In this document: one piece after another, positions 1 through 64,000 of the stretch | Layout of the letters: each line of letters starts with the position of its first letter | Position numbering within the stretch: position 1 is the first letter of the stretch | Origin: a candidate division WOR-3 bacterium | GTDB taxonomy: Bacteria; Hydrothermota; UBA3072 | Assembly (NCBI GenBank): GCA_039804165.1 | Contig: JBDRZZ010000008.1 | Coordinates: 448-64,447, forward strand | DNA: 64,000 bases | Direction of reading: 5' to 3' | Translations under genes and position numbers: made by a program | The notes under the pieces: generated by a model | Databases searched by the model: none | What the model was told of the DNA's origin: nothing | The model's input: the letters and a program-made list of their open reading frames with translations, nothing else

Positions 1-111
1 AAATAAAGCAGGGACAGGGGATGCTCTTTTAAATGAGAGGGCTTCTTCCAATTATGTGGTAAATTTGGAATTGGGCGAAAGAGAAAATTCAGATGAAAGG
101 GATAATAATAG

Positions 112-139
112 TTGACAAGCAGATAGAATTTCATAAAAT
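112..139 (+). promoter_or_regulatory. sigma70-like promoter candidate for the first operon
   Basis: TTGACA at 112-117 and TAAAAT at 134-139 with a 16-nt spacer. Downstream lie a heptamer repeat, AGGAGG at 186-191 and the ATG at 197. Confidence 0.45.
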
Positions 140-145
140 AATAAT

Positions 146-180
146 CAGCCTACAGCCGACGGCTTACAGCTTACGGCATA
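146..180 (+). repeat. Five tandem heptamers: CAGCCTA CAGCCGA CGGCTTA CAGCTTA CGGCATA
   Basis: Read directly from the sequence. It is a GC-rich block in an AT-rich leader. It shares the core GCTTACAGCT..CGGCA with 8684-8711. Confidence 0.8.
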
Positions 181-196
181 ACAAAAGGAGGAATAG

Positions 197-1582
197 ATGT
201 TTAAAAAAGTTTTTATTCTCGTAACTGTTTATGTATTCTTAGTTGGAATGGTTACGCGAAAGGAACTGGAAAGCGTAAAAGAGAAAGTAGATTCTCCAGC
301 AACTGAATCTACCGCAACTTCTGAAACGTCTCAGATAAAATTAACTACTGTTTATGAGAAGACCTTTGATGAGGAGATAGTGGATGTGATATTTGATACT
401 GCGACGGTGACGGTGGCAGAGGCGATTAATATGGGATGGAAGGAGTCAGAATTTGAAGGGGTGGAAAAAACGAGAGGAAAGGCTAAAATCACTTATCCGA
501 AGGTAGTTTTTTACGGAAAGGAAGAGTGGAGACGAACGAGAGCTATTGAGGGATATATAATTGCTTCAAAGATTGTTTTTTATGATAAGGATGGGAAAGT
601 GAAAAGGGAATTACGACTTGGCGGAGAAAGTGATTATTATATAAATGTATCTCCGAATGAAAAATATATTGGAGTCTCGAAACAATTCCAGAAAGAAGGG
701 GAGAAGGGTAAAGCAGCTATGTTGTTCGATTCTGAAGGTAATGAATTGCTGTCTTTTGAAAAGGGACAGATAGTCTCTCCGATATCGGATATGGGGTTTG
801 TAAAATATACCCCTACTTCATGGGATTACGATGGTTTTCTTATACCTATTTGTATTTATGATTTGAATAAAAGAAAAGTTGTTGATTATGAGACTCTAAA
901 TCCCGAAATTCCCAATGCAGAGGTAGGAGGTGATGTTTTTCTGGAAGAAGGAAAATATATCTTTTCCTGGGTTTCTGGAGTGAAGAAAAGTGTTGGGAAA
1001 TTGATAGATGTTCAAGCAGGTAAAATTCTCTGGAAGAAGGAGTATGATTTTGAAATAACTGGGGATTGGAGAACTGTTGCAGGAAAAGAAGATCTAGAGT
1101 TGTTTTGTATGTGTCGTAAGGAGGATTATGTTTACGATATAGTAGCTCTTCATTGGAATACAGGAGAGGTTTTGTGGTCGTCGAGATTAGGCGCTCCTTT
1201 CTCTAATATTCTGATTGACGAGTATAATAATATTTACATTGCTGGATTTGGTTATATAAATTCTTTTACTCCTAAGGGCAAAATGCGGTGGTATTATGAA
1301 GAACAGGAAAAACCAGTGAAGCAATTTTATCCCTATAGAGGTACACAATTGACCTATTATATCACGCTAAAACTTTCAGGAGATCAAATCTTAAGTAGAG
1401 GTATAATTCCCGAGATGATAAAAGGTGTCTGGAATTGGAAATCATCGGAGATTTTAAGTCTCTCGAAGAAAGATGGGAAAGTAATCAAAAAAGAGAGATT
1501 TACGGGAAAAGTGATGATGAGTTCTAAAGGTGGAAAGTTGGGTATAGTTACCAATGATAAAGTGATAAAAATCTTAAAGTGA
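197..1582 (+). CDS. Hypothetical membrane-anchored or exported protein with possible beta-propeller (PQQ/BamB-like) repeats
   Basis: 461-aa ORF with a strong SD (AGGAGG 6 nt upstream) and an N-terminal hydrophobic segment 'VFILVTVYVFLVGMV'. Repeated motifs such as 'GEVLWSSRLG' and 'NNIYIAGFGYINSFTPKGKMRW' are present. The stop overlaps the start region of the next ORF. Confidence 0.6.
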   Translation: MFKKVFILVTVYVFLVGMVTRKELESVKEKVDSPATESTATSETSQIKLTTVYEKTFDEEIVDVIFDTATVTVAEAINMGWKESEFEGVEKTRGKAKITYPKVVFYGKEEWRRTRAIEGYIIASKIVFYDKDGKVKRELRLGGESDYYINVSPNEKYIGVSKQFQKEGEKGKAAMLFDSEGNELLSFEKGQIVSPISDMGFVKYTPTSWDYDGFLIPICIYDLNKRKVVDYETLNPEIPNAEVGGDVFLEEGKYIFSWVSGVKKSVGKLIDVQAGKILWKKEYDFEITGDWRTVAGKEDLELFCMCRKEDYVYDIVALHWNTGEVLWSSRLGAPFSNILIDEYNNIYIAGFGYINSFTPKGKMRWYYEEQEKPVKQFYPYRGTQLTYYITLKLSGDQILSRGIIPEMIKGVWNWKSSEILSLSKKDGKVIKKERFTGKVMMSSKGGKLGIVTNDKVIKILK

Positions 1583-1596
1583 TGGAGGGTGGGAAT

Positions 1597-4500
1597 ATGA
1601 AAAACAAGATATTTTTGATGTTATTTATTATTGCTGGAAGTCTGTATTCCTATCCCTGGCCAATAAGACCTTTTAATCAAGTCCACAATGTAATCGCAAC
1701 ATTGGGGGATTACAGAAAAGGTATAACAGAAGACCCTCATTATCCAAGGTTCCACAATGGTGCAGATATACAAGCTTCCGAAAATACTGATATCTTTTCA
1801 ATTGAAAGTGGAGAGTGTAAATGGAGTGGTACAAAGGAAAATGAGGGAGTGAGAGTAAGTGATTATGCCTATATTCATCTAAAAAATAGGTATCCAAAAG
1901 GGCTACCAGTGGTTGGTATCGCAGATACTTCCACGACAGATGAAGACCCGAATAATGACCATCCCACCAAGATTGGAGAGACGAATGATCTTAATCATCT
2001 CCATTTTGCGGAAGGACCTGCAGGTGGTCCATATCAAAATCCTTTGCGAGAAGATGAAGGTCTTGATGGGTATTCGGATAATAATTTGCCTGTTGTTTTG
2101 AAACCTGCTTTTTTCCCCTGGGGGATTGAACTACAAAGAGAACGCATAGAGCGTTCTCCTGATGCTTTATGGGGTAAAGTTGAAATAAGAGCAAAGATGC
2201 GGGATATTACGAATTGTGGAGATAATTCTGGAGTCTATATGTTCGCATACAGTGTTGTTAAAAAGCAGGGTTCTGTTGTTCATAGTGAAATATCAGGAAT
2301 TTTTGACCAGGTAACTCCTCCAAATGATGGTAATCCGGTTCCACATATCTATGATACGACACTCAGCAGACACGCTCAATCAGTGACATTTCACTACTGG
2401 CTTACTAATCCCATAATAGACCATCAGGTTAATAATCGTTACTGGAATACAAAATTAAAACAAGGGCAAGCATGGAATGGAAGTGAGGCATTGATTGACA
2501 GGGAAGCAGCATACAAGGATGGATGGTATCGAGTATGGGCGTTGGGATACGATATTAGGCTGAATGGAGGTGATACCCTAAATCGCAAAGGTGCTGATTT
2601 TACAGATGTTCTTCTTGATAATTTCGTTCCTTATGTTTATGCTGTTATGGTTACAAGGAAGGGAGAGTTGGTTTACAATGCAATGTGGCTACTTAATGAT
2701 ACTCAGGATGGTCTTGTCCTTGATAAAAGGAATGATGAGAATGTTTCTCCAGGTGATAGACTGACATTTAAGATATATTTTTCGGAGGAAATGGATACCC
2801 ACCTGAATGCCATAAAAGTGACACTCAAAAAATCTTCCAATGAACTGGATATTGATGATGGTGCAAGATGGATTGATAAGAAGACATGGGAAGGTTCTGT
2901 AACTATCCCTAAGGATTTTGGAAAAGGGAAGGCGGTTATAAATATCTCCTGTAGGGATCTTGCAGGACACTTATTAGACAAACACCCTGGGACTATTGCT
3001 ACCCGTGATGGGAATGGCAACTGGCAAAGATACGAAGAAGGAATAGATGTGAATCATAAATTGTATATAGGAGAAGCACCAATTGTGACTAATACCGACC
3101 CATCCGATAATGCAACTGATGTTCCGATTGATAAGAACATCACTATTGTGTTTTCTAAGAGGATGGACTCAATTGCAACAGAGAGAGCAGTTTTGGTTGT
3201 TTCGGAGGATGGAAGTGATTCTGTGGATTTTACTCCTTTCTGGAGTAAGAACTATGATACCCTTGAGCTTAGACTTAGAGATGAACTTAAATATTGTATA
3301 AGATATATAGGAACAGTTTCCGATACAGCAATCAGTAAGGAGGATAGTATTCAACTTGATGGAGATGAGGACGGACTCCCCGGGGGAAATTACGAATTTA
3401 CATTTATGACTGAAGAACCCGAGGTTTTGGTGTTTAAGGATTCAATGGTAGCGCATTTAAGAGACGGGGAGAGTGTGAATTCTAAAGTGATTACAGCGGG
3501 ATGGAAGTTAAAAGACACTGTAGAGTGCGAAATTCAATTTTTTGTGAATAATCCTGGAGGGTGGTCGGTAATTAATGCTAATAATGAAGGATTTTTATTA
3601 CCTCCTAAAAATATTCATAAAAATTCTTATACTGTTTTGAATAATAATGGAAAGAGACCTCTGAATGTCCTTTATGATATCAGAATAGAATGTGTAAATG
3701 AGAGTGGGGAGGGCTACTATTGGACTTCCGAAAGTCATGAGTATGATCATTCGGATGAGAACCAGTCCCCAGGTGTCACAGAATACCCAACTCCATGGAT
3801 AATTAGCACATCTACAAGCGGGGCTACACTTGGTGGAGGCACAGGGGCTTCACCTTCAGGTCTCCCGGATATCGGCATCCTCCTTTCAGGTTGGGCTGAT
3901 GGATATGGACATATTTTGGGGAGGTATGGGATTTCGACATTACCTGTTAAACCAGATTTAAAAATTATTAATCATCCTGAAATTGATATTAAGGATTCTG
4001 TGAAACTATTGGTTATCGGTTCTGCTGGACTTGCAGGGCTCAATACACCAACATTTAAACAGAAATTGGAAGAATATGTTAGAAATGGTGGAAATTTACT
4101 TGTGTTTACTCCACGCTATGGCTCGGAATTAGAGGTATTGCCCGGGAATGTTGGAGGATATGGATGGAATGAGGATCAGTCATGTTTTTGGAGGGGAGCG
4201 TATTTAAATAAGTGGCATCCAATTTTCGCTGGGCAGAAAAGTCCAGTTATGGATTGTAATATTGATGGATATTTTTACGAAGTTCCAGAAAATTCAGAGT
4301 TTCTTCTTTGTAGAGTGAGGAATGCTCTGCCTGCGCTTTTTACATATAAATATGGAGCTGGAACTATAATTCTTTCTTCCTTGTATTCTGATTGGAGTTA
4401 TGGGCATAATCAATGTTCGCAAGGGGAGTTAAATTTACTCCGAGATTTGACAACCTGGGCGGTTAATCCTGATATGGAAATTCCAGAGTTTTATAAAGAT

Positions 4501-7500
4501 TCAGCGGTAGCTGTTCCTGTATCAATTAAATATACTGCAAATGATACTGTAAGGGCAAGAGCTGCAATAATTAAGGTTTATACTCCTGATAGAGTTTTGT
4601 ATGATTCTATAGTTATTCCTATTTCTCTTGAAAGAGGAGAGGAGACAGAATGGACGTGGAGTAAATCCTCTATTCCAGAGAATCTTGGTTTATGGGTAAT
4701 TGATTATGCATTAAAGGATGAAAATGGGAACTGGATTCAAGGATATAATCGTGGGGCAGTTTTTGCTCAGAAGATAGATATTCCTATAGGTAGTATTTAC
4801 ACTTCTAGAATTTTTGAGATGGAGGTTATTTCTGATAAGAGAGAAGTTCTCATTGGAGATACCGTGAACTTTCAAATAAAAATAAAAAATAAAGGAGAAT
4901 ATCCATTTCCAGGTAAGCTCATAATAGGTGTAGATGAAGTTGAGGGAGGGTGGAAAGTTATTGATTCAATTCTTGGCGTAACGATTCCTTCTGATTCAGA
5001 AATTATAGTTGAATATACGCGTTCTTTTTATATTAGTTCTGATGTTTACTTTGGATTGTATCAAAATCAGCAGGTCTTTTTTAGTAGATTTTTTAGGAAT
5101 ACTGCACTTCGTCGTTCGAAAAGTGTAGGTGTAATTTCTAAGCCCTTTAGTTTATTTATTTATACTGATAAATCTAATTATGTTCTTGGAGTTGATTCGG
5201 TGAATTATAAGATTGAAGTGGAAAATAGGCTACCTAAGGCTTCTTACCCTTTTGTTAATCTTTATATTCTCCAAGATTATTTTAAACATATTATCTGGAG
5301 CGATACTCTGGAGCTTTTGGCAAAAGAGAAGAAGGAAATAAAAGGTGCTTTTTCCCTTTTGGATTTTGATATAATAGAGGGGAAAAAGAAATTATGTTGT
5401 GAGTTATTTTTTAGAGATAGTTTATGGAATTTTGCAAGTAGGAGTTTTGAGGTGACCTATCCTCAAGTTAAATGTTCATTTATTCTTCCTGATTCTTTTC
5501 AATATGGAGGGTCTAATCTTTTTTCTGTGAGGTTGTCTGCTTCAGGGTGGTTACCACCCGGAAAACTTTTGGTGAGAGGGGTGAGTTTTTCGGATTCAAT
5601 AATATATTTAGATTCAATAATGATTGAGAATACGATAGATACAGATACAACATTGATTTTCAATTACCAACCGGAGTTATGGTCCACAAGGAGTGCGTTA
5701 AAAGCTCAATACAGATATATTAACAGATATATTAAACGAACAGCATTTTTGGAGTTCTACCCACCAATTGTTTCGAGTTTTAGACCTGTTTATTCTGATT
5801 ACCAAGAGGGTTTTATACCTGAAGATACCGCGGTGTTTAAGGCTTGGGTTTCTCTTAAGGGGGATTTATACGGAGTGCCACTGGAATTTTCCTTATGGAG
5901 CGATTATCTTGGGAAAGATACCTTAAGAGACACCATCATTTTGAATCCGACAACCGGGAGGACAATCACTTTGAAGGACTTTGTGGGTTTGGAAATCCCT
6001 GCAGATACAATGATTCCCTATAGTTACAGATGGAAATATCTCGATAGGAAGGGGGAATCTATCGGCAAGCTTCAGTATTTTGTGCAATCACCTGAAGCGG
6101 TTCTACACTGGCCTTTGAATGATACTTTTTCGATTGGTGCGAGTATCCCGATTACATTTACAAACAGTATAAAATCTCCTTCGAGGGTGGACATTAAGTC
6201 TGTTTCCCTTTATGGTGGTGATGCGGTTGGCAATATTGTAGAAAATTTTGATGGTCCCGGGGTGGTGGAAATTCCAGGAGAGGGTTCTTACACTTTCAAC
6301 ATCACGGTCCCCCAGTGGAAAAGTGGTCAATATTACCTATCGGTAGAGGCAAGTATTGTAGAGGGCAGGGGCGTTAATTTGAATTCATATCCTTATGGTT
6401 GTCCGATATATATTGATGGTCTTACTGCGAATATTCAGGTCTCGACTTCCAAGAAGTATTATGGTCAGGGTGATGAGATTCCATTTTCTTCTGTGCTTGA
6501 GAACGGAGGATATGGATGGAATGGTGCGGAGACTTTGAAAGTGGCGAGGATGAAAGATACTTTAGAGAGTTTTTCGATATGGGATTTAACGGACACAGGT
6601 AGTGTTGAGACCTTTGGGCTTATACCGGATAGTAGCGGAGGGTATATTCTTGCTCCAGAGTATACATTGGAATGTGTTGCCAATCTTCCATATATGCCGG
6701 CTGAAGATTCGTTTTTAGTTGTTGCACTTGCTGTGGACGAATACGATAATTTATGGGTGATGTCCGCAAGTTGTAACGGTAATAAAATATTTTTGAGAAA
6801 ATGGGATAGACCTTTTGGCAATCTCCTTGCCGAATTTTCAGTTTCGATTCCAATGATAGGATGGAATATTGATATGGAGGTGCATCAAGGCGTGATATAT
6901 ATCTCATCTCCTTCTAGTGGTGTAGTATACAGGTTAAATGCAAATTCAGGAGAGATTATTGGATATATTCACCCTCCCGGAGGTGGATTTTTTATGGCAA
7001 TCGGTGGTATCGAAGTTAAAGATAATGGTAACATTCTTGTTTTAGATAAATGGACTAGAATCCTCTGGGAATTTTCAAGTTCAGGAGATAGTATTTCCAC
7101 CTTTGTTTTGCCGGTAGAATTTGAGGATCCATATGGGTATGGATTCGGGTTAGAGTATAAAGACGGAGTAATCTATCTTGCTGATAGAAAAAAAATTATA
7201 ACTATCGAAGGGACATCAGTTGATTCGTTTGGATTAGCAAATTATGCAAATTATATGCGTATTTCTCTATCTGATAATGGAAAACTTGCAGCTACTTTAT
7301 GTGGCGAAGGATGTGGTTTAAATATTTTTTCTCCCCAGAGAGAGTTCGAAGTAGGAGGGGGAGTTTTTGTGCAAGATTTTTGTGGAGATATAACTTTTTA
7401 CAAAAATTATATTGTTAGAGAAGAAACGGACGAGGAGCATGTAGTAGTTAATGATACAATAGTAAATATTATTTATTATAACAATCTTTACCTCTACAGA

Positions 7501-10500
7501 GAATTTGGTAAAGATAATGGAATGCTTAAGGTTTCGGAGTTTCCTGACGCACCTTGGAAATATAAATTTCATAACTACAGGAATATAGATATTCCTAACT
7601 CTGGTTCCATTTCCTATCAGGTTTTAGACCAGAATGCAACATATCCGAGTGATGATAATCTTCTACCTCTTTCGAGTATGATTGGTTCAGATTGTCTTTT
7701 ACCTATTTATATAACTATGGAGGGCAATTACGAGAATTCACCTGTTTTCTATGATTTACTCTTGAATTTGAAAACTTTTGTTTCTGATTCGGTTATTGTG
7801 AAAAATACCTATCCTTTAAGTCTCTCGCCTTATGAGAGTGTTTCATTTGCTGATACGATAAGAGATACTGTTCCTCCTGGAGATTATATTGTATCTGGAG
7901 ATGCTTATTCTAATTATCCTCAGCACATTACTTCCGATTGGAAATCATTCACAGTTATTGGAGATAATGTTGCTTTACTTTTGAATTCTAATAAGGAAGA
8001 AGGTTTTGTTGGAGAGGAGTTCAGAATTAATCCTCTTACGATAAATCCACTTCCAGAGATAAAAGAGCCTTTACATTTAATCGTAAAAGGATATTTTGGA
8101 AGCCTTGATACAACTTATCTTGATACGACTTTTATGCTTAACCCACAGTCCTTAGATTCATTCCCATTTGTGATTAGGCCGCAGGAACCTATAGTTATTC
8201 GGGCGGAACTTGCTCTTCCTTCTGGTGATACGCTTAGAAGGGAATTTATCCCTGTTGTGAAGAATACAAGACTTTTGTCTTTGCAGATTTTTGCTCCTGA
8301 TGTTGTTGATTTATCACCTTTTACTGCCAAAACAGAAATTTACAATTATTCCTTTAGTCCTCTTTCTTTAGAGGTTAAAAGGATATTTGGTGCTGATACT
8401 TTAATTAATTCATTAACTCTTGGGCCCAAAGAGACTTATACTTTTGTTGATTCTTTCTCTACGGTGAGGTCTGATACTTTAAAGGTTATTGCGATAACTG
8501 GAGGAGAGAGTTTCACAAAGAAGAAATTCATTGATTGTGGAATAAAGGGTATAGTTCTTCTTGATTCTCTATTTGAGGTTTCTCCGGATTCTGTGAGGAT
8601 GAACGGGATTGTGAGAAATGAGGGTTTGTATCCTTTAAGCGGGAAGGTGCTTTTCTGTCTAATTGAAAGAACAAAAGGGCTTATAGCTCACAGCTTACAG
8701 CTCTCGGCAACAGGGTTCTCAGCCGAGAGACAACAGGTGAGGGCTGAGCCTTTCCCCACCACTCTATCAGCTCAACAGGTTGCGATTTCTTCGGTTGCAC
8801 GAGTTGGGAAGGATTTGAGTCTCTCTGCGTTTATAAGCCAGCTCCAGAGAGCAGGTGTGGATACTTCTCTAACCACGATTTACTTACCTATGGGTAAAAG
8901 TGATACAGTTCCAATTGCTTTTAATAGACACAACCCAGGAAATTACGAATTGCTTGGTTTTCTCTTTGCGGAAACGACGCCGGAGAAATCTGTGATGTTG
9001 GATTCAAGTTCCTCAATTGTTAATATTGTTGGTAATAATCAAGTTTTTGTTGATTCTATCTTCGTTTCTCCAACCTGTGATTCAACTGGTTCTGTGCTAT
9101 TATGGGTTACTTTAAGTAATCGTTCTTATGCTCCATTTTCTGGGAATCTTATTGTAAGTTCTCCAATATGTTATTTTGATTCTCTTATTACTCTACCTAT
9201 AAAGATGCAAGATACCATTGTATTTTTCTTAAAAGAGCCAATTGATGAAGGAAGATATTACTTTACTGGGGCTCTATTAGAAGGGGGATTTTCTGTTAAT
9301 TTAAAATCGCAAGTTCTTGAATTTCATCCGATATATCACTTTGATTCTTTACCTAATTTAGAGTTCTCTGTTCCTGATTCCGGGATGGTTGAGATTTCTA
9401 TTAGTAATATTGGTAATGGGAAAGGAGAAAGAACTGTTGCAGTTAATTTTGTAGATGTTTTAAACATAAATAGAGATGCGGAGATTAAACCGGGTTCTTC
9501 TGAGAAGTTTTCTGGGAGTTTCTATATTCCTGAAGATTTCCCTGGAGGAAAATACTGGGCGAGTGCTGAAATTTTGAAGAACTCCTATCCCGAAGTAGAC
9601 ACTTTATTCCCTGTTCAAGTAAATGGCATCCGAATTGAAGCAAGAGATTCTCTTGATAAGCCTGTTTATTCTCCAGAGGATACCGCAAAACTTTCTATAA
9701 TTGTCAAAAATAACTCTCTATTTAGCGGAGAACTTCTTTCAATTGTTAGATATGGAGAACTTGAGCTTGATACAACTTTTATCCTTGGGGGGATGGAAAA
9801 AGGAGTTCTAAATAAAACGAATAGGGACACTCTATATCTTGATGCCTCTGGCGTTTACTTAACTGACCCGATTGAACTTATCGGTTATGACAGTGTGACA
9901 ATAACAAGGGATGGTTCAGACTCTCTCGTTGTTCAAATACGAACAGACTCGCTAATAGGAAAAGGAATATGGACAACTATTACAGATAGCATAACTTATC
10001 CCATTTCGAAGTGGTTGCAATTGAAAATTGAGAATAGGGAAGAAGAAACTCTATTTTTAAACTCTATAAATCTTGATTTTAAGCCTTCCGGTTCTTTAAT
10101 TCTGGATTCATTCCCATCCACAAGAAAAGTCCTTAGTTTTAATTTACCTGTTAACCGGAATGAGAAGAAACTTGGATGGGGGATTTACAATCCTTCTGGA
10201 AGGTCTCTTGTTCTTGATGAGAGGTATGTGTATATTGCAGATTCACTTCTTACGATATACACGGATAAAAGTAGATACGAGATGCTTGACACTGTTCGGG
10301 CAACTCTTATAAAACACTTCGCAGATACTTCTTACCTCTTTAATTATCGTGTTTACTTCTCACCAAAAGAGGAAATAAAAGATAGTTTCAAACTCAGAGA
10401 TGATACAATGAGGTTTGAGTTTGTGATTCCAAATTGGACTCGGTCGGGGACATATACGATTGATTATCTGGTTTATAAGAATGGGCTCAAAGCTCAGAGC

Positions 10501-12594
10501 TTGCAGCTTTCGGGGAGAGGTCTTTCAGTTGACAGCTCACAGCTCTCAGCTTTAGGAGGTGGTAGATTCGAGACTCCTCTTGCGAAGCAATGGGTTTTAG
10601 GTAAGCCTCTTTTAAGTTCAAATGGCAAAGATGTTTTCCTCTCTGGAGAGCATCCATTCGATGTCAATGGGATAACGGTTTATTTCAAGAATGCAAAAAT
10701 GGATACGAACTTCTATCACAATGGAGAGATTGCTAAAGTCTGGATGGATATTTTCTCGGATATAGACCTTGCTGTCCATCTCAATATTTCCTCGACAGGT
10801 TCTTCTAAGATGGATATTTCTCTATCTCTTAAGAAGGATATTCCGAACCATTTTGAATTCACCTATCCGATTGAGGGTTGTAAGAGAGGAACAAATGAAT
10901 TGTATTTACATCTTGAGAAGGATTCGGTGAGTCTTGCAGGGACTGTTCTCCGTTTTGATGTTTATGTTGCGGACACGACTGCTCCAGTGATTTCTGTTCT
11001 AAAAGAGCCGAGCAACACATATTCGAGTAATCGTTTCTATGAATTAATTGCCCGTATTTACGAACCTGAATTAACTGGAACTCCATTTACAGACACTCTC
11101 TACTATAGAATTGCTTCAAGTGGAGGAAGTTCCTGGAATGCGCTCTCTGCTCATTCAGTTAAGGGAGATACGAATAGATATCTAATTCCATCACATCCAA
11201 ACGGGACTCACATTGAGTATCACTTGATTGCTCGGGATGAATTTGGGAATATTGCAAGATATCCTAAAGAAGGGGAGAGAGATTTCTGGGTTTTGTCTGC
11301 TCTAAAGCCGAGCTGGCAGAGTTTAACTTATTCCAATAAGCCTTCTGTTATTCTAAATTGGGATCTTCCAAGAGATCTTATTTATTATCATTGTGGATTA
11401 CATTCTGATACGGTAAGCTTAAGCGATATAGAGTTTGCAACGAGATTCACTCCTCAATTTATACCTGCCAAGCTAAATCGGATTGGGATTGAGTTTATAG
11501 ATGAAGGGTCCTTCATTATTGATACTTTGAAAATTTCCCTCTATTATATTGGAGCTGATTTATTACCCGGTGTAAAAATAGATTCTTTTGTTTTTGTTGA
11601 CTCTTTCTATAATGGTTATAAGGAGATAGAGCTTCCCGGAATAGAGGTTCCAAAAGAAGGAATTTTTGTTGGGATAAAAGGTTCAAAGGATCTATATGGG
11701 ATTTTTGATGGTTTTGGGGAAGGAAGTCATACGGTTAAAAGAAGTGAAAATTCGTGGGAGTTTAGAACGCCAGGAGAGCTTCTTATTAATGGAATGTTTT
11801 CTCATCCTGTTGGGAGTGAAGAGGAGAAAGTTGCTTCTCTTGTTTCTTTTGGTGTTTACCGTTCATCTGGCGGAATTTGGGAGAGAATAGCTTACAACTT
11901 AAAAGAGACTTCTTACACGGATACAACTATCCAGGCTGATTCCAGATATTCATATAAAATAATGGGTTTATTCATAAATCCAGTTGATTCCTTCTTTTCC
12001 ATAAGTGATGAGGTTTTTGTTGATCTTACTCCTCCTGAGCTTGATACTGTTTTAATCAATAAGGTTGGTGATGAGATATTAATTAAGGTATTTTTAGAGG
12101 ATCCATCTGGGGTTGTTTTAGATTGTCTTGGTTATTTAGAAGGAGGTGTAGAGAAATTTGTTTTTGATACTCTTGATGATGGAGAGTATTTCTTTACTCT
12201 TAGCCTTACAGAAGATACTTTGAGGTATTTCTTCTTTGCTGAAGATAAATCTTTATTGAGGAACAAGAAGAGGTTTCCTGAGATTGGTTATTATAAGTGG
12301 TGGGAGGGCTTATCTGGGATTACGGAAATTCCTGATTCCACCTATTTATTCAGGGTTAATACTGTTATAATGGGTGATTTAGATTTAAGGTATGCTCTTT
12401 CTAAGAAAGAAAGAGTTAGTATTTGTCTCTTTGACATCGCTGGTAGGAAAGCAAAAATTCTTGTGGATAGAGTGGAAGATCCTGGATATTATTCTATTCC
12501 CCTTAAGGCGTCTACACTTCCTTCTGGGATTTATTTCCTTAAAATGGAAACAGAAGACTATAGAAAAACAGTGAAATTGGTAAGGATAAGATAA
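1597..12594 (+). CDS. Giant (~3,665 aa) secreted multidomain surface protein with an N-terminal M23 metallopeptidase domain and a T9SS C-terminal sorting domain
   Basis: Single uninterrupted ORF. I prefer the ATG at 1597, 7 nt after GGAGGG, which yields the signal peptide 'MKNKIFLMLFIIAGSLYS'. M23/LytM motifs lie at about nt 1666-2058: 'FHNGADI' (HxxxD), 'YAYIHL' and 'NHLHFAEG' (HxH). An SbsA/Big_5-like Ig domain 'TNTDPSDNATDVPIDKNITIVFSKRMD' lies at about 3076-3410. Many CARDB-like repeats are present, and NHL-like propeller repeats lie at about 6700-7250. The C terminus 'ICLFDIAGRKAKILV...SGIYFLKMETEDYRKTVKLVRIR' is typical of a T9SS CTD. Confidence 0.85.
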   Translation: MKNKIFLMLFIIAGSLYSYPWPIRPFNQVHNVIATLGDYRKGITEDPHYPRFHNGADIQASENTDIFSIESGECKWSGTKENEGVRVSDYAYIHLKNRYPKGLPVVGIADTSTTDEDPNNDHPTKIGETNDLNHLHFAEGPAGGPYQNPLREDEGLDGYSDNNLPVVLKPAFFPWGIELQRERIERSPDALWGKVEIRAKMRDITNCGDNSGVYMFAYSVVKKQGSVVHSEISGIFDQVTPPNDGNPVPHIYDTTLSRHAQSVTFHYWLTNPIIDHQVNNRYWNTKLKQGQAWNGSEALIDREAAYKDGWYRVWALGYDIRLNGGDTLNRKGADFTDVLLDNFVPYVYAVMVTRKGELVYNAMWLLNDTQDGLVLDKRNDENVSPGDRLTFKIYFSEEMDTHLNAIKVTLKKSSNELDIDDGARWIDKKTWEGSVTIPKDFGKGKAVINISCRDLAGHLLDKHPGTIATRDGNGNWQRYEEGIDVNHKLYIGEAPIVTNTDPSDNATDVPIDKNITIVFSKRMDSIATERAVLVVSEDGSDSVDFTPFWSKNYDTLELRLRDELKYCIRYIGTVSDTAISKEDSIQLDGDEDGLPGGNYEFTFMTEEPEVLVFKDSMVAHLRDGESVNSKVITAGWKLKDTVECEIQFFVNNPGGWSVINANNEGFLLPPKNIHKNSYTVLNNNGKRPLNVLYDIRIECVNESGEGYYWTSESHEYDHSDENQSPGVTEYPTPWIISTSTSGATLGGGTGASPSGLPDIGILLSGWADGYGHILGRYGISTLPVKPDLKIINHPEIDIKDSVKLLVIGSAGLAGLNTPTFKQKLEEYVRNGGNLLVFTPRYGSELEVLPGNVGGYGWNEDQSCFWRGAYLNKWHPIFAGQKSPVMDCNIDGYFYEVPENSEFLLCRVRNALPALFTYKYGAGTIILSSLYSDWSYGHNQCSQGELNLLRDLTTWAVNPDMEIPEFYKDSAVAVPVSIKYTANDTVRARAAIIKVYTPDRVLYDSIVIPISLERGEETEWTWSKSSIPENLGLWVIDYALKDENGNWIQGYNRGAVFAQKIDIPIGSIYTSRIFEMEVISDKREVLIGDTVNFQIKIKNKGEYPFPGKLIIGVDEVEGGWKVIDSILGVTIPSDSEIIVEYTRSFYISSDVYFGLYQNQQVFFSRFFRNTALRRSKSVGVISKPFSLFIYTDKSNYVLGVDSVNYKIEVENRLPKASYPFVNLYILQDYFKHIIWSDTLELLAKEKKEIKGAFSLLDFDIIEGKKKLCCELFFRDSLWNFASRSFEVTYPQVKCSFILPDSFQYGGSNLFSVRLSASGWLPPGKLLVRGVSFSDSIIYLDSIMIENTIDTDTTLIFNYQPELWSTRSALKAQYRYINRYIKRTAFLEFYPPIVSSFRPVYSDYQEGFIPEDTAVFKAWVSLKGDLYGVPLEFSLWSDYLGKDTLRDTIILNPTTGRTITLKDFVGLEIPADTMIPYSYRWKYLDRKGESIGKLQYFVQSPEAVLHWPLNDTFSIGASIPITFTNSIKSPSRVDIKSVSLYGGDAVGNIVENFDGPGVVEIPGEGSYTFNITVPQWKSGQYYLSVEASIVEGRGVNLNSYPYGCPIYIDGLTANIQVSTSKKYYGQGDEIPFSSVLENGGYGWNGAETLKVARMKDTLESFSIWDLTDTGSVETFGLIPDSSGGYILAPEYTLECVANLPYMPAEDSFLVVALAVDEYDNLWVMSASCNGNKIFLRKWDRPFGNLLAEFSVSIPMIGWNIDMEVHQGVIYISSPSSGVVYRLNANSGEIIGYIHPPGGGFFMAIGGIEVKDNGNILVLDKWTRILWEFSSSGDSISTFVLPVEFEDPYGYGFGLEYKDGVIYLADRKKIITIEGTSVDSFGLANYANYMRISLSDNGKLAATLCGEGCGLNIFSPQREFEVGGGVFVQDFCGDITFYKNYIVREETDEEHVVVNDTIVNIIYYNNLYLYREFGKDNGMLKVSEFPDAPWKYKFHNYRNIDIPNSGSISYQVLDQNATYPSDDNLLPLSSMIGSDCLLPIYITMEGNYENSPVFYDLLLNLKTFVSDSVIVKNTYPLSLSPYESVSFADTIRDTVPPGDYIVSGDAYSNYPQHITSDWKSFTVIGDNVALLLNSNKEEGFVGEEFRINPLTINPLPEIKEPLHLIVKGYFGSLDTTYLDTTFMLNPQSLDSFPFVIRPQEPIVIRAELALPSGDTLRREFIPVVKNTRLLSLQIFAPDVVDLSPFTAKTEIYNYSFSPLSLEVKRIFGADTLINSLTLGPKETYTFVDSFSTVRSDTLKVIAITGGESFTKKKFIDCGIKGIVLLDSLFEVSPDSVRMNGIVRNEGLYPLSGKVLFCLIERTKGLIAHSLQLSATGFSAERQQVRAEPFPTTLSAQQVAISSVARVGKDLSLSAFISQLQRAGVDTSLTTIYLPMGKSDTVPIAFNRHNPGNYELLGFLFAETTPEKSVMLDSSSSIVNIVGNNQVFVDSIFVSPTCDSTGSVLLWVTLSNRSYAPFSGNLIVSSPICYFDSLITLPIKMQDTIVFFLKEPIDEGRYYFTGALLEGGFSVNLKSQVLEFHPIYHFDSLPNLEFSVPDSGMVEISISNIGNGKGERTVAVNFVDVLNINRDAEIKPGSSEKFSGSFYIPEDFPGGKYWASAEILKNSYPEVDTLFPVQVNGIRIEARDSLDKPVYSPEDTAKLSIIVKNNSLFSGELLSIVRYGELELDTTFILGGMEKGVLNKTNRDTLYLDASGVYLTDPIELIGYDSVTITRDGSDSLVVQIRTDSLIGKGIWTTITDSITYPISKWLQLKIENREEETLFLNSINLDFKPSGSLILDSFPSTRKVLSFNLPVNRNEKKLGWGIYNPSGRSLVLDERYVYIADSLLTIYTDKSRYEMLDTVRATLIKHFADTSYLFNYRVYFSPKEEIKDSFKLRDDTMRFEFVIPNWTRSGTYTIDYLVYKNGLKAQSLQLSGRGLSVDSSQLSALGGGRFETPLAKQWVLGKPLLSSNGKDVFLSGEHPFDVNGITVYFKNAKMDTNFYHNGEIAKVWMDIFSDIDLAVHLNISSTGSSKMDISLSLKKDIPNHFEFTYPIEGCKRGTNELYLHLEKDSVSLAGTVLRFDVYVADTTAPVISVLKEPSNTYSSNRFYELIARIYEPELTGTPFTDTLYYRIASSGGSSWNALSAHSVKGDTNRYLIPSHPNGTHIEYHLIARDEFGNIARYPKEGERDFWVLSALKPSWQSLTYSNKPSVILNWDLPRDLIYYHCGLHSDTVSLSDIEFATRFTPQFIPAKLNRIGIEFIDEGSFIIDTLKISLYYIGADLLPGVKIDSFVFVDSFYNGYKEIELPGIEVPKEGIFVGIKGSKDLYGIFDGFGEGSHTVKRSENSWEFRTPGELLINGMFSHPVGSEEEKVASLVSFGVYRSSGGIWERIAYNLKETSYTDTTIQADSRYSYKIMGLFINPVDSFFSISDEVFVDLTPPELDTVLINKVGDEILIKVFLEDPSGVVLDCLGYLEGGVEKFVFDTLDDGEYFFTLSLTEDTLRYFFFAEDKSLLRNKKRFPEIGYYKWWEGLSGITEIPDSTYLFRVNTVIMGDLDLRYALSKKERVSICLFDIAGRKAKILVDRVEDPGYYSIPLKASTLPSGIYFLKMETEDYRKTVKLVRIR
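8684..8860 (+). repeat. GC-rich insert-like repeat copy inside the giant ORF, in frame and starting with heptamers
   Basis: TAGCTCA CAGCTTA CAGCTCT CGGCAAC at 8684-8711. An 8-bp inverted repeat is present: CTCTCGGC (8701-8708) and GCCGAGAG (8722-8729). The first 60 nt are about 58% G+C by hand count. The encoded peptide 'AHSLQLSATGFSAERQQVRAEPF...' is A/Q/S/L/R-rich, unlike the K/E/I/N/Y-rich flanks. Confidence 0.7.
10485..10600 (+). repeat. Second in-frame copy of the same GC-rich repeat family inside the giant ORF
   Basis: AAGCTCA GAGCTTG CAGCTTT CGGGGAG at 10490-10517 aligns at about 70% identity over ~45 nt (hand alignment) with 8684-8728. A second run ACAGCTC ACAGCTC TCAGCTT lies at 10532-10552. 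The peptide is 'AQSLQLSGRGLSVDSSQLSALGGG'. Confidence 0.7.
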
Positions 12595-12682
12595 AAAACC
12601 TTTAAATTTCATTTGGCTTTTGTTTTCTAATTAGTGGGAACTAAATTAGAGTTAAATAGGTCTAATCCCAAAAGGAGGAAAA

Positions 12683-13192
12683 ATGATAAGACGATTAATT
12701 TTTTTATTCTTTTCTTCTTTGATTATATTTTTGGGATGTAAAAAACAATCACAAGAGAAACCACCATTTCCCCATTTTGAAGGGAAAAGAGAGGCTCCAT
12801 ACCTATTTAAATATCCAAGAATTGACAGGATGGTAGAATGGCTTAATTTATCAAAAGAACAGATTGATTCTTTGGAAAAGATAAGAAGGGAATTCTTTGA
12901 AAAAAGTTTTGAAAGAATAAAAGAGGATAGAGAAAGAGAAGAAATTATCAAGAAAAAAATTGTAGAGATGGTGAAAAAGGAGAAATTATCAAAAGAGGAA
13001 ATTCTTAATTTTATGAATGAATTAAATTCAATAAGAGAAAAGACAAGAATGAGGTGCGATAGTTTGGCTGCCGAGAAAATAGCTCGAGCGCATTCAATCT
13101 TGACAAAAGAACAAAAGGAAGAATTGGCAAAAAGAATAGAGGAATTCAAGCCTAAAAGAGCGTTTCGAAGATTCCAACCAGAGAAAGAGTAG
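12683..13192 (+). CDS. Spy/CpxP-family (LTxxQ-type) periplasmic lipoprotein
   Basis: SD AAGGAGG is present. The lipobox-like signal is 'LIIFLGC'. Two LxxEQ motifs are present ('LSKEQIDSL', 'LTKEQKEEL') in a charged helical protein of 169 aa. Confidence 0.6.
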   Translation: MIRRLIFLFFSSLIIFLGCKKQSQEKPPFPHFEGKREAPYLFKYPRIDRMVEWLNLSKEQIDSLEKIRREFFEKSFERIKEDREREEIIKKKIVEMVKKEKLSKEEILNFMNELNSIREKTRMRCDSLAAEKIARAHSILTKEQKEELAKRIEEFKPKRAFRRFQPEKE

Positions 13193-13195
13193 GTT

Positions 13196-13708
13196 ATGGA
13201 TCCAGAGGCTTTTGCCTCTATTGTTGAAGAGACAAAGAGTTTTGTTTTAAAAGCAATTAGAGAAAATTTGTTTTCGGAATATTATTACGCTATAGACGAC
13301 GTTGTTCAAGAAACATATATTAGGGCTTATAAAAGCCTTATAAAAAATAAATTTAGGAAAGAGTCAAAGCTCTCTTCTTGGTTATATACAATAGCTAAAA
13401 ACGAATCTATAAGAATGAATAGGAAACTTTCGTCTACGGAAAGGAGAAGAGAAAAGTATGCCGAGAGGACTCTTTTGAATTTTGAGAGTAGTGTGGAAGA
13501 GAAAATTGAGAAAAAAGAGTTATTTGAAATACTTAATAAGGCAATTGGGGAACTTCCCGGAGATTTTAAAGAAGTAATGAATTTGTATATAAGAGGTTTT
13601 ACAGAAAAGGAAATGGTAAAAATTCTTTCTCTTCCAAAAGGGACAATAAAGTCAAGAATACATAGAGGAAAGGCTAAATTGAAAGAATTACTTAAGGAGG
13701 AGTTGTAA
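13196..13708 (+). CDS. ECF-type RNA polymerase sigma-70 family factor
   Basis: Region 2 is 'VQETYIRAYKSL...SWLYTIAKNESIR' and region 4 is 'LSLPKGTIKSRIHRGKAKLKELL'. The protein is 170 aa. Confidence 0.85.
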   Translation: MDPEAFASIVEETKSFVLKAIRENLFSEYYYAIDDVVQETYIRAYKSLIKNKFRKESKLSSWLYTIAKNESIRMNRKLSSTERRREKYAERTLLNFESSVEEKIEKKELFEILNKAIGELPGDFKEVMNLYIRGFTEKEMVKILSLPKGTIKSRIHRGKAKLKELLKEEL

Positions 13709-14004
13709 TGTATAAATTGGATGAGGAAATAGAGAAAAGATTAAAAAGCAATTCTTGGAGTAAAGAGATTGCTGGAGGGGTTCTTTCTCTTATTGCTAAA
13801 AGGAGAAAGAAAAAAATTGCTTTTACAGGTTCTTTATTTCTATGGTTTTTTCTCTTTTTCGTTATTGGATTGAATATTTCTAAGGAGAGAATTAGAAAAG
13901 AAAGTTTTGGTAATTTTATCTCAACCGTGACCGAAAGCATCTATCCAGATTTAATTCCAGAAGATATAGAAGAATTTATCTCATATTCTTTTAGCGAAGA
14001 ATAA
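13708..14004 (+). CDS. Putative small membrane anti-sigma factor
   Basis: TAATG overlap with the sigma gene. There is one TM segment, 'FTGSLFLWFFLFFVIGL'. I recognise no specific domain. Confidence 0.45.
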   Translation: MYKLDEEIEKRLKSNSWSKEIAGGVLSLIAKRRKKKIAFTGSLFLWFFLFFVIGLNISKERIRKESFGNFISTVTESIYPDLIPEDIEEFISYSFSEE

Positions 14005-14073
14005 GAAAATTGCTTTTAAAATGCAACCTTTTTGGGTCTTAGAGGGTCATATTAAGTAAAATGGAGGTAAATA

Positions 14074-14496
14074 ATGAAAAGAATATTGAAGTTTTTTTCA
14101 GTTCTGGTTTGTTTTTTACTACCTTTCCAAGCAAAATCTGAAGGGAAAATAGAGGAGTTTTCTTCTCTTAAGCTGAGCGAAGATGTTATTCAAAAGATAA
14201 AGGAAGTGAAAGTAAAATATAAAGAGAAAATACTTGAATTAAAAAATGAAATTGAAAAGAAAATTTTAGAAATTGAAAAGCTCCTACTTGAAAAAAATCC
14301 AAATTTTGATAAAATATTATCGCTTGAAGATGAAATAGGAGAATTGAGGCAGAAAGTAAGAAGAAAATTGTTGGAAGAGAAGATTGAGATATATAAAATT
14401 ATTCCGGATGAGAAAAAAGAAGAGGCAAAAAATTTTCTTTTCCGATTTTTAAGGGAAAGGCAAATGGGCAAAGAAGAATGCCCAAAAAAGCGATAA
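14074..14496 (+). CDS. Second Spy/CpxP-like periplasmic protein
   Basis: Signal peptide 'FSVLVCFLLPFQA' and a charged coiled helical body. It lies directly downstream of the sigma/anti-sigma pair. Confidence 0.5.
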   Translation: MKRILKFFSVLVCFLLPFQAKSEGKIEEFSSLKLSEDVIQKIKEVKVKYKEKILELKNEIEKKILEIEKLLLEKNPNFDKILSLEDEIGELRQKVRRKLLEEKIEIYKIIPDEKKEEAKNFLFRFLRERQMGKEECPKKR

Positions 14497-14522
14497 AGTA
14501 TTTTCATATTTCACCCTCCTTG

Positions 14523-14575
14523 ACTCCTAAGGGGTGGTTATTCAGAGATTTAAAACCACCCCTTAGGAGTTTATA
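14523..14575 (+). terminator. Intrinsic terminator-like hairpin with a perfect 17-bp stem
   Basis: ACTCCTAAGGGGTGGTT (14523-14539) pairs perfectly with AACCACCCCTTAGGAGT (14554-14570) and is followed by TTATAAGTT. It lies between the Spy-like gene and the TolC-like gene. Confidence 0.6.
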
Positions 14576-14583
14576 AGTTAACA

Positions 14584-15873
14584 ATGAATATAATAATTTT
14601 ATTCATAGTTTTTTCTATAAATACCTCTCGAGAAGGAGATACTCTTTCTATAGATGATTGTATTGAAATTGCTCTTAAAAACTCTCCTTTAATGGAAGTT
14701 GCGAAAGGGAGTTTGAAAAAAAGTGAACTTGGAATAGGTGATGCAAGGGCTACACTTCTTCCAGATGTTGAACTTAAGGGTGGATATTATCTAAATAAAA
14801 CTTTTAATAAAATTGAATGGAACGAAAACCATTATGATCTTAAAATTTTGGCTTCTATTCAACCTTTTAATAGTGGAAGAACTTATCTTGGAATAGAAAG
14901 GGCGGTTTCTAATTTTCATTCTGCAGAGGAAAGCTTCCGAGATATAAAGATGAGCCTTATTTTAGAAGTTATAAGAAGATATTATGCTCTTCTTAGAGCT
15001 CTAAGAATCTTAGATCTTAGAGAAAGAGCTTTGGAACAGAAGCAGAAACAACTTGATTTCTCGAAGGCTCAGTTTAGACTTGGTTTGGTTCCGAGAGCGG
15101 ATACTTTAAAGGCAAGGGTTTCTTTGGAAGGAGCGAAGCTTAACTTGCAAGAGGCAAGTGGGGAACTTTTAATAAGAAAAATAGAGCTTAATGAAATAAT
15201 GGGTCTAAAGTTGGATTCTTCTATTATAATTGAGGATGTTGAAATAAAGGAACCTGAAATTCCAGATTTTGATAGCATTTTGGAAGTTGCTTATAGGAAA
15301 AGACCTGATTTGAAAAGGCAAGAATTTTTAATTTCTGCAAGTAAATGTGATCTTTTGGTTTCAAAAATTAATATGACACCCACTTTAACTGTAATTGGTG
15401 GGTATAATATTTATGCAGAAAAATTTTTGTTCCAGGGGGTTCCTTTAAATAAAGATAATTTGGAAGATAATTCGGATTGGAGTGTGGGATTAAATTTAAG
15501 TTTCCCAATATTTGATGGAGGCAAAAACTATAGGGCTATTAGTAGAGCGAGTATTGAATTTAACAATGCAAAGCTTGAGTATGAAAATTTGAAAAGAGAG
15601 GTAGAACTGGAGGTAAAAAGAGCTTATATTAATTTGGAGAATACAAAAAAGAAGATAGAGTTATCCCAAAGGGAAGTTATAAGTGCGAGAGAAAGTTATG
15701 AGGCTGCTATTGGGAGATATAAAAATGGACTTGCTCCAATAACTGAAGTGATTGATGCTGAAGTTCTCCTTACAGAGGCAGAAGTAAATCTCGTTGAGTC
15801 GAAATACGAATTTCTTGAAGCTAACGCTTTGCTTAAAAAAGCTATGGGAGTTCTTTATGAGGAGGAAGAATGA
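14584..15873 (+). CDS. TolC-family outer membrane efflux protein
   Basis: The N-terminal motif 'LSIDDCIEIALKNSPLMEVAKG' is typical of the OEP family. The body has two-repeat coiled helical content. It is 429 aa. Confidence 0.8.
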   Translation: MNIIILFIVFSINTSREGDTLSIDDCIEIALKNSPLMEVAKGSLKKSELGIGDARATLLPDVELKGGYYLNKTFNKIEWNENHYDLKILASIQPFNSGRTYLGIERAVSNFHSAEESFRDIKMSLILEVIRRYYALLRALRILDLRERALEQKQKQLDFSKAQFRLGLVPRADTLKARVSLEGAKLNLQEASGELLIRKIELNEIMGLKLDSSIIIEDVEIKEPEIPDFDSILEVAYRKRPDLKRQEFLISASKCDLLVSKINMTPTLTVIGGYNIYAEKFLFQGVPLNKDNLEDNSDWSVGLNLSFPIFDGGKNYRAISRASIEFNNAKLEYENLKREVELEVKRAYINLENTKKKIELSQREVISARESYEAAIGRYKNGLAPITEVIDAEVLLTEAEVNLVESKYEFLEANALLKKAMGVLYEEEE

Positions 15874-17042
15874 TAAAAAAGAAGAAAAAATACATTTTTA
15901 TTAGTGGGGCTATTGTTTTACTATTGGTTATTGGGATTTTTTTTAGGACTGTTAAAGGAAAGAAGAAGAATCCATTTGCCGAAAGAATTGTTCAAGTTAG
16001 AAAAGATAATATTGTTAAAAAGGTTACAGAGAGTGGGAAGGTAGAGCCTGTGACTTCTGTAAATGTAAAATCTGCTCTTGCTGGGGAGGTGATAAGATTA
16101 TTTGTGGAGGAAGGCGATAAGGTAAAAATAGGACAGAAATTAGCTTTGATTCGACCTCAACCGGAAGAAGCTCAAAAGGTAGCTCAGATAAAAGCATCTA
16201 TAAAGAGTAAAAAATTAGATTTGGAAGAAGCTGAAAGAAATTTAAAAAGAAAAGAAACTCTTTATGAAGAAGGTTTTATCGCTGCTTGGGATGTTGAAGA
16301 TGCAAAGAAACAATACGAAAACTGTAAAATTCAGCTTGAACTTGCTATAAGACAACTTTGGGTTGTTCTTGGGGGAAATATAGAAGTTGGAGATGTGGAG
16401 TCTCTTGAGGTTGATAATATTACTCTTACCTCCTCAATTAATGGGACTGTTACAAGTATAAATGTGGAAGAAGGAGAGATGATAACCTCGGGAACTCAAG
16501 CAATTGGAGGTGGAGGGACTACTATTATGACAATTTCCGATTTAAGTGAAATGATTGTAAAAGTTAATATAAATGAAGTGGATATAGGATATCTTGCAAA
16601 GGGACAAAATGTTAGGATAGGATTTGACGCTATTAAAGGTGTAATTTATAAGGGTAAGGTAAAAAAGATTTCACCTTCAGGGATTGAAAGCCAAAATCTT
16701 GTTGTTTATCCCGTTGAGGTGGAGATTTTAAATCCTGATGGAAGAATTCGCCCTGGAATGACGGCAGATCTTGATATAATTGTTGGAGAGGCTAAGAGCG
16801 TTCTTTGTATTCCTAAAGAGGCTATTTTAAAAGACAATGGGAGAACAATGGTTCTTTTACGGAGAGGAGGAAAGATTACACCAAAACCGGTTGTTACAGG
16901 TTTAAGTGATGAGATTAGGATAGAAATAAAGGGTGGCCTTAAGGAAGGAGATACATTATTAGTTCCGTTAGAAAAGGAGCCTTTTGGAAAAGAAGGTAGG
17001 CCTCAAATTGGTGGCGGAAGAATGATGCCTCCAAGATTATAA
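15870..17042 (+). CDS. Efflux periplasmic adaptor (MacA/HlyD family)
   Basis: 4-nt overlap with the tolC-like gene. It has an N-terminal TM segment, the lipoyl-like motif 'GEVIRLFVEEGDKVKIGQKLALI', a coiled-coil hairpin and a beta-barrel domain. Confidence 0.8.
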   Translation: MIKKKKKYIFISGAIVLLLVIGIFFRTVKGKKKNPFAERIVQVRKDNIVKKVTESGKVEPVTSVNVKSALAGEVIRLFVEEGDKVKIGQKLALIRPQPEEAQKVAQIKASIKSKKLDLEEAERNLKRKETLYEEGFIAAWDVEDAKKQYENCKIQLELAIRQLWVVLGGNIEVGDVESLEVDNITLTSSINGTVTSINVEEGEMITSGTQAIGGGGTTIMTISDLSEMIVKVNINEVDIGYLAKGQNVRIGFDAIKGVIYKGKVKKISPSGIESQNLVVYPVEVEILNPDGRIRPGMTADLDIIVGEAKSVLCIPKEAILKDNGRTMVLLRRGGKITPKPVVTGLSDEIRIEIKGGLKEGDTLLVPLEKEPFGKEGRPQIGGGRMMPPRL

Positions 17043-17046
17043 AAAT

Positions 17047-19044
17047 ATGGAGTTGATTAAATTATTAGATATTACTAAGGTATATAATATAGGAAACTTA
17101 GAAGTTCCTGTTCTTTTAGGTATTTCTCTTGAGGTGCATAACGGAGAGTTTTTAGCTATTCTTGGCCCATCTGGTTCTGGGAAGACAACCCTTATGGATA
17201 TAATTGGATGTTTATCTAAACCAACTTCTGGATGTTATTTTTTGGAAGGGGAGGATGTTAGTGAATTAAGCGAGGTTGATCTATCTATTATAAGGAAGAA
17301 GAAGATAGGATTTGTTTTCCAAAGTTTTAATCTTATCCCAAGAATGAGCGCAATAGACAATGTGGAACTGCCTCTTTTATATTCAGGAGTAGAGGAAGAA
17401 GAGAGGAAAGAAAGAGCGATGAATGCTCTTATTAAGGTGGGTCTTTCACATCGTGCATATCATTATCCCAATGAACTTTCAGGAGGAGAACAACAAAGAG
17501 TTGCTATTGCAAGGGCTATAGTAAATAATCCTTCAATAATACTTGCAGATGAGCCTACAGGAAATCTTGATTCTAAAACAGGAAAAGAAATTATGGCTCT
17601 TTTTGAAGAACTTCACAAAGAGGGCGGGACTATCATAATGGTTACTCACGATTCAACAGTTGCCAAATATGCAGAAAGAAATCTTAAGATAAAAGATGGA
17701 AAGATTGAAAAAGAAGAGATAAAAAAGAGGGTAAGAAAAAGAGAAAATCCTAAGAAGATAGAGGAAAAAAGGGGAGATAGGAGCATTCTTGGAAGCATTA
17801 TCTCAGGTTTTGTTGCAGGGTATAGAGGACTTTTGGCTAATAAACTCCGTTCTTTTCTTACAGTTCTCGGGATAATTATAGGGGTTGGAGCGGTTATTGG
17901 GGTTATGGGCATTGGAGAAGGAGCAAAAAGAAGTATTACTACTCAAATAGAAAAATTAGGGTCAAACATTATAAGCATCCATTACCGGAGACCACAAACT
18001 AAAGAGGAAGCTCTCTTGTGGCAAGGAAGATCTAAAGGTCTTACTTATCAAGATGCTCTTGCTCTTAAAGAGGAATTAGACTTCATTTACGATGTTGAGC
18101 CTGAGGTTAGAGCTACTATTACGGCTAAATATAAGGATAAAGATTGGGAGACAAATATTGTTGGAACTCTTCCCTCTTATCAATCCATAAATAATCACTA
18201 TGTTAAAGAGGGTCGTTTTTTTACAGAAGATGAATTAAGGTCTTGGACAAAGGTTTGTGTTATAGGGAAGACAATTAAAGATGAATTATTTGAGGAGGAA
18301 GATCCAATTGGTAAGGAGATAAAGATAAGTAATATGCGTTTCACAGTGATTGGGGTTTTAGAAGAAAAAGGCTCTATTGGATGGAATAATTTTGATGATA
18401 GGATAATTATTCCCCTTTTTACTGCCCAAAAAAGAATTACAGGGGAAGATGATATTGTGAGGGAGATTCAAGTCCAGACGAAAGGGAGCATCCCTTCAAA
18501 AGACTACGAAGAAAAAGTTAAGGATTTTCTTCTTAAAAGGCACAATCAGGTTGAGGACTTTAGAATAATGAATAGAGAAGAATTCAAACAGACAATAGAA
18601 CAAACCGCAAAGACTTTTAAAATTATGCTTTCTGGGATTGCTGCAATATCTCTTATCGTTGGAGGAATTGGTATAATGAACATAATGCTTGTTTCTGTTA
18701 CAGAAAGAACAAGGGAAATTGGAATAAGAAAGGCAATAGGAGCAAAGAGATTAGATATTTTAATTCAGTTCTTAATTGAATCAGTAATAGTATCTTTAAG
18801 TGGGGGAATTATTGGAATTATTTTGGGGATTATTTTCGCCACCACTTTAGGGAATATGATAGTTGGAGCTGGACCAATCACTCCTGGTCCGAGGTTTCTA
18901 AGTGAAGGTGGTAAGTCAGTTGTTACTCCCGGTTCTATTTTGCTTGCATTCTTTTTCGCAATTGTTGTGGGAATTTTTTTTGGAATATATCCTGCAAATA
19001 AAGCCTCAAAGATGGATCCAGCTCAGGCTCTTAGATATGAGTGA
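17047..19044 (+). CDS. macB: MacB-type ABC transporter (fused ATPase and FtsX-like permease)
   Basis: Walker A 'GPSGSGKTT', signature 'LSGGEQQRVAIARA' and Walker B 'ILADEPTGNLD'. The C-terminal half is MacB_PCD plus FtsX with four TM segments. It is 665 aa. Confidence 0.85.
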   Translation: MELIKLLDITKVYNIGNLEVPVLLGISLEVHNGEFLAILGPSGSGKTTLMDIIGCLSKPTSGCYFLEGEDVSELSEVDLSIIRKKKIGFVFQSFNLIPRMSAIDNVELPLLYSGVEEEERKERAMNALIKVGLSHRAYHYPNELSGGEQQRVAIARAIVNNPSIILADEPTGNLDSKTGKEIMALFEELHKEGGTIIMVTHDSTVAKYAERNLKIKDGKIEKEEIKKRVRKRENPKKIEEKRGDRSILGSIISGFVAGYRGLLANKLRSFLTVLGIIIGVGAVIGVMGIGEGAKRSITTQIEKLGSNIISIHYRRPQTKEEALLWQGRSKGLTYQDALALKEELDFIYDVEPEVRATITAKYKDKDWETNIVGTLPSYQSINNHYVKEGRFFTEDELRSWTKVCVIGKTIKDELFEEEDPIGKEIKISNMRFTVIGVLEEKGSIGWNNFDDRIIIPLFTAQKRITGEDDIVREIQVQTKGSIPSKDYEEKVKDFLLKRHNQVEDFRIMNREEFKQTIEQTAKTFKIMLSGIAAISLIVGGIGIMNIMLVSVTERTREIGIRKAIGAKRLDILIQFLIESVIVSLSGGIIGIILGIIFATTLGNMIVGAGPITPGPRFLSEGGKSVVTPGSILLAFFFAIVVGIFFGIYPANKASKMDPAQALRYE

Positions 19045-19047
19045 TTT

Positions 19048-19791
19048 TTATTTAATCCTTAAATCTATTTTTTCATCCTTTAGTAAATTTGAAATTTCAG
19101 GGATGAATTTGTCATCTCGATGATATAAATATAATACCTTTGGTTTAAAAGATTTTACTGCATCGGCGACCATTTGAGGACTCATTGTATATGGCAGATT
19201 CATTGGAAGGATTGCAGCATATATATCCTTTAAAGCTTTCATTTCTGGTGTGTTTTCTGTATCTCCTGCAACATATATTTTTTTATCTCCAAAGGTGATT
19301 ACATATCCATTACCAATTCCTTTTGGGTGAAATGGTTCTCCATTTTCTCTTTTGTTTATGATGTTGTAAGCTGGAAGAACTTCTATTGGGAATCCATTTA
19401 AGGTATCTATATCCCCATTTTTCATAACAGTTCCATCTTTAATTTTTTCTTGGCATCTCTCTGTTAATATGAGCACTGTTTCCTTTGTCCTTATCGCTTT
19501 TATAGCCTCTGGGTCAAAATGGTCCCAATGTTCATGAGTGATTAAGATTAAGTCTCCTTTAGGCAATTTGGTGTAATCTGCCTCTTTTAGTGTTGGATCA
19601 ATATGGATGACTTTTTTGTTGAATTCAAAAAATAAAGATGCATGACCCACAAAAGTAATTTTTACTTCCCCTTCTTTTGTTTTAATTGTATCTGTGGAAA
19701 ATTTTTTTAATGGCTTTTCTTCGGCCAGAAGAGATACTCCAATAAAAATAAGAAAAGAAAGTATTTTTAAGAATTTTATAACCATTATCAT
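19048..19791 (-). CDS. Exported MBL-fold metallo-hydrolase
   Basis: 'ITHEHWDHFD' carries the HxHxDH motif. I prefer the ATG at 19791 (AGGAGGG 4-5 nt upstream) over the TTG at 19815. The signal peptide is 'FLKILSFLIFIGVSLLA'. Confidence 0.75.
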   Translation of the reverse strand: MIMVIKFLKILSFLIFIGVSLLAEEKPLKKFSTDTIKTKEGEVKITFVGHASLFFEFNKKVIHIDPTLKEADYTKLPKGDLILITHEHWDHFDPEAIKAIRTKETVLILTERCQEKIKDGTVMKNGDIDTLNGFPIEVLPAYNIINKRENGEPFHPKGIGNGYVITFGDKKIYVAGDTENTPEMKALKDIYAAILPMNLPYTMSPQMVADAVKSFKPKVLYLYHRDDKFIPEISNLLKDEKIDLRIK

Positions 19792-19801
19792 TTTCCCTCC
19801 T

Positions 19802-21256
19802 TTAAATTTCAACACTAACTTTAGATTTATCTTTTAATTTTTCAGAAAGCTCTTTAAGAAGTCCTTTATTATAAATGCATCCCGGATCAGGAGCTTTTAA
19901 GTCTCCAAAATACTGAAACGCTCTTGCTCTACAACCTCCACAAACGGTGGCTTCTTCTTCAGAACAATTTGCACAATTTACGTCTTCCCTTTTCTTTAAT
20001 ACTTTCATTAGTGGATGCTCATTCCATAATTCTTCAATTGTTTGATTTTTTAAATTCCCAATGGTAAGATCGGGCATATAAACACAAGGGGTAAATCTTC
20101 CATCAGGCTGTATTGCAGCGTAGGCTCTTCCTGCTCCGCATCCACCTACTACATCAGCAATGGCGCCTAACTCTTTAGATTTCAAATCTGCATAATGAGC
20201 AAGAATTAAGGAACAGGATTCGTTTCTCCTACAGAAAGCTCCAAAAGTAGGATCTGTTGTGGCAACTATGTGTTTTCCTCTATCAAGTTGTTCATACATT
20301 AATTTATGAAGTTCTTCTCTTTCCTCTGGAGTTGGATCGTTTTTAAAATCACCTCTACCCACTGGGATGTAATTATAAACTACGACCTTATAAGCACCAA
20401 GCTCCTCCCTTAGTTTGAATATCCCTTTAATCTCATTATGATTCTCTTTCATGTGGGTGTAGGCAATACAAGTTGTAACTCCTGCATCTATAAGATTCTT
20501 AATCCCTTTTATTGCTCTTTCCCACATTCCAGGGATTCCTCTTATTTTGTCGTGTTTTTCTGGAGAGGCTCCATCAATGGAGACTTGAACGTAACCTATT
20601 TCAAGTTCTGCTATCTTCTTTGCCATATTTCTGTCTATAAGGGTTCCATTTGTTGCAATAGATAAATAGAGTCCTTTTTCTTTCGCCTTTTTAGCAACCT
20701 CCCAGAAATCTTTATCTATAAGAGGTTCTCCCCCAGAGAAGAAAAGGGATGGAATATTTCTTTCTCCAATCTTTTCAACTATTTCTAAACGTTCCGAAAG
20801 GGTGAGCTCTTCTTTCTTGTTTTTTTCTCTTAAATGAATTGCACTCTGATAACAATGCTTACAAAGTAGATTACATTTATTTGTAAAGTTCCATACTAAC
20901 ATAACTGGATCGGCAAATGGCTGAGGAGTTTTAAATCCATATTTGTCAAGGGATTCTAAGGCATTGGCAAATATTTTCCTAATGGTTATTTGTTGAAGAC
21001 TTTTCTTGAATTCCTCTTCAGAAGTTCCAAAAGATCTTCTTACAACATCCAGTAATTTAATAAGAGGAAAATATTTAATTTTCTCTGAGTTGCTTAAAGA
21101 GTTATTACAGTATTTGTCTATTATAACCTCAAATAAATATTTTCCATTTTCTTTTTTTAAAGCAGTTGAAATAATTCTTCTTGAAACCCTTGAGTTAAGG
21201 GTTTTATTTAATCTTATAATATCAAACTGCCTTTTTGAAATAACCCAAAGACTCAT
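19802..21256 (-). CDS. Radical SAM/SPASM-domain enzyme with a ~110-aa N-terminal extension
   Basis: 'CNLLCKHCY' (CxxxCxxC), 'FSGGEPL', and C-terminal Cys clusters 'GGCGAGR', 'CANC' and 'CGGCRARA' typical of SPASM. SD AAGGAGGGAGA is present. The subfamily is not assignable by eye. Confidence 0.8.
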   Translation of the reverse strand: MSLWVISKRQFDIIRLNKTLNSRVSRRIISTALKKENGKYLFEVIIDKYCNNSLSNSEKIKYFPLIKLLDVVRRSFGTSEEEFKKSLQQITIRKIFANALESLDKYGFKTPQPFADPVMLVWNFTNKCNLLCKHCYQSAIHLREKNKKEELTLSERLEIVEKIGERNIPSLFFSGGEPLIDKDFWEVAKKAKEKGLYLSIATNGTLIDRNMAKKIAELEIGYVQVSIDGASPEKHDKIRGIPGMWERAIKGIKNLIDAGVTTCIAYTHMKENHNEIKGIFKLREELGAYKVVVYNYIPVGRGDFKNDPTPEEREELHKLMYEQLDRGKHIVATTDPTFGAFCRRNESCSLILAHYADLKSKELGAIADVVGGCGAGRAYAAIQPDGRFTPCVYMPDLTIGNLKNQTIEELWNEHPLMKVLKKREDVNCANCSEEEATVCGGCRARAFQYFGDLKAPDPGCIYNKGLLKELSEKLKDKSKVSVEI

Positions 21257-21865
21257 TATCTCCCTCCTTTTGCGAAAAAACTATATATAGATGGCTATCT
21301 ATTTGAATATATATAATAATAGAGAAAATAGACTTGTCAAGAGGTGTCTTTGGAGATTGTTGAACTTAAAGAATAGGATGATACGAAGAAGATTCTTATT
21401 GTAATTTTATGAAACGAAATTATGGAATAAAATGAGTATTTTTTAAGTCTTTTTGTAAATATTTTAAACACGAGATTTACGGAGAAATAGAAGTAACCTG
21501 GTTTTCAGAAGTTATGGCAAGTACCCAATCCGCATACAAGAGATATTCTTTATTTTGCTTTGAGAAGATTCTTGAAGTTCATGTTTATAACTATGCTATA
21601 TTTAGACGGTATTATGGGGTCTATAATTTATAGAGGTGAGTTCTTAAAAGTTACACTTGGAGAGATCCAGACGAAAGAAGACTCGGAGATGATGATTGGG
21701 TAAAGTTTTTTTATTGATTCTATTAGAATTAAGCCTTTATTCAATTCTATATGTCTATCTATACTAGTAATTTGGAGGGTGGAGAAGTTGGAAATTATAT
21801 CCAACACTGGGTGTTTCCTTACAGAATTAATAAAAAATTTGGTTTTTAAAAAGAAAGATTTTTTA

Positions 21866-23413
21866 TTATCTTTTTACAATCGCAATATCCTTTGTTACCA
21901 CGGCTAATATTTCTCTTCCCCGGTATAAAATTGCAATTATTTTTACTTTTAACTCTCCAACTCCCTCCGGGAGATTATTTGCTTCAAATTCTCTATTTAG
22001 AATTATTCTTCCTGCATCTTCTGGAATGACTTTCCAAATTATTTGGTAGTCGGTAAAATCCGTGTTTATTAAAAGAGGTGTTGTAGAACCTTCTACAATT
22101 TTTTCTATAGCTGTAAGAGAAGTGTTGTAATCCTTGTCTTTAGAGAATAACTCCGTGGTTGGACTATCTATATTATTTCTTTCCCCTATTACAATTAATG
22201 ATCTTCCAGGTTTAACGTTAATTCCCAGGCCGGCTTCAGCAACCAAGAAGCCTGCTCCTACCCTTTTTGGAATGAAGACCCCATTATTGTTTACATACCC
22301 GAGATCCTCAGGGATTACCTTCCATTTTACTAAGATTCCTTCTGCATTTTCTACAGTGAAAGAATATTCTCGCCCAATTTCTTGAGAATCAAAATATTTA
22401 AAAGAAGGTGTTATTGATAAAGCTTTTATTTCGGTGGATTTTATAGATACTTCTGCAGAGACAATTCCTTTTCCAAATCTTTGAGGTAAAATTGCAACAA
22501 CTCTACCTTTTGTTGGAATTTTACCTGCGATAAATGTGCCATCCTTTTTAATTGTCCCACATCTTCTCGGTATTACTTCCCACCGAATAGGAAGATTTAT
22601 ATCTCTAAATCCTTCTCCAATAAGTTTGAACCGAACGGTTTCTCCAGGTTTAAGCTCTACTTTCTCTGGAATTATTCTTATTCCCATTTCTCCACTTATC
22701 ACCACAATTGCACGCTCTTGAAATCCATTTTTCTCTGCCACTATTACTGTTTTTCCAGGAAGGTTTGCGGTGAATAAACCTGTAGGTGTTAATTCACCTA
22801 ATTTTTCACCTTCAATTTTCCAAGAGACTCCTTCTTCAGCTACAAACTGAACTGTTTCCCCTATTTTTAACTTCTTAAATTTTGGTGTTATTTTAAGAGA
22901 ACTAACTTTTCCTTTTACTCTAATAAATGCTGTTTCTACTTCTCCGTTTTCCAAAATAGCAATGACTCTGCCTTTTCCTGGGTTTTTTGCGATGAAGGAG
23001 CTATTTTCTATATCTCCTATATTAGGAGGGAAACATTTCCAGGTTTTTGCTTTACTCCCAGAAATTGTGAAGGTTATTTTCTCCCCCTTTTCTAAAATCG
23101 CAAATGATGGGAATATTTTTGCCTTTTCTTCTTCCTTACTTATCCTTATATAAGCAAACCCTTGCACAGTTTCTCCTTTTAATTCAGCTTTGCATCGAAG
23201 GACCCCTCTACCTTCTTCTTTGGCTATAAAAATTTCATTATAAACTTCTCCGAGGGAATTAGGAGTTACATCAAAACTTAATTTTCCTGAAAGAGGGTTA
23301 CCTTCTTCATCTAATAATTTAACAGTGAAAGGAATTTTTTCTCCCACTTTGCCCTTAATAGGATTTGGGAATATATAAACTTCTAAAGATAATAATAAAA
23401 ATATAAACATCAT
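21866..23413 (-). CDS. Secreted protein with about five Big_2-type Ig-like repeats
   Basis: Repeats such as 'LKITPKFKKLKIGETVQF', 'IRIIPEKVELKPGETVRFKL' and 'LSITPSFKYF'. A signal peptide is present. 4-nt overlap with the anti-sigma gene. Confidence 0.7.
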   Translation of the reverse strand: MMFIFLLLSLEVYIFPNPIKGKVGEKIPFTVKLLDEEGNPLSGKLSFDVTPNSLGEVYNEIFIAKEEGRGVLRCKAELKGETVQGFAYIRISKEEEKAKIFPSFAILEKGEKITFTISGSKAKTWKCFPPNIGDIENSSFIAKNPGKGRVIAILENGEVETAFIRVKGKVSSLKITPKFKKLKIGETVQFVAEEGVSWKIEGEKLGELTPTGLFTANLPGKTVIVAEKNGFQERAIVVISGEMGIRIIPEKVELKPGETVRFKLIGEGFRDINLPIRWEVIPRRCGTIKKDGTFIAGKIPTKGRVVAILPQRFGKGIVSAEVSIKSTEIKALSITPSFKYFDSQEIGREYSFTVENAEGILVKWKVIPEDLGYVNNNGVFIPKRVGAGFLVAEAGLGINVKPGRSLIVIGERNNIDSPTTELFSKDKDYNTSLTAIEKIVEGSTTPLLINTDFTDYQIIWKVIPEDAGRIILNREFEANNLPEGVGELKVKIIAILYRGREILAVVTKDIAIVKR

Positions 23414-24147
23414 CCCTCCTTATAGAAGGTTATTGCTTTCTCCTCCAGGGTCTTAATAGAAAGGTAGTGAAGCCCTTCTTCCAGAGGAGGTAAGAACTCT
23501 TTATCTAAATACAAAACATTAGAAATTATCTTATAATTTTTTATTTCTTCTCCATCGATCTTAATTTCTATTCTTTCTACTGGTTTTTCTAAAACAAGAA
23601 CAATTTCAAAGTTTTCTCCTACCACTGCTCCTTCCTCTGGAAAGACAAAATGAATTTCTTCGGAAGAGGGTGTTTCTAAAGGTTCATTCATAATGTTTAT
23701 TTTCGTTTCTTTCTTTACAATTTCTTTTATTTCGGATTTTGGAATGCTTTCTTTTGTTTTTATCTCTTCTTGTGATTTTTCTTGGATTTTTTGGGTTTCT
23801 GCTAAAGATGTTGTAGGCTTATATCTTAGGTAGAAAACTGTGAAAAACAATATAAAAATGGCTGCAGCACTTAATACTATGTAATTCCATCTAAGGATTG
23901 GTCTTACTCCTTGTAAGGATTCTTTTTTAATAGTATTTTTAAGGATTATATCGATTAATCCAGAAGGACATTGGACTTCCTCTATTTGAGATTGGAAAAT
24001 TCTTAAAAGTTTTTTTCTCTCTCTTATTTTTCCCTTACATAAATTGCAGATTTTTAAATGAGTTTCCAATTCTTTTTTCTCTTTTTCGGTAAGCTCATTA
24101 TCTAAATAACCTTGTATTAATTCCTCATATTTTTGATGTTTTCTCAT
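23410..24147 (-). CDS. Zinc-finger (zf-HC2/ZAS) anti-sigma factor, single-pass membrane protein
   Basis: 'HLKICNLC' matches Hx3Cx2C. The TM segment is 'IVLSAAAIFILFFTVFYL'. 4-nt overlap with the ECF sigma gene. Confidence 0.75.
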   Translation of the reverse strand: MRKHQKYEELIQGYLDNELTEKEKKELETHLKICNLCKGKIRERKKLLRIFQSQIEEVQCPSGLIDIILKNTIKKESLQGVRPILRWNYIVLSAAAIFILFFTVFYLRYKPTTSLAETQKIQEKSQEEIKTKESIPKSEIKEIVKKETKINIMNEPLETPSSEEIHFVFPEEGAVVGENFEIVLVLEKPVERIEIKIDGEEIKNYKIISNVLYLDKEFLPPLEEGLHYLSIKTLEEKAITFYKEG

Positions 24148-24677
24148 ATTTTTTCCTTTAATAATTTTTCAAGTTTTGAAATTGTTCTATTTAACCTTGA
24201 TCGCACAGTTCCTATTGGAATTTGGAGAATCTCTGATATTGTTGAGTAATCACAATTCTCATAGTATCGAAGGATTAAAACTTCCTGGTGTTTTTTAGGG
24301 AGAGATTTAATTAGGTTTTTTATAAGGTTCTCATCTGAGCTCTTAAGAATGAATTTTTCTGGGTTACTTTCATTAGTAGGATGTTTAACAACATCTTCGA
24401 GGGAAATTATATTTTTTTCATAAATTTTATCTTTGCGGTATTTAAAAACTGTGTTTAGAGCAATTCTATAAAGCCAGGTGTATATAGAAGATTCTCCTCT
24501 AAAAGCTTCAAATCCCTTCCAGGCTTTTGTGAAAACCTCTTGGGTTAATTCTTTTGCTATTTCATAATTATTAGTCATATTGTAAATCATTTTGTAAATC
24601 CTTGAAGTATTATTTCTAACAATTTTTTCAAATGTTTCTTTTCTTTCTTCATTTTTTATATTCCTCCTTAATTCCAT
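24144..24677 (-). CDS. ECF-type sigma-70 family factor
   Basis: Region 2 is 'TQEVFTKAWKGFEAFRGESSIYTWLYRIALN' and region 4 is 'ILQIPIGTVRSRLNRTISKLEKLL'. Confidence 0.85.
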   Translation of the reverse strand: MELRRNIKNEERKETFEKIVRNNTSRIYKMIYNMTNNYEIAKELTQEVFTKAWKGFEAFRGESSIYTWLYRIALNTVFKYRKDKIYEKNIISLEDVVKHPTNESNPEKFILKSSDENLIKNLIKSLPKKHQEVLILRYYENCDYSTISEILQIPIGTVRSRLNRTISKLEKLLKEKI

Positions 24678-24712
24678 TTTTTATTTAGATAAAAAATTCT
24701 CTATTTAGTTCC

Positions 24713-26212
24713 TTAAAATTCGTATTCATATATTATTCGAAGCAAGTGGTGTTTATACCCTTCTTCAAGATATGGATAATAATTTATATTAAGCCTTCCA
24801 AATTCTTCCAAGTTGAGCCTTCCATCTAAATTTAAGCTAAAACTTGTTTTTTCTCTACTCCTTACTGCAGAGAGACCAAAACTGAGAAGATGCCTTCTAA
24901 AATACCAAATGAAATTTGAAAGGAATCGGAGAGATTCGGTTTCTTTTATGGAAATTGTTTTTTCTTGTCCAAATGTATTTTCTAAATGTAAAGTCTTAAA
25001 AGATGATTCAAAGCCAAGACCTATATAATAATATTTTTCTTCGTAAAATTCTGGGAACTTAGCCCACTGATATTCAAAGATAGGGGAGAAAAGGTCTTTT
25101 ATATCCCACTTGAATATTTGAGAAATAGAGAATCCTATGGTTTTATTTTCTTCATAGGCAAGATAATCAAAATTAGTAGATAAAAATTTGGATTGGTATA
25201 CTCCATTTGTAAAAAAAGAGGTTCTCCCTGAATAAAGATATGAATTTCCGAGAGTTAAATAACCATCTTCAACTTTTCTAATACCTGCTTCAATCCTATT
25301 TTGATTTCGTTCGATGTTTATTTTTCCTTCAAAGGCTTTTCCTTTTAGAGTTGAATCTTCATAAAGATTTGGATTTCCAATTGAGAAGAAAGTCTTCACA
25401 TTTAAAGAAAAATCCTCCATTATTTTCATTTCTAATTCTCCGCCTAATAGAAAAGACTCCTGTGGATCAACAATAATAAGACGATTTATATTTGAAGTAT
25501 CATCTTTTCCGTAAAAGCTTGTAAGACCAAGGATAAAAGGATTTCTTTTTAAGCTCAATTTTCCTCCTAAAAGCCATCTTGGATATTCCGAGAATAAAGA
25601 GTCATAATTGCGTATATATAAAAATAAAGGGAGAATAAATAAATTGTCCACACTTATTTCGCCTGAAAATCCAAGACCTTTAGGAGAGCAAATTGTTAAT
25701 TCATCAAAGTATGGAGAGATGTATCCTGCCTCTAAGTAAGTTTTTTCTCTTGAATAGCTTAAAAAAGGTGCCCAGACCCTTTGGAATTCGGGATCATAAT
25801 ATAGAGAAGCCCTTAGAGAGTTTTTGTCTTTATAAATAGAAAAATCTAAGCCAAAGATTTTCCCATTTGGTTTATAATAAGAAGAATCTGGGCAATAATA
25901 GTTTTGGGTTCCGATTGAGAAGCTTCCTGTGAAGATAAAAGGTATTTCTTCTTTTTTCATTACAAAAAAAGACCATTCTTGAGACTCTTTTTCGGTTTTT
26001 ACTGTTATATTGTGATTCCCTTTAGGGAGATTATTAATTTCTGAAAAGAAATAGGTGGAGGTAATTTCACCTGGTAAAGCTTTTCCATCTAAATATATCA
26101 ATATGGATTCTTCTTTAAGCGGAGGATCAAACAGAATGGTTATATCAAAAGGAAGATAAGTTGAATCCTTTGGAGAAATAAGAATAAGAGCAGAAATAAT
26201 TATTTCTAACAT
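24713..26212 (-). CDS. Hypothetical outer-membrane beta-barrel-like protein
   Basis: 499 aa with an N-terminal hydrophobic signal, alternating aromatic/polar strand patterns and a C-terminal 'YEYEF' (terminal Phe typical of OMPs). Confidence 0.5.
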   Translation of the reverse strand: MLEIIISALILISPKDSTYLPFDITILFDPPLKEESILIYLDGKALPGEITSTYFFSEINNLPKGNHNITVKTEKESQEWSFFVMKKEEIPFIFTGSFSIGTQNYYCPDSSYYKPNGKIFGLDFSIYKDKNSLRASLYYDPEFQRVWAPFLSYSREKTYLEAGYISPYFDELTICSPKGLGFSGEISVDNLFILPLFLYIRNYDSLFSEYPRWLLGGKLSLKRNPFILGLTSFYGKDDTSNINRLIIVDPQESFLLGGELEMKIMEDFSLNVKTFFSIGNPNLYEDSTLKGKAFEGKINIERNQNRIEAGIRKVEDGYLTLGNSYLYSGRTSFFTNGVYQSKFLSTNFDYLAYEENKTIGFSISQIFKWDIKDLFSPIFEYQWAKFPEFYEEKYYYIGLGFESSFKTLHLENTFGQEKTISIKETESLRFLSNFIWYFRRHLLSFGLSAVRSREKTSFSLNLDGRLNLEEFGRLNINYYPYLEEGYKHHLLRIIYEYEF

Positions 26213-26223
26213 ATTTTAGAATA

Positions 26224-26252
26224 AATTTATCGCATTTTAATTGTCTCGTCAA
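26224..26252 (-). promoter_or_regulatory. sigma70-like promoter candidate close to the start codon
   Basis: On the minus strand, TTGACG (26252-26247), a 17-nt spacer and TAAATT (26229-26224). Only 11 nt separate the -10 box from the ATG at 26212, and there is no SD. Confidence 0.4.
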
Positions 26253-26281
26253 GTTTATTTAATTTTTTAATTGGATTTTGG

Positions 26282-28123
26282 TTATGGCCCTCTTTTTCTT
26301 TCTCCAAGAAGTATTATATCTCTGAGATTTTCTATGCTTTTTGCTCTTATCCATCTATCCATAAAATCAGATTCTCTTACAATCTGTGCAATAGAAGTAA
26401 GAACTCTCAAGTGAAAATTCCTTTCATCTTTTGTTCCTATGAGAACGAAAATGGCTTTCACCTTCGGAAATTCTTCTCCCCAATTTACACCTTCTTTAGC
26501 TCTGGCAAGAAGAATGTTAAATTGTTTTTCACCTTGGATTATTATATGGGGTATTGCTATATCAGAGTTTATTGCAGTCGGACTTTCTTTTTCTCTTTCT
26601 ATGAAAAGATGATAAAGCTTCTCTTTAGGTATACCAATGGATGGAGAAAGTTTTTCTGCTACGAGTTTGAAAAAATTATTTAAATCTATTTTTTCTTTGA
26701 TATCCAAAATTGAGCATTTTTCAATTAGTTCATCTAAACGATCTTTTTGAATTTTATCTCTTTCTCTAATTATTTCTTTTAATTCATTTTCGAGAGAATG
26801 AGAAGTTAATTCTTTTGCTGTTATTCTTTCAATTAGATATAAAAGGGCAAATTCCTCTTTTCTTTTTGATCTCCCATAGATTAGGTAAGTGATAAGAGCT
26901 CCTGCTACAAGAAATATGACAATTAAAATGGCTTCTCTCCCCATTTCAAGAATAAAAAATGCAGAGCCTATTAATCCAGTTATCTGTGGAAAAGGATAAA
27001 TGGGACTTTTAAATCTTGGTCTATAGTTTCCTATCCCACTTTGCCTCATAACTATCACAGCGCAAGAAGAGAGGAAATAAGTCATTATAAGGACAATCGA
27101 GGCAGCTTCTATAAGGATATCTAACGGAAAGAATAAAGAAATTATCATGACTGTTCCAGTTAGGAGAATGGCGAGATGTGGTGTGCAAAATTTCTTGTTT
27201 GTTTGCTGAAGAATCTTAGGGAGAAGATTATCTCGACTCATTGCAAGTGGATATCTTGAGGCAGACATAATACTGGCATTTGCTGTAGAAATAAAGGCAA
27301 AAATTGCAGCAATACTTAAGAGAACTCTACCCCATTCTCCCATGAAGGTAGAGGCTCCATCAGAAATGGGAGTTAGAGAGTTATCTAAAGAATTTCCAAG
27401 GACTCCTCCTGTGACAAGAACCATAAGGATGTAAAGTGTTCCTATTGTTAGAAGAGAAAAAATCATTGCTAAAGGTATAATTCTTTCTGGCTCTTTTACT
27501 TCCTCTGCAATGCTTGCAATCTTTAAAATACCTCCGTAGGAGACAAAAACAAAACCTGCAGTAGAAAAGATCGCGCGAAATCCCTTAGAAGCAAAACCTC
27601 TAAAATGCTCTACTTTAATATTTGGGATTCCTAAGGTAATATAAAGAATCATTACTCCAAGGAGAAAAACGACCAAAACAACTTGTGCTCTTCCTGCCTC
27701 TTTAATTCCTATTATGTTAAGAACTATGAATATTATACAAAGGCTGATTGAGATAAAATGGATGTTAAGATCAACTAAGATAGAGGTAAACTCAGCCATA
27801 CCCACCAAAGCAAAAGCTCCCTTAAGAGATAAAGAAAACCAAGTTAAAAGTCCATCGACAGTGCCTACTAAAGGTCCCATACTCCTTGTGACATAAAAAT
27901 ATGCTCCTCCAGCCTTTGGCATTGCAGATACAAGCTCTGCTTGAGATAGAATTCCTGTTAAAGCAAGGCATCCTGCAATAAAATAAGAGATTATTACAGC
28001 AGGGCCTGCTCTTAAATAAGCGATTCCTGGTAAAATAAAGATTCCAGAGCTTATCATCGCTCCAGAAGCAACACAAAAGATCTCAATAAAATTAAGCTTT
28101 TTGGATAATTTTGAATTTCTCAT
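26282..28123 (-). CDS. APC-superfamily amino acid/polyamine permease fused to a C-terminal PTS EIIA(Ntr/Mtl)-type domain
   Basis: About 12 TM segments with 'GAMISSGIFILPG'. The C-terminal ~150 aa, 'DIAIPHIIIQG...VKAIFVLIGTKDERNFHLRVLTSIAQ', matches the PTS_EIIA_2 pattern including the His of 'IPH'. Confidence 0.75.
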   Translation of the reverse strand: MRNSKLSKKLNFIEIFCVASGAMISSGIFILPGIAYLRAGPAVIISYFIAGCLALTGILSQAELVSAMPKAGGAYFYVTRSMGPLVGTVDGLLTWFSLSLKGAFALVGMAEFTSILVDLNIHFISISLCIIFIVLNIIGIKEAGRAQVVLVVFLLGVMILYITLGIPNIKVEHFRGFASKGFRAIFSTAGFVFVSYGGILKIASIAEEVKEPERIIPLAMIFSLLTIGTLYILMVLVTGGVLGNSLDNSLTPISDGASTFMGEWGRVLLSIAAIFAFISTANASIMSASRYPLAMSRDNLLPKILQQTNKKFCTPHLAILLTGTVMIISLFFPLDILIEAASIVLIMTYFLSSCAVIVMRQSGIGNYRPRFKSPIYPFPQITGLIGSAFFILEMGREAILIVIFLVAGALITYLIYGRSKRKEEFALLYLIERITAKELTSHSLENELKEIIRERDKIQKDRLDELIEKCSILDIKEKIDLNNFFKLVAEKLSPSIGIPKEKLYHLFIEREKESPTAINSDIAIPHIIIQGEKQFNILLARAKEGVNWGEEFPKVKAIFVLIGTKDERNFHLRVLTSIAQIVRESDFMDRWIRAKSIENLRDIILLGERKRGP

Positions 28124-28128
28124 AGCCC

Positions 28129-28157
28129 ATTATAGTGAGGGAAGGGGAATAAGTCAA
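28129..28157 (-). promoter_or_regulatory. Near-consensus sigma70 promoter abutting the permease ATG (leaderless candidate)
   Basis: On the minus strand, TTGACT (28157-28152), a 17-nt spacer and TATAAT (28134-28129). GGGCT follows, then the ATG at 28123. There is no SD. Confidence 0.55.
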
Positions 28158-28183
28158 GTAATTTTAACTAAAGATTCTAAAAC

Positions 28184-28212
28184 AAAAATAGGGGAAATAA
28201 TCCCCTATTTTT
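28184..28212 (-). terminator. Intrinsic terminator hairpin with a perfect 11-bp stem
   Basis: AAAAATAGGGG (28184-28194) pairs with CCCCTATTTTT (28202-28212) around a 7-nt loop. On the minus strand it is followed by a T-rich tract. It lies 26 nt after the stop of the 28238-29044 gene. Confidence 0.7.
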
Positions 28213-28237
28213 GAGAAATTTTATAACATTTCTATGG

Positions 28238-29044
28238 TTATTTAAAAATTATGAGTTTGCTCTTTTTCGTCACTTTACCTGCAACAAGTTTTACTATGTA
28301 AATTCCTCCTGGAGCCTCTACTTTGAATTCGTGGGTCCCTTTAGTCATCACCCCTGGAGCTATTTCAGCTATTTTTGTACCTGTGAGATTGTAAACACTT
28401 ATTAAGATAGGAGCAGACTCATCCAATGAAAACTTTATTTTATTTATTGAAGGTTCAAGAGTGATCTTTTCTGGGTCGCTAAATAGATTAACTCCAGAAC
28501 CACCTTGCCGAGAGACACTGGAAACTAAATCTACGTAAACCGTGCATTCCGGACTTTCTACAGCGCTTGTGAATTCAATTCCCGCTCTTATTATGGGAAG
28601 AGTTAATTCGGATATGTCACACCAATTACAATGCCATTCATCTTTTGGAAGGGAAGCCCAACTTTGATAGTGACCATGCCACCCCCAACTTTCGTTCTGG
28701 ATAAAAGGTTGCATGCTACTCATTGCATCATCATATCCACTAGGCAAATACACCCAAAAGAATACAGTATCTCCAAACTGAAGATCACTGGTTAAAGGAG
28801 TATTATCTGCACCAAAAGCCCATTTCATCTTCCCCGTTCCTTGAGGATCGTTAAAGACTACCTTTAAAGAATAGTTTCCCTCGTAAGCAATATCACTGGA
28901 TCGTTCTATTAAACTTATTGGGCACCACGCTTGTTCATATAGATTTCCATTGAATGGTTGTTCTTCGGTTTCAAAATCAAAAGTTCCTTTTCCAAATAAT
29001 GTTAAAGAAAAAACTATAATACATACCCCTATTAATTTCTTCAT
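28238..29044 (-). CDS. Small secreted protein: CBM-like jelly-roll N-domain plus T9SS C-terminal sorting domain
   Basis: I prefer the ATG at 29044 (GGAGG upstream), giving the signal peptide 'MKKLIGVCIIVFSLTLF'. 'FDFETEE...GNYSLKVVF' looks CBM-like. The C terminus 'LISVYNLTGTKIAEI...GIYIVKLVAGKVTKKSKLIIFK' looks like a T9SS CTD. Confidence 0.65.
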   Translation of the reverse strand: MKKLIGVCIIVFSLTLFGKGTFDFETEEQPFNGNLYEQAWCPISLIERSSDIAYEGNYSLKVVFNDPQGTGKMKWAFGADNTPLTSDLQFGDTVFFWVYLPSGYDDAMSSMQPFIQNESWGWHGHYQSWASLPKDEWHCNWCDISELTLPIIRAGIEFTSAVESPECTVYVDLVSSVSRQGGSGVNLFSDPEKITLEPSINKIKFSLDESAPILISVYNLTGTKIAEIAPGVMTKGTHEFKVEAPGGIYIVKLVAGKVTKKSKLIIFK

Positions 29045-29127
29045 ATCCGCCTCCTTTTTAAGATTATATTTTAAATATATAAAAAATTTTATTTTTGTCA
29101 AGTGTATAACCATTTAAAACGGATTTT

Positions 29128-29155
29128 TATCCCCCCCTTGACAAATCTGATAATT
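29128..29155 (+). promoter_or_regulatory. sigma70-like promoter of groESL
   Basis: TTGACA (29128-29133), a 16-nt spacer and TATTAT (29150-29155), about 85 nt upstream of the groES ATG. No CIRCE inverted repeat is visible. Confidence 0.55.
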
Positions 29156-29241
29156 GATGTATTATTATTAATAAACTTTAGGTGGTAATTTCCTTTTAGT
29201 TTCGTTTTGGTCAAACATAAAAAATAGAAAGGAGGTAATTT

Positions 29242-29514
29242 ATGATAGAACCAGTAGGGAGACGTGTGTTGGTTAAAAGGATTGAAGAGGAAGAAAAGAA
29301 AGGAGGAATTATAGTGCCTGATACAGCAAAGGAGAAGCCTCAGTGGGGTATTGTTGAAAATGTGGCAAAGGTTAAGAAAGATGATGATCCTCTACCTGTG
29401 AAGAAAGGGGATAAAGTTCTATTTGGAAAGTATAGTGGAACAGAAATAGAGTATGAAGGGGAAGAATATCTAATATTGAATGAAGATGATATTCTTGCGA
29501 AAATAGAAAAGTAA
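29242..29514 (+). CDS. groES: Co-chaperonin GroES
   Basis: 90 aa. '[33 protein letters not shown]' is the canonical Cpn10 mobile-loop region. SD AAGGAGG is present. Confidence 0.97.
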
Positions 29515-31158
<1,644 letters not shown>

Positions 31159-31177
31159 TGGAATAGGAAGAGTTTAT

Positions 31178-31209
31178 AAATGGGGCAGTTAATCTGCCCC
31201 ATTTTTTTT
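31178..31209. terminator. Intrinsic terminator after groEL
   Basis: AAATGGGGCAG (31178-31188) pairs with CTGCCCCATTT (31194-31204), and the T run extends to 31209. The stop codon of the convergent methyltransferase gene (31189-31191) sits in the loop. Confidence 0.75.
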
Positions 31210-31956
31210 GGCAACGTATAAAATTCTTCGCGTAAATTTGTCCACTTTGTTGTGTTCAAAGCATTTAAATGTATTTATAACCTTAAAATTTGAAAGCTTT
31301 AAAGCGTATTTTACTTCCTCTTCTTCGTAACCTCTTTCTTTATGAATCTCATCTATTCTTCTCCATCTTCCGTTCTCTTTGACAAAAAGAGTCAAATGAA
31401 GAGTTAGGATTTTAGAATCTTTATCATATGAGTTTCTCCAAATACTTATAAAATTTTGATTTTCTTCTCTAACTTCTCTTCCACTAGCACATCTTAAACC
31501 ATAAGGGGTGTTTAAGTCGAAAATAAAATGTCCTTCTGGTTTGAGAGCCTCTTTTATAGAGTAAAAAGCTTGAATTAGCTTTTTTAATTCAAGAAGATAA
31601 TTTAGAGAATCGAACATTGAAATTGCAAGATTGAAATAATTTAAAAAAGGTATTCTAAGAGCATTTGCTTGAACAAGAAGGAGGTCTGGCTTTTTTTCTT
31701 TTGCCACTTTTAGCATTTCTATAGAATTATCCATCCCTAAAATTGGCGTTAAGTTTCTATTTAAAAAGGGAATGGTTGAATTTCCGGTTCCACAGGTTAC
31801 ATCCAAAAGAGGAGTTGTTTTTATATTGAAAAGATTAATAGTTTCTAATATGTATTCAATCCACTCATCATATTTTACGTCTTTCATTAAAAGATCGTAG
31901 TATCTTGCAATATTAGTGTATGGTTTATTTGAATGGCTTAAAGACAACGGTTCCAT
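31189..31956 (-). CDS. Class I SAM-dependent methyltransferase
   Basis: Motif I is 'LLDVTCGTGNSTIPF', with motif post-I/II spacing typical of Methyltransf_11/25. It is 255 aa. Confidence 0.75.
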   Translation of the reverse strand: MEPLSLSHSNKPYTNIARYYDLLMKDVKYDEWIEYILETINLFNIKTTPLLDVTCGTGNSTIPFLNRNLTPILGMDNSIEMLKVAKEKKPDLLLVQANALRIPFLNYFNLAISMFDSLNYLLELKKLIQAFYSIKEALKPEGHFIFDLNTPYGLRCASGREVREENQNFISIWRNSYDKDSKILTLHLTLFVKENGRWRRIDEIHKERGYEEEEVKYALKLSNFKVINTFKCFEHNKVDKFTRRILYVAKKNGAD

Positions 31957-32710
31957 TTTCTATTTTAAAAACACCCTCAGAGACTATAGGTATGAAGGGT
32001 AGATACCCTTCTTTATAAAGAGTAAAGAGGGAAGGGGCATAATATTTTTTATCCTTGTAGAAATTTTTATATTGAGTTGAGATGATTCTAATTATACCTT
32101 TAATTGCTTTTTCTTTTGAAACTTCATTTGTTGCCTTCTCGTAAAAGTGGAGATATAGTCTGAGTCCCAACTCAACTCTCTTTTCTTTAAGAAGCGTCCA
32201 GCTTGCAAATCTAATAGCCAATTCTGGGGCGTTTTCTTTCTGAGACGCAAAGAGAAACCATTTTGAGGCGCTTTGATAATCTCTTTTATAGACATAGTAT
32301 ATAAATCCTTTCACAAAAGGAATTTCCCATCTTTCGGGATTATTCGCCATTCCCTTATTAAGTAATTTAGTGGCTAAGGGAATATTTTTTACATCATCTG
32401 CAAGAATCATTCCTCCAAATGTATAAGTAGAGATAAATTTTGGATCAAGTTCAGTAATTACATCATACATATGGAAAAGATATGGGTAACTTCTGTCAGT
32501 TTTTCTATGTTTACCAAAATAAAGATTGGCTTCAATCCATAATAAGTCGGATAAAAGAATGTCAAAACCTCCTGTGAGAGCTTTAATGAAATTACTTGAT
32601 GGAAAATAGAGGATCTCTTCTCTTTCTTGTTTTGGAAACCATTTAAACCACCTTGTTTCTATTAAAGCAAGAAGGATTATTAGAAGAACTAAAAGAACCA
32701 ATCTTTTCAT
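31925..32710 (-). CDS. Hypothetical N-terminally anchored helical-repeat (TPR-like) protein
   Basis: TM segment 'LVLLVLLIILLALI' followed by helical-repeat-like sequence. It overlaps both neighbouring genes. Confidence 0.5.
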   Translation of the reverse strand: MKRLVLLVLLIILLALIETRWFKWFPKQEREEILYFPSSNFIKALTGGFDILLSDLLWIEANLYFGKHRKTDRSYPYLFHMYDVITELDPKFISTYTFGGMILADDVKNIPLATKLLNKGMANNPERWEIPFVKGFIYYVYKRDYQSASKWFLFASQKENAPELAIRFASWTLLKEKRVELGLRLYLHFYEKATNEVSKEKAIKGIIRIISTQYKNFYKDKKYYAPSLFTLYKEGYLPFIPIVSEGVFKIENGTVVFKPFK

Positions 32711-33474
32711 AAAAATTCCTTTTTGTAGTATAAGAAAGAGGATAATATTATGAGAATTATAGAATATAAAAGAGAGTAGGAAAAAGCCAAAATATAAGCC
32801 CCTAAAGGTAAAGGTAGGTGATAAACTACTGTTGCTTTAATGTTAAATGGAGAGAAATTGGGCAAGATGTAAAATAAAAATTTGAAGAACCAAGATAATT
32901 CTGGAGCATTTATTACATAAGGAAAGGTGATAAGATAATAGCTAAGATGAGCGATAAAGAAAAGAACCAAAGTTAAAATTCCAGAAGTTAAAGGAGAAGT
33001 AAAGGCTGAAAGAAAAATTGCAAGAGCATCCAGAAGAAAAAATTCAAAAAGGAAGAAATAGAGAATTTTGAGTAAATGTATCTCGAAGACTCCTAAATAG
33101 AGTTTATAGAAGAGGGAAAAGATAAAAAATAGTAAAACTTGAACCACAATTGTTAGATAATATAATCCTAAGAATTTACCTCCAACGAATTCCAGAGATT
33201 CTACAGGTTTAGACATAATAGAGTAAATTGTTTTTCTTTCTACTTCATCGTAAAGAATCCTTGTTCCAATGAGTATAACAACTAAAACACCAAAGATCTC
33301 AATTATACTAATTCCAAAGTCTTTTATTACCTTTGCTCCTTCTCCAACGGAGATTGGAATGAAAATTTTTGAAAAGGCTAAAAGGAGAAATCCCACCACT
33401 CCGATAGAGATAATAGTTTTATCTCTTATTGCTTCTTTAAATGTGTTTAGAGCAATTGTCAATGTCTTACTCAT
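32707..33474 (-). CDS. ABC-2 type (NosY-like) transporter permease
   Basis: About six TM segments. The N-terminal 'LNTFKEAIRDKT' motif is typical of COG1277-type ABC-2 permeases. 8-nt overlap with the ATPase gene. Confidence 0.65.
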   Translation of the reverse strand: MSKTLTIALNTFKEAIRDKTIISIGVVGFLLLAFSKIFIPISVGEGAKVIKDFGISIIEIFGVLVVILIGTRILYDEVERKTIYSIMSKPVESLEFVGGKFLGLYYLTIVVQVLLFFIFSLFYKLYLGVFEIHLLKILYFFLFEFFLLDALAIFLSAFTSPLTSGILTLVLFFIAHLSYYLITFPYVINAPELSWFFKFLFYILPNFSPFNIKATVVYHLPLPLGAYILAFSYSLLYSIILIILSSFLYYKKEFL

Positions 33475-34375
33475 TTATTATCTTGATGAAATATTCTTCA
33501 AGGTTCTTTTTAATAGGAGACACAGATAAGATTTTCCCCTTCTTTTTTATTACTTCTTTTATCACTTTATCCCTTTCTTTCTCATTTTTAACTCTTAAAA
33601 ATACAGTTCCTTTTTCTACTTTCATTTCTCCATATTTTTCGAACTTTTTTGGTTCCTTTATTCCTTCAAATTCTATTTCTATATAATTAATTTTTTCTTC
33701 TAAAATTTCTTTTATCGCACCCACTTTTTTCATTTTCCCGTTAAATATAATTCCTACTCTACTACAAATAGCTTCTACATCTGGAAGAATGTGGGAAGAA
33801 AATAAGATCGTTTTTCCTTGTTTATTAATTTCTACAATTAAATCTTTTAATTCTCTTCTCCCTATTGGATCAAGTGCACTAAGAGGTTCGTCAAGAATTA
33901 CAAATTCAGGATCCCCAATAATAGCTTGAGCAAACCCAATTCTTTGAATCATCCCTTTTGAATACATATGAATTCTTTTTCCAATACTTTTTGAAAGTCC
34001 CACCATTTCCAATAAATTATCAATTTCTTTTTTGGAAACTTTTTTACCATAAAGCTTTGCATAAAATTCAAGAAGCTCTCTTCCTGTTAAGTGTGGATAA
34101 AAGGAAGGATTTTCTGGTAAAAATCCAATTTTTCTTCTTGCGTAAAGAGGTTCTAAGCTTTCAAATAGTTTTATCTTTCCCTTTGTTGGTCGAATAAGAC
34201 CTGTGATTATTTTTAGAGTTGTTGTTTTACCTGCGCCATTTGGACCTAAAAGTCCAAATATTTCTCCCTCTTCAATTTCCATACTTAGATTGTTTACACC
34301 TATAATTTTTTTAAGCAAGAAAGGGGATCGATAAATTTTGACTATAGAATCAATTTCCAAGACCTTCATTCCCAA
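33467..34375 (-). CDS. ABC transporter ATP-binding protein
   Basis: Walker A 'GPNGAGKTT', signature-like 'YSKGMIQRIGFAQA' and Walker B 'VILDEPLSALD'. It is 302 aa. Confidence 0.85.
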   Translation of the reverse strand: MGMKVLEIDSIVKIYRSPFLLKKIIGVNNLSMEIEEGEIFGLLGPNGAGKTTTLKIITGLIRPTKGKIKLFESLEPLYARRKIGFLPENPSFYPHLTGRELLEFYAKLYGKKVSKKEIDNLLEMVGLSKSIGKRIHMYSKGMIQRIGFAQAIIGDPEFVILDEPLSALDPIGRRELKDLIVEINKQGKTILFSSHILPDVEAICSRVGIIFNGKMKKVGAIKEILEEKINYIEIEFEGIKEPKKFEKYGEMKVEKGTVFLRVKNEKERDKVIKEVIKKKGKILSVSPIKKNLEEYFIKIINE

Positions 34376-35475
34376 ATTCCACTTATTTTTTCACCACATT
34401 TTGGGCAACTATTGTTTTTTATTTTATTGGTAAGGACAAAAAATCCCCTTCTTCTTATTAAGATTTCTCCACATTTTGGGCAATAAGTGTTCTCTCCAGG
34501 GTCTCCCTGAGGGACATTTCCAACATAAGAGTGCTTAATCCCCATTTTTAGGGCGAGTTCTCTTGCCATTTGAACGCTTTCTAATGGAGTGGGGGGAAGA
34601 TTCGTTAGTTTATAGGTTGGGTAAAACCTTGAGAAATGAATTGGAACTTCATCTCCTAAGTTATTTAAAACCCAACTTACCATTTCTTTTATCTCTTTTT
34701 TATCATCATTTATTGTAGGAATCACCAAATAAGTGATTTCGATCCAAACTCCTCCATCTTTAAGTTTTTTTAAAGTGCGGAGGACAGGTTGAAGAGTTCC
34801 AGATGAGATTTCTCTATAAGAGGTCTCTTTGAAAAACTTTAAATCAATATTTGCCCCATCAAGGAAGGGAATTAGGTCTATTAAGGGTTTCTCGTTTAAA
34901 TAACCGTTAGAATGATAAATATTTTTTAGCCCTTTATTTTTTGCAAGCTTACAGGAATCAATCATATATTCAATAAAAATAGAAGGTTCTGTATAAGTGT
35001 AAGCAATAGAGCTTATATTGTATTTATCTTTGTAAGAGAGAACATCTTCTACAAGGGCCTCTGGAGGGAGTCTATAATTATTTGTTTCTTCTGGAGGGAC
35101 CTGGGATATATGATAATTCTGACAATATTTACATCTCATATTACAACCAGCTGTGGCTATTGAATAAGCAGTTGTCCCCGGGAAAAAATGGTAAAGAGGT
35201 TTTTTCTCAATGGGGTCAATATGAACAGCACAGGGGTTACCATAACTTAGGGTGTATAATTTTCCTTTTCTGTTTTCTCTAACTCTGCAGAAGCCTCTTT
35301 GTTTATCATTTAAAATACATTTATGAGGGCAATTTTCGCACTGGACAGTGTTTCCTTCTTTTTTTACCCAATATGAAGCTAATTTTGGAGAGACATAATA
35401 ACCTCTCTCCTCTTGCTTGGTTAAGCCTATTAAAGGTAAAACTGAAAGAGTTTTTAAGAACTCCCTTCTATTCAT
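34366..35475 (-). CDS. AmmeMemoRadiSam-system-type radical SAM enzyme with an N-terminal twin-arginine signal and a C-terminal zinc ribbon
   Basis: 'NRREFLK' matches the Tat consensus. 'VQCENCPHKCIL...GFCRVREN', 'DPIEKKPLYHFFPG' and 'GCNMRCKYCQNYHIS' match the family signature as I recall it. The C terminus is 'CPKCG...CPKCG'. Confidence 0.75.
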   Translation of the reverse strand: MNRREFLKTLSVLPLIGLTKQEERGYYVSPKLASYWVKKEGNTVQCENCPHKCILNDKQRGFCRVRENRKGKLYTLSYGNPCAVHIDPIEKKPLYHFFPGTTAYSIATAGCNMRCKYCQNYHISQVPPEETNNYRLPPEALVEDVLSYKDKYNISSIAYTYTEPSIFIEYMIDSCKLAKNKGLKNIYHSNGYLNEKPLIDLIPFLDGANIDLKFFKETSYREISSGTLQPVLRTLKKLKDGGVWIEITYLVIPTINDDKKEIKEMVSWVLNNLGDEVPIHFSRFYPTYKLTNLPPTPLESVQMARELALKMGIKHSYVGNVPQGDPGENTYCPKCGEILIRRRGFFVLTNKIKNNSCPKCGEKISGIWE

Positions 35476-35482
35476 TTAATAA

Positions 35483-35510
35483 ATTTTAATTCTTTTTTGT
35501 TCTTTGTCAA
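35483..35510 (-). promoter_or_regulatory. sigma70-like promoter abutting the radical SAM ATG (leaderless candidate)
   Basis: On the minus strand, TTGACA (35510-35505), a 16-nt spacer and TAAAAT (35488-35483). Seven nt (TTATTAA) follow before the ATG at 35475. There is no SD. Confidence 0.5.
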
Positions 35511-35521
35511 CTTAATTATGC

Positions 35522-35549
35522 TTGACTTTTAATTAAAAAAATTTATAAT
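35522..35549 (+). promoter_or_regulatory. sigma70-like promoter, divergent from the previous one
   Basis: TTGACT (35522-35527), a 16-nt spacer and TATAAT (35544-35549). SD AAGGAGGAG lies before the ATG at 35570. Confidence 0.55.
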
Positions 35550-35569
35550 TCTTTTAAAAGGAGGAGATA

Positions 35570-36046
35570 ATGAAAAAATTCTTATTAGTTGTGGTGGGTT
35601 TATTTTTTGTCTTTTCTCTAAGCGGGCGGTCTAAACTTGAATTTTCTCCGAAATTGACTGTTTATCTTGATGGTGGACAGAGTTTTGGAATTGGAGCAGA
35701 TCTTACAGTGAATCCTAAGAAGTGGTTTGGATTAAGAATGAATTTGGCTGAATTCCTTTTGGGAGATTTGGAAGGTTTTTCTTTAAATATTTCTAATGAG
35801 ATTAATCGTACAACTTTTGATTTTCTTTACTATACAAATCTTACTATTATTTCTTATTTAGATTTTACTTTTGGTTTTCTTTCCCTAGAACATAGTGATT
35901 TCTTTGCAATTGGGTTTGGATTAGGTCTTGAGAAATATATGGGTAAGGGCAACTATTTGTTTTTTGAACCAGGAATTTCCTATTTAGATATTGGAGATGG
36001 AGAAGTTGTTTTTAGGCTGCCAATTGGTTTTAAGATGGGAATTTAG
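35570..36046 (+). CDS. Small hypothetical outer-membrane beta-barrel-like protein
   Basis: Signal peptide 'LLVVVGLFFVFSLSG' and alternating hydrophobic strands. It is 158 aa. Confidence 0.5.
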   Translation: MKKFLLVVVGLFFVFSLSGRSKLEFSPKLTVYLDGGQSFGIGADLTVNPKKWFGLRMNLAEFLLGDLEGFSLNISNEINRTTFDFLYYTNLTIISYLDFTFGFLSLEHSDFFAIGFGLGLEKYMGKGNYLFFEPGISYLDIGDGEVVFRLPIGFKMGI

Positions 36047-36065
36047 AGAAATTTTAGGAGTTCCT

Positions 36066-36098
36066 AAAGGCTGTATAGATCACCTATACAGCCTTTTT
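36066..36098 (+). terminator. Intrinsic terminator
   Basis: AAAGGCTGTATA (36066-36077) pairs with TATACAGCCTTT (36085-36096), followed by T residues. Confidence 0.7.
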
Positions 36099-36146
36099 AT
36101 ATTTAATTAATTAAAGTATTTAAAATTTATTAGAGCAATCCAGTTA

Positions 36147-36174
36147 TTGACAAATTGGAGAAAAGTAATAGTTT
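36147..36174 (+). promoter_or_regulatory. Weak sigma70-like promoter candidate for the corrinoid gene pair
   Basis: TTGACA (36147-36152), a 16-nt spacer and TAGTTT (36169-36174). The -10 box is poor. Confidence 0.3.
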
Positions 36175-36201
36175 ATTTTTATTTAAAGAGAGGAGGGTAT
36201 A

Positions 36202-36840
36202 GTGGATATCCTTAATGGATTAAAAGAAAGTGTAATTTCAGGAAATGAAACAAAGGCATTGGAGTGGACCCAAAAGGCCTTAGAAGAAGGAGTGGATATT
36301 GAGAGGATGTTAAAGGAAGGGTTCATTCCTGCTATGGAGATTGTAGGAAGTAAGTTCCAGGCGAATGAGATTTATGTTCCAGAGATGTTAATGTCTGCAA
36401 GAGCAATGAAAGCAGGGATGAAGTTGCTTAAGCCTTTATTGACTCAAAGAGGGATTGAGCCTATAGGGAAAGTTGTTATTGGAACCGTTAAAGGAGACCT
36501 CCATGATATTGGGAAGAATTTGGTCGCGATGATGTTGGAAGGAGGAGGTTTTGAAGTTTTTGATGTTGGAGTGGATGTTCCACCTGGAAAATTTTTGGAT
36601 ACGGTAAGGGAAAAGAAAGCAGATATTCTTGGCCTTTCTGCTTTACTCACAACAACGATGGTGGAGATGAAGAATGTTATAGAAGTTTTTAAAGAAAGTG
36701 GTTTAAGGGAGAAGATTAAGATAATTGTGGGAGGCGCTCCTGTAAATGCGGATTATGCTAAAGAAATTGGAGCTGATGGCTATGCGCCTGACGCCGCATC
36801 TGCTGTGAGGTTGGCTAAATCTCTATTAGATAAAAGATGA
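36202..36840 (+). CDS. mtaC: Corrinoid (cobalamin)-binding protein of the methyltransferase-cognate type (MtaC/MtmC-like)
   Basis: GTG start after GAGGAGGG. It has an N-terminal helical cap plus a B12-binding Rossmann domain with 'GDLHDIGKN' (DxHxxG) and 'GLSALLTTTM'. The symbol is inferred only from adjacency to the MtaB-like gene. Confidence 0.7.
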   Translation: MDILNGLKESVISGNETKALEWTQKALEEGVDIERMLKEGFIPAMEIVGSKFQANEIYVPEMLMSARAMKAGMKLLKPLLTQRGIEPIGKVVIGTVKGDLHDIGKNLVAMMLEGGGFEVFDVGVDVPPGKFLDTVREKKADILGLSALLTTTMVEMKNVIEVFKESGLREKIKIIVGGAPVNADYAKEIGADGYAPDAASAVRLAKSLLDKR

Positions 36841-38210
36841 AAAAGTATAATTCTTTAGCTTATAAGAAAGCTCAGGATATTTGGTTTGGGAGATCTCTTC
36901 ACCCTTTAGTTTGTGGTTTTGGTCTTAGAATTGGAGATGGGAAAGTTTTTCCAGAGATTAATTATACCTTACCTCCTATGAGTGTTTCTATGAATAACAT
37001 TGAGGAAATAGAAAAACAATATGACTTTATGGTGAAAGGTATTCTTAAGAGAGCTGTAACTTTACAGGTTCCTGGAATAGTCCTTGAGTTTGAGCATCTC
37101 CCTCCTATGACAGATATTTTAGAGATTGGGGTTAGAATAACAAAAAAGACAAAGGAAATAATGAAAGATTTTTATGATAAATATGGTCTTAATTCAGCTT
37201 TAAGAGTTACAATTTGTGATACAAGGGAAGAAGAGCGTCCTCCTAAGATGAGAAGTGGACAAGCTATAAAAAGAATTTTTTCTTCTTTTCTTGAAAATGC
37301 TTATTCGGGAGGAGACTTACTCTCTATAGAATCTATAGGAGGAAAAGAGGTGAACGATAGAGCTTTAATGGAGGGAAATGTTGCAGGGATTCTTTTTTCC
37401 TTAGGTGTTCTTGCTCCAAGAGATATGCATTTTTTGTGGAAGGAAATTAATGAGATTGCAAAAGAGACAAACACAGTCCCTGCAGGAGATTCTGCCTGTG
37501 GTCTTGCAAATACAGCTATGATGCTTGCCGATAGGGGTTATATTCCTGAGGTTCTTGCAGCTACAATTAGGGCAATGTCTTCTGTTCGCTCTCTTATTGC
37601 TTTTGAAGAAGGAGCAGTTGGACCTTCTAAGGATTGTGCTTATGAAGGTCCTATAATTAAAGCGATCACAGGTTATCCAATATCTATGGAAGGAAAGTCT
37701 TCTGCTTGCGCACATTTGAGTCACTTGGGAAATATTGCTGGTGCGGTTTGCGATCTTTGGAGCAATGAGTCTATTCAGAACATAAAGCTTTTAGCGGATT
37801 ACGCTCCTATAGTCTTTACTGAAATTTTAGCTTATGATTGTCGAGTTATGAATACAGCAATAGAAAATGATCAAGATAAAGTTTTACAAGAACTTCTTAT
37901 TAAAAGCGATGAGCTTAAAAATGTTCAAGCTTTTATTATTTCTCCAGAAAATTCTTTTGAAATTGCAAAGGTAATTGTTGAGGAAAAAGACGATTTCTTA
38001 CGAACCAGACTGGCAGGATTAAAAGCTTGTGAGTTGATTAAAGAGGCGGTAAAAGATAGAAAGCTTACGCTTAGCGATAGAGAATTAAATTGGTTAAACA
38101 AAATTGAAGCAGAAATAGCTAAATATGAAAGGGAGGAAATTTTGATAAAAGAAATGAGTTCATTATATGGAGAATTTTTCTTATTGGATGAATATGGAAT
38201 TGGGTTTTGA
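36837..38210 (+). CDS. mtaB: MtaB-family (methanol:corrinoid-type) methyltransferase
   Basis: 457 aa with a 4-nt overlap with the corrinoid protein gene. Motifs match MtaB as I recall it: 'FPEINY', 'LLSIESIGGKE', 'AGDSACGLANTAM', 'GAVGPSKDCAYEG', 'IKAITGYPISMEGKSSACAH', 'WSNES', 'LAYDCRVMNTA' and a C-terminal 'EYGIGF'. The actual substrate is unknown. Confidence 0.7.
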   Translation: MKKYNSLAYKKAQDIWFGRSLHPLVCGFGLRIGDGKVFPEINYTLPPMSVSMNNIEEIEKQYDFMVKGILKRAVTLQVPGIVLEFEHLPPMTDILEIGVRITKKTKEIMKDFYDKYGLNSALRVTICDTREEERPPKMRSGQAIKRIFSSFLENAYSGGDLLSIESIGGKEVNDRALMEGNVAGILFSLGVLAPRDMHFLWKEINEIAKETNTVPAGDSACGLANTAMMLADRGYIPEVLAATIRAMSSVRSLIAFEEGAVGPSKDCAYEGPIIKAITGYPISMEGKSSACAHLSHLGNIAGAVCDLWSNESIQNIKLLADYAPIVFTEILAYDCRVMNTAIENDQDKVLQELLIKSDELKNVQAFIISPENSFEIAKVIVEEKDDFLRTRLAGLKACELIKEAVKDRKLTLSDRELNWLNKIEAEIAKYEREEILIKEMSSLYGEFFLLDEYGIGF

Positions 38211-38228
38211 GAAGTTGGAGAAAACCCC

Positions 38229-38256
38229 TTGACAAAACTGGAAAAAATGTTAGAAT
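38229..38256 (+). promoter_or_regulatory. sigma70-like promoter of the receptor operon
   Basis: TTGACA (38229-38234), a 16-nt spacer and TAGAAT (38251-38256). An AT-rich leader of about 150 nt precedes the ATG at 38410. Confidence 0.55.
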
Positions 38257-38409
38257 ATTTAACAAATTTGTTAGAAAAATGTTTTTCAAGGTTACTAAAG
38301 GTATGGGGAAAATAATGAGTATTTGTGTGAGGAATAAGATTTCCAATGTTTTTTTAACTCCAAGAAAGTTTTTTCTTAACTTTTCTTTAATCCCAAAAAG
38401 GAGGTTATA

Positions 38410-41400
38410 ATGAGAGGGAGAACTATCTTTATAAAGTTTTTTTCTTTTAAGCTCATAGGTGTTTTTCTATTGTTTTTACTTATTATTCCAACCAATTTAA
38501 GTGGAGCTGTTACTGGTAAAATTGCGGGTATAGTAATAGATGCTCGGACTGGAGAACCTCTTGTTGGAGCTAATGTTGTAATTTTGGGGACTGATAGAGG
38601 AGCAGCCTGTGATGTAGATGGTTATTACTACATACTAAGGTTGGATCCAGGAATTTATGATGTTCAGGCAAGGATGATTGGATATAAGACCGTTACCAAA
38701 GTAGGGGTCAGAGTTGAGTCTGGTCATACGACGCCTCTTAATTTTGAGCTTGAGCCCACCGTTATTCCTGGAGAAGGTGTTACCGTGAAGGCCGAAAGGG
38801 AAATTATAAAACTTGACCTTTCTGGAAGTTCTATTACTGTAGATAAAAGTGAGATTGAAGCAGTTCCTCTTATTTCAGGGGTAACTCAATATTTAAATCT
38901 TCAGGCAGGAATAGAAGGTTGGAGTATTAGAGGGAGTGGGCTGGAGAATACAAAATTGATGGCTGATGGTTTATTACTTGTTGATAATAGAATTAATGAA
39001 CCAATTATGATGCCAAACTTGAGTGAGATAAAAGAGGTTAGTTTGCTTAAAGGTGGGTTTAATGCTGAGTTTTCAAACGTTCGTGCAGGTGTAGTTAATG
39101 TAGTTACAAGAGAAGGGTCTCCCAAAAAGTATGAGGGAACTTTTGAATATAGGTATACTCTAGGGCATCTCAAACATAATAAACCTTCCATCTTTGACCC
39201 TGAGAATTATTATAACAAGATATACTTATGGAATAAACTGGATACAGGATATGTATATACAACAGATCCTAATACAGGCGAGACTCTTTCCTGTGATACA
39301 GTTATCAAATATGATAGTGTTTGTTGGAAGGGTCCTATGAATGTATGGGGAGATAAGAAGAGTCCTTTCTATGATACGGTTAAACAAAAGAGTTGTGCTA
39401 ATCCTTCTTGGAAAGGGTGGATTGGAGAAGCTACAGGAAAGCCAATAACTCCTGAAGCAGCCCGTGATTTGTGGCTCTGGAGGCATCGTATTGATATACC
39501 AAGAACAGATTCACTTTTCTCTATTTATAGTCATGACTCAGCATACATTCCTATATGGGATATTACTGTTGAAGAAGATGGTGATACGACTTATGAACTT
39601 ACAGGATTTAGAAGAGAGCCTTATAAAATTCCAGAAGATCAACCCAGAAGAGGAAAATATGGCGACAAACCTGATATTTCTTTAGATGCAGGATTTGGGG
39701 GACCTGTTCCCTTAGTTGGTAAATATTTAGGAGATTTGAGCTTTTATGCTTCTTATCGCGACTTTAAGGAAGCTTTTCCTCTTCCGGATAGTAGGGAGTA
39801 TTACAGGGAAACTCAAACAAGCTTGAAACTCACCTCGAGGGTTAGAGATAATATGAAAGTGAATTTAAGAGGGGCTTACTCTGTGATTAATTCTCTTTCT
39901 CCATGGGCTACAGGAGAGCAAGTTGGAGCACCTACTAAGGGTTTTATTGGGCAAGTCTATCTTAGGGGAGCTATGGATATGATTATGCCCACCGGAGAAT
40001 GGGGTGGAATTCACCATGGAGGTGATAAGATTAGAAGTAATCCTGTAAACTTATTCAGTTTAACTTCTTTAACACCTTTTGATGTTATTTCAAGAATGTA
40101 TGGGGTTAGTTTCCAACACGTTCTCACAGAGAACACTTTTTATGATATAAGATTAACTTATGTTCGTTCTAATAATGATGCTGAGTTTTGGTATGATCTT
40201 CCAAAAAGGATGAACGATACGGTTCTTGTTTGGTTTGGAGATAAGTTTGATAAAAATGGTGATTGGATTACAGATAGAAACCATTTAGCTCTATATACAG
40301 CGAATAACATACCATATGGATTCCCAGATCCAGATTTTACAATTGACCGTATTGTGGGTGTTGGCTCCACGGTTTGGGGTCCAGCTCAAAACTGTGGAAC
40401 ATACAATAAATCTTGGTCACAGACTTTTAATGGGAAGCTTGATTTTACCTCTCAAGTGAATAAATACAACGAGATAAAATTTGGGTTTGAAGCAAATTAT
40501 GATAAAATTCACGAGTTTTATATAATACATGAAGGATATGGATGGCCCGAAAGAGGAGAGGAAGAAAAATCAAGGGGTTCTTATGTTGTCAGATATGATG
40601 CCTATCCAATCTTAGGAGGAGCTTATATTCAGGATAAAATTGAATTTGAAGGAATGTTTGCAAATATAGGTGTAAGAATTGATGTTGCAGATGCAAATAC
40701 AGAATGGCCTTCAAGGAAGGATAGCGCTTCTATTTATTCTAATTATTACAGTGGTTTTCTAAAAAAGGAACTTTTTGAGCAAGAAGATCTTCTTGTTGAT
40801 GTGCCAGCTTTATGGAAGATTAGTCCTCGAATGGGAATTTCTTTCCCATTCCTTGAGAATAGTAAGTTATTCTTTAACTATGGACATTTCTATTCTCTTG
40901 CTCCAAATGCACAGAGGTTTATGATCTCTTGGGGTAGAGGGACGGAACCTCTTCCGTATATTGGTAACCCCTTCCTTGATATGGCAAGGACAATTTCTTA
41001 TGAAGTTGGTTTTGAGAGTAACATAGCAAATCAGATTCTTGCAAGAGTTACAGGTTATTATAAAGACACTGATAATGAAACAGCACTGGCAAGTTATACA
41101 CTCTCTACCGAAGATCCAAGTATTTCTTATACTACTTTTGAGAATTTGAAATATAGTGATATTAGAGGTTTTGAAGTAGAATTTAGAAAGCCAGCTGGTA
41201 GATTCTTCACAGGTTGGGTTATTTATGATTATCAGGTCCGAAGTGAAGGGAAAATTGGAAGGGAAAAGAACTATGCCTGGGCTGCGGACCAAGCAAAAAC
41301 AGGGCTATATGAACCTGAGCAAACAGAGCCTGTTCCTCAACCTGTTTTTAGAGCTCAGGTTAGTTTTAAAACCCCTAATGATTGGGGAATTCTCTTAGGA

Positions 41401-41865
41401 GGATACAATCTTTCTCTTCTTTACAGTTGGAGAGGCGGTAGATACGGGACCCTTAATCCGTTTGGGATTAGAGAGTTAGGTATTGTTTATCAATTGGAGA
41501 ATAATATTCGCTGGGAGAATGAACGTAATTTGGATTTGAGTTTGAATAAAGTTCTTTCTGTTGGAGGAACAAATCTTACTTTGTTTATGGATGTTCATAA
41601 TGTTTTTGATTGGCAAGAACTCAGTTCTCAGGGATTTTCAAGTGATTATGATGAGACCCAATACCTGAAGTCTCTTCATCTAGAGATATATAATTATGAG
41701 CCGTTTGCAAGTAGAGGATTCGTTGGTCCAAAAGAAGGAGAAAAACCGGATAGAATTGGAGAGCTTAGAAGTGATGAGAAGCCTTACATAAATAATCCTG
41801 ATCGAGAATTTCTAATGTATCTTGATCCAAGGTTTGTTCAGTTTGGGATAAGATTTAGTTTTTAG
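38410..41865 (+). CDS. TonB-dependent receptor-like outer membrane protein with an N-terminal carboxypeptidase-regulatory-like domain
   Basis: The CarboxypepD_reg motif is 'GKIAGIVIDARTGEPLVGANVVILGT...GYYYILRLDPGIYDVQARMIGY'. The plug is 'IRGSGLENTKLMADGLLL...EVSLLKGGFNAEFSNVRAGVVNVVTREG'. A large barrel ends in 'FGIRFSF'. It is 1151 aa. Confidence 0.8.
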   Translation: MRGRTIFIKFFSFKLIGVFLLFLLIIPTNLSGAVTGKIAGIVIDARTGEPLVGANVVILGTDRGAACDVDGYYYILRLDPGIYDVQARMIGYKTVTKVGVRVESGHTTPLNFELEPTVIPGEGVTVKAEREIIKLDLSGSSITVDKSEIEAVPLISGVTQYLNLQAGIEGWSIRGSGLENTKLMADGLLLVDNRINEPIMMPNLSEIKEVSLLKGGFNAEFSNVRAGVVNVVTREGSPKKYEGTFEYRYTLGHLKHNKPSIFDPENYYNKIYLWNKLDTGYVYTTDPNTGETLSCDTVIKYDSVCWKGPMNVWGDKKSPFYDTVKQKSCANPSWKGWIGEATGKPITPEAARDLWLWRHRIDIPRTDSLFSIYSHDSAYIPIWDITVEEDGDTTYELTGFRREPYKIPEDQPRRGKYGDKPDISLDAGFGGPVPLVGKYLGDLSFYASYRDFKEAFPLPDSREYYRETQTSLKLTSRVRDNMKVNLRGAYSVINSLSPWATGEQVGAPTKGFIGQVYLRGAMDMIMPTGEWGGIHHGGDKIRSNPVNLFSLTSLTPFDVISRMYGVSFQHVLTENTFYDIRLTYVRSNNDAEFWYDLPKRMNDTVLVWFGDKFDKNGDWITDRNHLALYTANNIPYGFPDPDFTIDRIVGVGSTVWGPAQNCGTYNKSWSQTFNGKLDFTSQVNKYNEIKFGFEANYDKIHEFYIIHEGYGWPERGEEEKSRGSYVVRYDAYPILGGAYIQDKIEFEGMFANIGVRIDVADANTEWPSRKDSASIYSNYYSGFLKKELFEQEDLLVDVPALWKISPRMGISFPFLENSKLFFNYGHFYSLAPNAQRFMISWGRGTEPLPYIGNPFLDMARTISYEVGFESNIANQILARVTGYYKDTDNETALASYTLSTEDPSISYTTFENLKYSDIRGFEVEFRKPAGRFFTGWVIYDYQVRSEGKIGREKNYAWAADQAKTGLYEPEQTEPVPQPVFRAQVSFKTPNDWGILLGGYNLSLLYSWRGGRYGTLNPFGIRELGIVYQLENNIRWENERNLDLSLNKVLSVGGTNLTLFMDVHNVFDWQELSSQGFSSDYDETQYLKSLHLEIYNYEPFASRGFVGPKEGEKPDRIGELRSDEKPYINNPDREFLMYLDPRFVQFGIRFSF

Positions 41866-41884
41866 AGGTAAAGGAGGTTAAAAA

Positions 41885-44236
41885 ATGAAGCGACTAATTT
41901 TTTTCTTTGGAGTTTTTCTTACTTTTTATAGTTATGCTCAGATGATGAAAAAAATTAGTGTTGGTAAACTGGAGGCAAGGATTTTTGATGATGGAATTCA
42001 AAGCGCTACAAATTTACCAATGAGCCATTGTATTTACGTGAGAGGCTACTATACAGATCCTTGGGATTGGCTTGAAACCACAACTTATTGGCCTGGTGGG
42101 ATGCTTAGAAATGCCTCTATTTTGGTTGGTTGCCGAAACTGGATAGATACTCTTGGGAATAGAGTTCCTTATTATGTGACAGGACATTGTAATCGTGAAT
42201 CTTATGGACCTGGAGATCCTTATCAATTTAATGTTCCTTTCGAGGATGGTCTTACAATTCATCGTTACTCTCGCTATCCTCCACCAGTTGTAAAGGTGGA
42301 TAAGGAACTGGTGAGTCCCCCCTGGGGTTTTCGTGGAGATGTGGTTGATTCTACAAAGGTTTGGGGAACCGCTGATATGATGGTTGAGTGTCATTGGAGG
42401 CTTTCAATTGGAATGGATGTTTATCAAAGAAACCTTGCTTGGAGTCAGCCTGATCACGATGATTATGTAATTTGGGATTTGACATTTGTAAATACAGGAA
42501 ATACAGATAGGGATGAGGAGATTGAGCTACCTGGACAGCGCCTTGATTCTGTTGTAATTATGAGGCATTATGAAGCTTTGCCAAATGGTGGGCTTTATCC
42601 ATTTGGAAGCTGGGCTGGAGTAACTGAGGATCATAATTCTCGTCTTTCCTATCCTTTTAAAGGGGATTCTTTAAGGATTAACTATGTTGCTCTTGCGAGG
42701 AAGGGAGGAATGAATTACGATACTTATGGTCATAAATGCAGTGTTGAGTGGGGTGGAAATCCAGAACTTTTGGATGGTTGTGGATGGACAGGGCATGTAA
42801 TTCTATTTGCTCCTAAAAATCCAAAAGTTCCACAGACTTACCCAATCTCTAATCCTCAAGCAAGTAATGACCCAGCTCAGCCGAGTATGCATAGCACAAT
42901 AGAAGGTTTTTACGGAGTTGTTTATAATCTTCAGGAACTTACGGATTCAAGCGAGTTTCGTCAGGTTTATAGATGTATGAGAATGGGAATTCGCGGATAT
43001 GATGATACGACGAAAGAGGAAGTTAAAAAGGTTCATCTTATGAATGAGGTTTACGATGTCTATGATACAACCGCAACTGGAGCACCGACTTATTATTATC
43101 AACCTCAAGATAGGATGGGAGAAAAGTATATTAAGAGGGGTGCTGTATTTCCAAGGGATTGGGCTTATTATACTTTTTGCACCGCTCCAAAATTTTCAAT
43201 AGGACCATACAATATGGAGTATGGAGACACCATAAGGTTTGTTTTTGCAGTTGTCGCTGGAGCTATTCATAGGAAAACTTCTTATGAGTTAAGTAGATAT
43301 TGGATTAGTGGAAAAGCAAGAGAGTATGGTTGGCTTAAGGATATGGAAATGGATTCAATAAAAGCGGAGTATTTGAGAAGAGATCCTGTCGCTGAGATAT
43401 ATACTCCAATATCAGCTTATAGAAAGATTATATGGCCTGGAATAAATGCTGGTGGAGTTTATACTTGGGAGAATGATTGCGCAAAAGATTATGTTGTTTC
43501 TACAGGGAAAGATTCTCTTTTCAAAAATGGGCTTGCAGCCCAAAGAAATTTCAATATGAACTATAATATTCCTCCATCCCCTCCGCCTCCTAAGATTTTT
43601 AATGTTAACTCAAGCCCTGAAGGGATTAAATTAAGTTGGAGCTATGATACTGATCCAAGTAATCTTGGTGGTTTCAAGATATATAGAGCGATGGGTGGAA
43701 CTTTATATAAAGAGGAAGGAGGGGTTGCTACAGGAGATTGGCAATTAATTGATTCTTTAGGGCCTGAGGTAAGAGAATATATAGATACAATTGGTATTGT
43801 TAGAGGTTATGATTATTATTATTCTATAACAGCAATAAGCACTTCTGGAGTTGAGAGTGGGAAGTGGTTAACAATGACCCAAGAACCATTTGCAGCAAGA
43901 CTTTTGGATCCTCCTGGAATGAGCCTTGATGAAGTAAGAGTTGTCCCAAATCCTCTAAATACGAGACTAGGAATTGATAGAAGCCATTTTAGTGATGATC
44001 AATATAAGATAACTTTTCGTCACCTACCTCCTATCTGCACAATAAGGATTTTTACAGAGTCAGGAGAGCTGGTAAAGACAATAGAACACACAAATGGTTC
44101 TGGCACTGAGTTCTGGCAAGAGTATTGGTATCTCACCACAATTAATAACCAGAGACCGGCAAGTGGTATTTATATAGCTCATATTCAAACCCCAGATGGT
44201 AAAAGCATAGTCCGTAAGTTTATCATAATTAGATAG
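41885..44236 (+). CDS. Hypothetical secreted protein: unknown ~540-aa N-region, FN3 domain and T9SS-type C-terminal domain
   Basis: Signal peptide 'LIFFFGVFLTFYSYA'. The FN3-like segment is 'PPPPKIFNVNSSPEGIKLSWSY...GFKIYRA...YYYSITAISTSGVES'. The C terminus is 'VRVVPNPLN...IRIFTESGELVKTIEH...SGIYIAHIQTPDGKSIVRKFIIIR'. Confidence 0.65.
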   Translation: MKRLIFFFGVFLTFYSYAQMMKKISVGKLEARIFDDGIQSATNLPMSHCIYVRGYYTDPWDWLETTTYWPGGMLRNASILVGCRNWIDTLGNRVPYYVTGHCNRESYGPGDPYQFNVPFEDGLTIHRYSRYPPPVVKVDKELVSPPWGFRGDVVDSTKVWGTADMMVECHWRLSIGMDVYQRNLAWSQPDHDDYVIWDLTFVNTGNTDRDEEIELPGQRLDSVVIMRHYEALPNGGLYPFGSWAGVTEDHNSRLSYPFKGDSLRINYVALARKGGMNYDTYGHKCSVEWGGNPELLDGCGWTGHVILFAPKNPKVPQTYPISNPQASNDPAQPSMHSTIEGFYGVVYNLQELTDSSEFRQVYRCMRMGIRGYDDTTKEEVKKVHLMNEVYDVYDTTATGAPTYYYQPQDRMGEKYIKRGAVFPRDWAYYTFCTAPKFSIGPYNMEYGDTIRFVFAVVAGAIHRKTSYELSRYWISGKAREYGWLKDMEMDSIKAEYLRRDPVAEIYTPISAYRKIIWPGINAGGVYTWENDCAKDYVVSTGKDSLFKNGLAAQRNFNMNYNIPPSPPPPKIFNVNSSPEGIKLSWSYDTDPSNLGGFKIYRAMGGTLYKEEGGVATGDWQLIDSLGPEVREYIDTIGIVRGYDYYYSITAISTSGVESGKWLTMTQEPFAARLLDPPGMSLDEVRVVPNPLNTRLGIDRSHFSDDQYKITFRHLPPICTIRIFTESGELVKTIEHTNGSGTEFWQEYWYLTTINNQRPASGIYIAHIQTPDGKSIVRKFIIIR

Positions 44237-44246
44237 GGAGGGAAAG

Positions 44247-45218
44247 ATGAGAAAGTTTTTATTTTTATTGATTAGCTTAGCTATTACTTCTTACGCTGGG
44301 ATAGAGATTGATAAAGTTGCTCAGACAGGATGTAAATTCTTGGATGTTGGTTTTGGAGCGAGGGCTTGCGGTATGGGAGAAGCTTATACTGTTGTAGGAC
44401 ATGATGCTGATGCTCTTTTTTATAATCCTTCCTGTATTGCTGAAATAGATAATGATGTGGATATTTCAGGTGGTGTAACCTATTGGATTGCAGATATAAG
44501 ACATAGCTATTTATCTATTGTTTATAACACAGGTAATTTTGGAAGTTTTGGCATTAGTGTTGTCTCTCCAAATTATGGAGAAATTTTAGGGACAGAAATA
44601 GCTCCCGAAACTGAAGAAGGTTTTAAAGACACAGATACCTTGGGTGTTTCTGCACTCTGTGTTGGAGTTGCTTATGCGAAAGAATTCACTGAGAAATTTA
44701 CTGTTGGTGCTCAGATAAAATATGTGGCTCAGCATCTTGCAGAGACTTATTCCGAGAATCTTGGGGGGTATAAAGAGAATGAAATTTCTACGCTTTCGTA
44801 TGATTTTGGACTTTTATTTTATCCAGGTTTTAAGAGCTTTGCTTTCGGAATGTTTGTAAGGAATTTCTCTCCAAGAGTCAAATACGAACAGATTGGATTT
44901 GAGCTTCCTTTGACTTTTTCTGTTGGAGTTGGTGTGGATAATCTACTTGATTTCTTTGGGAGTTATCCGGGGATGACCCTCACAGTTGGTGCAGAAATGC
45001 TTCATCCAAGAGATTGGAGAGAAGAATTTAATGTTGGAGGAGAATTTGGATATAATGATATGATATTTTTCCGAGCAGGATATAAATTTAGATATTCTCA
45101 AGAAGGTTTGAATTTTGGAGTTGGTTTGAAAAGTTCTGGGATAAAAATAGATTGGTCTTATAGTGAATTTAAACTTTTTGATTGGATAAATAGATTTTCT
45201 GTAGGATTCTCGTTTTGA
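44247..45218 (+). CDS. PorV/PorQ-family-like outer membrane beta-barrel
   Basis: A signal peptide is present. 'GARACGMGEAYTVVGHDADALFYNPSCIA' resembles the G-x-R-A-x-G-M-G-x-A ... NPA motif of PorV/PorQ and FadL-like barrels. It ends in 'FSVGFSF'. Confidence 0.55.
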   Translation: MRKFLFLLISLAITSYAGIEIDKVAQTGCKFLDVGFGARACGMGEAYTVVGHDADALFYNPSCIAEIDNDVDISGGVTYWIADIRHSYLSIVYNTGNFGSFGISVVSPNYGEILGTEIAPETEEGFKDTDTLGVSALCVGVAYAKEFTEKFTVGAQIKYVAQHLAETYSENLGGYKENEISTLSYDFGLLFYPGFKSFAFGMFVRNFSPRVKYEQIGFELPLTFSVGVGVDNLLDFFGSYPGMTLTVGAEMLHPRDWREEFNVGGEFGYNDMIFFRAGYKFRYSQEGLNFGVGLKSSGIKIDWSYSEFKLFDWINRFSVGFSF

Positions 45219-45374
45219 GGATCCCTTAAAAAGAGGGAATTAAGAGAAGTTTTTAGGCAAGAGTTTTTCCTTATTTAATTGGAATTGAAAAAGGGGAGAG
45301 GTAGTTTTTGTTATTAGGTTTGAAGGAAAGTGTTTAAAAAACTTTTTAAAGAAGATTAAGAAAGGAGAGGTATT

Positions 45375-46802
45375 ATGAATCTTGAATCGCAGAGGATCCC
45401 TTTGAAAGAGAAGATTGGGTATAGCTTGGGAGACGCAGCTGCTAATTTCTATTTTCAGATGTACATTGTTTTTATGATGTATTTTTATACAGATGTGTTT
45501 GGCCTTGCTGCTGGAACAGTTGGCACGATTTTTCTCTTTTCAAGAATATGGGATGCAGTGAACGATCCAATGATGGCTGCTATTGCTGATCGAACAAATA
45601 CGAGGTGGGGAAAATACCGTCCTTGGGTTTTGTTTGCAGCTTTTCCTTTAGCTCTTTTTGGGGTTTTAACTTTTACTACACCAAATTTTGGTATAGTAGG
45701 TAAAATAATATGGGCTTGTTTTACCTACAATTTTCTTATGATGTCTTATACAGCAAATAATGTTCCTTATTCCGCGCTAATGGGTGTTATGACCGGAGAT
45801 TCTATTGAGAGGACAGCTTTATCTTCTGCAAGATTTATTGCTGCAAATATGGCGATGTTGGCTATTCAAGGATTTGCCTTACCTCTTGTTGGGAAACTTG
45901 GTAAGGGTAATGATGCACTAGGTTTTATGCTTACAATGATTGTTTTTTCCTCATTAGCACTTCTATTTTTAATTATAACTTTCCTTAGCTCTAAAGAAAG
46001 AATAAAACCTGCTCCTGGCCAGAAAACCTCAATAAAACAGGATCTTTTTGATCTTGCTAAAAACCGCCCATGGGTTGCAATGTTTATTATGACAGTTTTT
46101 GTCTTTATTTATTGGTCTATGAAAGGAAGTATTGGGATTTACTACACTAAATATTTTGTAGATCATAATAGTCTTCGTAGATTTTTAGAATTTTTCCCAT
46201 TTCTACGTAGGGGAGCAGCTTTAGATGTTGTAAAAACTGGTTTTACATTCTTTAGTGTTAGTGGAGTTTTAGCACAATTGATTGGAATTATGTGTTCTAA
46301 ATTTCTTGCGGTGAGATTTGGGAAAAGGGATGTTTTCCGTGTTTGTCTATTTTTATCGGGTTGTTCAACTGTTGTTTTTATGTTTTTGTCAAAAGACGCA
46401 ATACTTCTCCAGTTTGTTTTTTCTATCCTTATTCAGCTTTTCTATGGCCCAACAGTTCCTTTGTTGTGGGCTATGGTTGCAGATATTGCTGATTTTACCG
46501 AGTGGAAAACAAATCGTAGAGCAACAGCGATGACTTTCGCTACGATATTGTTCGCTCTTAAATTGGGATTAAGTTTAGGAGGAGCTCTTGCAGGATGGCT
46601 CCTTTCTTTATATGGTTATGTTCCTGATGCTCAGCAAACCGCTACTGCACTTAAAGGGATTCGCTATTTGGTAAGTTTGTATCCTGCTATTATGTTCTTT
46701 ATTGGGGTAGTAGCACTTTTGTTTTATGAGATTGATAGGAAGATAGAAATAAAAATGGAAGAAGAGCTTTTAGAAAGACGTAAACATTATAAATACGAAT
46801 GA
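45375..46802 (+). CDS. Glycoside-pentoside-hexuronide (GPH):cation symporter family transporter
   Basis: 'KIGYSLGDAAANFYFQMYIVFMMYFYTDVFGL' and 'DAVNDPMMAAIADRTNTRWGKYRPW' are hallmark GPH/MelB-XynT motifs. About 12 TM segments. Confidence 0.85.
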   Translation: MNLESQRIPLKEKIGYSLGDAAANFYFQMYIVFMMYFYTDVFGLAAGTVGTIFLFSRIWDAVNDPMMAAIADRTNTRWGKYRPWVLFAAFPLALFGVLTFTTPNFGIVGKIIWACFTYNFLMMSYTANNVPYSALMGVMTGDSIERTALSSARFIAANMAMLAIQGFALPLVGKLGKGNDALGFMLTMIVFSSLALLFLIITFLSSKERIKPAPGQKTSIKQDLFDLAKNRPWVAMFIMTVFVFIYWSMKGSIGIYYTKYFVDHNSLRRFLEFFPFLRRGAALDVVKTGFTFFSVSGVLAQLIGIMCSKFLAVRFGKRDVFRVCLFLSGCSTVVFMFLSKDAILLQFVFSILIQLFYGPTVPLLWAMVADIADFTEWKTNRRATAMTFATILFALKLGLSLGGALAGWLLSLYGYVPDAQQTATALKGIRYLVSLYPAIMFFIGVVALLFYEIDRKIEIKMEEELLERRKHYKYE

Positions 46803-46832
46803 GAAGAAGAATTTAGTAGAAAAAAGCAGATT

Positions 46833-48431
46833 ATGAATCAGTTGTGTTTTCTTTTTTCGCTCTTTTCAATATTTGTCTTTTTAGGCTGCCAGCAAATAAG
46901 GTATAACGAAATCTATACGAATCCTGTTATTCCAGGCTGTTATCCTGATCCTAGTATTTGTAGGGTTGGGGATGATTATTATACTGTTCATAGCTCTTTT
47001 GAGTATTTCCCAGGAGTTCCAATATTTCACAGTAGAGATTTGGTTCACTGGCGTCAAATTGGTTATTGTCTAACAAGAGAGAGCCAACTACCTCTTAAGA
47101 AAATGAGAACTTCTGGAGGAATATATGCTCCAACTCTCAGATATCACAATGGTTTATTCTATATGATTACCACCAATGTTGATGGAGGAGGTAATTTCTA
47201 TGTGACAGCGAAGGATCCTCGTGGCCCTTGGTCCGATCCTGTATGGTTGGATAAAGGAGGATTTGATCCTTCTCTTTTCTTTGATGATGATGGGAAGGTT
47301 TATTATACTCGTCATGAAGGGGAAGCACACGGTTATATTGCTCAATGTTTGTTAGATTTAAAAGAGGGAAAACTTGAAGGAGAGATGAAAAAGATATGGG
47401 AAGGAACAGGAGATATTTGGCCAGAAGGTCCACATTTATATAAAATTAATGGAAAATATTATTTAATGATTGCTGAAGGGGGAACTAGTTACGGTCATAT
47501 GATTACAATAGCTCGTTCTGAATCCCCTTGGGGCCCTTTTGAGCCAAATCCTAATAATCCAATTTTGACACATAAACATTTGAAAGATCATCCCTTCCAG
47601 GCTCTTGGACATGGAGACCTTGTTGAAACTCCTGATGGATGGTGGATTGTTTTTCTTGGAATTAGACCAAAAGGAGGTTACTATAATCATCTTGGGAGAG
47701 AAACTTTTCTTGCCCCAGTTAAGTGGACTAAAGACGGTTGGCCTATTGTTAATGAAGGAAAGCCAATTGAGGAGATAATGAAGGCACCAAGATTACCGAG
47801 ATTTGAGGTTGAAGAAGAAGCGGTGAGGGATGACTTTGATAAAGAGGAATTTTCCCTTTGCTGGAACTTTTTAAGGAATCCTTATATAGAGAATTACTCT
47901 TTAACTGAAAGACCCGGTTATCTTCGTCTTTATGGATCAGAAATTACAATGGCAGATCAGGATTCTCCGACATTTCTTGGTCGCCGTCAAACAGCAATGG
48001 AATGTAAGGTGGTTACGAAACTTGAGTTTAATCCTCAAAAAGAAAATGAGGAGGCAGGGCTTGTTATTAGAGGTAATGAGGCAAACCGTTATGAATTAGG
48101 AATTACAAAAAGAGATGGGAAACGTTGTGTGTTTTTGAGGAAAACTGTAAAGGGGAAATTAGAAGAGCCTATTAAGTATGAGGGGATTGGAGAAGGAGAG
48201 GTTATTCTCTCTATTGAAGCAAAACCTCTTTCCTATGAATTTTTCTATCAAGTAGGAGATGAAGAACCTAAGAGTTTAGGAACTGCACTTACGAAATATC
48301 TTTCCTTTGAGGAAGTGGAAAGCTTTTTGTTTACAGGTGCATATATTGGGTTATATGCAACTGGGAATGGTGTTAAATCTACAGCTCCAGCTGATTTTGA
48401 TTGGTTTGATTTTATTGTGTATAAGAAATGA
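46833..48431 (+). CDS. GH43 beta-xylosidase/alpha-L-arabinofuranosidase, predicted lipoprotein
   Basis: Lipobox 'VFLGC'. 'NPVIPGCYPDPSICRVGDDYY', 'GIYAPTLRYHNGLFYM' and 'GFDPSLFFDDDGKVYY' are present, plus a C-terminal concanavalin-like domain. Confidence 0.85.
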   Translation: MNQLCFLFSLFSIFVFLGCQQIRYNEIYTNPVIPGCYPDPSICRVGDDYYTVHSSFEYFPGVPIFHSRDLVHWRQIGYCLTRESQLPLKKMRTSGGIYAPTLRYHNGLFYMITTNVDGGGNFYVTAKDPRGPWSDPVWLDKGGFDPSLFFDDDGKVYYTRHEGEAHGYIAQCLLDLKEGKLEGEMKKIWEGTGDIWPEGPHLYKINGKYYLMIAEGGTSYGHMITIARSESPWGPFEPNPNNPILTHKHLKDHPFQALGHGDLVETPDGWWIVFLGIRPKGGYYNHLGRETFLAPVKWTKDGWPIVNEGKPIEEIMKAPRLPRFEVEEEAVRDDFDKEEFSLCWNFLRNPYIENYSLTERPGYLRLYGSEITMADQDSPTFLGRRQTAMECKVVTKLEFNPQKENEEAGLVIRGNEANRYELGITKRDGKRCVFLRKTVKGKLEEPIKYEGIGEGEVILSIEAKPLSYEFFYQVGDEEPKSLGTALTKYLSFEEVESFLFTGAYIGLYATGNGVKSTAPADFDWFDFIVYKK

Positions 48432-49519
48432 TGGAGAAAATTAAGGATTTTAGAGAAGATTATCCTTTAAAAGAAATAATTAAGGATTTCCATATTGGAG
48501 TCGCTCTAAGTAAAGATCAGATTGAAGGAAAAGAGCCATTAACAACAGCTCTTGTGGAGAGACATTTCAATAGCATTACTCCTGAAAATATTCTTAAGTG
48601 GGAGGAAGTCCATCCTGAGCTTGATAAATATAATTTTTCTCCAGTTGACCTTTTTGTAGAATTTGGAGAAAAAAATAGAATGTTTATGGTTGGGCATACT
48701 CTTGTTTGGTTCTATCAAACTCCTTCCTGGGTTTTTGAGGATAAAGATGGGAACCCTTTAGATAGAGAATCTTTACTAAGTAGAATGAAAGACCATATCT
48801 TTACTGTAATGGGTCGGTATAAAGGAAGGATTCAAGGATGGGATGTTGTTAATGAAGCAATTGCAGAAGATGGGAGTTTTAGGAAATGTAAATGGTTGGA
48901 AATTATAGGAGAGGACTATATTCAAAAAGCTTTTGAATATGCTATGGAGGCTGACCCATCTTGTGAACTTTATTATAATGAGTATGATCTTGAGAAGCCT
49001 CCTAAGTGTGAAGGAGTGATCCGTCTTTTGGAGAATCTTAAGAGGAAAGGGATTAGAATAGATGGAGTTGGGGTTCAGGGGCATTGGTTTTTAGATTACC
49101 CTCATTTGGAAGAGATTGAGGCTTACATTTTAGCTATTTCTAAATTGGGGTTAAAAGTTATTATTTCAGAGTTGGATGTAAGTGTTCTTCCTTTTTATCC
49201 TGTGGATTCAAAGGCTGTGGATCTATCTTCTTTTCCAGTAGAATTCCAGAAAGTTCATAATCCTTATCCGGATGGTTTACCAGATTCTGTAGAGGAAAAA
49301 CTTGCAGATCGGTATTCAGAATTATTTTCTTTGTTTAGGAAGCATAGAGACAAAATTAAAAGGGTGACTTTCTGGGGTGTCCATGATGGACAGTCCTGGA
49401 GAAGTTATTTACCAATAAGGGGAAGGGTCGATTATCCAACTTTGTTTAATAAGGATTGTAAACCAAAGTTGGCTTTTGAGGCAGTTATTAAGGTATTTCG
49501 AGAATGTAATGAGGGTTGA
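48428..49519 (+). CDS. GH10 endo-1,4-beta-xylanase without a signal peptide
   Basis: 'HFNSITPENILKW', 'GHTLVW', 'WDVVNEA' (acid/base Glu), 'YYNEYD' and 'ISELDV' (nucleophile Glu). 4-nt overlap with the GH43 gene. Confidence 0.88.
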   Translation: MMEKIKDFREDYPLKEIIKDFHIGVALSKDQIEGKEPLTTALVERHFNSITPENILKWEEVHPELDKYNFSPVDLFVEFGEKNRMFMVGHTLVWFYQTPSWVFEDKDGNPLDRESLLSRMKDHIFTVMGRYKGRIQGWDVVNEAIAEDGSFRKCKWLEIIGEDYIQKAFEYAMEADPSCELYYNEYDLEKPPKCEGVIRLLENLKRKGIRIDGVGVQGHWFLDYPHLEEIEAYILAISKLGLKVIISELDVSVLPFYPVDSKAVDLSSFPVEFQKVHNPYPDGLPDSVEEKLADRYSELFSLFRKHRDKIKRVTFWGVHDGQSWRSYLPIRGRVDYPTLFNKDCKPKLAFEAVIKVFRECNEG

Positions 49520-49568
49520 CAGAAGGTTTAGATATATTATTATAAAAGCGAAAAAGGAGGAGTAGAAA

Positions 49569-50795
49569 GTGGCTAAGAAAAAGGATATTGAAGTTGTGGC
49601 AGCCGGGCATATTTGTCTTGATTTGATTCCGGCTTTTACTATTAAGGATAAGGTTGATAAAATCACAGATGTCCTTATCCCTGGAAAGATGATTAATATG
49701 GGAAAGTGCGTTGTTGTAGGAGGTGGTCCTGTAACAAATGCAGGGGTTTCAATTCGTAGACTCGGTGTGAAAACAGAACTGATTGGAAAAATTGGAGATG
49801 ATGATTTTGGAGAGGATGTTTTAAGATGGTATGAGGAGCATGAAGGTCATTTCAAAGGGATTAAGATGGTAAAAGGAGAATCTACCTCCTATACTATTGC
49901 GATTTGTATCCCAGGGATTGACCGATTTTATCTTCACCATTGTGGTGCTAATGACACTTTTTGTTACGACGATATGGACTTTGATCTTGTTGCAAGGGCT
50001 AAACTAATGCTTTTTGGCTATCCACCATGGATGAGGAAACTTTATGAAAATAAAGGAAGAGAACTAACAAGAATTCTTAAGAAAACAAAGGAATTAGACA
50101 CAACAACTGTTCTGGATCTATCGCTTCCTGATGTAGATAGTTATGCTGGACAGCAAAACTGGAAGGCCATTCTTGAGGATTGGGTTCCTTTAACAGACAT
50201 TATGGCTCCGAGTGCAGAAGAAATTTTTTATTTCCTTTATAAAGATGAATTTTTAAAGAAAAAAGCGAATCTTGGGCCAAGAGATAGTGTTCTTGATCAT
50301 ATAACAGTGAAGGAAATTTCTAATGTTGGGAGAGACTTAATAGAAATGGGAACAGCAGTTGCTATGGTAAAATGTGGACATAGGGGCTTGTATATTAGAA
50401 CTTCTGATAAAGATAGACTTAGTAAGATGGGTGCAGCAAAATGTTCAAATCTTGAGAATTGGGCTAATCGAGAGCTTTGGTTCCCTGTATATGAGGAAGA
50501 AAAATTTGTAGGGGCTTTGGGTTCCGGAGATTCAGCAATTGCAGGTTTTATTGCCGCATTTGTTTGGGGGCATTCTATTGAATCTTGTCTCCGTTATGCA
50601 AATGCGGCGGGGAGTATGAATGTTACTGTCCCGGATGGACTTACTTGGAACAAAGGATTTGATGATTTGACAAGAAGGATCAACTCGGGATGGAAGACGA
50701 AAAAGATGGAGATTAGAGAGGAAGGGTGGAGGTTTGAGAATGGTTTCTGGGTTGGTCCTTGTAATTTTGGCAAATGGGAAACAGAAATAAAATAA
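49569..50795 (+). CDS. PfkB-family carbohydrate kinase
   Basis: GTG start after AAGGAGGAG. 'GGGPVTNAGVSIRRLGV' and 'GSGDSAIAGFIAAF' are ribokinase-like motifs. The substrate is not assignable. Confidence 0.7.
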   Translation: MAKKKDIEVVAAGHICLDLIPAFTIKDKVDKITDVLIPGKMINMGKCVVVGGGPVTNAGVSIRRLGVKTELIGKIGDDDFGEDVLRWYEEHEGHFKGIKMVKGESTSYTIAICIPGIDRFYLHHCGANDTFCYDDMDFDLVARAKLMLFGYPPWMRKLYENKGRELTRILKKTKELDTTTVLDLSLPDVDSYAGQQNWKAILEDWVPLTDIMAPSAEEIFYFLYKDEFLKKKANLGPRDSVLDHITVKEISNVGRDLIEMGTAVAMVKCGHRGLYIRTSDKDRLSKMGAAKCSNLENWANRELWFPVYEEEKFVGALGSGDSAIAGFIAAFVWGHSIESCLRYANAAGSMNVTVPDGLTWNKGFDDLTRRINSGWKTKKMEIREEGWRFENGFWVGPCNFGKWETEIK

Positions 50796-50814
50796 AAGGA
50801 AGGAGAGGTTATTT

Positions 50815-52644
50815 ATGTCTAAAGCAAGAGATCTTTTTGTTAGTAATAAACTTAAAGAAATGACCTTAGACGAAAAGATTGGGCAACTTTTGACGTTTAC
50901 CTGGAGGGGAGCAATCTTGACACCCAGTGGGACTGAGCAGATTACAAAATTACATTGTGGGGGTCTTTGTCTTGAACCTTATGCTCTTGAAACTTGTAAA
51001 AACCTTTACTGGGGTAATTCTCAGATAGATCCAAATTTTAAAGAACCCAAGGGTTATTTTAAAATAGCAAATACTTATTTTTCTGGGAAAACTTATGGTA
51101 TTAGTATAACTCCTTGGGAGTATACAGAGAGATTAAATACCCTTCAGAAAATAGCTCTTAACCGTCCTTCTGGGGTTCCTTTGCATATGACAATTGACTT
51201 TGAAGGTGATTTTAAGAATGATTATATGTCTGGCGGAATTAGGCAATTTATACCTCCAATGGGAATGGCTGCCATTGGAGATACAAAACTTACTTATGAG
51301 ATTGGTTTGACTATTTCAAGGATGCTTTCGGCAATGGGTGTAACTCAAATGTATTCTCCTGTTTGCGATGTAAATGTAAATCCTGATAACCCCGAGATAG
51401 GAATAAGGGCTTTCAGTGATGATCCTCAAGTTTGTGCTAAGCATGCAGTCGCTTTAGTGAAGGGTTTACAGGATGGAGGTCTTGTTGCAACTGCAAAACA
51501 TTTCCCCGGAAGAGGAGATTCTGCAACAGATGCTCATGATGTTTTAGATGTAATAAGGTCTGATAAAAAGAGGATGCATGAAGTTGAGTTAGTTCCATTT
51601 AAAGCCGCAATAGATGCTGGGGTGAAAGCCATTATGACAGCCCATTCTGTTTATCCTGCTTATGATGATAAATTCCCTGCTACTTTATCAGAGAAAGTTC
51701 TTAAAGGTTTATTGAGAGAAGAGTTAGGATTTGAAGGGGTTATCGTTTCTGATGCTATTGGTATGGCAGCAATTTTGAAGAAATGGCCCTTACCAGTTGC
51801 TTGCGTTATGGCTATAAAGGCGGGTGTTGATACGATTCTTTTGAAGGCTGATGATGAATCAAGATCTCAATGCTTCTTTGGGATTAAAAGAGCTGTTGAA
51901 GAAGGTGAAATTCCAATGGAGAGGATTGATGAGGCTGTGACTCGTCTTCTGCGAATGAAATATGACCAAGGCCTATTCAAAACGGCTGGGAAAAATGATC
52001 CAAATAGAGTCTATAAGATTACAACTGATAAAAAAGTTATTGATTTCTCTTGGGATGTTGCGAAAAAAGCCCTTATTATAATGAGAGATGATAAGAAATT
52101 GTTGCCATTAAAGAAAGAAGAGAAGATTCTTGTGATAGAACAGAGAATTCCTTACGAATTTGTTGGTAAGGACCCATATCATCACACTCATATGTTCTCA
52201 GAGAGAATGGCTTACCACTCAACAAATCTGATTCTAACGGATACTGAATTTTCTGCATTTGAAGATGAAATTAAAGAATGTCTACAACTTGCTAAACAAG
52301 CAGATCTTGTTGTTATGACTAATTATTATGCAAGAATTGTTAAGTCTGGCAATAATCAACTTCTTGTTAAGAAGTTAAAGAAAGCAGGTCATAAGGTTGT
52401 GGTTGTGACGAATACTCCTTATTTAATAGGAACTACAGAGGAAGCCGATGCTGTTGTCTGCAATTTTAGCGCTACCCCAGATTCTATTAGAGCCTCAGCA
52501 GATTTACTCTTTGGTAAAATTAAACCTTTCCCAAAAACAAAAGTTCCTGTAAATCTTGAGGTAGAGAAAAAGAAAAAGAAGAAAAAGGTGAGTATGAAAG
52601 CTCCAAAGAAGAAAGGTTCTTCTTTAGACATCTCTTATTGCTAA
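50815..52644 (+). CDS. GH3 family glycosidase (beta-glucosidase/xylosidase/hexosaminidase type), cytoplasmic, with a lysine-rich tail
   Basis: 'LDEKIGQLL', 'KHFPGRGDSATDAH' and 'GVIVSDAIGM' are present. There is no signal peptide. The C terminus is 'EVEKKKKKKKVSMKAPKKKGSS'. Confidence 0.8.
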   Translation: MSKARDLFVSNKLKEMTLDEKIGQLLTFTWRGAILTPSGTEQITKLHCGGLCLEPYALETCKNLYWGNSQIDPNFKEPKGYFKIANTYFSGKTYGISITPWEYTERLNTLQKIALNRPSGVPLHMTIDFEGDFKNDYMSGGIRQFIPPMGMAAIGDTKLTYEIGLTISRMLSAMGVTQMYSPVCDVNVNPDNPEIGIRAFSDDPQVCAKHAVALVKGLQDGGLVATAKHFPGRGDSATDAHDVLDVIRSDKKRMHEVELVPFKAAIDAGVKAIMTAHSVYPAYDDKFPATLSEKVLKGLLREELGFEGVIVSDAIGMAAILKKWPLPVACVMAIKAGVDTILLKADDESRSQCFFGIKRAVEEGEIPMERIDEAVTRLLRMKYDQGLFKTAGKNDPNRVYKITTDKKVIDFSWDVAKKALIIMRDDKKLLPLKKEEKILVIEQRIPYEFVGKDPYHHTHMFSERMAYHSTNLILTDTEFSAFEDEIKECLQLAKQADLVVMTNYYARIVKSGNNQLLVKKLKKAGHKVVVVTNTPYLIGTTEEADAVVCNFSATPDSIRASADLLFGKIKPFPKTKVPVNLEVEKKKKKKKVSMKAPKKKGSSLDISYC

Positions 52645-52660
52645 AAGAATAAAGGAGGGG

Positions 52661-55189
52661 ATGATGCCAGGGATAAAAATAAAGGATGTTTTTACGATTT
52701 CCGGATCTGAAATAACACAGATTTATGAGAAGAACAGGATGAAGGTTCATTTCCAGGGGATGTCAAAAACCCTCCTTTTCCCTCAAACAATTGCCCTTCA
52801 AGGTGCTCCTACCTGTTCTATTGGAATTTCTCCCTATGGTTTGTATAATAGACTTAATGATTCAGGGAGATTGATCCTTTTAAATCAAAATGCTATTCAG
52901 TTTGGTTCCGCTCCTTTTATAAGGATAGACGGAGAAGCTTGGATGCTTACAAGTAAGGATCCGGAATTGGTAGAGGGTCCTGATGATATTCCTGCTATGA
53001 AGAATTATTATCATCCACCTTTACCAGAAAAAAACATCACGATTTCTATTGCGACTCCTTCTTTGGAGATTGTTTATAAGATAGGTAAAATTGTTGTTAC
53101 AAGAAGATTTATTTCACCGTTTTTATATAAAAGAGAACACGCTCTAATGCCTATTGGTGTTGAGGAATATGAGGTTAGAAATACAACCGATAAAGAAAAA
53201 GAAATTACCTTGGTTTTACCTCGTCCTTCTCTTGTGAATCTTCAAGAGAAAGAATTAAAGCCTTTAGATCAGGATACTGTTTACATATGTTCAACACCTG
53301 TTAAAGGACACATTCATGAGGATTTTGATACAGAGACTATTAGAGGAGTTGTAATGGGAAGCAAAGAATGCGAAGACAGAATGGTCATAGCTTGTCCAAA
53401 AACGAAAGGTGTAAAAATAGATACTCAGCCTTATTTTTGCCTGAATCGACTGAAACAAGATTTGTTGTTGAATGATGATGGAACCTTTTATGAAAAAAGA
53501 CCCCCAAAGTTAAATCAGGATTATGGTGCAGCTATAAGTTTATCCTTTACTTTAGGACCAAAAGAAGAGAAGAAGATGCCATTTGCAGTTGCCTTGGATT
53601 TCCCTAAACAGCGTTTTATTGATGGTAAGACATTTGAGCGTAGATATGTTAGTAGTTTTAAGAATGAGAAGACAAGACCTATTGAGCTTGTTAAGATTGG
53701 ATTGGATAATTATCCTCTTTGGTTCGAAAGGACAATGACGATTCAAGAGAGAATATATAATTTGATAAGGAAGAGTCCTTCTTATAAGAATGATAATGAG
53801 GGAGCTTTAAGATTAGCAAGATTAATCTTCAATGAGTTTAGTTTCCCTCTATCAAATGCGGCTTGTTGGGTTATAGATGAAAAGGGGCAAGAAAGAGCAA
53901 GATTCTTAGAATGTTTTGATTATTCTTATATTGATCCTTCGGATGTAGAATGGTATTCGATGATGCTTCTTGTTCTATTCCCTGATATTGAAAAAGAAAT
54001 CTGTCAGAGGTTTATTGACTCTATTAATAAGGAAAACAAAGAGAAACGCTATTATCATCATCATGCTTCTTTTGTAGAAGCAAGGAAGCATTTTGAAGAA
54101 CATCCTGAAGAGTACGAAGGTAAATCCTTGACTCAAATCTATGATATAACGAAGATTAAAGGGGCTGTTTCACATGATTTAGGACATTGGGTGAAAGGTC
54201 ATCCTTTGCGGAATGTGAGTGAATATGCCTGGTATAACGATAACTACTGGATTGATCTTTTCCCGAAGCTTGCAACAAGAGTTTTACGTAATGTGAAATT
54301 TACTGGTGATATAGAGTTCTTAAAGAAGAATTGGGAGACACTAAAGTTCGGCTTTGAACATTTGAAAACGCACGATCATGATGGGGATGGTATTCCTGAA
54401 GGTTATCCTGGAGAAGTGAAGAATACTTTTGATAATTTACCTCTTTTTGGTGTAGATGCTTACGATGCTACAATTTTTATGGCAGGATGTAAGGCTATGA
54501 GTATAATGGCCGGTATGATGAAGGATGAAGAGGCTAAAAAGAAATATGAAGAAAGTTTTGAGAAAGCTTTCACTCAATTTGAGAAATTGTGGAGAGAAAA
54601 GAAAAACAAGAAAGGTAAAAAACTTCAATATTATGTAACTTGTTATGACCCAAAAACAAAAAAGATAAATACGGATGTCTGGTTAAATCAATTAGATGCG
54701 ATTTGGGCTTTACTTTCAATGGGAGAAGAATCTTTTATCCCCGAGGATAAAGTAAAGAAAATTCTTAAGACAATCTATGAGAATAATGAGACTTTAATGG
54801 GTTGGGCTATGTGTCGAACAGAGAATGGGGGTAAAGTGGAATCTGAACAGGGACAAGACGTTTATACAACTTCTAATTATGTTTTTGCTGAGCTTCTTGA
54901 TTACTATGGGATGGTGAAGGAGAGTAAGGAAGTTTATAAGAAGATGGATAAAGTTATATTTGGTCATGGAAATTCTCTGATTTCTCCAGATAATATACGA
55001 GCTGAATTGGAAATAGAACATGGAGAGAAGACCCCAGGACCTCATTATATTGTGGCTGCTTACCCTCGTCCTGGCGCGATTTTAACACATATTGTTTTAC
55101 AACATATAAAGGAGCTGAAAGAAAAGAAAAAGACTGAAAGAGTAGATTCTAAGGACTTACAAGCTTTTATTAGAGAGTTAATGAAATAG
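52661..55189 (+). CDS. GH116-like (GBA2/DUF608-type) six-hairpin glycosidase
   Basis: 'FLECFDYSYIDPSDVEWYSMMLLVLFP' resembles the GBA2 nucleophile region 'LEGQEYRMYNTYDVHFY'. 'NTFDNLPLFGVDAYDATIFMAG' resembles the acid/base region. Both comparisons are from memory. It is 842 aa with no signal peptide. Confidence 0.55.
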   Translation: MMPGIKIKDVFTISGSEITQIYEKNRMKVHFQGMSKTLLFPQTIALQGAPTCSIGISPYGLYNRLNDSGRLILLNQNAIQFGSAPFIRIDGEAWMLTSKDPELVEGPDDIPAMKNYYHPPLPEKNITISIATPSLEIVYKIGKIVVTRRFISPFLYKREHALMPIGVEEYEVRNTTDKEKEITLVLPRPSLVNLQEKELKPLDQDTVYICSTPVKGHIHEDFDTETIRGVVMGSKECEDRMVIACPKTKGVKIDTQPYFCLNRLKQDLLLNDDGTFYEKRPPKLNQDYGAAISLSFTLGPKEEKKMPFAVALDFPKQRFIDGKTFERRYVSSFKNEKTRPIELVKIGLDNYPLWFERTMTIQERIYNLIRKSPSYKNDNEGALRLARLIFNEFSFPLSNAACWVIDEKGQERARFLECFDYSYIDPSDVEWYSMMLLVLFPDIEKEICQRFIDSINKENKEKRYYHHHASFVEARKHFEEHPEEYEGKSLTQIYDITKIKGAVSHDLGHWVKGHPLRNVSEYAWYNDNYWIDLFPKLATRVLRNVKFTGDIEFLKKNWETLKFGFEHLKTHDHDGDGIPEGYPGEVKNTFDNLPLFGVDAYDATIFMAGCKAMSIMAGMMKDEEAKKKYEESFEKAFTQFEKLWREKKNKKGKKLQYYVTCYDPKTKKINTDVWLNQLDAIWALLSMGEESFIPEDKVKKILKTIYENNETLMGWAMCRTENGGKVESEQGQDVYTTSNYVFAELLDYYGMVKESKEVYKKMDKVIFGHGNSLISPDNIRAELEIEHGEKTPGPHYIVAAYPRPGAILTHIVLQHIKELKEKKKTERVDSKDLQAFIRELMK

Positions 55190-55209
55190 AAAAATTTGGG
55201 AGAAATTGA

Positions 55210-56817
55210 ATGCACAAACGAGGTCCAAAAGAGGAACCTCGGGTGGTTTTCCCTTTTTTTGGAAAATCTAAAGAAATAGAAATTGGAAAAACTCTTCTCC
55301 ATTATGCCCAAGAATTAAATATTCCAATAAATGCAGGATGCGGTGGTTTAGGGATTTGTAAGGAATGTAGAGTGAGAATAGAAAAAGGGGGAGAATCCTT
55401 AAGTAAAAAGACAAAGTTAGAAGAAGAGTTAGATGAGAAAGAGAGATTAGCTTGTCAGGCAATTGTTGAAAATAAAAAAAGCGATCTTTTTGTAGAGGTT
55501 CTTTTTCCTGGTTTTGTAGATAAAATTCTTACAGGAGGGAAAAGAAGAAAACTTCAAATAGATCCATTACCTAAAAGGAGAGGAAATAAAGTTTTTTTGG
55601 ATGGAGAAGAAATTGGAAATTATCAGGATGGATTATTTGGGATAGCTGCAGATATTGGAACAACAACCGTTGTTTTACATTTAATAAATCTTGAGAAAGG
55701 AAATATTGTTTATACTTCTGCTTTTGAGAATCCGCAAAAGAAGATCGATGGGAACAATGTTATAAGTAGAATAAAATTCGATTCAGAATATCCTGGAAAA
55801 CTTCAGTTTGTTCTTATCTCAAAGATAAATGAAGAGATAAATAGAATGCCAGTCAGGAAAGAAAGTATTTATGATTTTGTTGTTGTGGGGAATAGCACAA
55901 TGAGAGATTTGTTTTTTGGCCTGCAGGTTCAAAGTCTTGGAGTTAGCCCTTATAAGTCTATTACAGAGAAAGAAGGGAAGAAAACTTCTATTAAAGTAAA
56001 AGGGGAAACCTTGAATCTTCATATTAATAAAAATGCTATAGTTTATTCTCCCCCTTTAATTGGCTCTCATCTTGGTTCTGATGCTCTTAGTGTTTGTCTT
56101 TCTTGTGGTTTATTTGAGGAAGATAAAAAAAATATAATGTGTATAGATATTGGAACCAATACGGAAATAATTTTGAAGACTGAGGAAGGTATTTTTGCAA
56201 CTTCTTGTGCTGCAGGATCTGCTTTAGAGCCAATGCCTGCTCTTCCTGGTGCAATTTACAGATTCGGAATGACTAATGGTGTTTTTACCTGGGAAACAAT
56301 CGGAGAAGTAGAGCCGATAGGTATTTGTGGCTCTGGAATAATTGATATTTTAGGATGTTTGATTAAAAATGGACTGATGGATGAGAATGGGTATTTAACA
56401 AAAGGGAAGATTTTTAAAATAACAGATAAAATAAAGATTACCCAATCAGATATAAAAGGAGAAAAAGGACTTCTTTGGAGTAAAGCAGCAATATCTCTTG
56501 GGATAAGAGTTCTTTTAGAAGAAGCAAGGATTTCTTTAGATGATTTGGATAAAGTGTATCTTGCAGGGTCCTTTGGGAGTTTTATTGATAAAGAAAATGC
56601 AAAGATTATTGGTCTTATTCCAGATATTTCTTCAAAGAAGATAGTTCAGGTAGGTAATGCAGCTGCCTTAGGTGCAGAGGAGATGTTGCTATCTTGTGAG
56701 AAAAGAGAAATAGTTGAGGATTGGGCGAGTAAAATAAAGAAAATATTTTTAGAGGAAATTCCTGATTATGGGGAGAGACTAATCTTATTCGAACAAAAAT
56801 TTAAAAGATTGAGATGA
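55210..56817 (+). CDS. RACo-type corrinoid activation/regeneration protein (2Fe-2S ferredoxin domain plus ASKHA/DUF4445 ATPase)
   Basis: The plant-type ferredoxin Cys pattern is 'CGGLGICKEC...LACQ'. ASKHA phosphate motifs 'GIAADIGTTTVVLHL' and 'CIDIGTNTEIIL' and a later 'GSFG' are present. It is 535 aa. Confidence 0.7.
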   Translation: MHKRGPKEEPRVVFPFFGKSKEIEIGKTLLHYAQELNIPINAGCGGLGICKECRVRIEKGGESLSKKTKLEEELDEKERLACQAIVENKKSDLFVEVLFPGFVDKILTGGKRRKLQIDPLPKRRGNKVFLDGEEIGNYQDGLFGIAADIGTTTVVLHLINLEKGNIVYTSAFENPQKKIDGNNVISRIKFDSEYPGKLQFVLISKINEEINRMPVRKESIYDFVVVGNSTMRDLFFGLQVQSLGVSPYKSITEKEGKKTSIKVKGETLNLHINKNAIVYSPPLIGSHLGSDALSVCLSCGLFEEDKKNIMCIDIGTNTEIILKTEEGIFATSCAAGSALEPMPALPGAIYRFGMTNGVFTWETIGEVEPIGICGSGIIDILGCLIKNGLMDENGYLTKGKIFKITDKIKITQSDIKGEKGLLWSKAAISLGIRVLLEEARISLDDLDKVYLAGSFGSFIDKENAKIIGLIPDISSKKIVQVGNAAALGAEEMLLSCEKREIVEDWASKIKKIFLEEIPDYGERLILFEQKFKRLR

Positions 56818-57734
56818 AAAAGGTAAAAGCTTCTGTTATTATTCCTACTTCTGATAGACTTCCGGTTCTAAAGGCTTGCATTTTTGCTCTCTTGAATCAG
56901 ACGGTAGAGGATTTTGAGATTATTCTTATTGATGATGCTTCAAGGGATGGGACAAGAGAATTTATAGAAGACTCTAATTTCTCTAAAGTTAGATATTTCC
57001 GACTTGAGCAAAGGAAAGGACCTTATTATGCTCGAAATTTAGGAATAAAAGAAGCAAAAGGAGAGATAATAATTTTTATTGATTCGGATGTTGTTGTTTT
57101 CCCGGATTTTGTAGAAGATCATTTAGAAATTCATGATAGAAGGGAAGATCTTGTTGTTCAAGGGATGGTTAGACATATTGAAACATTAGATGAGGTCAAT
57201 TTTAATAGATTTTATCTCCCTAATGCTCTTTGCCTTAGAACATTTATTACCCAAAATGTTTCTCTAAGAAGGAAATATCTTATAGCCGTAGGTGGTTTTG
57301 AATTATTTGGCCCTGAGTTAGGTTATAAAGATATAGATTTAGGATTTAGACTAATGGACCTTAGACTTAAGTGGGTTTATGGGATAAGGAAATGCAAGGC
57401 TTTCCATATAGATGGGGAATTATCTTTGGAAAGTCTTAAGGGTATATTTTTGAAGTGGGAGAAGCAAGGAGCTTCTGCGTATTATTTTGTTAAGAAGTGG
57501 GGAAATAGAGGAGAAAAATACGCAAGAACAAAAAAAGCTATTTTATTTTCTAAGTTATTTAATACAAAAAGATGGATAGAGAATGAAAATGTTATTAGGC
57601 TTATTTTGGAAAGCGAAGATAATTTCGGTTTAGTTTCGGCTTTCCTTAGAGGATTAGCTCGTTATCATTATAGGAATAAAGGGATTGAAGAGGCGAGAAA
57701 AAATGAAGGCTTCAGTTATAGTAGTGACATTTAA
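56814..57734 (+). CDS. Family 2 glycosyltransferase
   Basis: 'SVIIPTSDRLPVLKACIFALLNQTVEDFEIILIDDASRDGT' and the 'FIDSD' DxD region. ATGA overlap with the RACo-like gene. Confidence 0.8.
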   Translation: MKKVKASVIIPTSDRLPVLKACIFALLNQTVEDFEIILIDDASRDGTREFIEDSNFSKVRYFRLEQRKGPYYARNLGIKEAKGEIIIFIDSDVVVFPDFVEDHLEIHDRREDLVVQGMVRHIETLDEVNFNRFYLPNALCLRTFITQNVSLRRKYLIAVGGFELFGPELGYKDIDLGFRLMDLRLKWVYGIRKCKAFHIDGELSLESLKGIFLKWEKQGASAYYFVKKWGNRGEKYARTKKAILFSKLFNTKRWIENENVIRLILESEDNFGLVSAFLRGLARYHYRNKGIEEARKNEGFSYSSDI

Positions 57735-58602
57735 TAGGGCTCCTATTTTGGTTCATTGTATAGATAAACTATTGAACCAATCGGTGGATGATTATGAAGT
57801 TATAGTTGTTGATGATGGTTCTACAGATGGAACAGAAGATTTGATAAAGAAAATTGATGATAAGAGAGTTTTATATCTTAAAAATGAAAAAAATATGGGG
57901 CAGCCCTTTTCCAGAAATAGAGGAATAAAAATTGCAAATGGAGAGGTAATTATATTTGTGGATTCGGATGTATTAGTTCATAAAAATTTTGTAGAGGACC
58001 ATTTGAAAATTCATGAAAGAAACGATAAATTGATTGTTCAAGGTTTAGTTAGACATATAAGAGATATAAAAGATTATAATAAAATGAATCTTAAAATTGA
58101 TGGTCTTTGCCTTAGTGGACTTGTTACCCAAAATGTTTCTGTTAGAAGAAAATGGCTTTTAGAAGTTGGAGGCCTTGACGAGTCTTTTGGAACCATTATG
58201 GGGTATGAGGATATAGAGTTGGGCAGGCGCCTTAAAGGGATTGGTCTTAAAACTGTTTATTCTTGGAGAAGGTGTCTTGCTTGGCATATGGATGGCAGAG
58301 AAACAGATGAACGTTTAGAGAGCGTTTTTAATAAAGCTTTTATGTTTGGTAGAAATGCAGTTAAATTTTCAAGAATGTATGGTAAGAAAGTGGCAATGAG
58401 ACATTTAAAGAAAAATTATGTTTTTTTTATAAATAAGATTCTTGGAACAGAATATTGGGTGGAGAAAAAGGGCCTTAATTATCTTAAGACGCACAAAAAT
58501 GGTTTTTCTTATCCAATTCTAAAATGGATTATAAAATATTATTACAGAGGAAAAGGAATTAAAGAGGCTTTGAAAGAGGAAGGAAGTATTTATGATTATT
58601 AA
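57703..58602 (+). CDS. Family 2 glycosyltransferase, tandem paralogue of the previous gene
   Basis: I prefer the ATG at 57703 over the TTG at 57685. 'SVIVVTFNRAPILVHCIDKLLNQSVDDYEVIVVDDGSTDGT' and 'FVDSD' are present. It is collinear with the upstream GT2, including the C-terminal 'YYRGKGIKEA' versus 'HYRNKGIEEA'. Confidence 0.8.
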   Translation: MKASVIVVTFNRAPILVHCIDKLLNQSVDDYEVIVVDDGSTDGTEDLIKKIDDKRVLYLKNEKNMGQPFSRNRGIKIANGEVIIFVDSDVLVHKNFVEDHLKIHERNDKLIVQGLVRHIRDIKDYNKMNLKIDGLCLSGLVTQNVSVRRKWLLEVGGLDESFGTIMGYEDIELGRRLKGIGLKTVYSWRRCLAWHMDGRETDERLESVFNKAFMFGRNAVKFSRMYGKKVAMRHLKKNYVFFINKILGTEYWVEKKGLNYLKTHKNGFSYPILKWIIKYYYRGKGIKEALKEEGSIYDY

Positions 58603-60997
58603 AAAATTTCTTAGAATTTTTATTTCACCTAAAACCTCATTTCTTCTTGTATTTTTTCTTATTCTGAGTGTTATAATTGGCACATTAATTGATAGGAATT
58701 ATGGAAAGTCTACTGCAGAAGTTCTTGTTTATAATTCTAAATGGTTTACAATTCTTTGGTCTTTCTTCGCTATTACTCTTTTGACAAATCTTATTTATTT
58801 TAGGTTATGGAAGAAAAAGGCTATCTTTTTTTTCCATCTTGCAATTTTGATTATTCTATTAGGTTATGGAGTTACTCGGTTTTCAAGCGTGGAAGGTTTT
58901 CTTCATCTTAGGGAAGGAGAGGGGGGAAATGAGTTTTTCTCTCCCCATCCTTATTTGTGGATTAAGGTGAGTGATGATAATTTTTCTATGAATAAAGAAT
59001 GTCCGATTTATGATATTTTGGGGGAAGGATGGGAAAGAAAAATCGATGCTGGGGATTATCCTATTTATCTTAAGATTGAAAATTATATCCCAAATGCAAG
59101 AAAGGCAATTGTGGAAGATTCTACCGGAGAACCTCTCTTAGAAATTGTTGTTTTTACTCCTCATTTTTCTACTTCTTGGATTTTAGAGAAAGGAGAAAAG
59201 GATTCTTTATTTGGCATTAATTTTGGTTTTGAAGCTCAGTTTAAAGGAAAAGATCCTTTTATTAATTTTGAAGAAAAAAAAGAAAGAATATGTTTTTTCG
59301 CAAATCGCCCTATTAAAATGGAAGATAAAGCTGGGCAGAGATATAATCCTTTTATTTATGTGGAACTGGAAAGTTTAAAAATTTATACAATTGATACAGT
59401 TTCTTTTATGTTAACCAAATATCAGCCAAAAGGAAGAATTAAAGCCATTCCTATGGAAATCTTTGAAGAAAATTTAAAACGCATTGAGGCAATTAATGTG
59501 ATTGTAAAAAAGGGAATTTTCCATAGCTCATTTTCATTATTCTTGGAAGATAAAGACAAGTCTAACTCAAAAGTATTTGATTTTAATGGACTTAAGATGA
59601 ATTTGAAATTTGGGCAGAAATCATTTTTTTTGCCTTTTACATTACGTTTGGTAGATTTTAAAATCAAGCGATACGAAGGTAGAGAGGAGCCATCTCAGTT
59701 TCAAAGCGAGCTGGTAATAGAGGAGCCTTATCTTAAAAAAGGGAAGTATTATTCAATTTGGTTGAATCATCCGCTTTTTTATAGGGGCTATCATGTATAT
59801 CAACACTCTTTTGATAAGGATGAGAAAGGCTCTACTTTTTTTGTTGTAAAAGATCCTGGAACTCCTATTGCATATTTCGGCTTTTTCCTACTTATTGTAA
59901 CAATGATTTTTATAGCTTTTAGCCCTAAAGGAAGAATTAGGGAACTTAAAAGAGGACTTGAGAACTCTTTTTTATCCTTTTTATTTCTTAATTTTTGTTT
60001 TAATCTTTCTTCCTGGAATGTAAAAATTGAGAATTTTTATTATCGTATTAATATTTTTGAAAAATTAGGGGAGTATTTTTTAGTTATTATAGGACTTTTT
60101 CTGTTAATGAATTTGTTTTTAAGGATTTTAAAGGTTCGCTTTAAAAAAACATTTTCTTTTGTAGATAAATTTCTTAATTTTGGAATATTTGTTGGATTTT
60201 TGGGATTAAGTTTTGGTTTAGCTATTAGGTGGTTTTTGTCTGGTTATCCGCCATTGAGTAATAAATATGAAACTATGATTTTCGTCTCTTGGGCTATTCT
60301 TTTAGCTGGAATTTTACTCTCTTTTAATTCTCGTTTACCAATTCTTTTTGGAGGAACCTTCTCCGGGGTTTTGTTAATCCTTGCTCATTTATCCTCAAGC
60401 TATAAAATTAACCCTCTATCTCCTATTTTGAAGTCAAAGTGGTTAATTTTTCATGTTGGCATTGCAATAACTAGTTATGGGTTCTTTTTTATAGGAACCG
60501 GAATGGCAATTTTTACTCTTTTAGTGTTGGGGCTTTCAATCTCTAAAAGAGAAAATCAACTTCTTTTTAAGACTTTGAAGTGGAGTAAAATTATAGAACA
60601 AGCGCTTTGGATTGGTCTTTTCCTTATTATTTTAGGAACAATATTTGGAGCAATATGGGCAAATGAAAGTTGGGGGAAATATTGGGATTGGGACCCAAAA
60701 GAAGCTTGGACATTAGTTGTGATTCTTAGCTATACTCTTCTTCTTCATCTTCGTGTTATTTTCCCTTCTAATTGGAGATATTGGCTGATTGTAAGTTCAA
60801 TACTTTGTTTTGGGAACTTGCTTATGACGTATTTTGGGGTAAATTTATTTTACTCAGGGAAACATTCATACATAAATGGAGGGTTTACTAAATTTCCCAT
60901 AGGAATAATTCTATTTTTAGGAATTTGGTTCTTATTATCAATTCTTGCGTATCGAAATAAAGATATATTAAATCCGGAGGGCAAAAGTCGCTTCTAA
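58592..60997 (+). CDS. ccsBA: Fused system II cytochrome c synthase CcsBA (ResB-like N-half plus CcsA/ResC-like C-half)
   Basis: 801 aa. The N-terminal half is ResB-like with TM segments and a large loop. The C-terminal half is multi-TM with the WWD motif 'WANESWGKYWDWDPKEAWTLV'. Confidence 0.8.
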   Translation: MIIKKFLRIFISPKTSFLLVFFLILSVIIGTLIDRNYGKSTAEVLVYNSKWFTILWSFFAITLLTNLIYFRLWKKKAIFFFHLAILIILLGYGVTRFSSVEGFLHLREGEGGNEFFSPHPYLWIKVSDDNFSMNKECPIYDILGEGWERKIDAGDYPIYLKIENYIPNARKAIVEDSTGEPLLEIVVFTPHFSTSWILEKGEKDSLFGINFGFEAQFKGKDPFINFEEKKERICFFANRPIKMEDKAGQRYNPFIYVELESLKIYTIDTVSFMLTKYQPKGRIKAIPMEIFEENLKRIEAINVIVKKGIFHSSFSLFLEDKDKSNSKVFDFNGLKMNLKFGQKSFFLPFTLRLVDFKIKRYEGREEPSQFQSELVIEEPYLKKGKYYSIWLNHPLFYRGYHVYQHSFDKDEKGSTFFVVKDPGTPIAYFGFFLLIVTMIFIAFSPKGRIRELKRGLENSFLSFLFLNFCFNLSSWNVKIENFYYRINIFEKLGEYFLVIIGLFLLMNLFLRILKVRFKKTFSFVDKFLNFGIFVGFLGLSFGLAIRWFLSGYPPLSNKYETMIFVSWAILLAGILLSFNSRLPILFGGTFSGVLLILAHLSSSYKINPLSPILKSKWLIFHVGIAITSYGFFFIGTGMAIFTLLVLGLSISKRENQLLFKTLKWSKIIEQALWIGLFLIILGTIFGAIWANESWGKYWDWDPKEAWTLVVILSYTLLLHLRVIFPSNWRYWLIVSSILCFGNLLMTYFGVNLFYSGKHSYINGGFTKFPIGIILFLGIWFLLSILAYRNKDILNPEGKSRF

Positions 60998-62155
60998 TTC
61001 AAATAGAAGTTCTTCCCTACATACATCAGCTATCAAATATAAAGCGGGAATATCAGAAAGGCCTAAGGATTTTGAAATTTCTTGATAAATTGGGAAGTCA
61101 CTTTCTCTCTTAATAAATATTGTAGCTTCGCAGAGGTCTTTTATGGAAGCTCCTTCTAAACTGATAAGAGATTTTACTACTTCTATTGTATGTTTTACTT
61201 GGGATGGGAAATCCCCAAGGTGAATACTTTCTCCTTTCTCGTTTATAGAAGCAGTTCCTGAGACAAAAATCCATTTTACTTCTGGCTCTACTACACAGGT
61301 AGCTCGCGCAAAAGCCGAACCGTATTTATAGGGCGGACATTGTAAAGTCCCTGGAAGTGGACGAATTTGAATTTTAGAACCGGCTTTCGGAGAGACTGCG
61401 AGGAGGTCCATAATTGTGGAAGCTCCTTTTGGATTTTTCCCACCAATTCCTGTACTTGCAGGTAAGGGAAATTCTTCTATTATATTAAGTTTTTCTTCTT
61501 TTGGAATTAATCCAAACTCTTTATAACAAGTATTTCTTGCTAAATTGAATTCGTTATACCAGTCTAAGATTTTATCTACATAAATCCAAGTTCTAACCAC
61601 ATCTCGGTAAGAAGCTCCTTTAGATTTTAAAAGGGCTTCCGCTTTCCGAAACATATTTTCTGCTTGCTTTTGATAAAATTTTTTGTTTTTTAGATTTTTC
61701 CCCTCTATACTTTGAAGCTGTATATAAATAGCTCCATTTCTATTCCAGATTCTACCTATAGGAAGATTCCCCTTTTTAAATATTTCTATCTTTTCTTCCG
61801 GAATAGTTGGAGAAAAAGAACGAATTTGAATTCCTGAAAAGGGACTGTCAAAGCAAGATTTTCCTTCGATGTAAGTTATAATTCCTGCATCCAAAGGTTT
61901 TTTAATTTTCATTTTTTTATTTCGGATTTTAAGTATTTTTTTGTAAAATTCTATATTTCCAAAAATTCTTTCATGAATAATCTCTGATTTTGAATTTGTT
62001 AGAATTTCTGCAATTTTATCGTAAATGGCAGAAGCTATTTTAAGAGGATCTGTATTTTTTTCGGTTACAAGCCCAGTTATACATAAATAGGTATTTTGAA
62101 TTTCGGTAAGGAAAATTTTAAATTCAGGGTATGAGTAAGAGCTTCTTTTGATCAT
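60968..62155 (-). CDS. RidA/YjgF-fold protein, possibly an FkbO/Hyg5/XanB2-type chorismatase
   Basis: The C-terminal domain 'SGTASINEKGESIHLGDFPSQVKHTIEVVKSL...ATIFIKRESDF...ELLFELEATFA' is RidA-like. The central 'YRDVVRTWIYVDKILDWYNEFN' suggests a second YjgF-like unit. Family assignment is tentative. Confidence 0.45.
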   Translation of the reverse strand: MIKRSSYSYPEFKIFLTEIQNTYLCITGLVTEKNTDPLKIASAIYDKIAEILTNSKSEIIHERIFGNIEFYKKILKIRNKKMKIKKPLDAGIITYIEGKSCFDSPFSGIQIRSFSPTIPEEKIEIFKKGNLPIGRIWNRNGAIYIQLQSIEGKNLKNKKFYQKQAENMFRKAEALLKSKGASYRDVVRTWIYVDKILDWYNEFNLARNTCYKEFGLIPKEEKLNIIEEFPLPASTGIGGKNPKGASTIMDLLAVSPKAGSKIQIRPLPGTLQCPPYKYGSAFARATCVVEPEVKWIFVSGTASINEKGESIHLGDFPSQVKHTIEVVKSLISLEGASIKDLCEATIFIKRESDFPIYQEISKSLGLSDIPALYLIADVCREELLFELEATFALRI

Positions 62156-62163
62156 AAACTAAT

Positions 62164-63702
62164 CTATTGGGGATGTGGAACCCAGGTAGGTTTTTCTTCT
62201 TCTTTCTTTTGAGTTGGTGTTAATTTTGGATCTAAATTTGCCTGAATTGGCTTTTTATAAGCGGATTTTGCTAAATTCTTCGGTGAGAAACGGACTGGTT
62301 TTTTGATGAATTCAGGCACATTGAAATTTTCTAAACATGTTTCGTAATAAGAAGGATTTTTTTGAGGGAGAATAAATGGCTTTGATACATTTCCCTCTTT
62401 ATCAATGTAGGCAAAATATGGCCTTGAGAATAAGTGGTCCATCCTTTTACTGGAAAAGACAATCCAACGGCTGTTACTTGACCAACTGTGAAAACTTTCT
62501 GTATATTCGGTGTTGAGTTCTAATTTTTTTGTTTCCCCGGAAGAAAGGTTCAAAAGATATAGATCAGAACTAGATAAATAAACAGGGAAATTTCCATATG
62601 CAGAAACTGTGAAAAGCACAAAATTTCCATCAGGGGAAACACGGGGTTGATTGATACTCCCTCCAACTTTAGATGCGGAGAGGACAAGCTCTAATTTACC
62701 CCAAGTTTTTGTCTTTTCTTCGAAAGGAATCCGCATTAAATCGTATTGAATTTTATTATACGCTAGTTCTTTTTGGGATGGATCCTCGTAGGTTTCAAGT
62801 TTAGGAGCACTTGAAAAGTATAAATATTTTCCATCCGCTGACCAGGTAGGCCAGTTTTCCATTCTGTTTTGGTTTGCTATTTGAGAATCGGTTGTTATAG
62901 TGTTTGAAGGGATATCATATATTAGTAAATCTGAGGCTCGGTCTAATACGTCTCTTGGCTCCCCAATGGAGTGGTAAAACAAAAGAAGTTTATTTATTGA
63001 GAATGCAATGAGGTTTCCAGATGGGTGCCAGGCAGGATAGGCTACAGGAGCTTGATTAAATGCAGTTCTTGTATCAATTTTGTATACATCGTTTCCAAGC
63101 ACTAATAACATTGCTGTGCCTGGACCTCTCCTTAAATGCAAAAGCCATTTTTCCGGATTATTACTAAAGAAATTGTGACAGTTAATACAATTTTCTTGAG
63201 TTAATCTATTGATAAGAATGGGAGACTCTTCAAAATTTTCAATACATCTCTGATAGATCCCCATTTTTTTCCAGTAGGTATATAAAGGGCCAAGGCGACG
63301 ATAAGCAATATAAGAGTCAATAGAGTCTAAAGCGATTTGATTTATAATAGGAGAGAAACGAAGCCAATTACCCAAAGAATCTTTTATTGCAATTTCTATT
63401 TTGTAGGAATTTCCTCTATTTAAAGATAGAAAATTCTTCCAGGCTTTCATAGGAATTTTGATAATAGGTGATTTCCTAAAAATTTTAATGGGAGCCCCAT
63501 AAGAACCTTGTATTTCTACCTTATATTGAGTTCCCTTTTCTTCAATTCGGAAATTTAAAGGAGCGATATTTGGGGGAATCGTAATTCCAGAGTAATCCGG
63601 AGAAATTGTTGGTGAACGGGGAACGAGCATTTCAGTTTGGGAAGAAGAGCATCCAACCCAAAAGTTAAAAAAAATTATATAAAACAAAATTGCTTTTTTC
63701 AT
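62164..63702 (-). CDS. Lipoprotein with a single CXXCH motif and a TolB-like (PD40/WD40-like) beta-propeller
   Basis: I prefer the ATG at 63702, giving 'MKKAILFYIIFFNFWVGCSS' (lipobox). 'CINCH' is present. PD40-like repeats include 'WHPSGNLIAFS', 'WSADGKYLYFSS', 'VSPDGNFVLFTV' and 'WSSNSRWIVFSS'. Confidence 0.65.
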   Translation of the reverse strand: MKKAILFYIIFFNFWVGCSSSQTEMLVPRSPTISPDYSGITIPPNIAPLNFRIEEKGTQYKVEIQGSYGAPIKIFRKSPIIKIPMKAWKNFLSLNRGNSYKIEIAIKDSLGNWLRFSPIINQIALDSIDSYIAYRRLGPLYTYWKKMGIYQRCIENFEESPILINRLTQENCINCHNFFSNNPEKWLLHLRRGPGTAMLLVLGNDVYKIDTRTAFNQAPVAYPAWHPSGNLIAFSINKLLLFYHSIGEPRDVLDRASDLLIYDIPSNTITTDSQIANQNRMENWPTWSADGKYLYFSSAPKLETYEDPSQKELAYNKIQYDLMRIPFEEKTKTWGKLELVLSASKVGGSINQPRVSPDGNFVLFTVSAYGNFPVYLSSSDLYLLNLSSGETKKLELNTEYTESFHSWSSNSRWIVFSSKRMDHLFSRPYFAYIDKEGNVSKPFILPQKNPSYYETCLENFNVPEFIKKPVRFSPKNLAKSAYKKPIQANLDPKLTPTQKKEEEKPTWVPHPQ

Positions 63703-64000
63703 TTTTTCTTCTCTCCAATAAATTTTATGAACCAATAATACCAATAAGTGTCGCCGAGCTCCTCTTTAAGTTCATTTAAGGAGGTTTTATCTAATTGAGC
63801 TTGAAGAAGAAGAGATTGAAATTTTGAAAAACGCTGAAAAATATAAGAATTAACATAAGGTTTTAATGGGTCAATTTGTCTCCATTTTGATAGGAAGGCA
63901 TAAAGAACAACTGCTTCTTGAATGTGCCGAGGAATTCTATTATATCCAAAAGTTTTAAATTTGTTTATGTTTTCCCATATTACTCTAAGATTCCCTCTTA
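63699..64000 (-). CDS. Partial hypothetical ORF (C-terminal ~100 aa; continues past the window edge)
   Basis: My hand translation of the minus strand is open from 64000 to the TGA at 63701-63699: '...RVIWENINKFKTFGYNRIPRHIQEAVVLYAFLSKWRQIDPLKPY...LGDTYWYYWFIKFIGEKKK'. There is an ATGA overlap with the next gene. It is absent from the ORF track, presumably because no start codon lies in the window. Confidence 0.5.
   Translation of the reverse strand, partial: RGNLRVIWENINKFKTFGYNRIPRHIQEAVVLYAFLSKWRQIDPLKPYVNSYIFQRFSKFQSLLLQAQLDKTSLNELKEELGDTYWYYWFIKFIGEKKK

Follow-up and report, generated by a model that had tools for sequence, protein, structure and literature searches.

A GC-rich in-frame segment of a giant WOR-3 surface-protein gene combines a heptamer-built linker with a conserved helical segment

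We analysed a GC-rich segment at positions 8684-8860 of a 64,000-nucleotide window, the whole stretch of DNA studied here, from a candidate division WOR-3 bacterium. The segment, which lies within an 11-kb surface-protein gene, is a composite of a heptamer-built hypervariable linker and a conserved part of the protein rather than one inserted element, and its heptamer, CRGCTNW, is a new unit among the heptamer repeats already known to be dispersed in bacterial genomes, here in a permissive loop that tolerates it. The account that we favour, and judge probable overall, is that a genus-specific STRR-like heptamer array in such a loop stands together with ordinary conserved helix sequence.

The host gene runs on the forward strand from a GTG at 1579 to 12594 and encodes a protein of 3671 aa (3665 aa in the protein-collection version, P0002), with a Big_5 Ig-like domain and a sub-threshold match to a T9SS C-terminal sorting domain. 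All 3671 codons are free of interruption and the heptamer segment is in frame, as the original prediction had claimed; the segment is thus presumably translated. The same operon holds a 461-aa ORF (197..1582, forward strand) that overlaps the start of the giant gene and has only a sub-threshold beta-propeller match. No close orthologue of this ORF was found beside the giant gene in congeners; in the P0003 contig the equivalent position is taken by a PQQ-like propeller of 477 aa. A putative sigma-70-like promoter, TTGACA-16-TAAAAT (112..139, forward strand, 11/12 matches in a consensus scan), may drive the two genes. Between it and the Shine-Dalgarno AAGGAGG and ATG 197, in what we presume to be the 5′ leader, lies a heptamer array at 146..180 on the forward strand (CAGCCTA CAGCCGA CGGCTTA CAGCTTA CGGCATA), which is the sole non-coding array of the study genome. 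Leader comparison in the congeners G013 and G011 yielded only analogous arrays with other unit types, namely an NGACTNN heptamer array in the 5′ leader directly ahead of the Shine-Dalgarno in G013 and, at the corresponding point of the G011 leader (L027), another run of heptamers.

The compositional break at 8684-8860 is as sharp as first described. At 53.7% G+C, compared with averages of 37.7% for the gene and 33.9% for the genome, it is the top 177-nt window of the entire gene (gene windows: mean 37.8%, sd 4.4%), and its G+C is reached by 0.11% of genome windows; the first 60 nt measure 56.7%, close to the earlier hand count of about 58%. The heptamer opening was likewise read correctly, with 8684-8711 spelling TAGCTCA CAGCTTA CAGCTCT CGGCAAC, and the in-register array begins one unit upstream with GGGCTTA at 8678, so that array site 1 spans 8678..8712 on the forward strand (GGGCTTA TAGCTCA CAGCTTA CAGCTCT CGGCAAC). 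The peptide encoded here, AHSLQLSATGFSAERQQVRAEPFPTTLSAQQVAISSVARVGKDLSLSAFISQLQRAGVD, had been called A/Q/S/L/R-rich, and it consists of 53% A/S/Q/L compared with 24% in the protein as a whole.

The predicted 8-bp inverted repeat is exact, pairing CTCTCGGC (8701-8708) with GCCGAGAG (8722-8729) around a 13-nt loop (8701..8729, forward strand). Because 5.5% of segment shuffles contain an 8-bp inverted repeat, it is weak evidence when taken alone; the local RNA fold of 8678-8735 gave z = -2.5. The right arm of the stem is itself a partial heptamer in inverted orientation, and the hairpin is a miniature likeness of the inverted array pairs that occur in the intergenic DNA of relatives (fold z = -4.0 for L017 and -2.3 for L020). 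Folding the RNA of the whole block, as had been proposed, gave nothing significant on either strand (sense z = -1.8, antisense z = +0.1), and an Rfam scan of 8000-11500 on both strands, at E values up to 5, returned 0 matches.

The original prediction treated the segment as a single insert of about 175 nt whose flanks would join sensibly without it, and on both counts our results point the other way. The 3′ part of about 105 nt, LSAQQVAISSVARVGKDLSLSAFISQLQRAGVDTS (8764..8868, forward strand), is a conserved two-helix segment of a beta-sandwich domain, as seen in orthologue conservation and in an AlphaFold model of the giant protein (10 input sequences only, mean pLDDT 67), which places helices at residues 2394-2408 and 2415-2424 (pLDDT 78-86, about 80) with beta-strands on either side. 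The full motif LSAQQxAISSVxRVGKDxxLSxFxxxLxRAG[VI]DTS is kept in seven loci of the same genus or family and its RVGK...DTS core in orthologues from other genera, so that approximately 8764-8868 is an ordinary part of the domain; since this two-helix part is conserved, the flanks would not join sensibly without the segment. Protein-level conservation, which had been named in advance as evidence against an insertion, was therefore found for the 3′ ~105 nt, and the linker ahead of it is unalignable. Helix-segment G+C amounts to 42-50% in same-genus orthologues, compared with 37-41% for their loci, and is not raised in L006, an orthologue from another genus. We attribute the raised values to the Ala/Arg/Gly/Gln/Ser-rich composition of the helices. 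A search of the genome for further copies also divided the segment: heptamers recur, but blastn of 8671-8880 against the 1.96-Mb assembly returned the self match and fragments of 13-17 nt, with no second 175-nt block. Nor did the 95%-complete assembly contain a near-identical copy of the kind expected for the template repeat of a diversity-generating retroelement.

Ahead of the helices lies linker 1 (RTKGLIAHSLQLSATGFSAERQQVRAEPFPTT, 8668..8763, forward strand), between the strand ending ...VLFCLIE and the conserved helices. Across 13 orthologues the ...ALFCLxE strand and the RVGK...DTS core can be aligned, but the LFCLxE-to-RVGK stretch between them, 40-112 aa long, cannot; the study genome, with 44 aa, has one of the shortest. 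Every one of the 13 has a linker, and no empty site was found among them. AlphaFold renders residues 2366-2396 as coil with pLDDT below 50, and a fold search returned generic Ig/FN3/macroglobulin beta-sandwich arrays. Linker 1 is therefore best described, with the support of these predictions, as a hypervariable and probably disordered loop in a beta-sandwich repeat of Ig/FN3-like type. The proposal that the segment occupies a loop of a CARDB-like repeat stands as to the loop, which lies between beta-strands of such a sandwich; because only generic beta-sandwich folds were matched, the CARDB-like label is neither confirmed nor excluded.

Arrays with a period of 7 greatly exceed what chance would give. 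RGCY cores spaced at period 7 form 9 runs of at least 3, including 4 runs of at least 4, compared with 1-5 runs of at least 3 at each of the control periods 5, 6, 8, 9 and 10 and one run of at least 4 among all of these together. A strand-specific scan found 8 arrays, compared with 0 in the reversed genome. Of the 8, 7 fall within two giant ORFs, which together amount to 1.2% of the genome (binomial P = 3e-13); each of the 7 is on the coding strand. A ninth candidate array, on contig C6, was dropped as a chance match within the T9SS sorting-domain motif I.Y.LP. Further copies had been predicted at 146-180 and 10485-10600, and both are real, although they share with site 1 the heptamer array alone and not the whole block. 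The second of these falls in hypervariable linker 2 and comprises site 2a (10484..10511, forward strand; GGGCTCA AAGCTCA GAGCTTG CAGCTTT) and site 2b (10534..10554, forward strand; CAGCTCA CAGCTCT CAGCTTT), which can pair with 2a, though their fold (-27.3 kcal/mol, z = -1.2) is not significant. Sites 2 and 1 are 69% identical over 55 ungapped nt. The site-1 array leaves 2 sense frames and 0 antisense frames open; intergenic arrays leave, on average, 1.8 sense and 1.4 antisense frames open.

Beyond the study genome the family follows the genus. With the pattern CRGCYNNCRGCYNNCRGCY, 15/15 genomes of the genus gave 1-25 three-unit hits each, and reversing the pattern as a control gave approximately none. 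Among the other 26 genomes of the phylum hits are mostly lacking, the exceptions being five genomes with 2-6 hits and G024 with 34. In 45 arrays comprising 169 units, arrays are 3-5 imperfect units long and the unit reads C 86%, R 100%, G, C, T 88%, N, A/T 97%; since the search pattern itself required positions 2-5, information comes from positions 1, 6 and 7 alone. As the STRR comparison of the original prediction would imply, units also occur outside genes: arrays were intergenic in 18/20 further regions fetched from three congeners, in every gene-orientation context, yet 7/8 are intragenic in the study genome, which with 8 arrays is at the low end of the genus. Intergenic arrays of the genus frequently stand as inverted pairs, which fold into long hairpins with interruptions. 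Of the five same-genus genomes that were read, four have arrays in linker 1 (G000, G003, G004 and G009; G013 has none), and CRGCYNA heptamers of differing number and order occupy the site-1 position in G003, G009 and G004. Linker 2 carries arrays in most same-genus orthologues, and in G003 and G013 arrays lie about 1.8 kb downstream of site 1, matching site 2. A syntenic tRNA-adjacent spacer likewise has arrays in four species while the flanking spacer sequence has changed; loci are thus kept between species as unit number and sequence vary. A Y1/RAYT transposase was also considered as a source of the arrays and rejected, since its presence is uncorrelated with them: PF01797 (Y1_Tnp) is absent from the array-bearing G001, G005, G006 and G014 and abundant in array-free genomes.

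Under the reading that we prefer, linker 1, encoded by the first ~80-95 nt, consists of a short (C-R-G-C-T-N-W)n array followed by a partial inverted copy, which gives rise to the 8-bp hairpin. Polymerase slippage, template switching or gene conversion may both create arrays of this kind and keep them turning over, and in coding DNA the arrays would persist only where the sense strand is free of stop codons. A run of three heptamers is 21 nt long, which equals 7 codons, and could be read as QL(T/S)A.SL in three frames. The protein would also have to accommodate a floppy stretch at that point, as two loops of this giant T9SS surface protein and a few places in a second giant protein appear to do. 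The likely effect would be a flexible spacer whose length and sequence drift rapidly between lineages, and the arrays probably have no sequence-specific function in the giant gene. Two observations sit uneasily with this reading. Between species whose giant proteins are only approximately 50% identical, arrays have stayed in the same two loops and at the same intergenic sites, which outlasts the expectation for a neutral microsatellite and hints at selection on DNA or RNA; and since adjacent units are imperfect, plain slippage is a poor generator of them. Within the study genome, moreover, almost every array belongs to a single operon or to a second giant gene, all in the sense orientation and with one in a leader, and a cis-acting signal would yield the same pattern of confinement and sense.

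The last point bears on the proposal that sense CRGCTNW arrays are read as RNA or single-stranded DNA by a lineage-specific factor, with the loop merely accommodating them; candidate roles would be processive antitermination (ops/NusG-paralogue-like), a HutP-like (NAG-N4)3 reader, or mRNA processing or stabilisation. We regard this as quite unlikely, even though the transcribed sense strand carries the leader array as well as all 7 intragenic ones, array positions have been kept between species whose proteins are about 50% identical, the tRNA-adjacent site keeps its arrays in four species as the spacer around them changes, and leader arrays of other types precede the Shine-Dalgarno in G013 and G011. 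Among relatives no single transcript-relative geometry holds, the arrays being found in either orientation and in spacers of convergent, divergent and co-directional type. Stop codons explain the orientation within genes at least in part, quite different repeats fill the same loops in other lineages, and neither an Rfam match nor a significant whole-block fold was obtained. A broader possibility, which we consider unlikely as well, is that WOR-3 bacteria of this family have an active process that is indifferent to the unit and writes or copies short-period repeats (7-mers, 8-mers, 10-mers and the mini-hairpins of a sister genus), with the two loops acting as sinks. If such a process existed, each lineage would decorate the same loops with its own intergenic repeats, amounting to a built-in generator of surface diversity. 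Alternatively, and in the same unlikely range, the sense arrays of the leader and of the giant genes would be signals for a lineage-specific factor needed for the expression of 11-13-kb genes.

Transposition of one or more small non-autonomous elements of the RPE/MITE or REP-like kind into the loop, kept there by chance of frame, is close to what the original prediction envisaged, and it now seems improbable. The same repeat families are found in intergenic DNA and inside loops, the identity between sites 1 and 2 could reflect a shared element, both P0003 linkers share a composite element of about 75 nt based on the ACGCAGATNA decamer, and RPEs show that in-frame insertion is possible (PMC10969869). 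The loop of the G018 orthologue, from another genus, holds six in-frame hairpin+CYACA units of a dispersed family (21 copies in G018, none in G000 or G003) that has compensatory stem changes and looks REP-like, and in both G013 and the P0003 contig the operon has Y1 transposase genes as neighbours. However, the 175-nt block is single-copy, the number and order of units differ at every site with no discrete multi-copy element of defined ends, no terminal repeats, inverted or otherwise, and no target duplications were seen at 8668-8868, none of the orthologues has an empty site, and Y1_Tnp does not track the arrays. It is very unlikely that the peptide is the object of selection, with SLQLSA, QLTA or ADSSQL retained for cleavage, modification or binding and the heptamer period a by-product. 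Peptides of the QL(T/S)A type do recur in both linkers of most same-genus orthologues, and G000 and G010 share PADSSQLYI in the second giant protein; but units are mostly intergenic in relatives, one array uses all three reading frames, the unit dictates codons (CAG, GCT, AGC) in a genome of 34% G+C, and the leader array is untranslated. A chimeric metagenome assembly or a recent horizontally acquired GC-rich patch would account for the sharp compositional break, and an exact-protein look-up found no independent assembly of the giant protein on record. This explanation is nonetheless scarcely credible given the unbroken ORF across 11 kb, the same architecture over both junctions in twelve orthologues from other assemblies, and the G+C enrichment of the helix part and linker in most same-genus orthologues.

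Dispersed heptamer repeats have been known in bacteria since 1990, and the family described here, on our preferred reading, belongs among them. Genus-specific heptamers were reported by Rehm et al. in 2015, with GGGAATC in Xanthomonas and GGGGAYT in Nostoc/Anabaena, mostly intergenic, positionally conserved and variable in length; dispersed heptamers are over-represented in many bacteria, with origin and function unexplained (PMC4692102). Like them, CRGCTNW has a unit of 7 nt, forms short and imperfect arrays and is restricted to one genus; it also resembles them in being about 90% intergenic in congeners, on both strands, sometimes in inverted pairs and with a minority in ORFs, and in loci that are kept between species as length and sequence vary. 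It differs in its palindromic AGCT/GGCT core, which is not G-rich and has no G-quadruplex potential, in its lower copy number (1-25 three-unit hits per genome), and in that the study-genome copies are nearly all intragenic, in the loops of giant surface proteins. The STRR heptanucleotides of heterocystous cyanobacteria, reportedly described by Mazel et al. in 1990, are comparable in their tandem 7-bp units, several families per genome, intergenic location and capacity to form hairpins; the present arrays occur in another phylum, WOR-3, use other units and are also translated in frame. Hairpins of STRR sequences have been described (PMC2670836).

Likeness to mobile repeats is more partial. REP, BIME and REPIN doublets are mobilised by RAYT (Y1) transposases and have a palindrome with a GTAG/CTAC head. 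The arrays of relatives share with them the form of inverted intergenic doublets and hairpins near gene ends, in a genus that has Y1 genes, but have period-7 tandem units, no conserved GTAG/CTAC-headed palindrome and no association with Y1_Tnp. Rickettsia palindromic elements are said to have been found in frame inside ORFs by Ogata et al. in 2000. As with these, repeat DNA of intergenic type is in frame in an ORF here and provides an extra surface segment compatible with the fold; RPEs are discrete, conserved elements of about 100-150 bp with many copies, absent from some orthologues, and none of these features is seen here. RPEs and in-frame MITEs have been reviewed together (PMC10969869). 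A phase-variable contingency locus with 7-bp repeats is hmw1A of Haemophilus influenzae (PMC8262952). There, as here, tandem heptanucleotides lie within a surface-protein gene or ahead of it. Contingency tracts are long and perfect and change copy number within populations, unlike the 3-5 imperfect units here.

With these results the dispersed heptamer repeats extend to WOR-3, a phylum new to them, and gain CRGCTNW as a new unit. The results also counsel caution in annotation, in that a sharp intragenic break in G+C need not imply foreign or mobile DNA. Loops of the giant protein also offer a defined place for measuring repeat turnover. The two orthologous loops amount to a natural experiment, with heptamers in one genus, decamer-based elements in certain species of that genus and units of the hairpin+CYACA type in another genus. 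In each case the loop repeats match the intergenic repeats of their own genome, which suggests that permissive loops repeatedly gain repeats, by capture or by local generation, and that surface proteins recurrently change fast by this route. The ACGCAGATNA decamer has 1-52 hits in 14/15 congeners.

The GC-rich block (8684-8860) lies within a giant ORF at 1579-12594 of the window (contig C8:448-64447). The assembly comprises 1.96 Mb in 49 contigs at 33.9% G+C, and its nearest relatives with a name are MAGs of 'candidate division WOR-3'. The 3671-aa protein encoded by the giant ORF contains a Big_5 Ig-like domain; its match to a type IX secretion C-terminal sorting domain, at 23.6 bits, falls short of the cut-off of 27. 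The start of the giant ORF is overlapped by a 461-aa ORF (197-1582), and a promoter-like site, TTGACA-16-TAAAAT, is found at 112-139. The N-terminus of the giant protein (1579-2100) bears HNGAD and HLH motifs; its orthologue from a metagenome relative, P0003, has a precomputed Peptidase_M23 match, and M23 was absent from a Pfam scan of the whole focal protein at E up to 0.01.

The original prediction had the block opening with the tandem heptamers TAGCTCA CAGCTTA CAGCTCT CGGCAAC, which we confirmed at 8684-8711; read in register, this array (site 1) starts at 8678 with GGGCTTA. The sharp compositional break was also reproduced, G+C being 56.7% in the opening 60 nt and 53.7% across 8684-8860 as a whole, the giant gene's top 177-nt window (gene mean 37.8%, sd 4.4%) and a level reached by 0.11% of genome windows. 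The encoded peptide is indeed A/S/Q/L-rich, and the 8-bp inverted repeat is exact (8701-8708/8722-8729); such a repeat is weak evidence alone, being present in 5.5% of shuffles, and the local fold around it has z = −2.5. Whole-block copies elsewhere in the genome were not recovered, as a blastn search of the complete assembly with 8671-8880 returned that stretch only. The heptamer array recurs, and the 175-nt block as a whole does not. The giant gene is G+C-rich at 3676-3900 as well (up to ~50% over 177 nt); this second stretch encodes a Gly/Ser/Thr-rich segment (…SGATLGGGTGASPSGLP…) and showed no heptamer periodicity.

The proposal that the whole block is one insert fails in alignments of twelve orthologues from other assemblies: all of them conserve the RVGK...DTS core in the downstream segment, and same-genus orthologues keep the full motif LSAQQxAISSVxRVGKDxxLSxFxxxLxRAG(V/I)DTS. 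Upstream, a beta-strand ending in ...ALFCL(V/I/M)E is conserved throughout; the stretch between strand and downstream segment is unalignable, and the strand-to-RVGK length runs from 40 to 112 aa, with the focal genome near the short end (44 aa). An AlphaFold model of this region (10-sequence alignment, mean pLDDT 67) predicts coil at residues 2366-2396 (pLDDT below 50) and two helices at 2394-2408 and 2415-2424 (pLDDT 78-86), flanked on both sides by beta-strands, and a fold search gave generic tandem Ig/FN3/macroglobulin beta-sandwich matches. Taken together, the alignments and the model indicate that ~8668-8763 is a hypervariable linker, predicted to be disordered (linker 1), and ~8764-8868 an ordinary conserved domain part. 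In most same-genus orthologues the helix part has 42-50% G+C compared with 37-41% for the loci, which fits its Ala/Arg/Gly/Gln/Ser content rather than a foreign origin.

At the same point of linker 1, the related genome G003 carries AAGCTTA CAGCAACA CAGCTCT CAGCTGA CGGCTCT CGGCTGA CAGCTAA, G009 carries ATGCTTA CAGCTGA CAGCCAA CGGCTTA CGGCTAC, and G004 carries GGGCTTT CGGCTGA CGG. Linker 2 (10484-10554; site 2) is hypervariable too, with lengths of 46-92 aa among nine measured orthologues, and in most same-genus orthologues it contains QLTA/LTAD-type peptides, the translated unit; as in the focal genome, G003 and G013 have DNA matches ~1.8 kb downstream of site 1. The pattern CRGCYNNCRGCYNNCRGCY gave 1-25 matches in each of the genus genomes (15/15; reversed control ~0) and zero in most other genomes of the phylum, with exceptions of 2-6 matches in G015, G018, G019, G029 and G039. 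Across 45 arrays of 3-5 units, the unit is C(86%)-R-G-C-T(88%)-N-W(97%), where the search pattern fixed positions 2-5, leaving only positions 1, 6 and 7 to carry information. The genus shares these heptamers as a family defined at the nucleotide level. G024, of another family in the same class and with a contamination estimate of 9%, had 34 CRGCY heptamer matches, above any focal-genus genome, and 11 Y1_Tnp matches.

Within the focal genome, nine runs of at least three RGCY cores occur at period 7, four of them with at least four units, compared with 1-5 runs at other periods, just one of which reaches four. A strand-specific scan found eight arrays, against none in the reversed genome: one in the 5′ leader, between promoter and Shine-Dalgarno site (146-180), one at site 1 (8678-8712), two at site 2 (10484-10511 and 10534-10554), and four on contig C33, all within a second giant ORF on the minus strand with CAGCT on the coding strand. 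Seven of the eight fall in two ORFs comprising 1.2% of the genome (P = 3 × 10−13). A match on contig C6 was dropped as a chance match within a T9SS sorting-domain motif. Three-unit heptamer matches number five here and up to 25 in congeners. The second giant protein (C33:3-12767, minus strand), outside the window, is exported, spans at least 4255 aa before the contig end cuts it, and has N-terminal prenyltransferase/squalene-cyclase-like repeats; one of its arrays encodes PADSSQLYI, retained in the G010 orthologue (region L029).

A run of three heptamers, at 21 nt, spans seven codons. CAGCTYA has no stop in any of the three frames, whereas one or two frames of its complement contain TAA, TGA or TAG. 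The site-1 array leaves two frames open in sense and none in antisense, and congeners' intergenic arrays average 1.8 open sense frames versus 1.4 antisense. All intragenic arrays seen lie on the coding strand, at least partly because the antisense orientation brings stop codons.

Among twenty further array-bearing regions fetched from G003, G013 and G014, the array was intergenic in 18, in co-directional, convergent or divergent spacers and on either strand. Many arrays in relatives occur as inverted pairs spaced 25-50 nt from each other; these form long hairpins with periodic interruptions and a U-run after them (region L017, −33.7 kcal/mol, z = −4.0; L020, z = −2.3), and one pair in a tRNA-adjacent spacer is retained in four species with differing units and loop. 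Both sites in the giant gene exhibit a reduced form of this paired architecture, site 1 as an array with the 8-bp hairpin and site 2 as two arrays able to pair. The inverted pairs resemble STRR hairpins (PMC2670836), and the CRGCTNW arrays of relatives match what has been published on the Xanthomonas GGGAATC and Nostoc GGGGAYT heptamers, which are ~90% intergenic, occur on both strands and at times pair, keep constant loci while length and sequence vary extensively, and have a proposed link to polymerase slippage (PMC4692102). The heptamers belong to this known, mechanistically unexplained STRR-like class. The original interpretation held for STRR-like heptamers kept in frame in a beta-sandwich loop, and not for 175 nt as one mobile insert. 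Other heptamer units form arrays in two 5′ leaders (L075, G013:C7, ~2130-2200, minus strand, CGACTCA GGACTGA AGACTGG CGACTGA...; L027:1555-1615, GGCTCTC GACGCAC GACTCAA), directly preceding the Shine-Dalgarno site, the same position as the array at 146-180. The tRNA-adjacent spacer array common to four congeners is absent from the focal genome.

Other repeats occupy the same loops. Linker 1 of G018, a genome from a sister genus in the family, is built from six short in-frame hairpin+CC(C/T)ACA units (L006:1284-1578, G018:C497). One of these units, GCGGGCAGAAGCCCGCTCCCACA, is dispersed through that genome in 21 copies (copies at L064-L074), mostly within intergenic clusters of similar hairpins; its stems show compensatory changes (GCGGGC/GCCCGC to GTGGGC/GCCCAC). 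Neither the focal genome nor G003 has a copy. Both linkers of P0003 (L099:9480-9750 and 11390-11670) have in common a ~75-nt element based on ACGCAGATNA decamers, and octamers (CTACTCAA, CAATTCAA) and AAATCCC heptamers occupy the linkers of G003, G009 and G011. The tandem decamer family ACGCAGAT(A/G/T)A gave 5-52 matches in 13/15 genus genomes, one in G009 and none in the focal genome; a further location is L003:1944-2154 (minus strand). The two loops therefore take up whatever short repeats occur in the genome's non-coding DNA, and these lineage-specific repeats in orthologous loops add to the interest of the locus.

The reading as STRR-like heptamers was weighed against several alternatives. 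Selection for a peptide motif at the protein level is unlikely because intergenic copies exist and all three frames are used. An assembly chimera or foreign patch is likewise unlikely because twelve other assemblies share the matching architecture across both junctions; an independent assembly of the exact giant gene is not on record. The case for a mobile element (RPE/MITE/REP) is weakened: neither a discrete unit nor ends, duplications or an empty site were found, and the presence of Y1 transposase does not track the arrays. A cis-acting signal is less likely than the main reading. It would account for the copy in the leader, for arrays lying strictly in sense in both giant genes and for array positions persisting so long, but relatives show mixed orientation and context, and unrelated repeats take the arrays' place in other lineages.

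Compared with its congeners, the focal genome is unusually poor in short-period repeats. It looks purged of intergenic repeat copies, and its leftover heptamer arrays may be relics retained as now coding sequence.

In the contig of P0003 (L099:683-1564) and in G013 (L075:2532-3410), a ~293-aa Y1 (IS200-like/RAYT-like) transposase gene adjoins the giant-protein operon; no such gene lies next to the operon in the focal genome, which has its two copies on contig C1.

What the first reader, a model, noticed from the sequence alone, without database searches (positions are those of the whole stretch)
55210..56817. RACo-type corrinoid reactivase embedded in a glycoside hydrolase operon, suggesting corrinoid-dependent demethylation linked to xylan use
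A 2Fe-2S ferredoxin/ASKHA (DUF4445) protein of the type that ATP-dependently re-reduces inactive Co(II) corrinoid proteins starts 20 nt after the GH116-like gene. It overlaps the following GT2 gene (ATGA). It shares strand and array with GPH-GH43-GH10-PfkB-GH3-GH116, which lie 17 kb downstream of the MtaC/MtaB-like pair.

My inference is that the corrinoid system serves plant-polysaccharide catabolism. One option is anaerobic O-demethylation of 4-O-methylglucuronate side chains of glucuronoxylan or of other methylated sugars. Another is capture of methanol released from methyl-esterified hemicellulose or pectin.

Aerobic marine bacteria are known to use P450s for methyl-sugar demethylation. 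I am not aware of a described corrinoid-based anaerobic counterpart tied to a xylan locus.
Basis: inference. Interest (0 to 1): 0.7.

Follow-up and report, generated by a model that had tools for sequence, protein, structure and literature searches.

The report
Corrinoid reactivase beside xylan genes
The gene is a genuine ATP-driven repair enzyme for vitamin-B12-type methyl-transfer proteins, and in an uncultured sediment phylum (WOR-3) it sits directly after a xylan-digesting gene cluster in seven related lineages, which hints at, but does not prove, a link between plant-fibre breakdown and methanol or methyl-group use.

Summary
Window 55210-56817 (+) encodes a 535-aa RACo-type protein (2Fe-2S ferredoxin, RACo middle and ASKHA domains). 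It starts 20 nt after GH116 and overlaps a GT2 gene by ATGA.

Its likely partner is the MtaC/MtaB pair at 36202-38210. A relative with 55% RACo identity has the canonical mtaC-mtaB-RACo operon, and RACo genes lie near mtaCB in many of 80 metagenome loci. The organism belongs to candidate division WOR-3.

The order GH116 then RACo is kept in seven distinct lineages, while the genes downstream of RACo differ. Close relatives also place mtaA-mtaC-mtaB next to the same outer-membrane gene trio, or next to arabinoxylan hydrolases. So the linkage is real, but it is lineage-specific.

Three findings weaken the stronger reading:
- Relatives have a conserved terminator hairpin between GH116 and RACo; only the window lacks it.
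- MtaB is an ordinary family member, with its zinc ligands and 132 of 135 conserved positions kept.
- The window has no alpha-glucuronidase, no esterase and no second methyltransferase.

Best reading: this is the reactivase of a methanol-type corrinoid system that is co-located with a xylan locus. Direct demethylation of methyl sugars is unlikely but not excluded. A neutral origin by genome rearrangement remains a serious rival.

The parts
55210..56817 (+). RACo/RACE-type reductive activase of corrinoid proteins: an N-terminal 2Fe-2S ferredoxin domain (Cys43, 49, 52, 81), a RACo middle domain and a C-terminal ASKHA ATPase domain
   Evidence: Pfam scores 176.7, 121.8 and 42.4 bits. It scores 185.7 bits to RACo structure 3ZYY, with DIGTTT, IDIGTN and AGSFG aligned to the ASKHA motifs. 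It falls below the NCBIfam AcsV and RamA equivalog cut-offs.
36202..36840 (+). MtaC-like corrinoid protein, the presumed substrate of the activase
   Evidence: B12-binding_2 81.7 bits and B12-binding 102.6 bits. The DxHxxG motif is present as GDLHDIGKN. It is 65% identical to the MtaC of the canonical mtaC-mtaB-RACo locus L012.
36837..38210 (+). MtaB-family methanol:corrinoid methyltransferase; its start overlaps the mtaC stop
   Evidence: PF12176 552.8 bits and 331 bits to M. barkeri MtaB 2I2X. The Zn ligands E164/C220/C269 correspond to window E165/C221/C267 and are invariant in alignment A1. 132 of 135 family-conserved positions are kept. NCBIfam MtaB_Meth scores 454 bits, below the 720 cut-off.
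36066..36096 (+). Terminator-like hairpin after the unrelated 158-aa ORF; it marks the 5' limit of the mta unit
   Evidence: A 13-bp stem followed by a T-run.
36147..36180 (+). Promoter-like TTGACAAA...TAGTTT motif before mtaC
   Evidence: The same motif lies before mtaC or mtaB in L013, L014, L020 and L017. This is a consensus match only.
38229..38256 (+). Promoter-like site (TTGACA, 16 nt, TAGAAT, with TG) between mtaB and the outer-membrane barrel gene
   Evidence: It matches 11 of 12 positions. 18 of 19 nt are identical to the mtaC promoter region of L013.
38410..41865 (+). Outer-membrane barrel protein with a CarboxypepD_reg N-domain (weakly TonB-dependent/SusC-like); first gene of the trio
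   Evidence: Pfam and NCBIfam hits. Orthologues at 55-57% identity follow RACo in relatives, and the L013 orthologue (67%) follows mtaB. No PDB relative was found beyond the N-domain.
41885..44236 (+). 783-aa signal-peptide protein of unknown fold with a weak T9SS-type C-terminal sorting domain; second gene of the trio
   Evidence: No Pfam hit. Weak Por_Secre_tail/PorZ C-terminal hit. No PDB match with the profile.
44247..45218 (+). PorV/PorQ-family outer-membrane protein; third gene of the trio
   Evidence: NF033709 179.3 bits, above the cut-off of 90.
45375..46802 (+). GPH-family (glycoside-pentoside-hexuronide) cation symporter
   Evidence: MFS_2 278 bits. TIGR00792 376 bits, above the cut-off.
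46833..48431 (+). GH43 beta-xylosidase/arabinofuranosidase with a GH43_C2 domain; the N-terminus looks like a lipoprotein signal
   Evidence: Pfam 317.7 and 198.2 bits. The N-terminus reads MNQLCFLFSLFSIFVFLGCQQ.
48428..49519 (+). GH10 endo-xylanase without a signal peptide (probably cytoplasmic)
   Evidence: Pfam 309.8 bits. N-terminus shown.
49569..50795 (+). PfkB-family sugar kinase of unassigned specificity (408 aa)
   Evidence: Pfam 72.6 bits. No NCBIfam equivalog is reached. It is 78-82% identical in relatives.
50815..52644 (+). GH3 glycosidase
   Evidence: Pfam 248.5 bits.
52661..55189 (+). GH116 glycosidase, the conserved upstream neighbour of RACo
   Evidence: Pfam 152.5 and 62 bits. 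It is 73-75% identical to the GH116 that precedes RACo in L002, L005, L006, L100, L103 and L105.
56814..60997 (+). Two tandem GT2 paralogues and a ResB/CcsA fusion whose start and stop codons overlap RACo and each other. This neighbourhood is specific to the window and was not seen in relatives.
   Evidence: Relatives instead have the trio, or PCC plus DctPQM, after RACo.

Best explanation
The gene encodes the ATP-dependent reductive activase of a methanol-type corrinoid methyltransferase system.

Proposed mechanism, from established knowledge of RACo and of O-demethylase activating enzymes: when the cobalt of MtaC is accidentally oxidised to the inactive Co(II) state, the 2Fe-2S domain delivers one electron. 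ATP binding and hydrolysis in the ASKHA domain make this uphill reduction to Co(I) possible. MtaB then uses its zinc site to transfer the methyl group of methanol to Co(I)-MtaC. A second methyltransferase of the MtaA/URO-D type passes the methyl group on to an unknown acceptor. That enzyme is present next to mtaC in relatives but absent from this window.

In this WOR-3 lineage the parts of the system are interleaved with a locus for uptake and hydrolysis of xylo-oligosaccharides: mtaC-mtaB, the outer-membrane trio, GPH, GH43, GH10, PfkB, GH3, GH116, then RACo. In the window RACo is very probably co-transcribed with GH116.

I infer that this co-location lets the cell keep its methanol-capturing system active while it feeds on plant cell-wall material, a setting in which methanol is released.

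Shown: domain identity, orthology to operon-linked RACo genes, and conserved gene order. Inferred: the pairing with MtaC, methanol as the substrate, and the physiological link to xylan.
For: Identity:
- All three RACo domains score above their cut-offs.
- The match to RACo structure 3ZYY is 186 bits, with the ASKHA motifs present.
- The four cluster cysteines are present.

Partner:
- The window holds only one corrinoid protein, one MtaB and one RACo.
- L012 has mtaC-mtaB-RACo in a row, with 65%, 63% and 55% identity to the window proteins.
- RACo homologues lie within 10 kb of mtaCB in more than 20 of the 80 MtaB loci.
- L010 places the RACo orthologue next to two URO-D genes and a homocysteine methyltransferase gene.

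Substrate:
- The MtaB zinc ligands are invariant.
- 132 of 135 family-conserved positions are kept.

Linkage:
- GH116 then RACo occurs in seven lineages whose RACo proteins are 64-84% identical to each other, with three different downstream contexts.
- mtaA-mtaC-mtaB, the trio and two MFS genes form one run in L013/L014. The 3' end of L013 is 90.8% identical in DNA to the 5' end of L005.
- mtaACB abuts GH43-CBM6, GH43, GH51 and GH2 genes in L019.
- In the window, a 20-nt gap without a hairpin separates GH116 from RACo.
Against: - Relatives have a conserved intrinsic-terminator hairpin (-19 to -26 kcal/mol) followed by 50-600 nt between GH116 and RACo, so co-transcription is not the general rule.
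- All GH-linked cases come from one clade. They may trace back to only one or two ancestral rearrangements, and with so few events an unbroken junction is expected by chance.
- No second methyltransferase is present in the window.
- No esterase or alpha-glucuronidase that would tie xylan to methyl groups was found in the window or in the 10-kb flanks of relatives.
- Outside this clade the GH linkage is absent.
- In most relatives no mtaCB lies within 10 kb of RACo.
Confidence: 0.55

Rival explanations
1. Neutral hitch-hiking. RACo is the activase of the Mta system, but its place after GH116 is a historical accident. Either a xylan locus inserted between mtaB and RACo, or a block was duplicated or permuted. 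Descendants simply inherited the junction, and there is no functional or regulatory tie to xylan use.
For: - The canonical ancestor-like order mtaC-mtaB-RACo exists in L012.
- The window order reads as that operon with about 17 kb of trio and GH genes in between.
- Relatives keep a strong terminator between GH116 and RACo.
- The linkage is limited to one clade.
- Only a few rearrangements separate the architectures, so an unbroken junction is expected by chance.
Against: - The junction survives three different downstream contexts: GT2 genes, the trio, and PCC plus DctPQM.
- In the second architecture RACo stayed with the GH cluster and not with mtaACB.
- mtaACB is again next to hemicellulase genes in a different arrangement in L019.
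- In the window the terminator has been lost and RACo is joined to the GH operon.
Confidence: 0.3
2. Direct corrinoid-dependent O-demethylation of methylated sugars. The MtaB-like enzyme, or the URO-D enzyme of relatives, would take the methyl group from 4-O-methylglucuronate or another methyl sugar carried by imported xylo-oligosaccharides. RACo would keep the corrinoid active.
For: - Conserved co-location with a GPH (glycoside-pentoside-hexuronide) importer and with cytoplasmic GH10, GH3 and GH116 enzymes.
- A TRAP DctPQM transporter lies next to the locus in L005, L006 and L105.
- MtaB is below the NCBIfam equivalog cut-off (454 versus 720 bits), and the URO-D of relatives is a divergent MtaA/CmuA member (80 versus 235 bits).
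- No paper on a corrinoid route for methyl sugars was found. Only the P450 route turned up (PMC6292453).
Against: - The MtaB of this clade is indistinguishable at conserved positions from the wider bacterial MtaB family, whose usual context has no GH genes.
- The zinc site is identical to that of the methanol enzyme 2I2X.
- From my own knowledge of the MtaBC structure, the active site is buried under the corrinoid domain and is sized for methanol.
- No GH67/GH115 alpha-glucuronidase and no uronate pathway gene was found in the window or in the flanks.
- The URO-D gene is missing from the window.
Confidence: 0.07
3. RACo serves a different corrinoid enzyme encoded elsewhere, for example a split methionine-synthase-like system. 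Alternatively, the neighbouring outer-membrane trio imports corrinoids rather than xylan fragments, so that the trio and RACo form a cofactor-supply module that merely neighbours the GH operon.
For: - In most relatives RACo has no mtaCB within 10 kb and is followed directly by the trio.
- The trio always follows an Mta-system gene: mtaB in the window and L013, RACo in the others.
- Homocysteine S-methyltransferase genes accompany RACo or Mta clusters in L010, L037, L045, L078 and L096.
- The trio has no recognisable SusD partner and only a weak SusC signal.
Against: - No cobalamin riboswitch was found in the window, L002, L100, L013 or L019.
- The trio family is multi-copy: a second copy follows in L103, as expected for nutrient-uptake loci.
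- The barrel shows no BtuB similarity in the PDB profile search.
- mtaACB contigs at 75% identity occur in the same metagenome as loci with RACo followed by the trio (L020 and L006/L106).
Confidence: 0.08

Closest known systems
RACo of Carboxydothermus hydrogenoformans (PDB 3ZYY, 4C1N), activator of the corrinoid/iron-sulfur protein
   Same: The domain order is the same: 2Fe-2S ferredoxin, middle domain and ASKHA ATPase. The match is 186 bits over residues 136-509, with conserved phosphate-binding motifs.
   Different: The window protein is shorter (535 versus 631 aa), with a shorter linker region. It scores below the NCBIfam AcsV cut-off (245 versus 800 bits). Its partner is predicted to be a small MtaC-type corrinoid protein, not CoFeSP. 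No acetyl-CoA synthase genes lie nearby.
Activating enzymes (RACE proteins) of bacterial O-demethylase systems (Acetobacterium dehalogenans, Desulfitobacterium hafniense; PMC6739815)
   Same: They have the same protein family and the same predicted job: ATP-dependent Co(II) to Co(I) reduction of a small B12-binding corrinoid protein in a three-component methyltransferase system.
   Different: Those systems use methyltransferase I enzymes that cleave phenyl methyl ethers. Here the methyltransferase I is MtaB-type. The genomic setting is a glycoside hydrolase cluster, not an aromatic O-demethylase operon.
RamA of Methanosarcina (activase of methylamine and methanol corrinoid proteins)
   Same: It has the same role in methylotrophic corrinoid systems and a related ASKHA core (TIGR04270, 152 bits over residues 144-349).
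   Different: RamA carries 4Fe-4S clusters in a C-terminal ferredoxin-like domain (my own knowledge). The window protein has an N-terminal 2Fe-2S domain and is far below the RamA cut-off of 500 bits.
Methanol:corrinoid methyltransferase systems MtaABC of methanogens, acetogens and Desulfotomaculum kuznetsovii (2I2X; PMC5770442)
   Same: An MtaB with identical zinc ligands and an MtaC with DxHxxG are translationally coupled as mtaC-mtaB. Relatives add an MtaA-like URO-D gene.
   Different: The host is a WOR-3 bacterium that, as far as the window shows, is neither a methanogen nor a known acetogen. The system is split around a 17-kb polysaccharide locus. MtaA is absent from the window. The methyl acceptor is unknown.
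Cytochrome P450 demethylation of 6-O-methyl-galactose in marine Bacteroidota polysaccharide loci (PMC6292453)
   Same: The concept is shared: a demethylating system encoded inside a polysaccharide utilisation locus.
   Different: That route is oxygen-dependent, uses an unrelated enzyme family and has experimental proof. Here there is only gene-order evidence, and the enzyme looks methanol-specific.

Membership tests
RACo/RACE reductive activators of corrinoid enzymes | N-terminal plant-type 2Fe-2S ferredoxin domain with four cysteine ligands | tested here: met
   Fer2 scores 42.4 bits, above the cut-off of 21. The pattern C43-x5-C49-x2-C52...C81 is present in the translation and aligns to 3ZYY.
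RACo/RACE reductive activators of corrinoid enzymes | RACo middle domain | tested here: met
   PF17651 scores 121.8 bits and covers profile positions 1-160 of 163.
RACo/RACE reductive activators of corrinoid enzymes | C-terminal ASKHA ATPase domain with phosphate-binding and adenosine motifs | tested here: met
   PF14574 scores 176.7 bits. DIGTTTVV, IDIGTNTE and LAGSFGSF align with the corresponding 3ZYY segments.
RACo/RACE reductive activators of corrinoid enzymes | A cognate corrinoid protein encoded nearby or in the same genome | tested here: met
   MtaC lies at 36202-36840 on the same strand, 18.4 kb upstream. It is directly adjacent in the orthologous locus L012.
RACo/RACE reductive activators of corrinoid enzymes | ATP-dependent reduction of Co(II) to Co(I) in the partner protein | not testable with these tools
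   This needs purified proteins and UV-visible or EPR spectroscopy.
AcsV / RamA equivalogs (NCBIfam NF040756, TIGR04270) | Score at or above the curated equivalog or subfamily cut-off | tested here: not met
   245.5 bits against a cut-off of 800, and 152.2 bits against a cut-off of 500. It is therefore a RACo-family member but neither AcsV nor RamA.
Methanol:corrinoid methyltransferase system (MtaABC) | MtaB TIM-barrel enzyme with the Glu/Cys/Cys zinc site | tested here: met
   PF12176 scores 552.8 bits. E165, C221 and C267 align to E164, C220 and C269 of 2I2X and are invariant in 24 homologues. It is below the methanogen equivalog cut-off (454 versus 720 bits).
Methanol:corrinoid methyltransferase system (MtaABC) | MtaC corrinoid protein with the DxHxxG base-off/His-on motif | tested here: met
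   GDLHDIGKN is present. The two B12-binding domains score 81.7 and 102.6 bits.
Methanol:corrinoid methyltransferase system (MtaABC) | Second methyltransferase (MtaA/URO-D type or pterin-binding type) | tested here: not met
   tblastn with four URO-D or homocysteine methyltransferase queries finds nothing in the window. A URO-D gene is present directly upstream of mtaC in L013, L014, L015, L019 and L020.
Methanol:corrinoid methyltransferase system (MtaABC) | Methanol as the methyl donor | not testable with these tools
   Only indirect evidence is available: 132 of 135 family-conserved positions are kept.
Bacteroidota-type polysaccharide utilisation locus (SusC/SusD) | Adjacent SusC-like TonB-dependent transporter and SusD-like lipoprotein | tested here: not met
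   TIGR04056 scores only 45.8 bits against a cut-off of 368. No SusD family hit was found for the 783-aa neighbour. The locus works like a PUL by position only.
Corrinoid-dependent ether-cleaving O-demethylases (Odm/Vdm/Mtv type) | A substrate-specific methyltransferase I of that type next to the corrinoid protein | tested here: not met
   The only methyltransferase next to MtaC in the window is MtaB-type.

The most novel reading that the evidence does not exclude
In this WOR-3 clade, the MtaB/MtaC/RACo system (plus the URO-D enzyme of relatives) processes methyl groups that enter the cytoplasm on imported methylated xylo-oligosaccharides. It would do so either by direct O-demethylation of 4-O-methylglucuronate or by trapping methanol eliminated from it. 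That would be the first anaerobic, corrinoid-based counterpart of the aerobic P450 methyl-sugar demethylases.
Probability: 0.1. Interest if true: 0.8.

Novelty: new member of a known kind. Interest (0 to 1): 0.4.

Why it matters
If the co-location reflects function, fermentative WOR-3 bacteria in anoxic sediments would consume methanol or methyl groups as they are released from plant cell walls. That would divert a substrate usually credited to methylotrophic methanogens, and so bears on sediment methane budgets.

The finding also yields a concrete, testable gene set: MtaB, MtaC, RACo and the URO-D enzyme of relatives. With it one could ask whether an anaerobic route for the methyl ether of 4-O-methylglucuronoxylan exists. 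My literature searches found no such route.

If the co-location is only historical, the locus is an ordinary Mta system in an unusual neighbourhood.

Tried and rejected
- Rfam found no cobalamin riboswitch or any other family in the window, L002, L100, L013 or L019.
- I searched for pseudogene remnants of mtaA, mtaC or mtaB in the gaps on either side of RACo in relatives. Nothing scored better than E = 0.06.
- I looked for a shared operator or promoter motif linking RACo, the trio and the mta genes. A TTGACAAA...TAGTTT promoter-like motif is conserved before mtaC, and a similar one lies before the window trio. It is absent before RACo or the trio in relatives, and its count in the window is not above chance (28 of 100 shuffles give at least one match).
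- Consensus promoter and terminator scans of the array give counts equal to the shuffled controls.
- Profile searches of the trio proteins against PDB sequences gave no functional clue.
- No flanking repeats suggest a recent insertion of the GH block.
- Literature searches for a corrinoid or MtaB link to xylan, 4-O-methylglucuronate or methyl sugars found nothing specific.
- I did not attempt structure prediction. Only single-sequence input was permitted for the proteins of interest, and the family assignments were already unambiguous.
Full report
**1. Observation**

The ORF at 55210-56817 (+) encodes 535 aa. It carries the full RACo domain set:
- Fer2, residues 18-86, 42.4 bits.
- Raco_middle, residues 143-301, 121.8 bits.
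- RACo_C_ter (the ASKHA domain), residues 308-523, 176.7 bits.

The protein matches the solved RACo of Carboxydothermus hydrogenoformans (3ZYY) at 185.7 bits. The ASKHA phosphate and adenosine motifs (DIGTTT, IDIGTN, AGSFG) and the four cluster cysteines are in place.

GH116 stops at 55189, so the gap to RACo is 20 nt and contains a GGGAG ribosome-binding site. The RACo stop and the start of the next GT2 gene overlap as ATGA.

MtaC (36202-36840) and MtaB (36837-38210) lie 17 kb upstream on the same strand.

**2. The wider array in the window**

From 36202 to 60997 all genes are on the + strand, with short gaps or overlaps:
- mtaC and mtaB.
- An outer-membrane trio: a 1151-aa barrel with a CarboxypepD_reg domain, a 783-aa protein of unknown fold, and a PorV/PorQ-family protein.
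- GPH, GH43, GH10, PfkB, GH3 and GH116.
- RACo.
- Two GT2 genes and a ResB/CcsA fusion.

Upstream of mtaC there is an unrelated 158-aa signal-peptide ORF. It is followed by a terminator-like hairpin (36066-36096) and a promoter-like TTGACA site. The mta unit therefore probably starts at mtaC.

GH10, GH3, GH116, PfkB and RACo have no signal peptide, while GH43 has a lipoprotein-like N-terminus. This fits import of xylo-oligosaccharides followed by hydrolysis in the cytoplasm.

GroEL from the window is 82-89% identical to proteins named candidate division WOR-3 or Candidatus Stahlbacteria. The one named close RACo relative is also from WOR-3.

**3. What RACo works with**

The window has exactly one corrinoid protein, one MtaB and one RACo. 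It has no URO-D, pterin-type or homocysteine methyltransferase.

Several lines of evidence tie this RACo to the Mta system:
- The RACo relative P0073 (55% identity) sits in a canonical mtaC-mtaB-RACo operon. Its MtaC and MtaB are 65% and 63% identical to those of the window.
- Relative P0042 (61%) lies beside two URO-D genes and a homocysteine S-methyltransferase gene.
- Among 80 metagenome loci with MtaB at about 50% identity, the usual neighbourhood is mtaC-mtaB with a RACo homologue and a URO-D gene.

RACo is thus best read as the fourth component of an Mta-type system.

MtaC has the DxHxxG motif. MtaB keeps the three zinc ligands of the M. barkeri enzyme. It also keeps 132 of the 135 positions that are at least 90% conserved in the wider bacterial MtaB family. 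Nothing points to a remodelled substrate site.

**4. Is the linkage to glycoside hydrolases conserved?**

Yes, within one clade. Context look-ups of six RACo proteins at 64-69% identity to the window protein gave loci L002-L009 and L100-L107. All show (MFS)-GH43-(GH10)-PfkB-GH3-GH116 followed by RACo.

Together with the window, these loci represent seven distinct lineages. Their RACo proteins are 64-84% identical to each other and their GH116 proteins 73-94%. One locus comes from an NCBI MAG, GCA_964523975.1.

What follows RACo differs between lineages:
- GT2 genes in the window.
- The outer-membrane trio in most relatives, followed by DctPQM in L105.
- PCC plus DctPQM in L005.

On the MtaB side, relatives at 70-75% identity show three contexts:
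- NfeD, then mtaA(URO-D)-mtaC-mtaB, the trio and two MFS genes (L013, L014). This matches the window.
- mtaA-mtaC-mtaB facing GH43-CBM6, GH43, GH51 and GH2 genes (L019).
- No carbohydrate genes at all (L017).

The 3' end of L013 is 90.8% identical in DNA to the 5' end of L005. A second lineage therefore probably has the window architecture, with mta genes at the 5' end of the xylan locus and RACo at its 3' end. This is an inference from two separate contigs.

Outside the clade the linkage disappears. RACo relatives at 57-61% identity have no GH neighbours. Only 4 of the 80 MtaB loci have any GH of my panel within the flanks, and none is adjacent.

**5.

In relatives from all six sister lineages, the 70 nt after the GH116 stop are conserved. 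They fold into a 15-17-bp hairpin followed by a T-run. The folding energy is -19 to -26 kcal/mol, with z-scores of -5.5 to -8.2 against shuffles. This is a textbook intrinsic terminator.

RACo then follows after roughly 50-600 further nt. So in most relatives RACo is the next gene after the GH operon but probably a separate transcription unit. Only the window has lost the hairpin and joined RACo to GH116.

In addition, the architectures differ by only a few rearrangements. With so few events, one junction staying intact is not statistically remarkable.

**6. Interpretation**

I commit to the following. The gene is a functional RACo-type activase that keeps MtaC in the Co(I) state. The system most likely uses methanol. 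In this WOR-3 clade it is co-located, and in the window co-transcribed, with a xylo-oligosaccharide locus. This plausibly matches methanol capture to feeding on plant cell walls. My confidence in the whole statement is 0.55, and much higher for the enzyme identity alone.

The main rival, at 0.3, is that the arrangement is a neutral legacy of rearrangement.

Direct demethylation of 4-O-methylglucuronate or other methyl sugars is possible but disfavoured (0.07):
- MtaB is an ordinary family member.
- No alpha-glucuronidase or uronate gene was seen.
- The second methyltransferase is missing from the window.

A further reading, at 0.08, is that RACo serves another corrinoid enzyme or that the trio imports corrinoids. 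It has little support:
- No cobalamin riboswitch was found.
- The trio family is multi-copy.
- mtaACB contigs occur in the same metagenome as some of the RACo-plus-trio loci.

**7. Literature**

Searches found no paper linking corrinoid methyltransferases to xylan loci or to methyl-sugar demethylation. The following points are documented:
- The P450 route for 6-O-methyl-galactose (PMC6292453).
- Genome-level co-occurrence of mtaB and xylanases in Brockarchaeota (PMC8065059).
- The presence of mtaB in WOR-3 MAGs (PMC12343361).
- ATP-dependent activating enzymes of O-demethylases (PMC6739815).

**8. Verdict**

The protein is a new member of a known family, in an unusual genomic setting that is conserved within one lineage. 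Interest is moderate (0.4). The setting is a good lead for experiments, but on present evidence the chemistry is most likely ordinary methanol methyl transfer.

Noticed in passing
L002:9900-9955, L005:9945-10000, L006:9325-9378, L100:9570-9625, L103:9446-9500 (absent at window 55190-55209): A conserved intrinsic-terminator hairpin (GATAGGTTTAAGGCCGTGAGGTTTTAAACCTATC plus a T-run, -19 to -26 kcal/mol) lies directly after GH116 in relatives. The window has lost it and joins RACo to the GH operon.
   Followed up: yes
window 35570-36046; L013:8207-9241, L019:1638-2663, L020:2605-3630: Relatives have a divergent MtaA/CmuA-family URO-D gene directly upstream of mtaC. The window has an unrelated 158-aa signal-peptide ORF there and no second methyltransferase anywhere in its 64 kb.
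   Followed up: yes
L010:15451-16368, L037:5244-6074, L045:7436-8320, L078:4669-5499, L096:11139-11978: Homocysteine S-methyltransferase (PF02574) genes recur next to bacterial mtaB/mtaC/RACo/URO-D clusters. This suggests that methyl groups from methanol may feed methionine synthesis in some non-acetogenic bacteria.
   Followed up: partly
window 49569-50795: The PfkB-family kinase (408 aa, unusually long) is the most conserved protein of the GH cluster (78-82% identity in relatives), yet it reaches no NCBIfam equivalog. Its sugar substrate is unknown.
   Followed up: partly
window 38410-45218 and orthologues in L002, L006, L013, L100, L103, L105: A conserved outer-membrane gene trio: a CarboxypepD_reg barrel of about 1150 aa, a protein of about 780 aa with unknown fold and a weak T9SS-like C-terminus, and a PorV/PorQ-family protein. 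It always lies immediately downstream of an Mta-system gene (mtaB or RACo). A second copy follows in L103. Its function is unknown.
   Followed up: partly
window 1579-12594: A giant 3671-aa ORF with only a Big_5 Ig-like domain and a weak T9SS C-terminal sorting domain recognised.
   Followed up: partly
window 56814-58602: Two tandem GT2 glycosyltransferase paralogues share DNA segments at 77-78% identity with a spacing of about 880 nt. They are followed by a ResB/CcsA fusion gene whose start overlaps the second GT2.
   Followed up: partly
window 31189-35475 (- strand) and 19802-21256 (- strand): One cluster combines a radical SAM enzyme, an ABC ATPase, an ABC-2 permease, a 261-aa ORF without a Pfam hit and a class I methyltransferase. 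Separately there is a radical SAM/SPASM enzyme next to a metallo-beta-lactamase-fold protein. These may be peptide-modification loci.
   Followed up: no
window 26282-28123 (- strand): An amino-acid permease is fused to a PTS EIIA-2 domain.
   Followed up: no
L100:18703-20973: A cobalamin-independent methionine synthase (MetE) gene lies convergent to the trio, right after the GH-RACo-trio locus.
   Followed up: no
window 36147 and 38229; L013:9253, L014:1344, L020:3828, L017:9950: A promoter-like TTGACAAA(A/T)(C/T)...TAGTTT motif is conserved before mtaC or mtaB across relatives. A near-identical -35 region (18 of 19 nt) precedes the trio in the window.
   Followed up: partly
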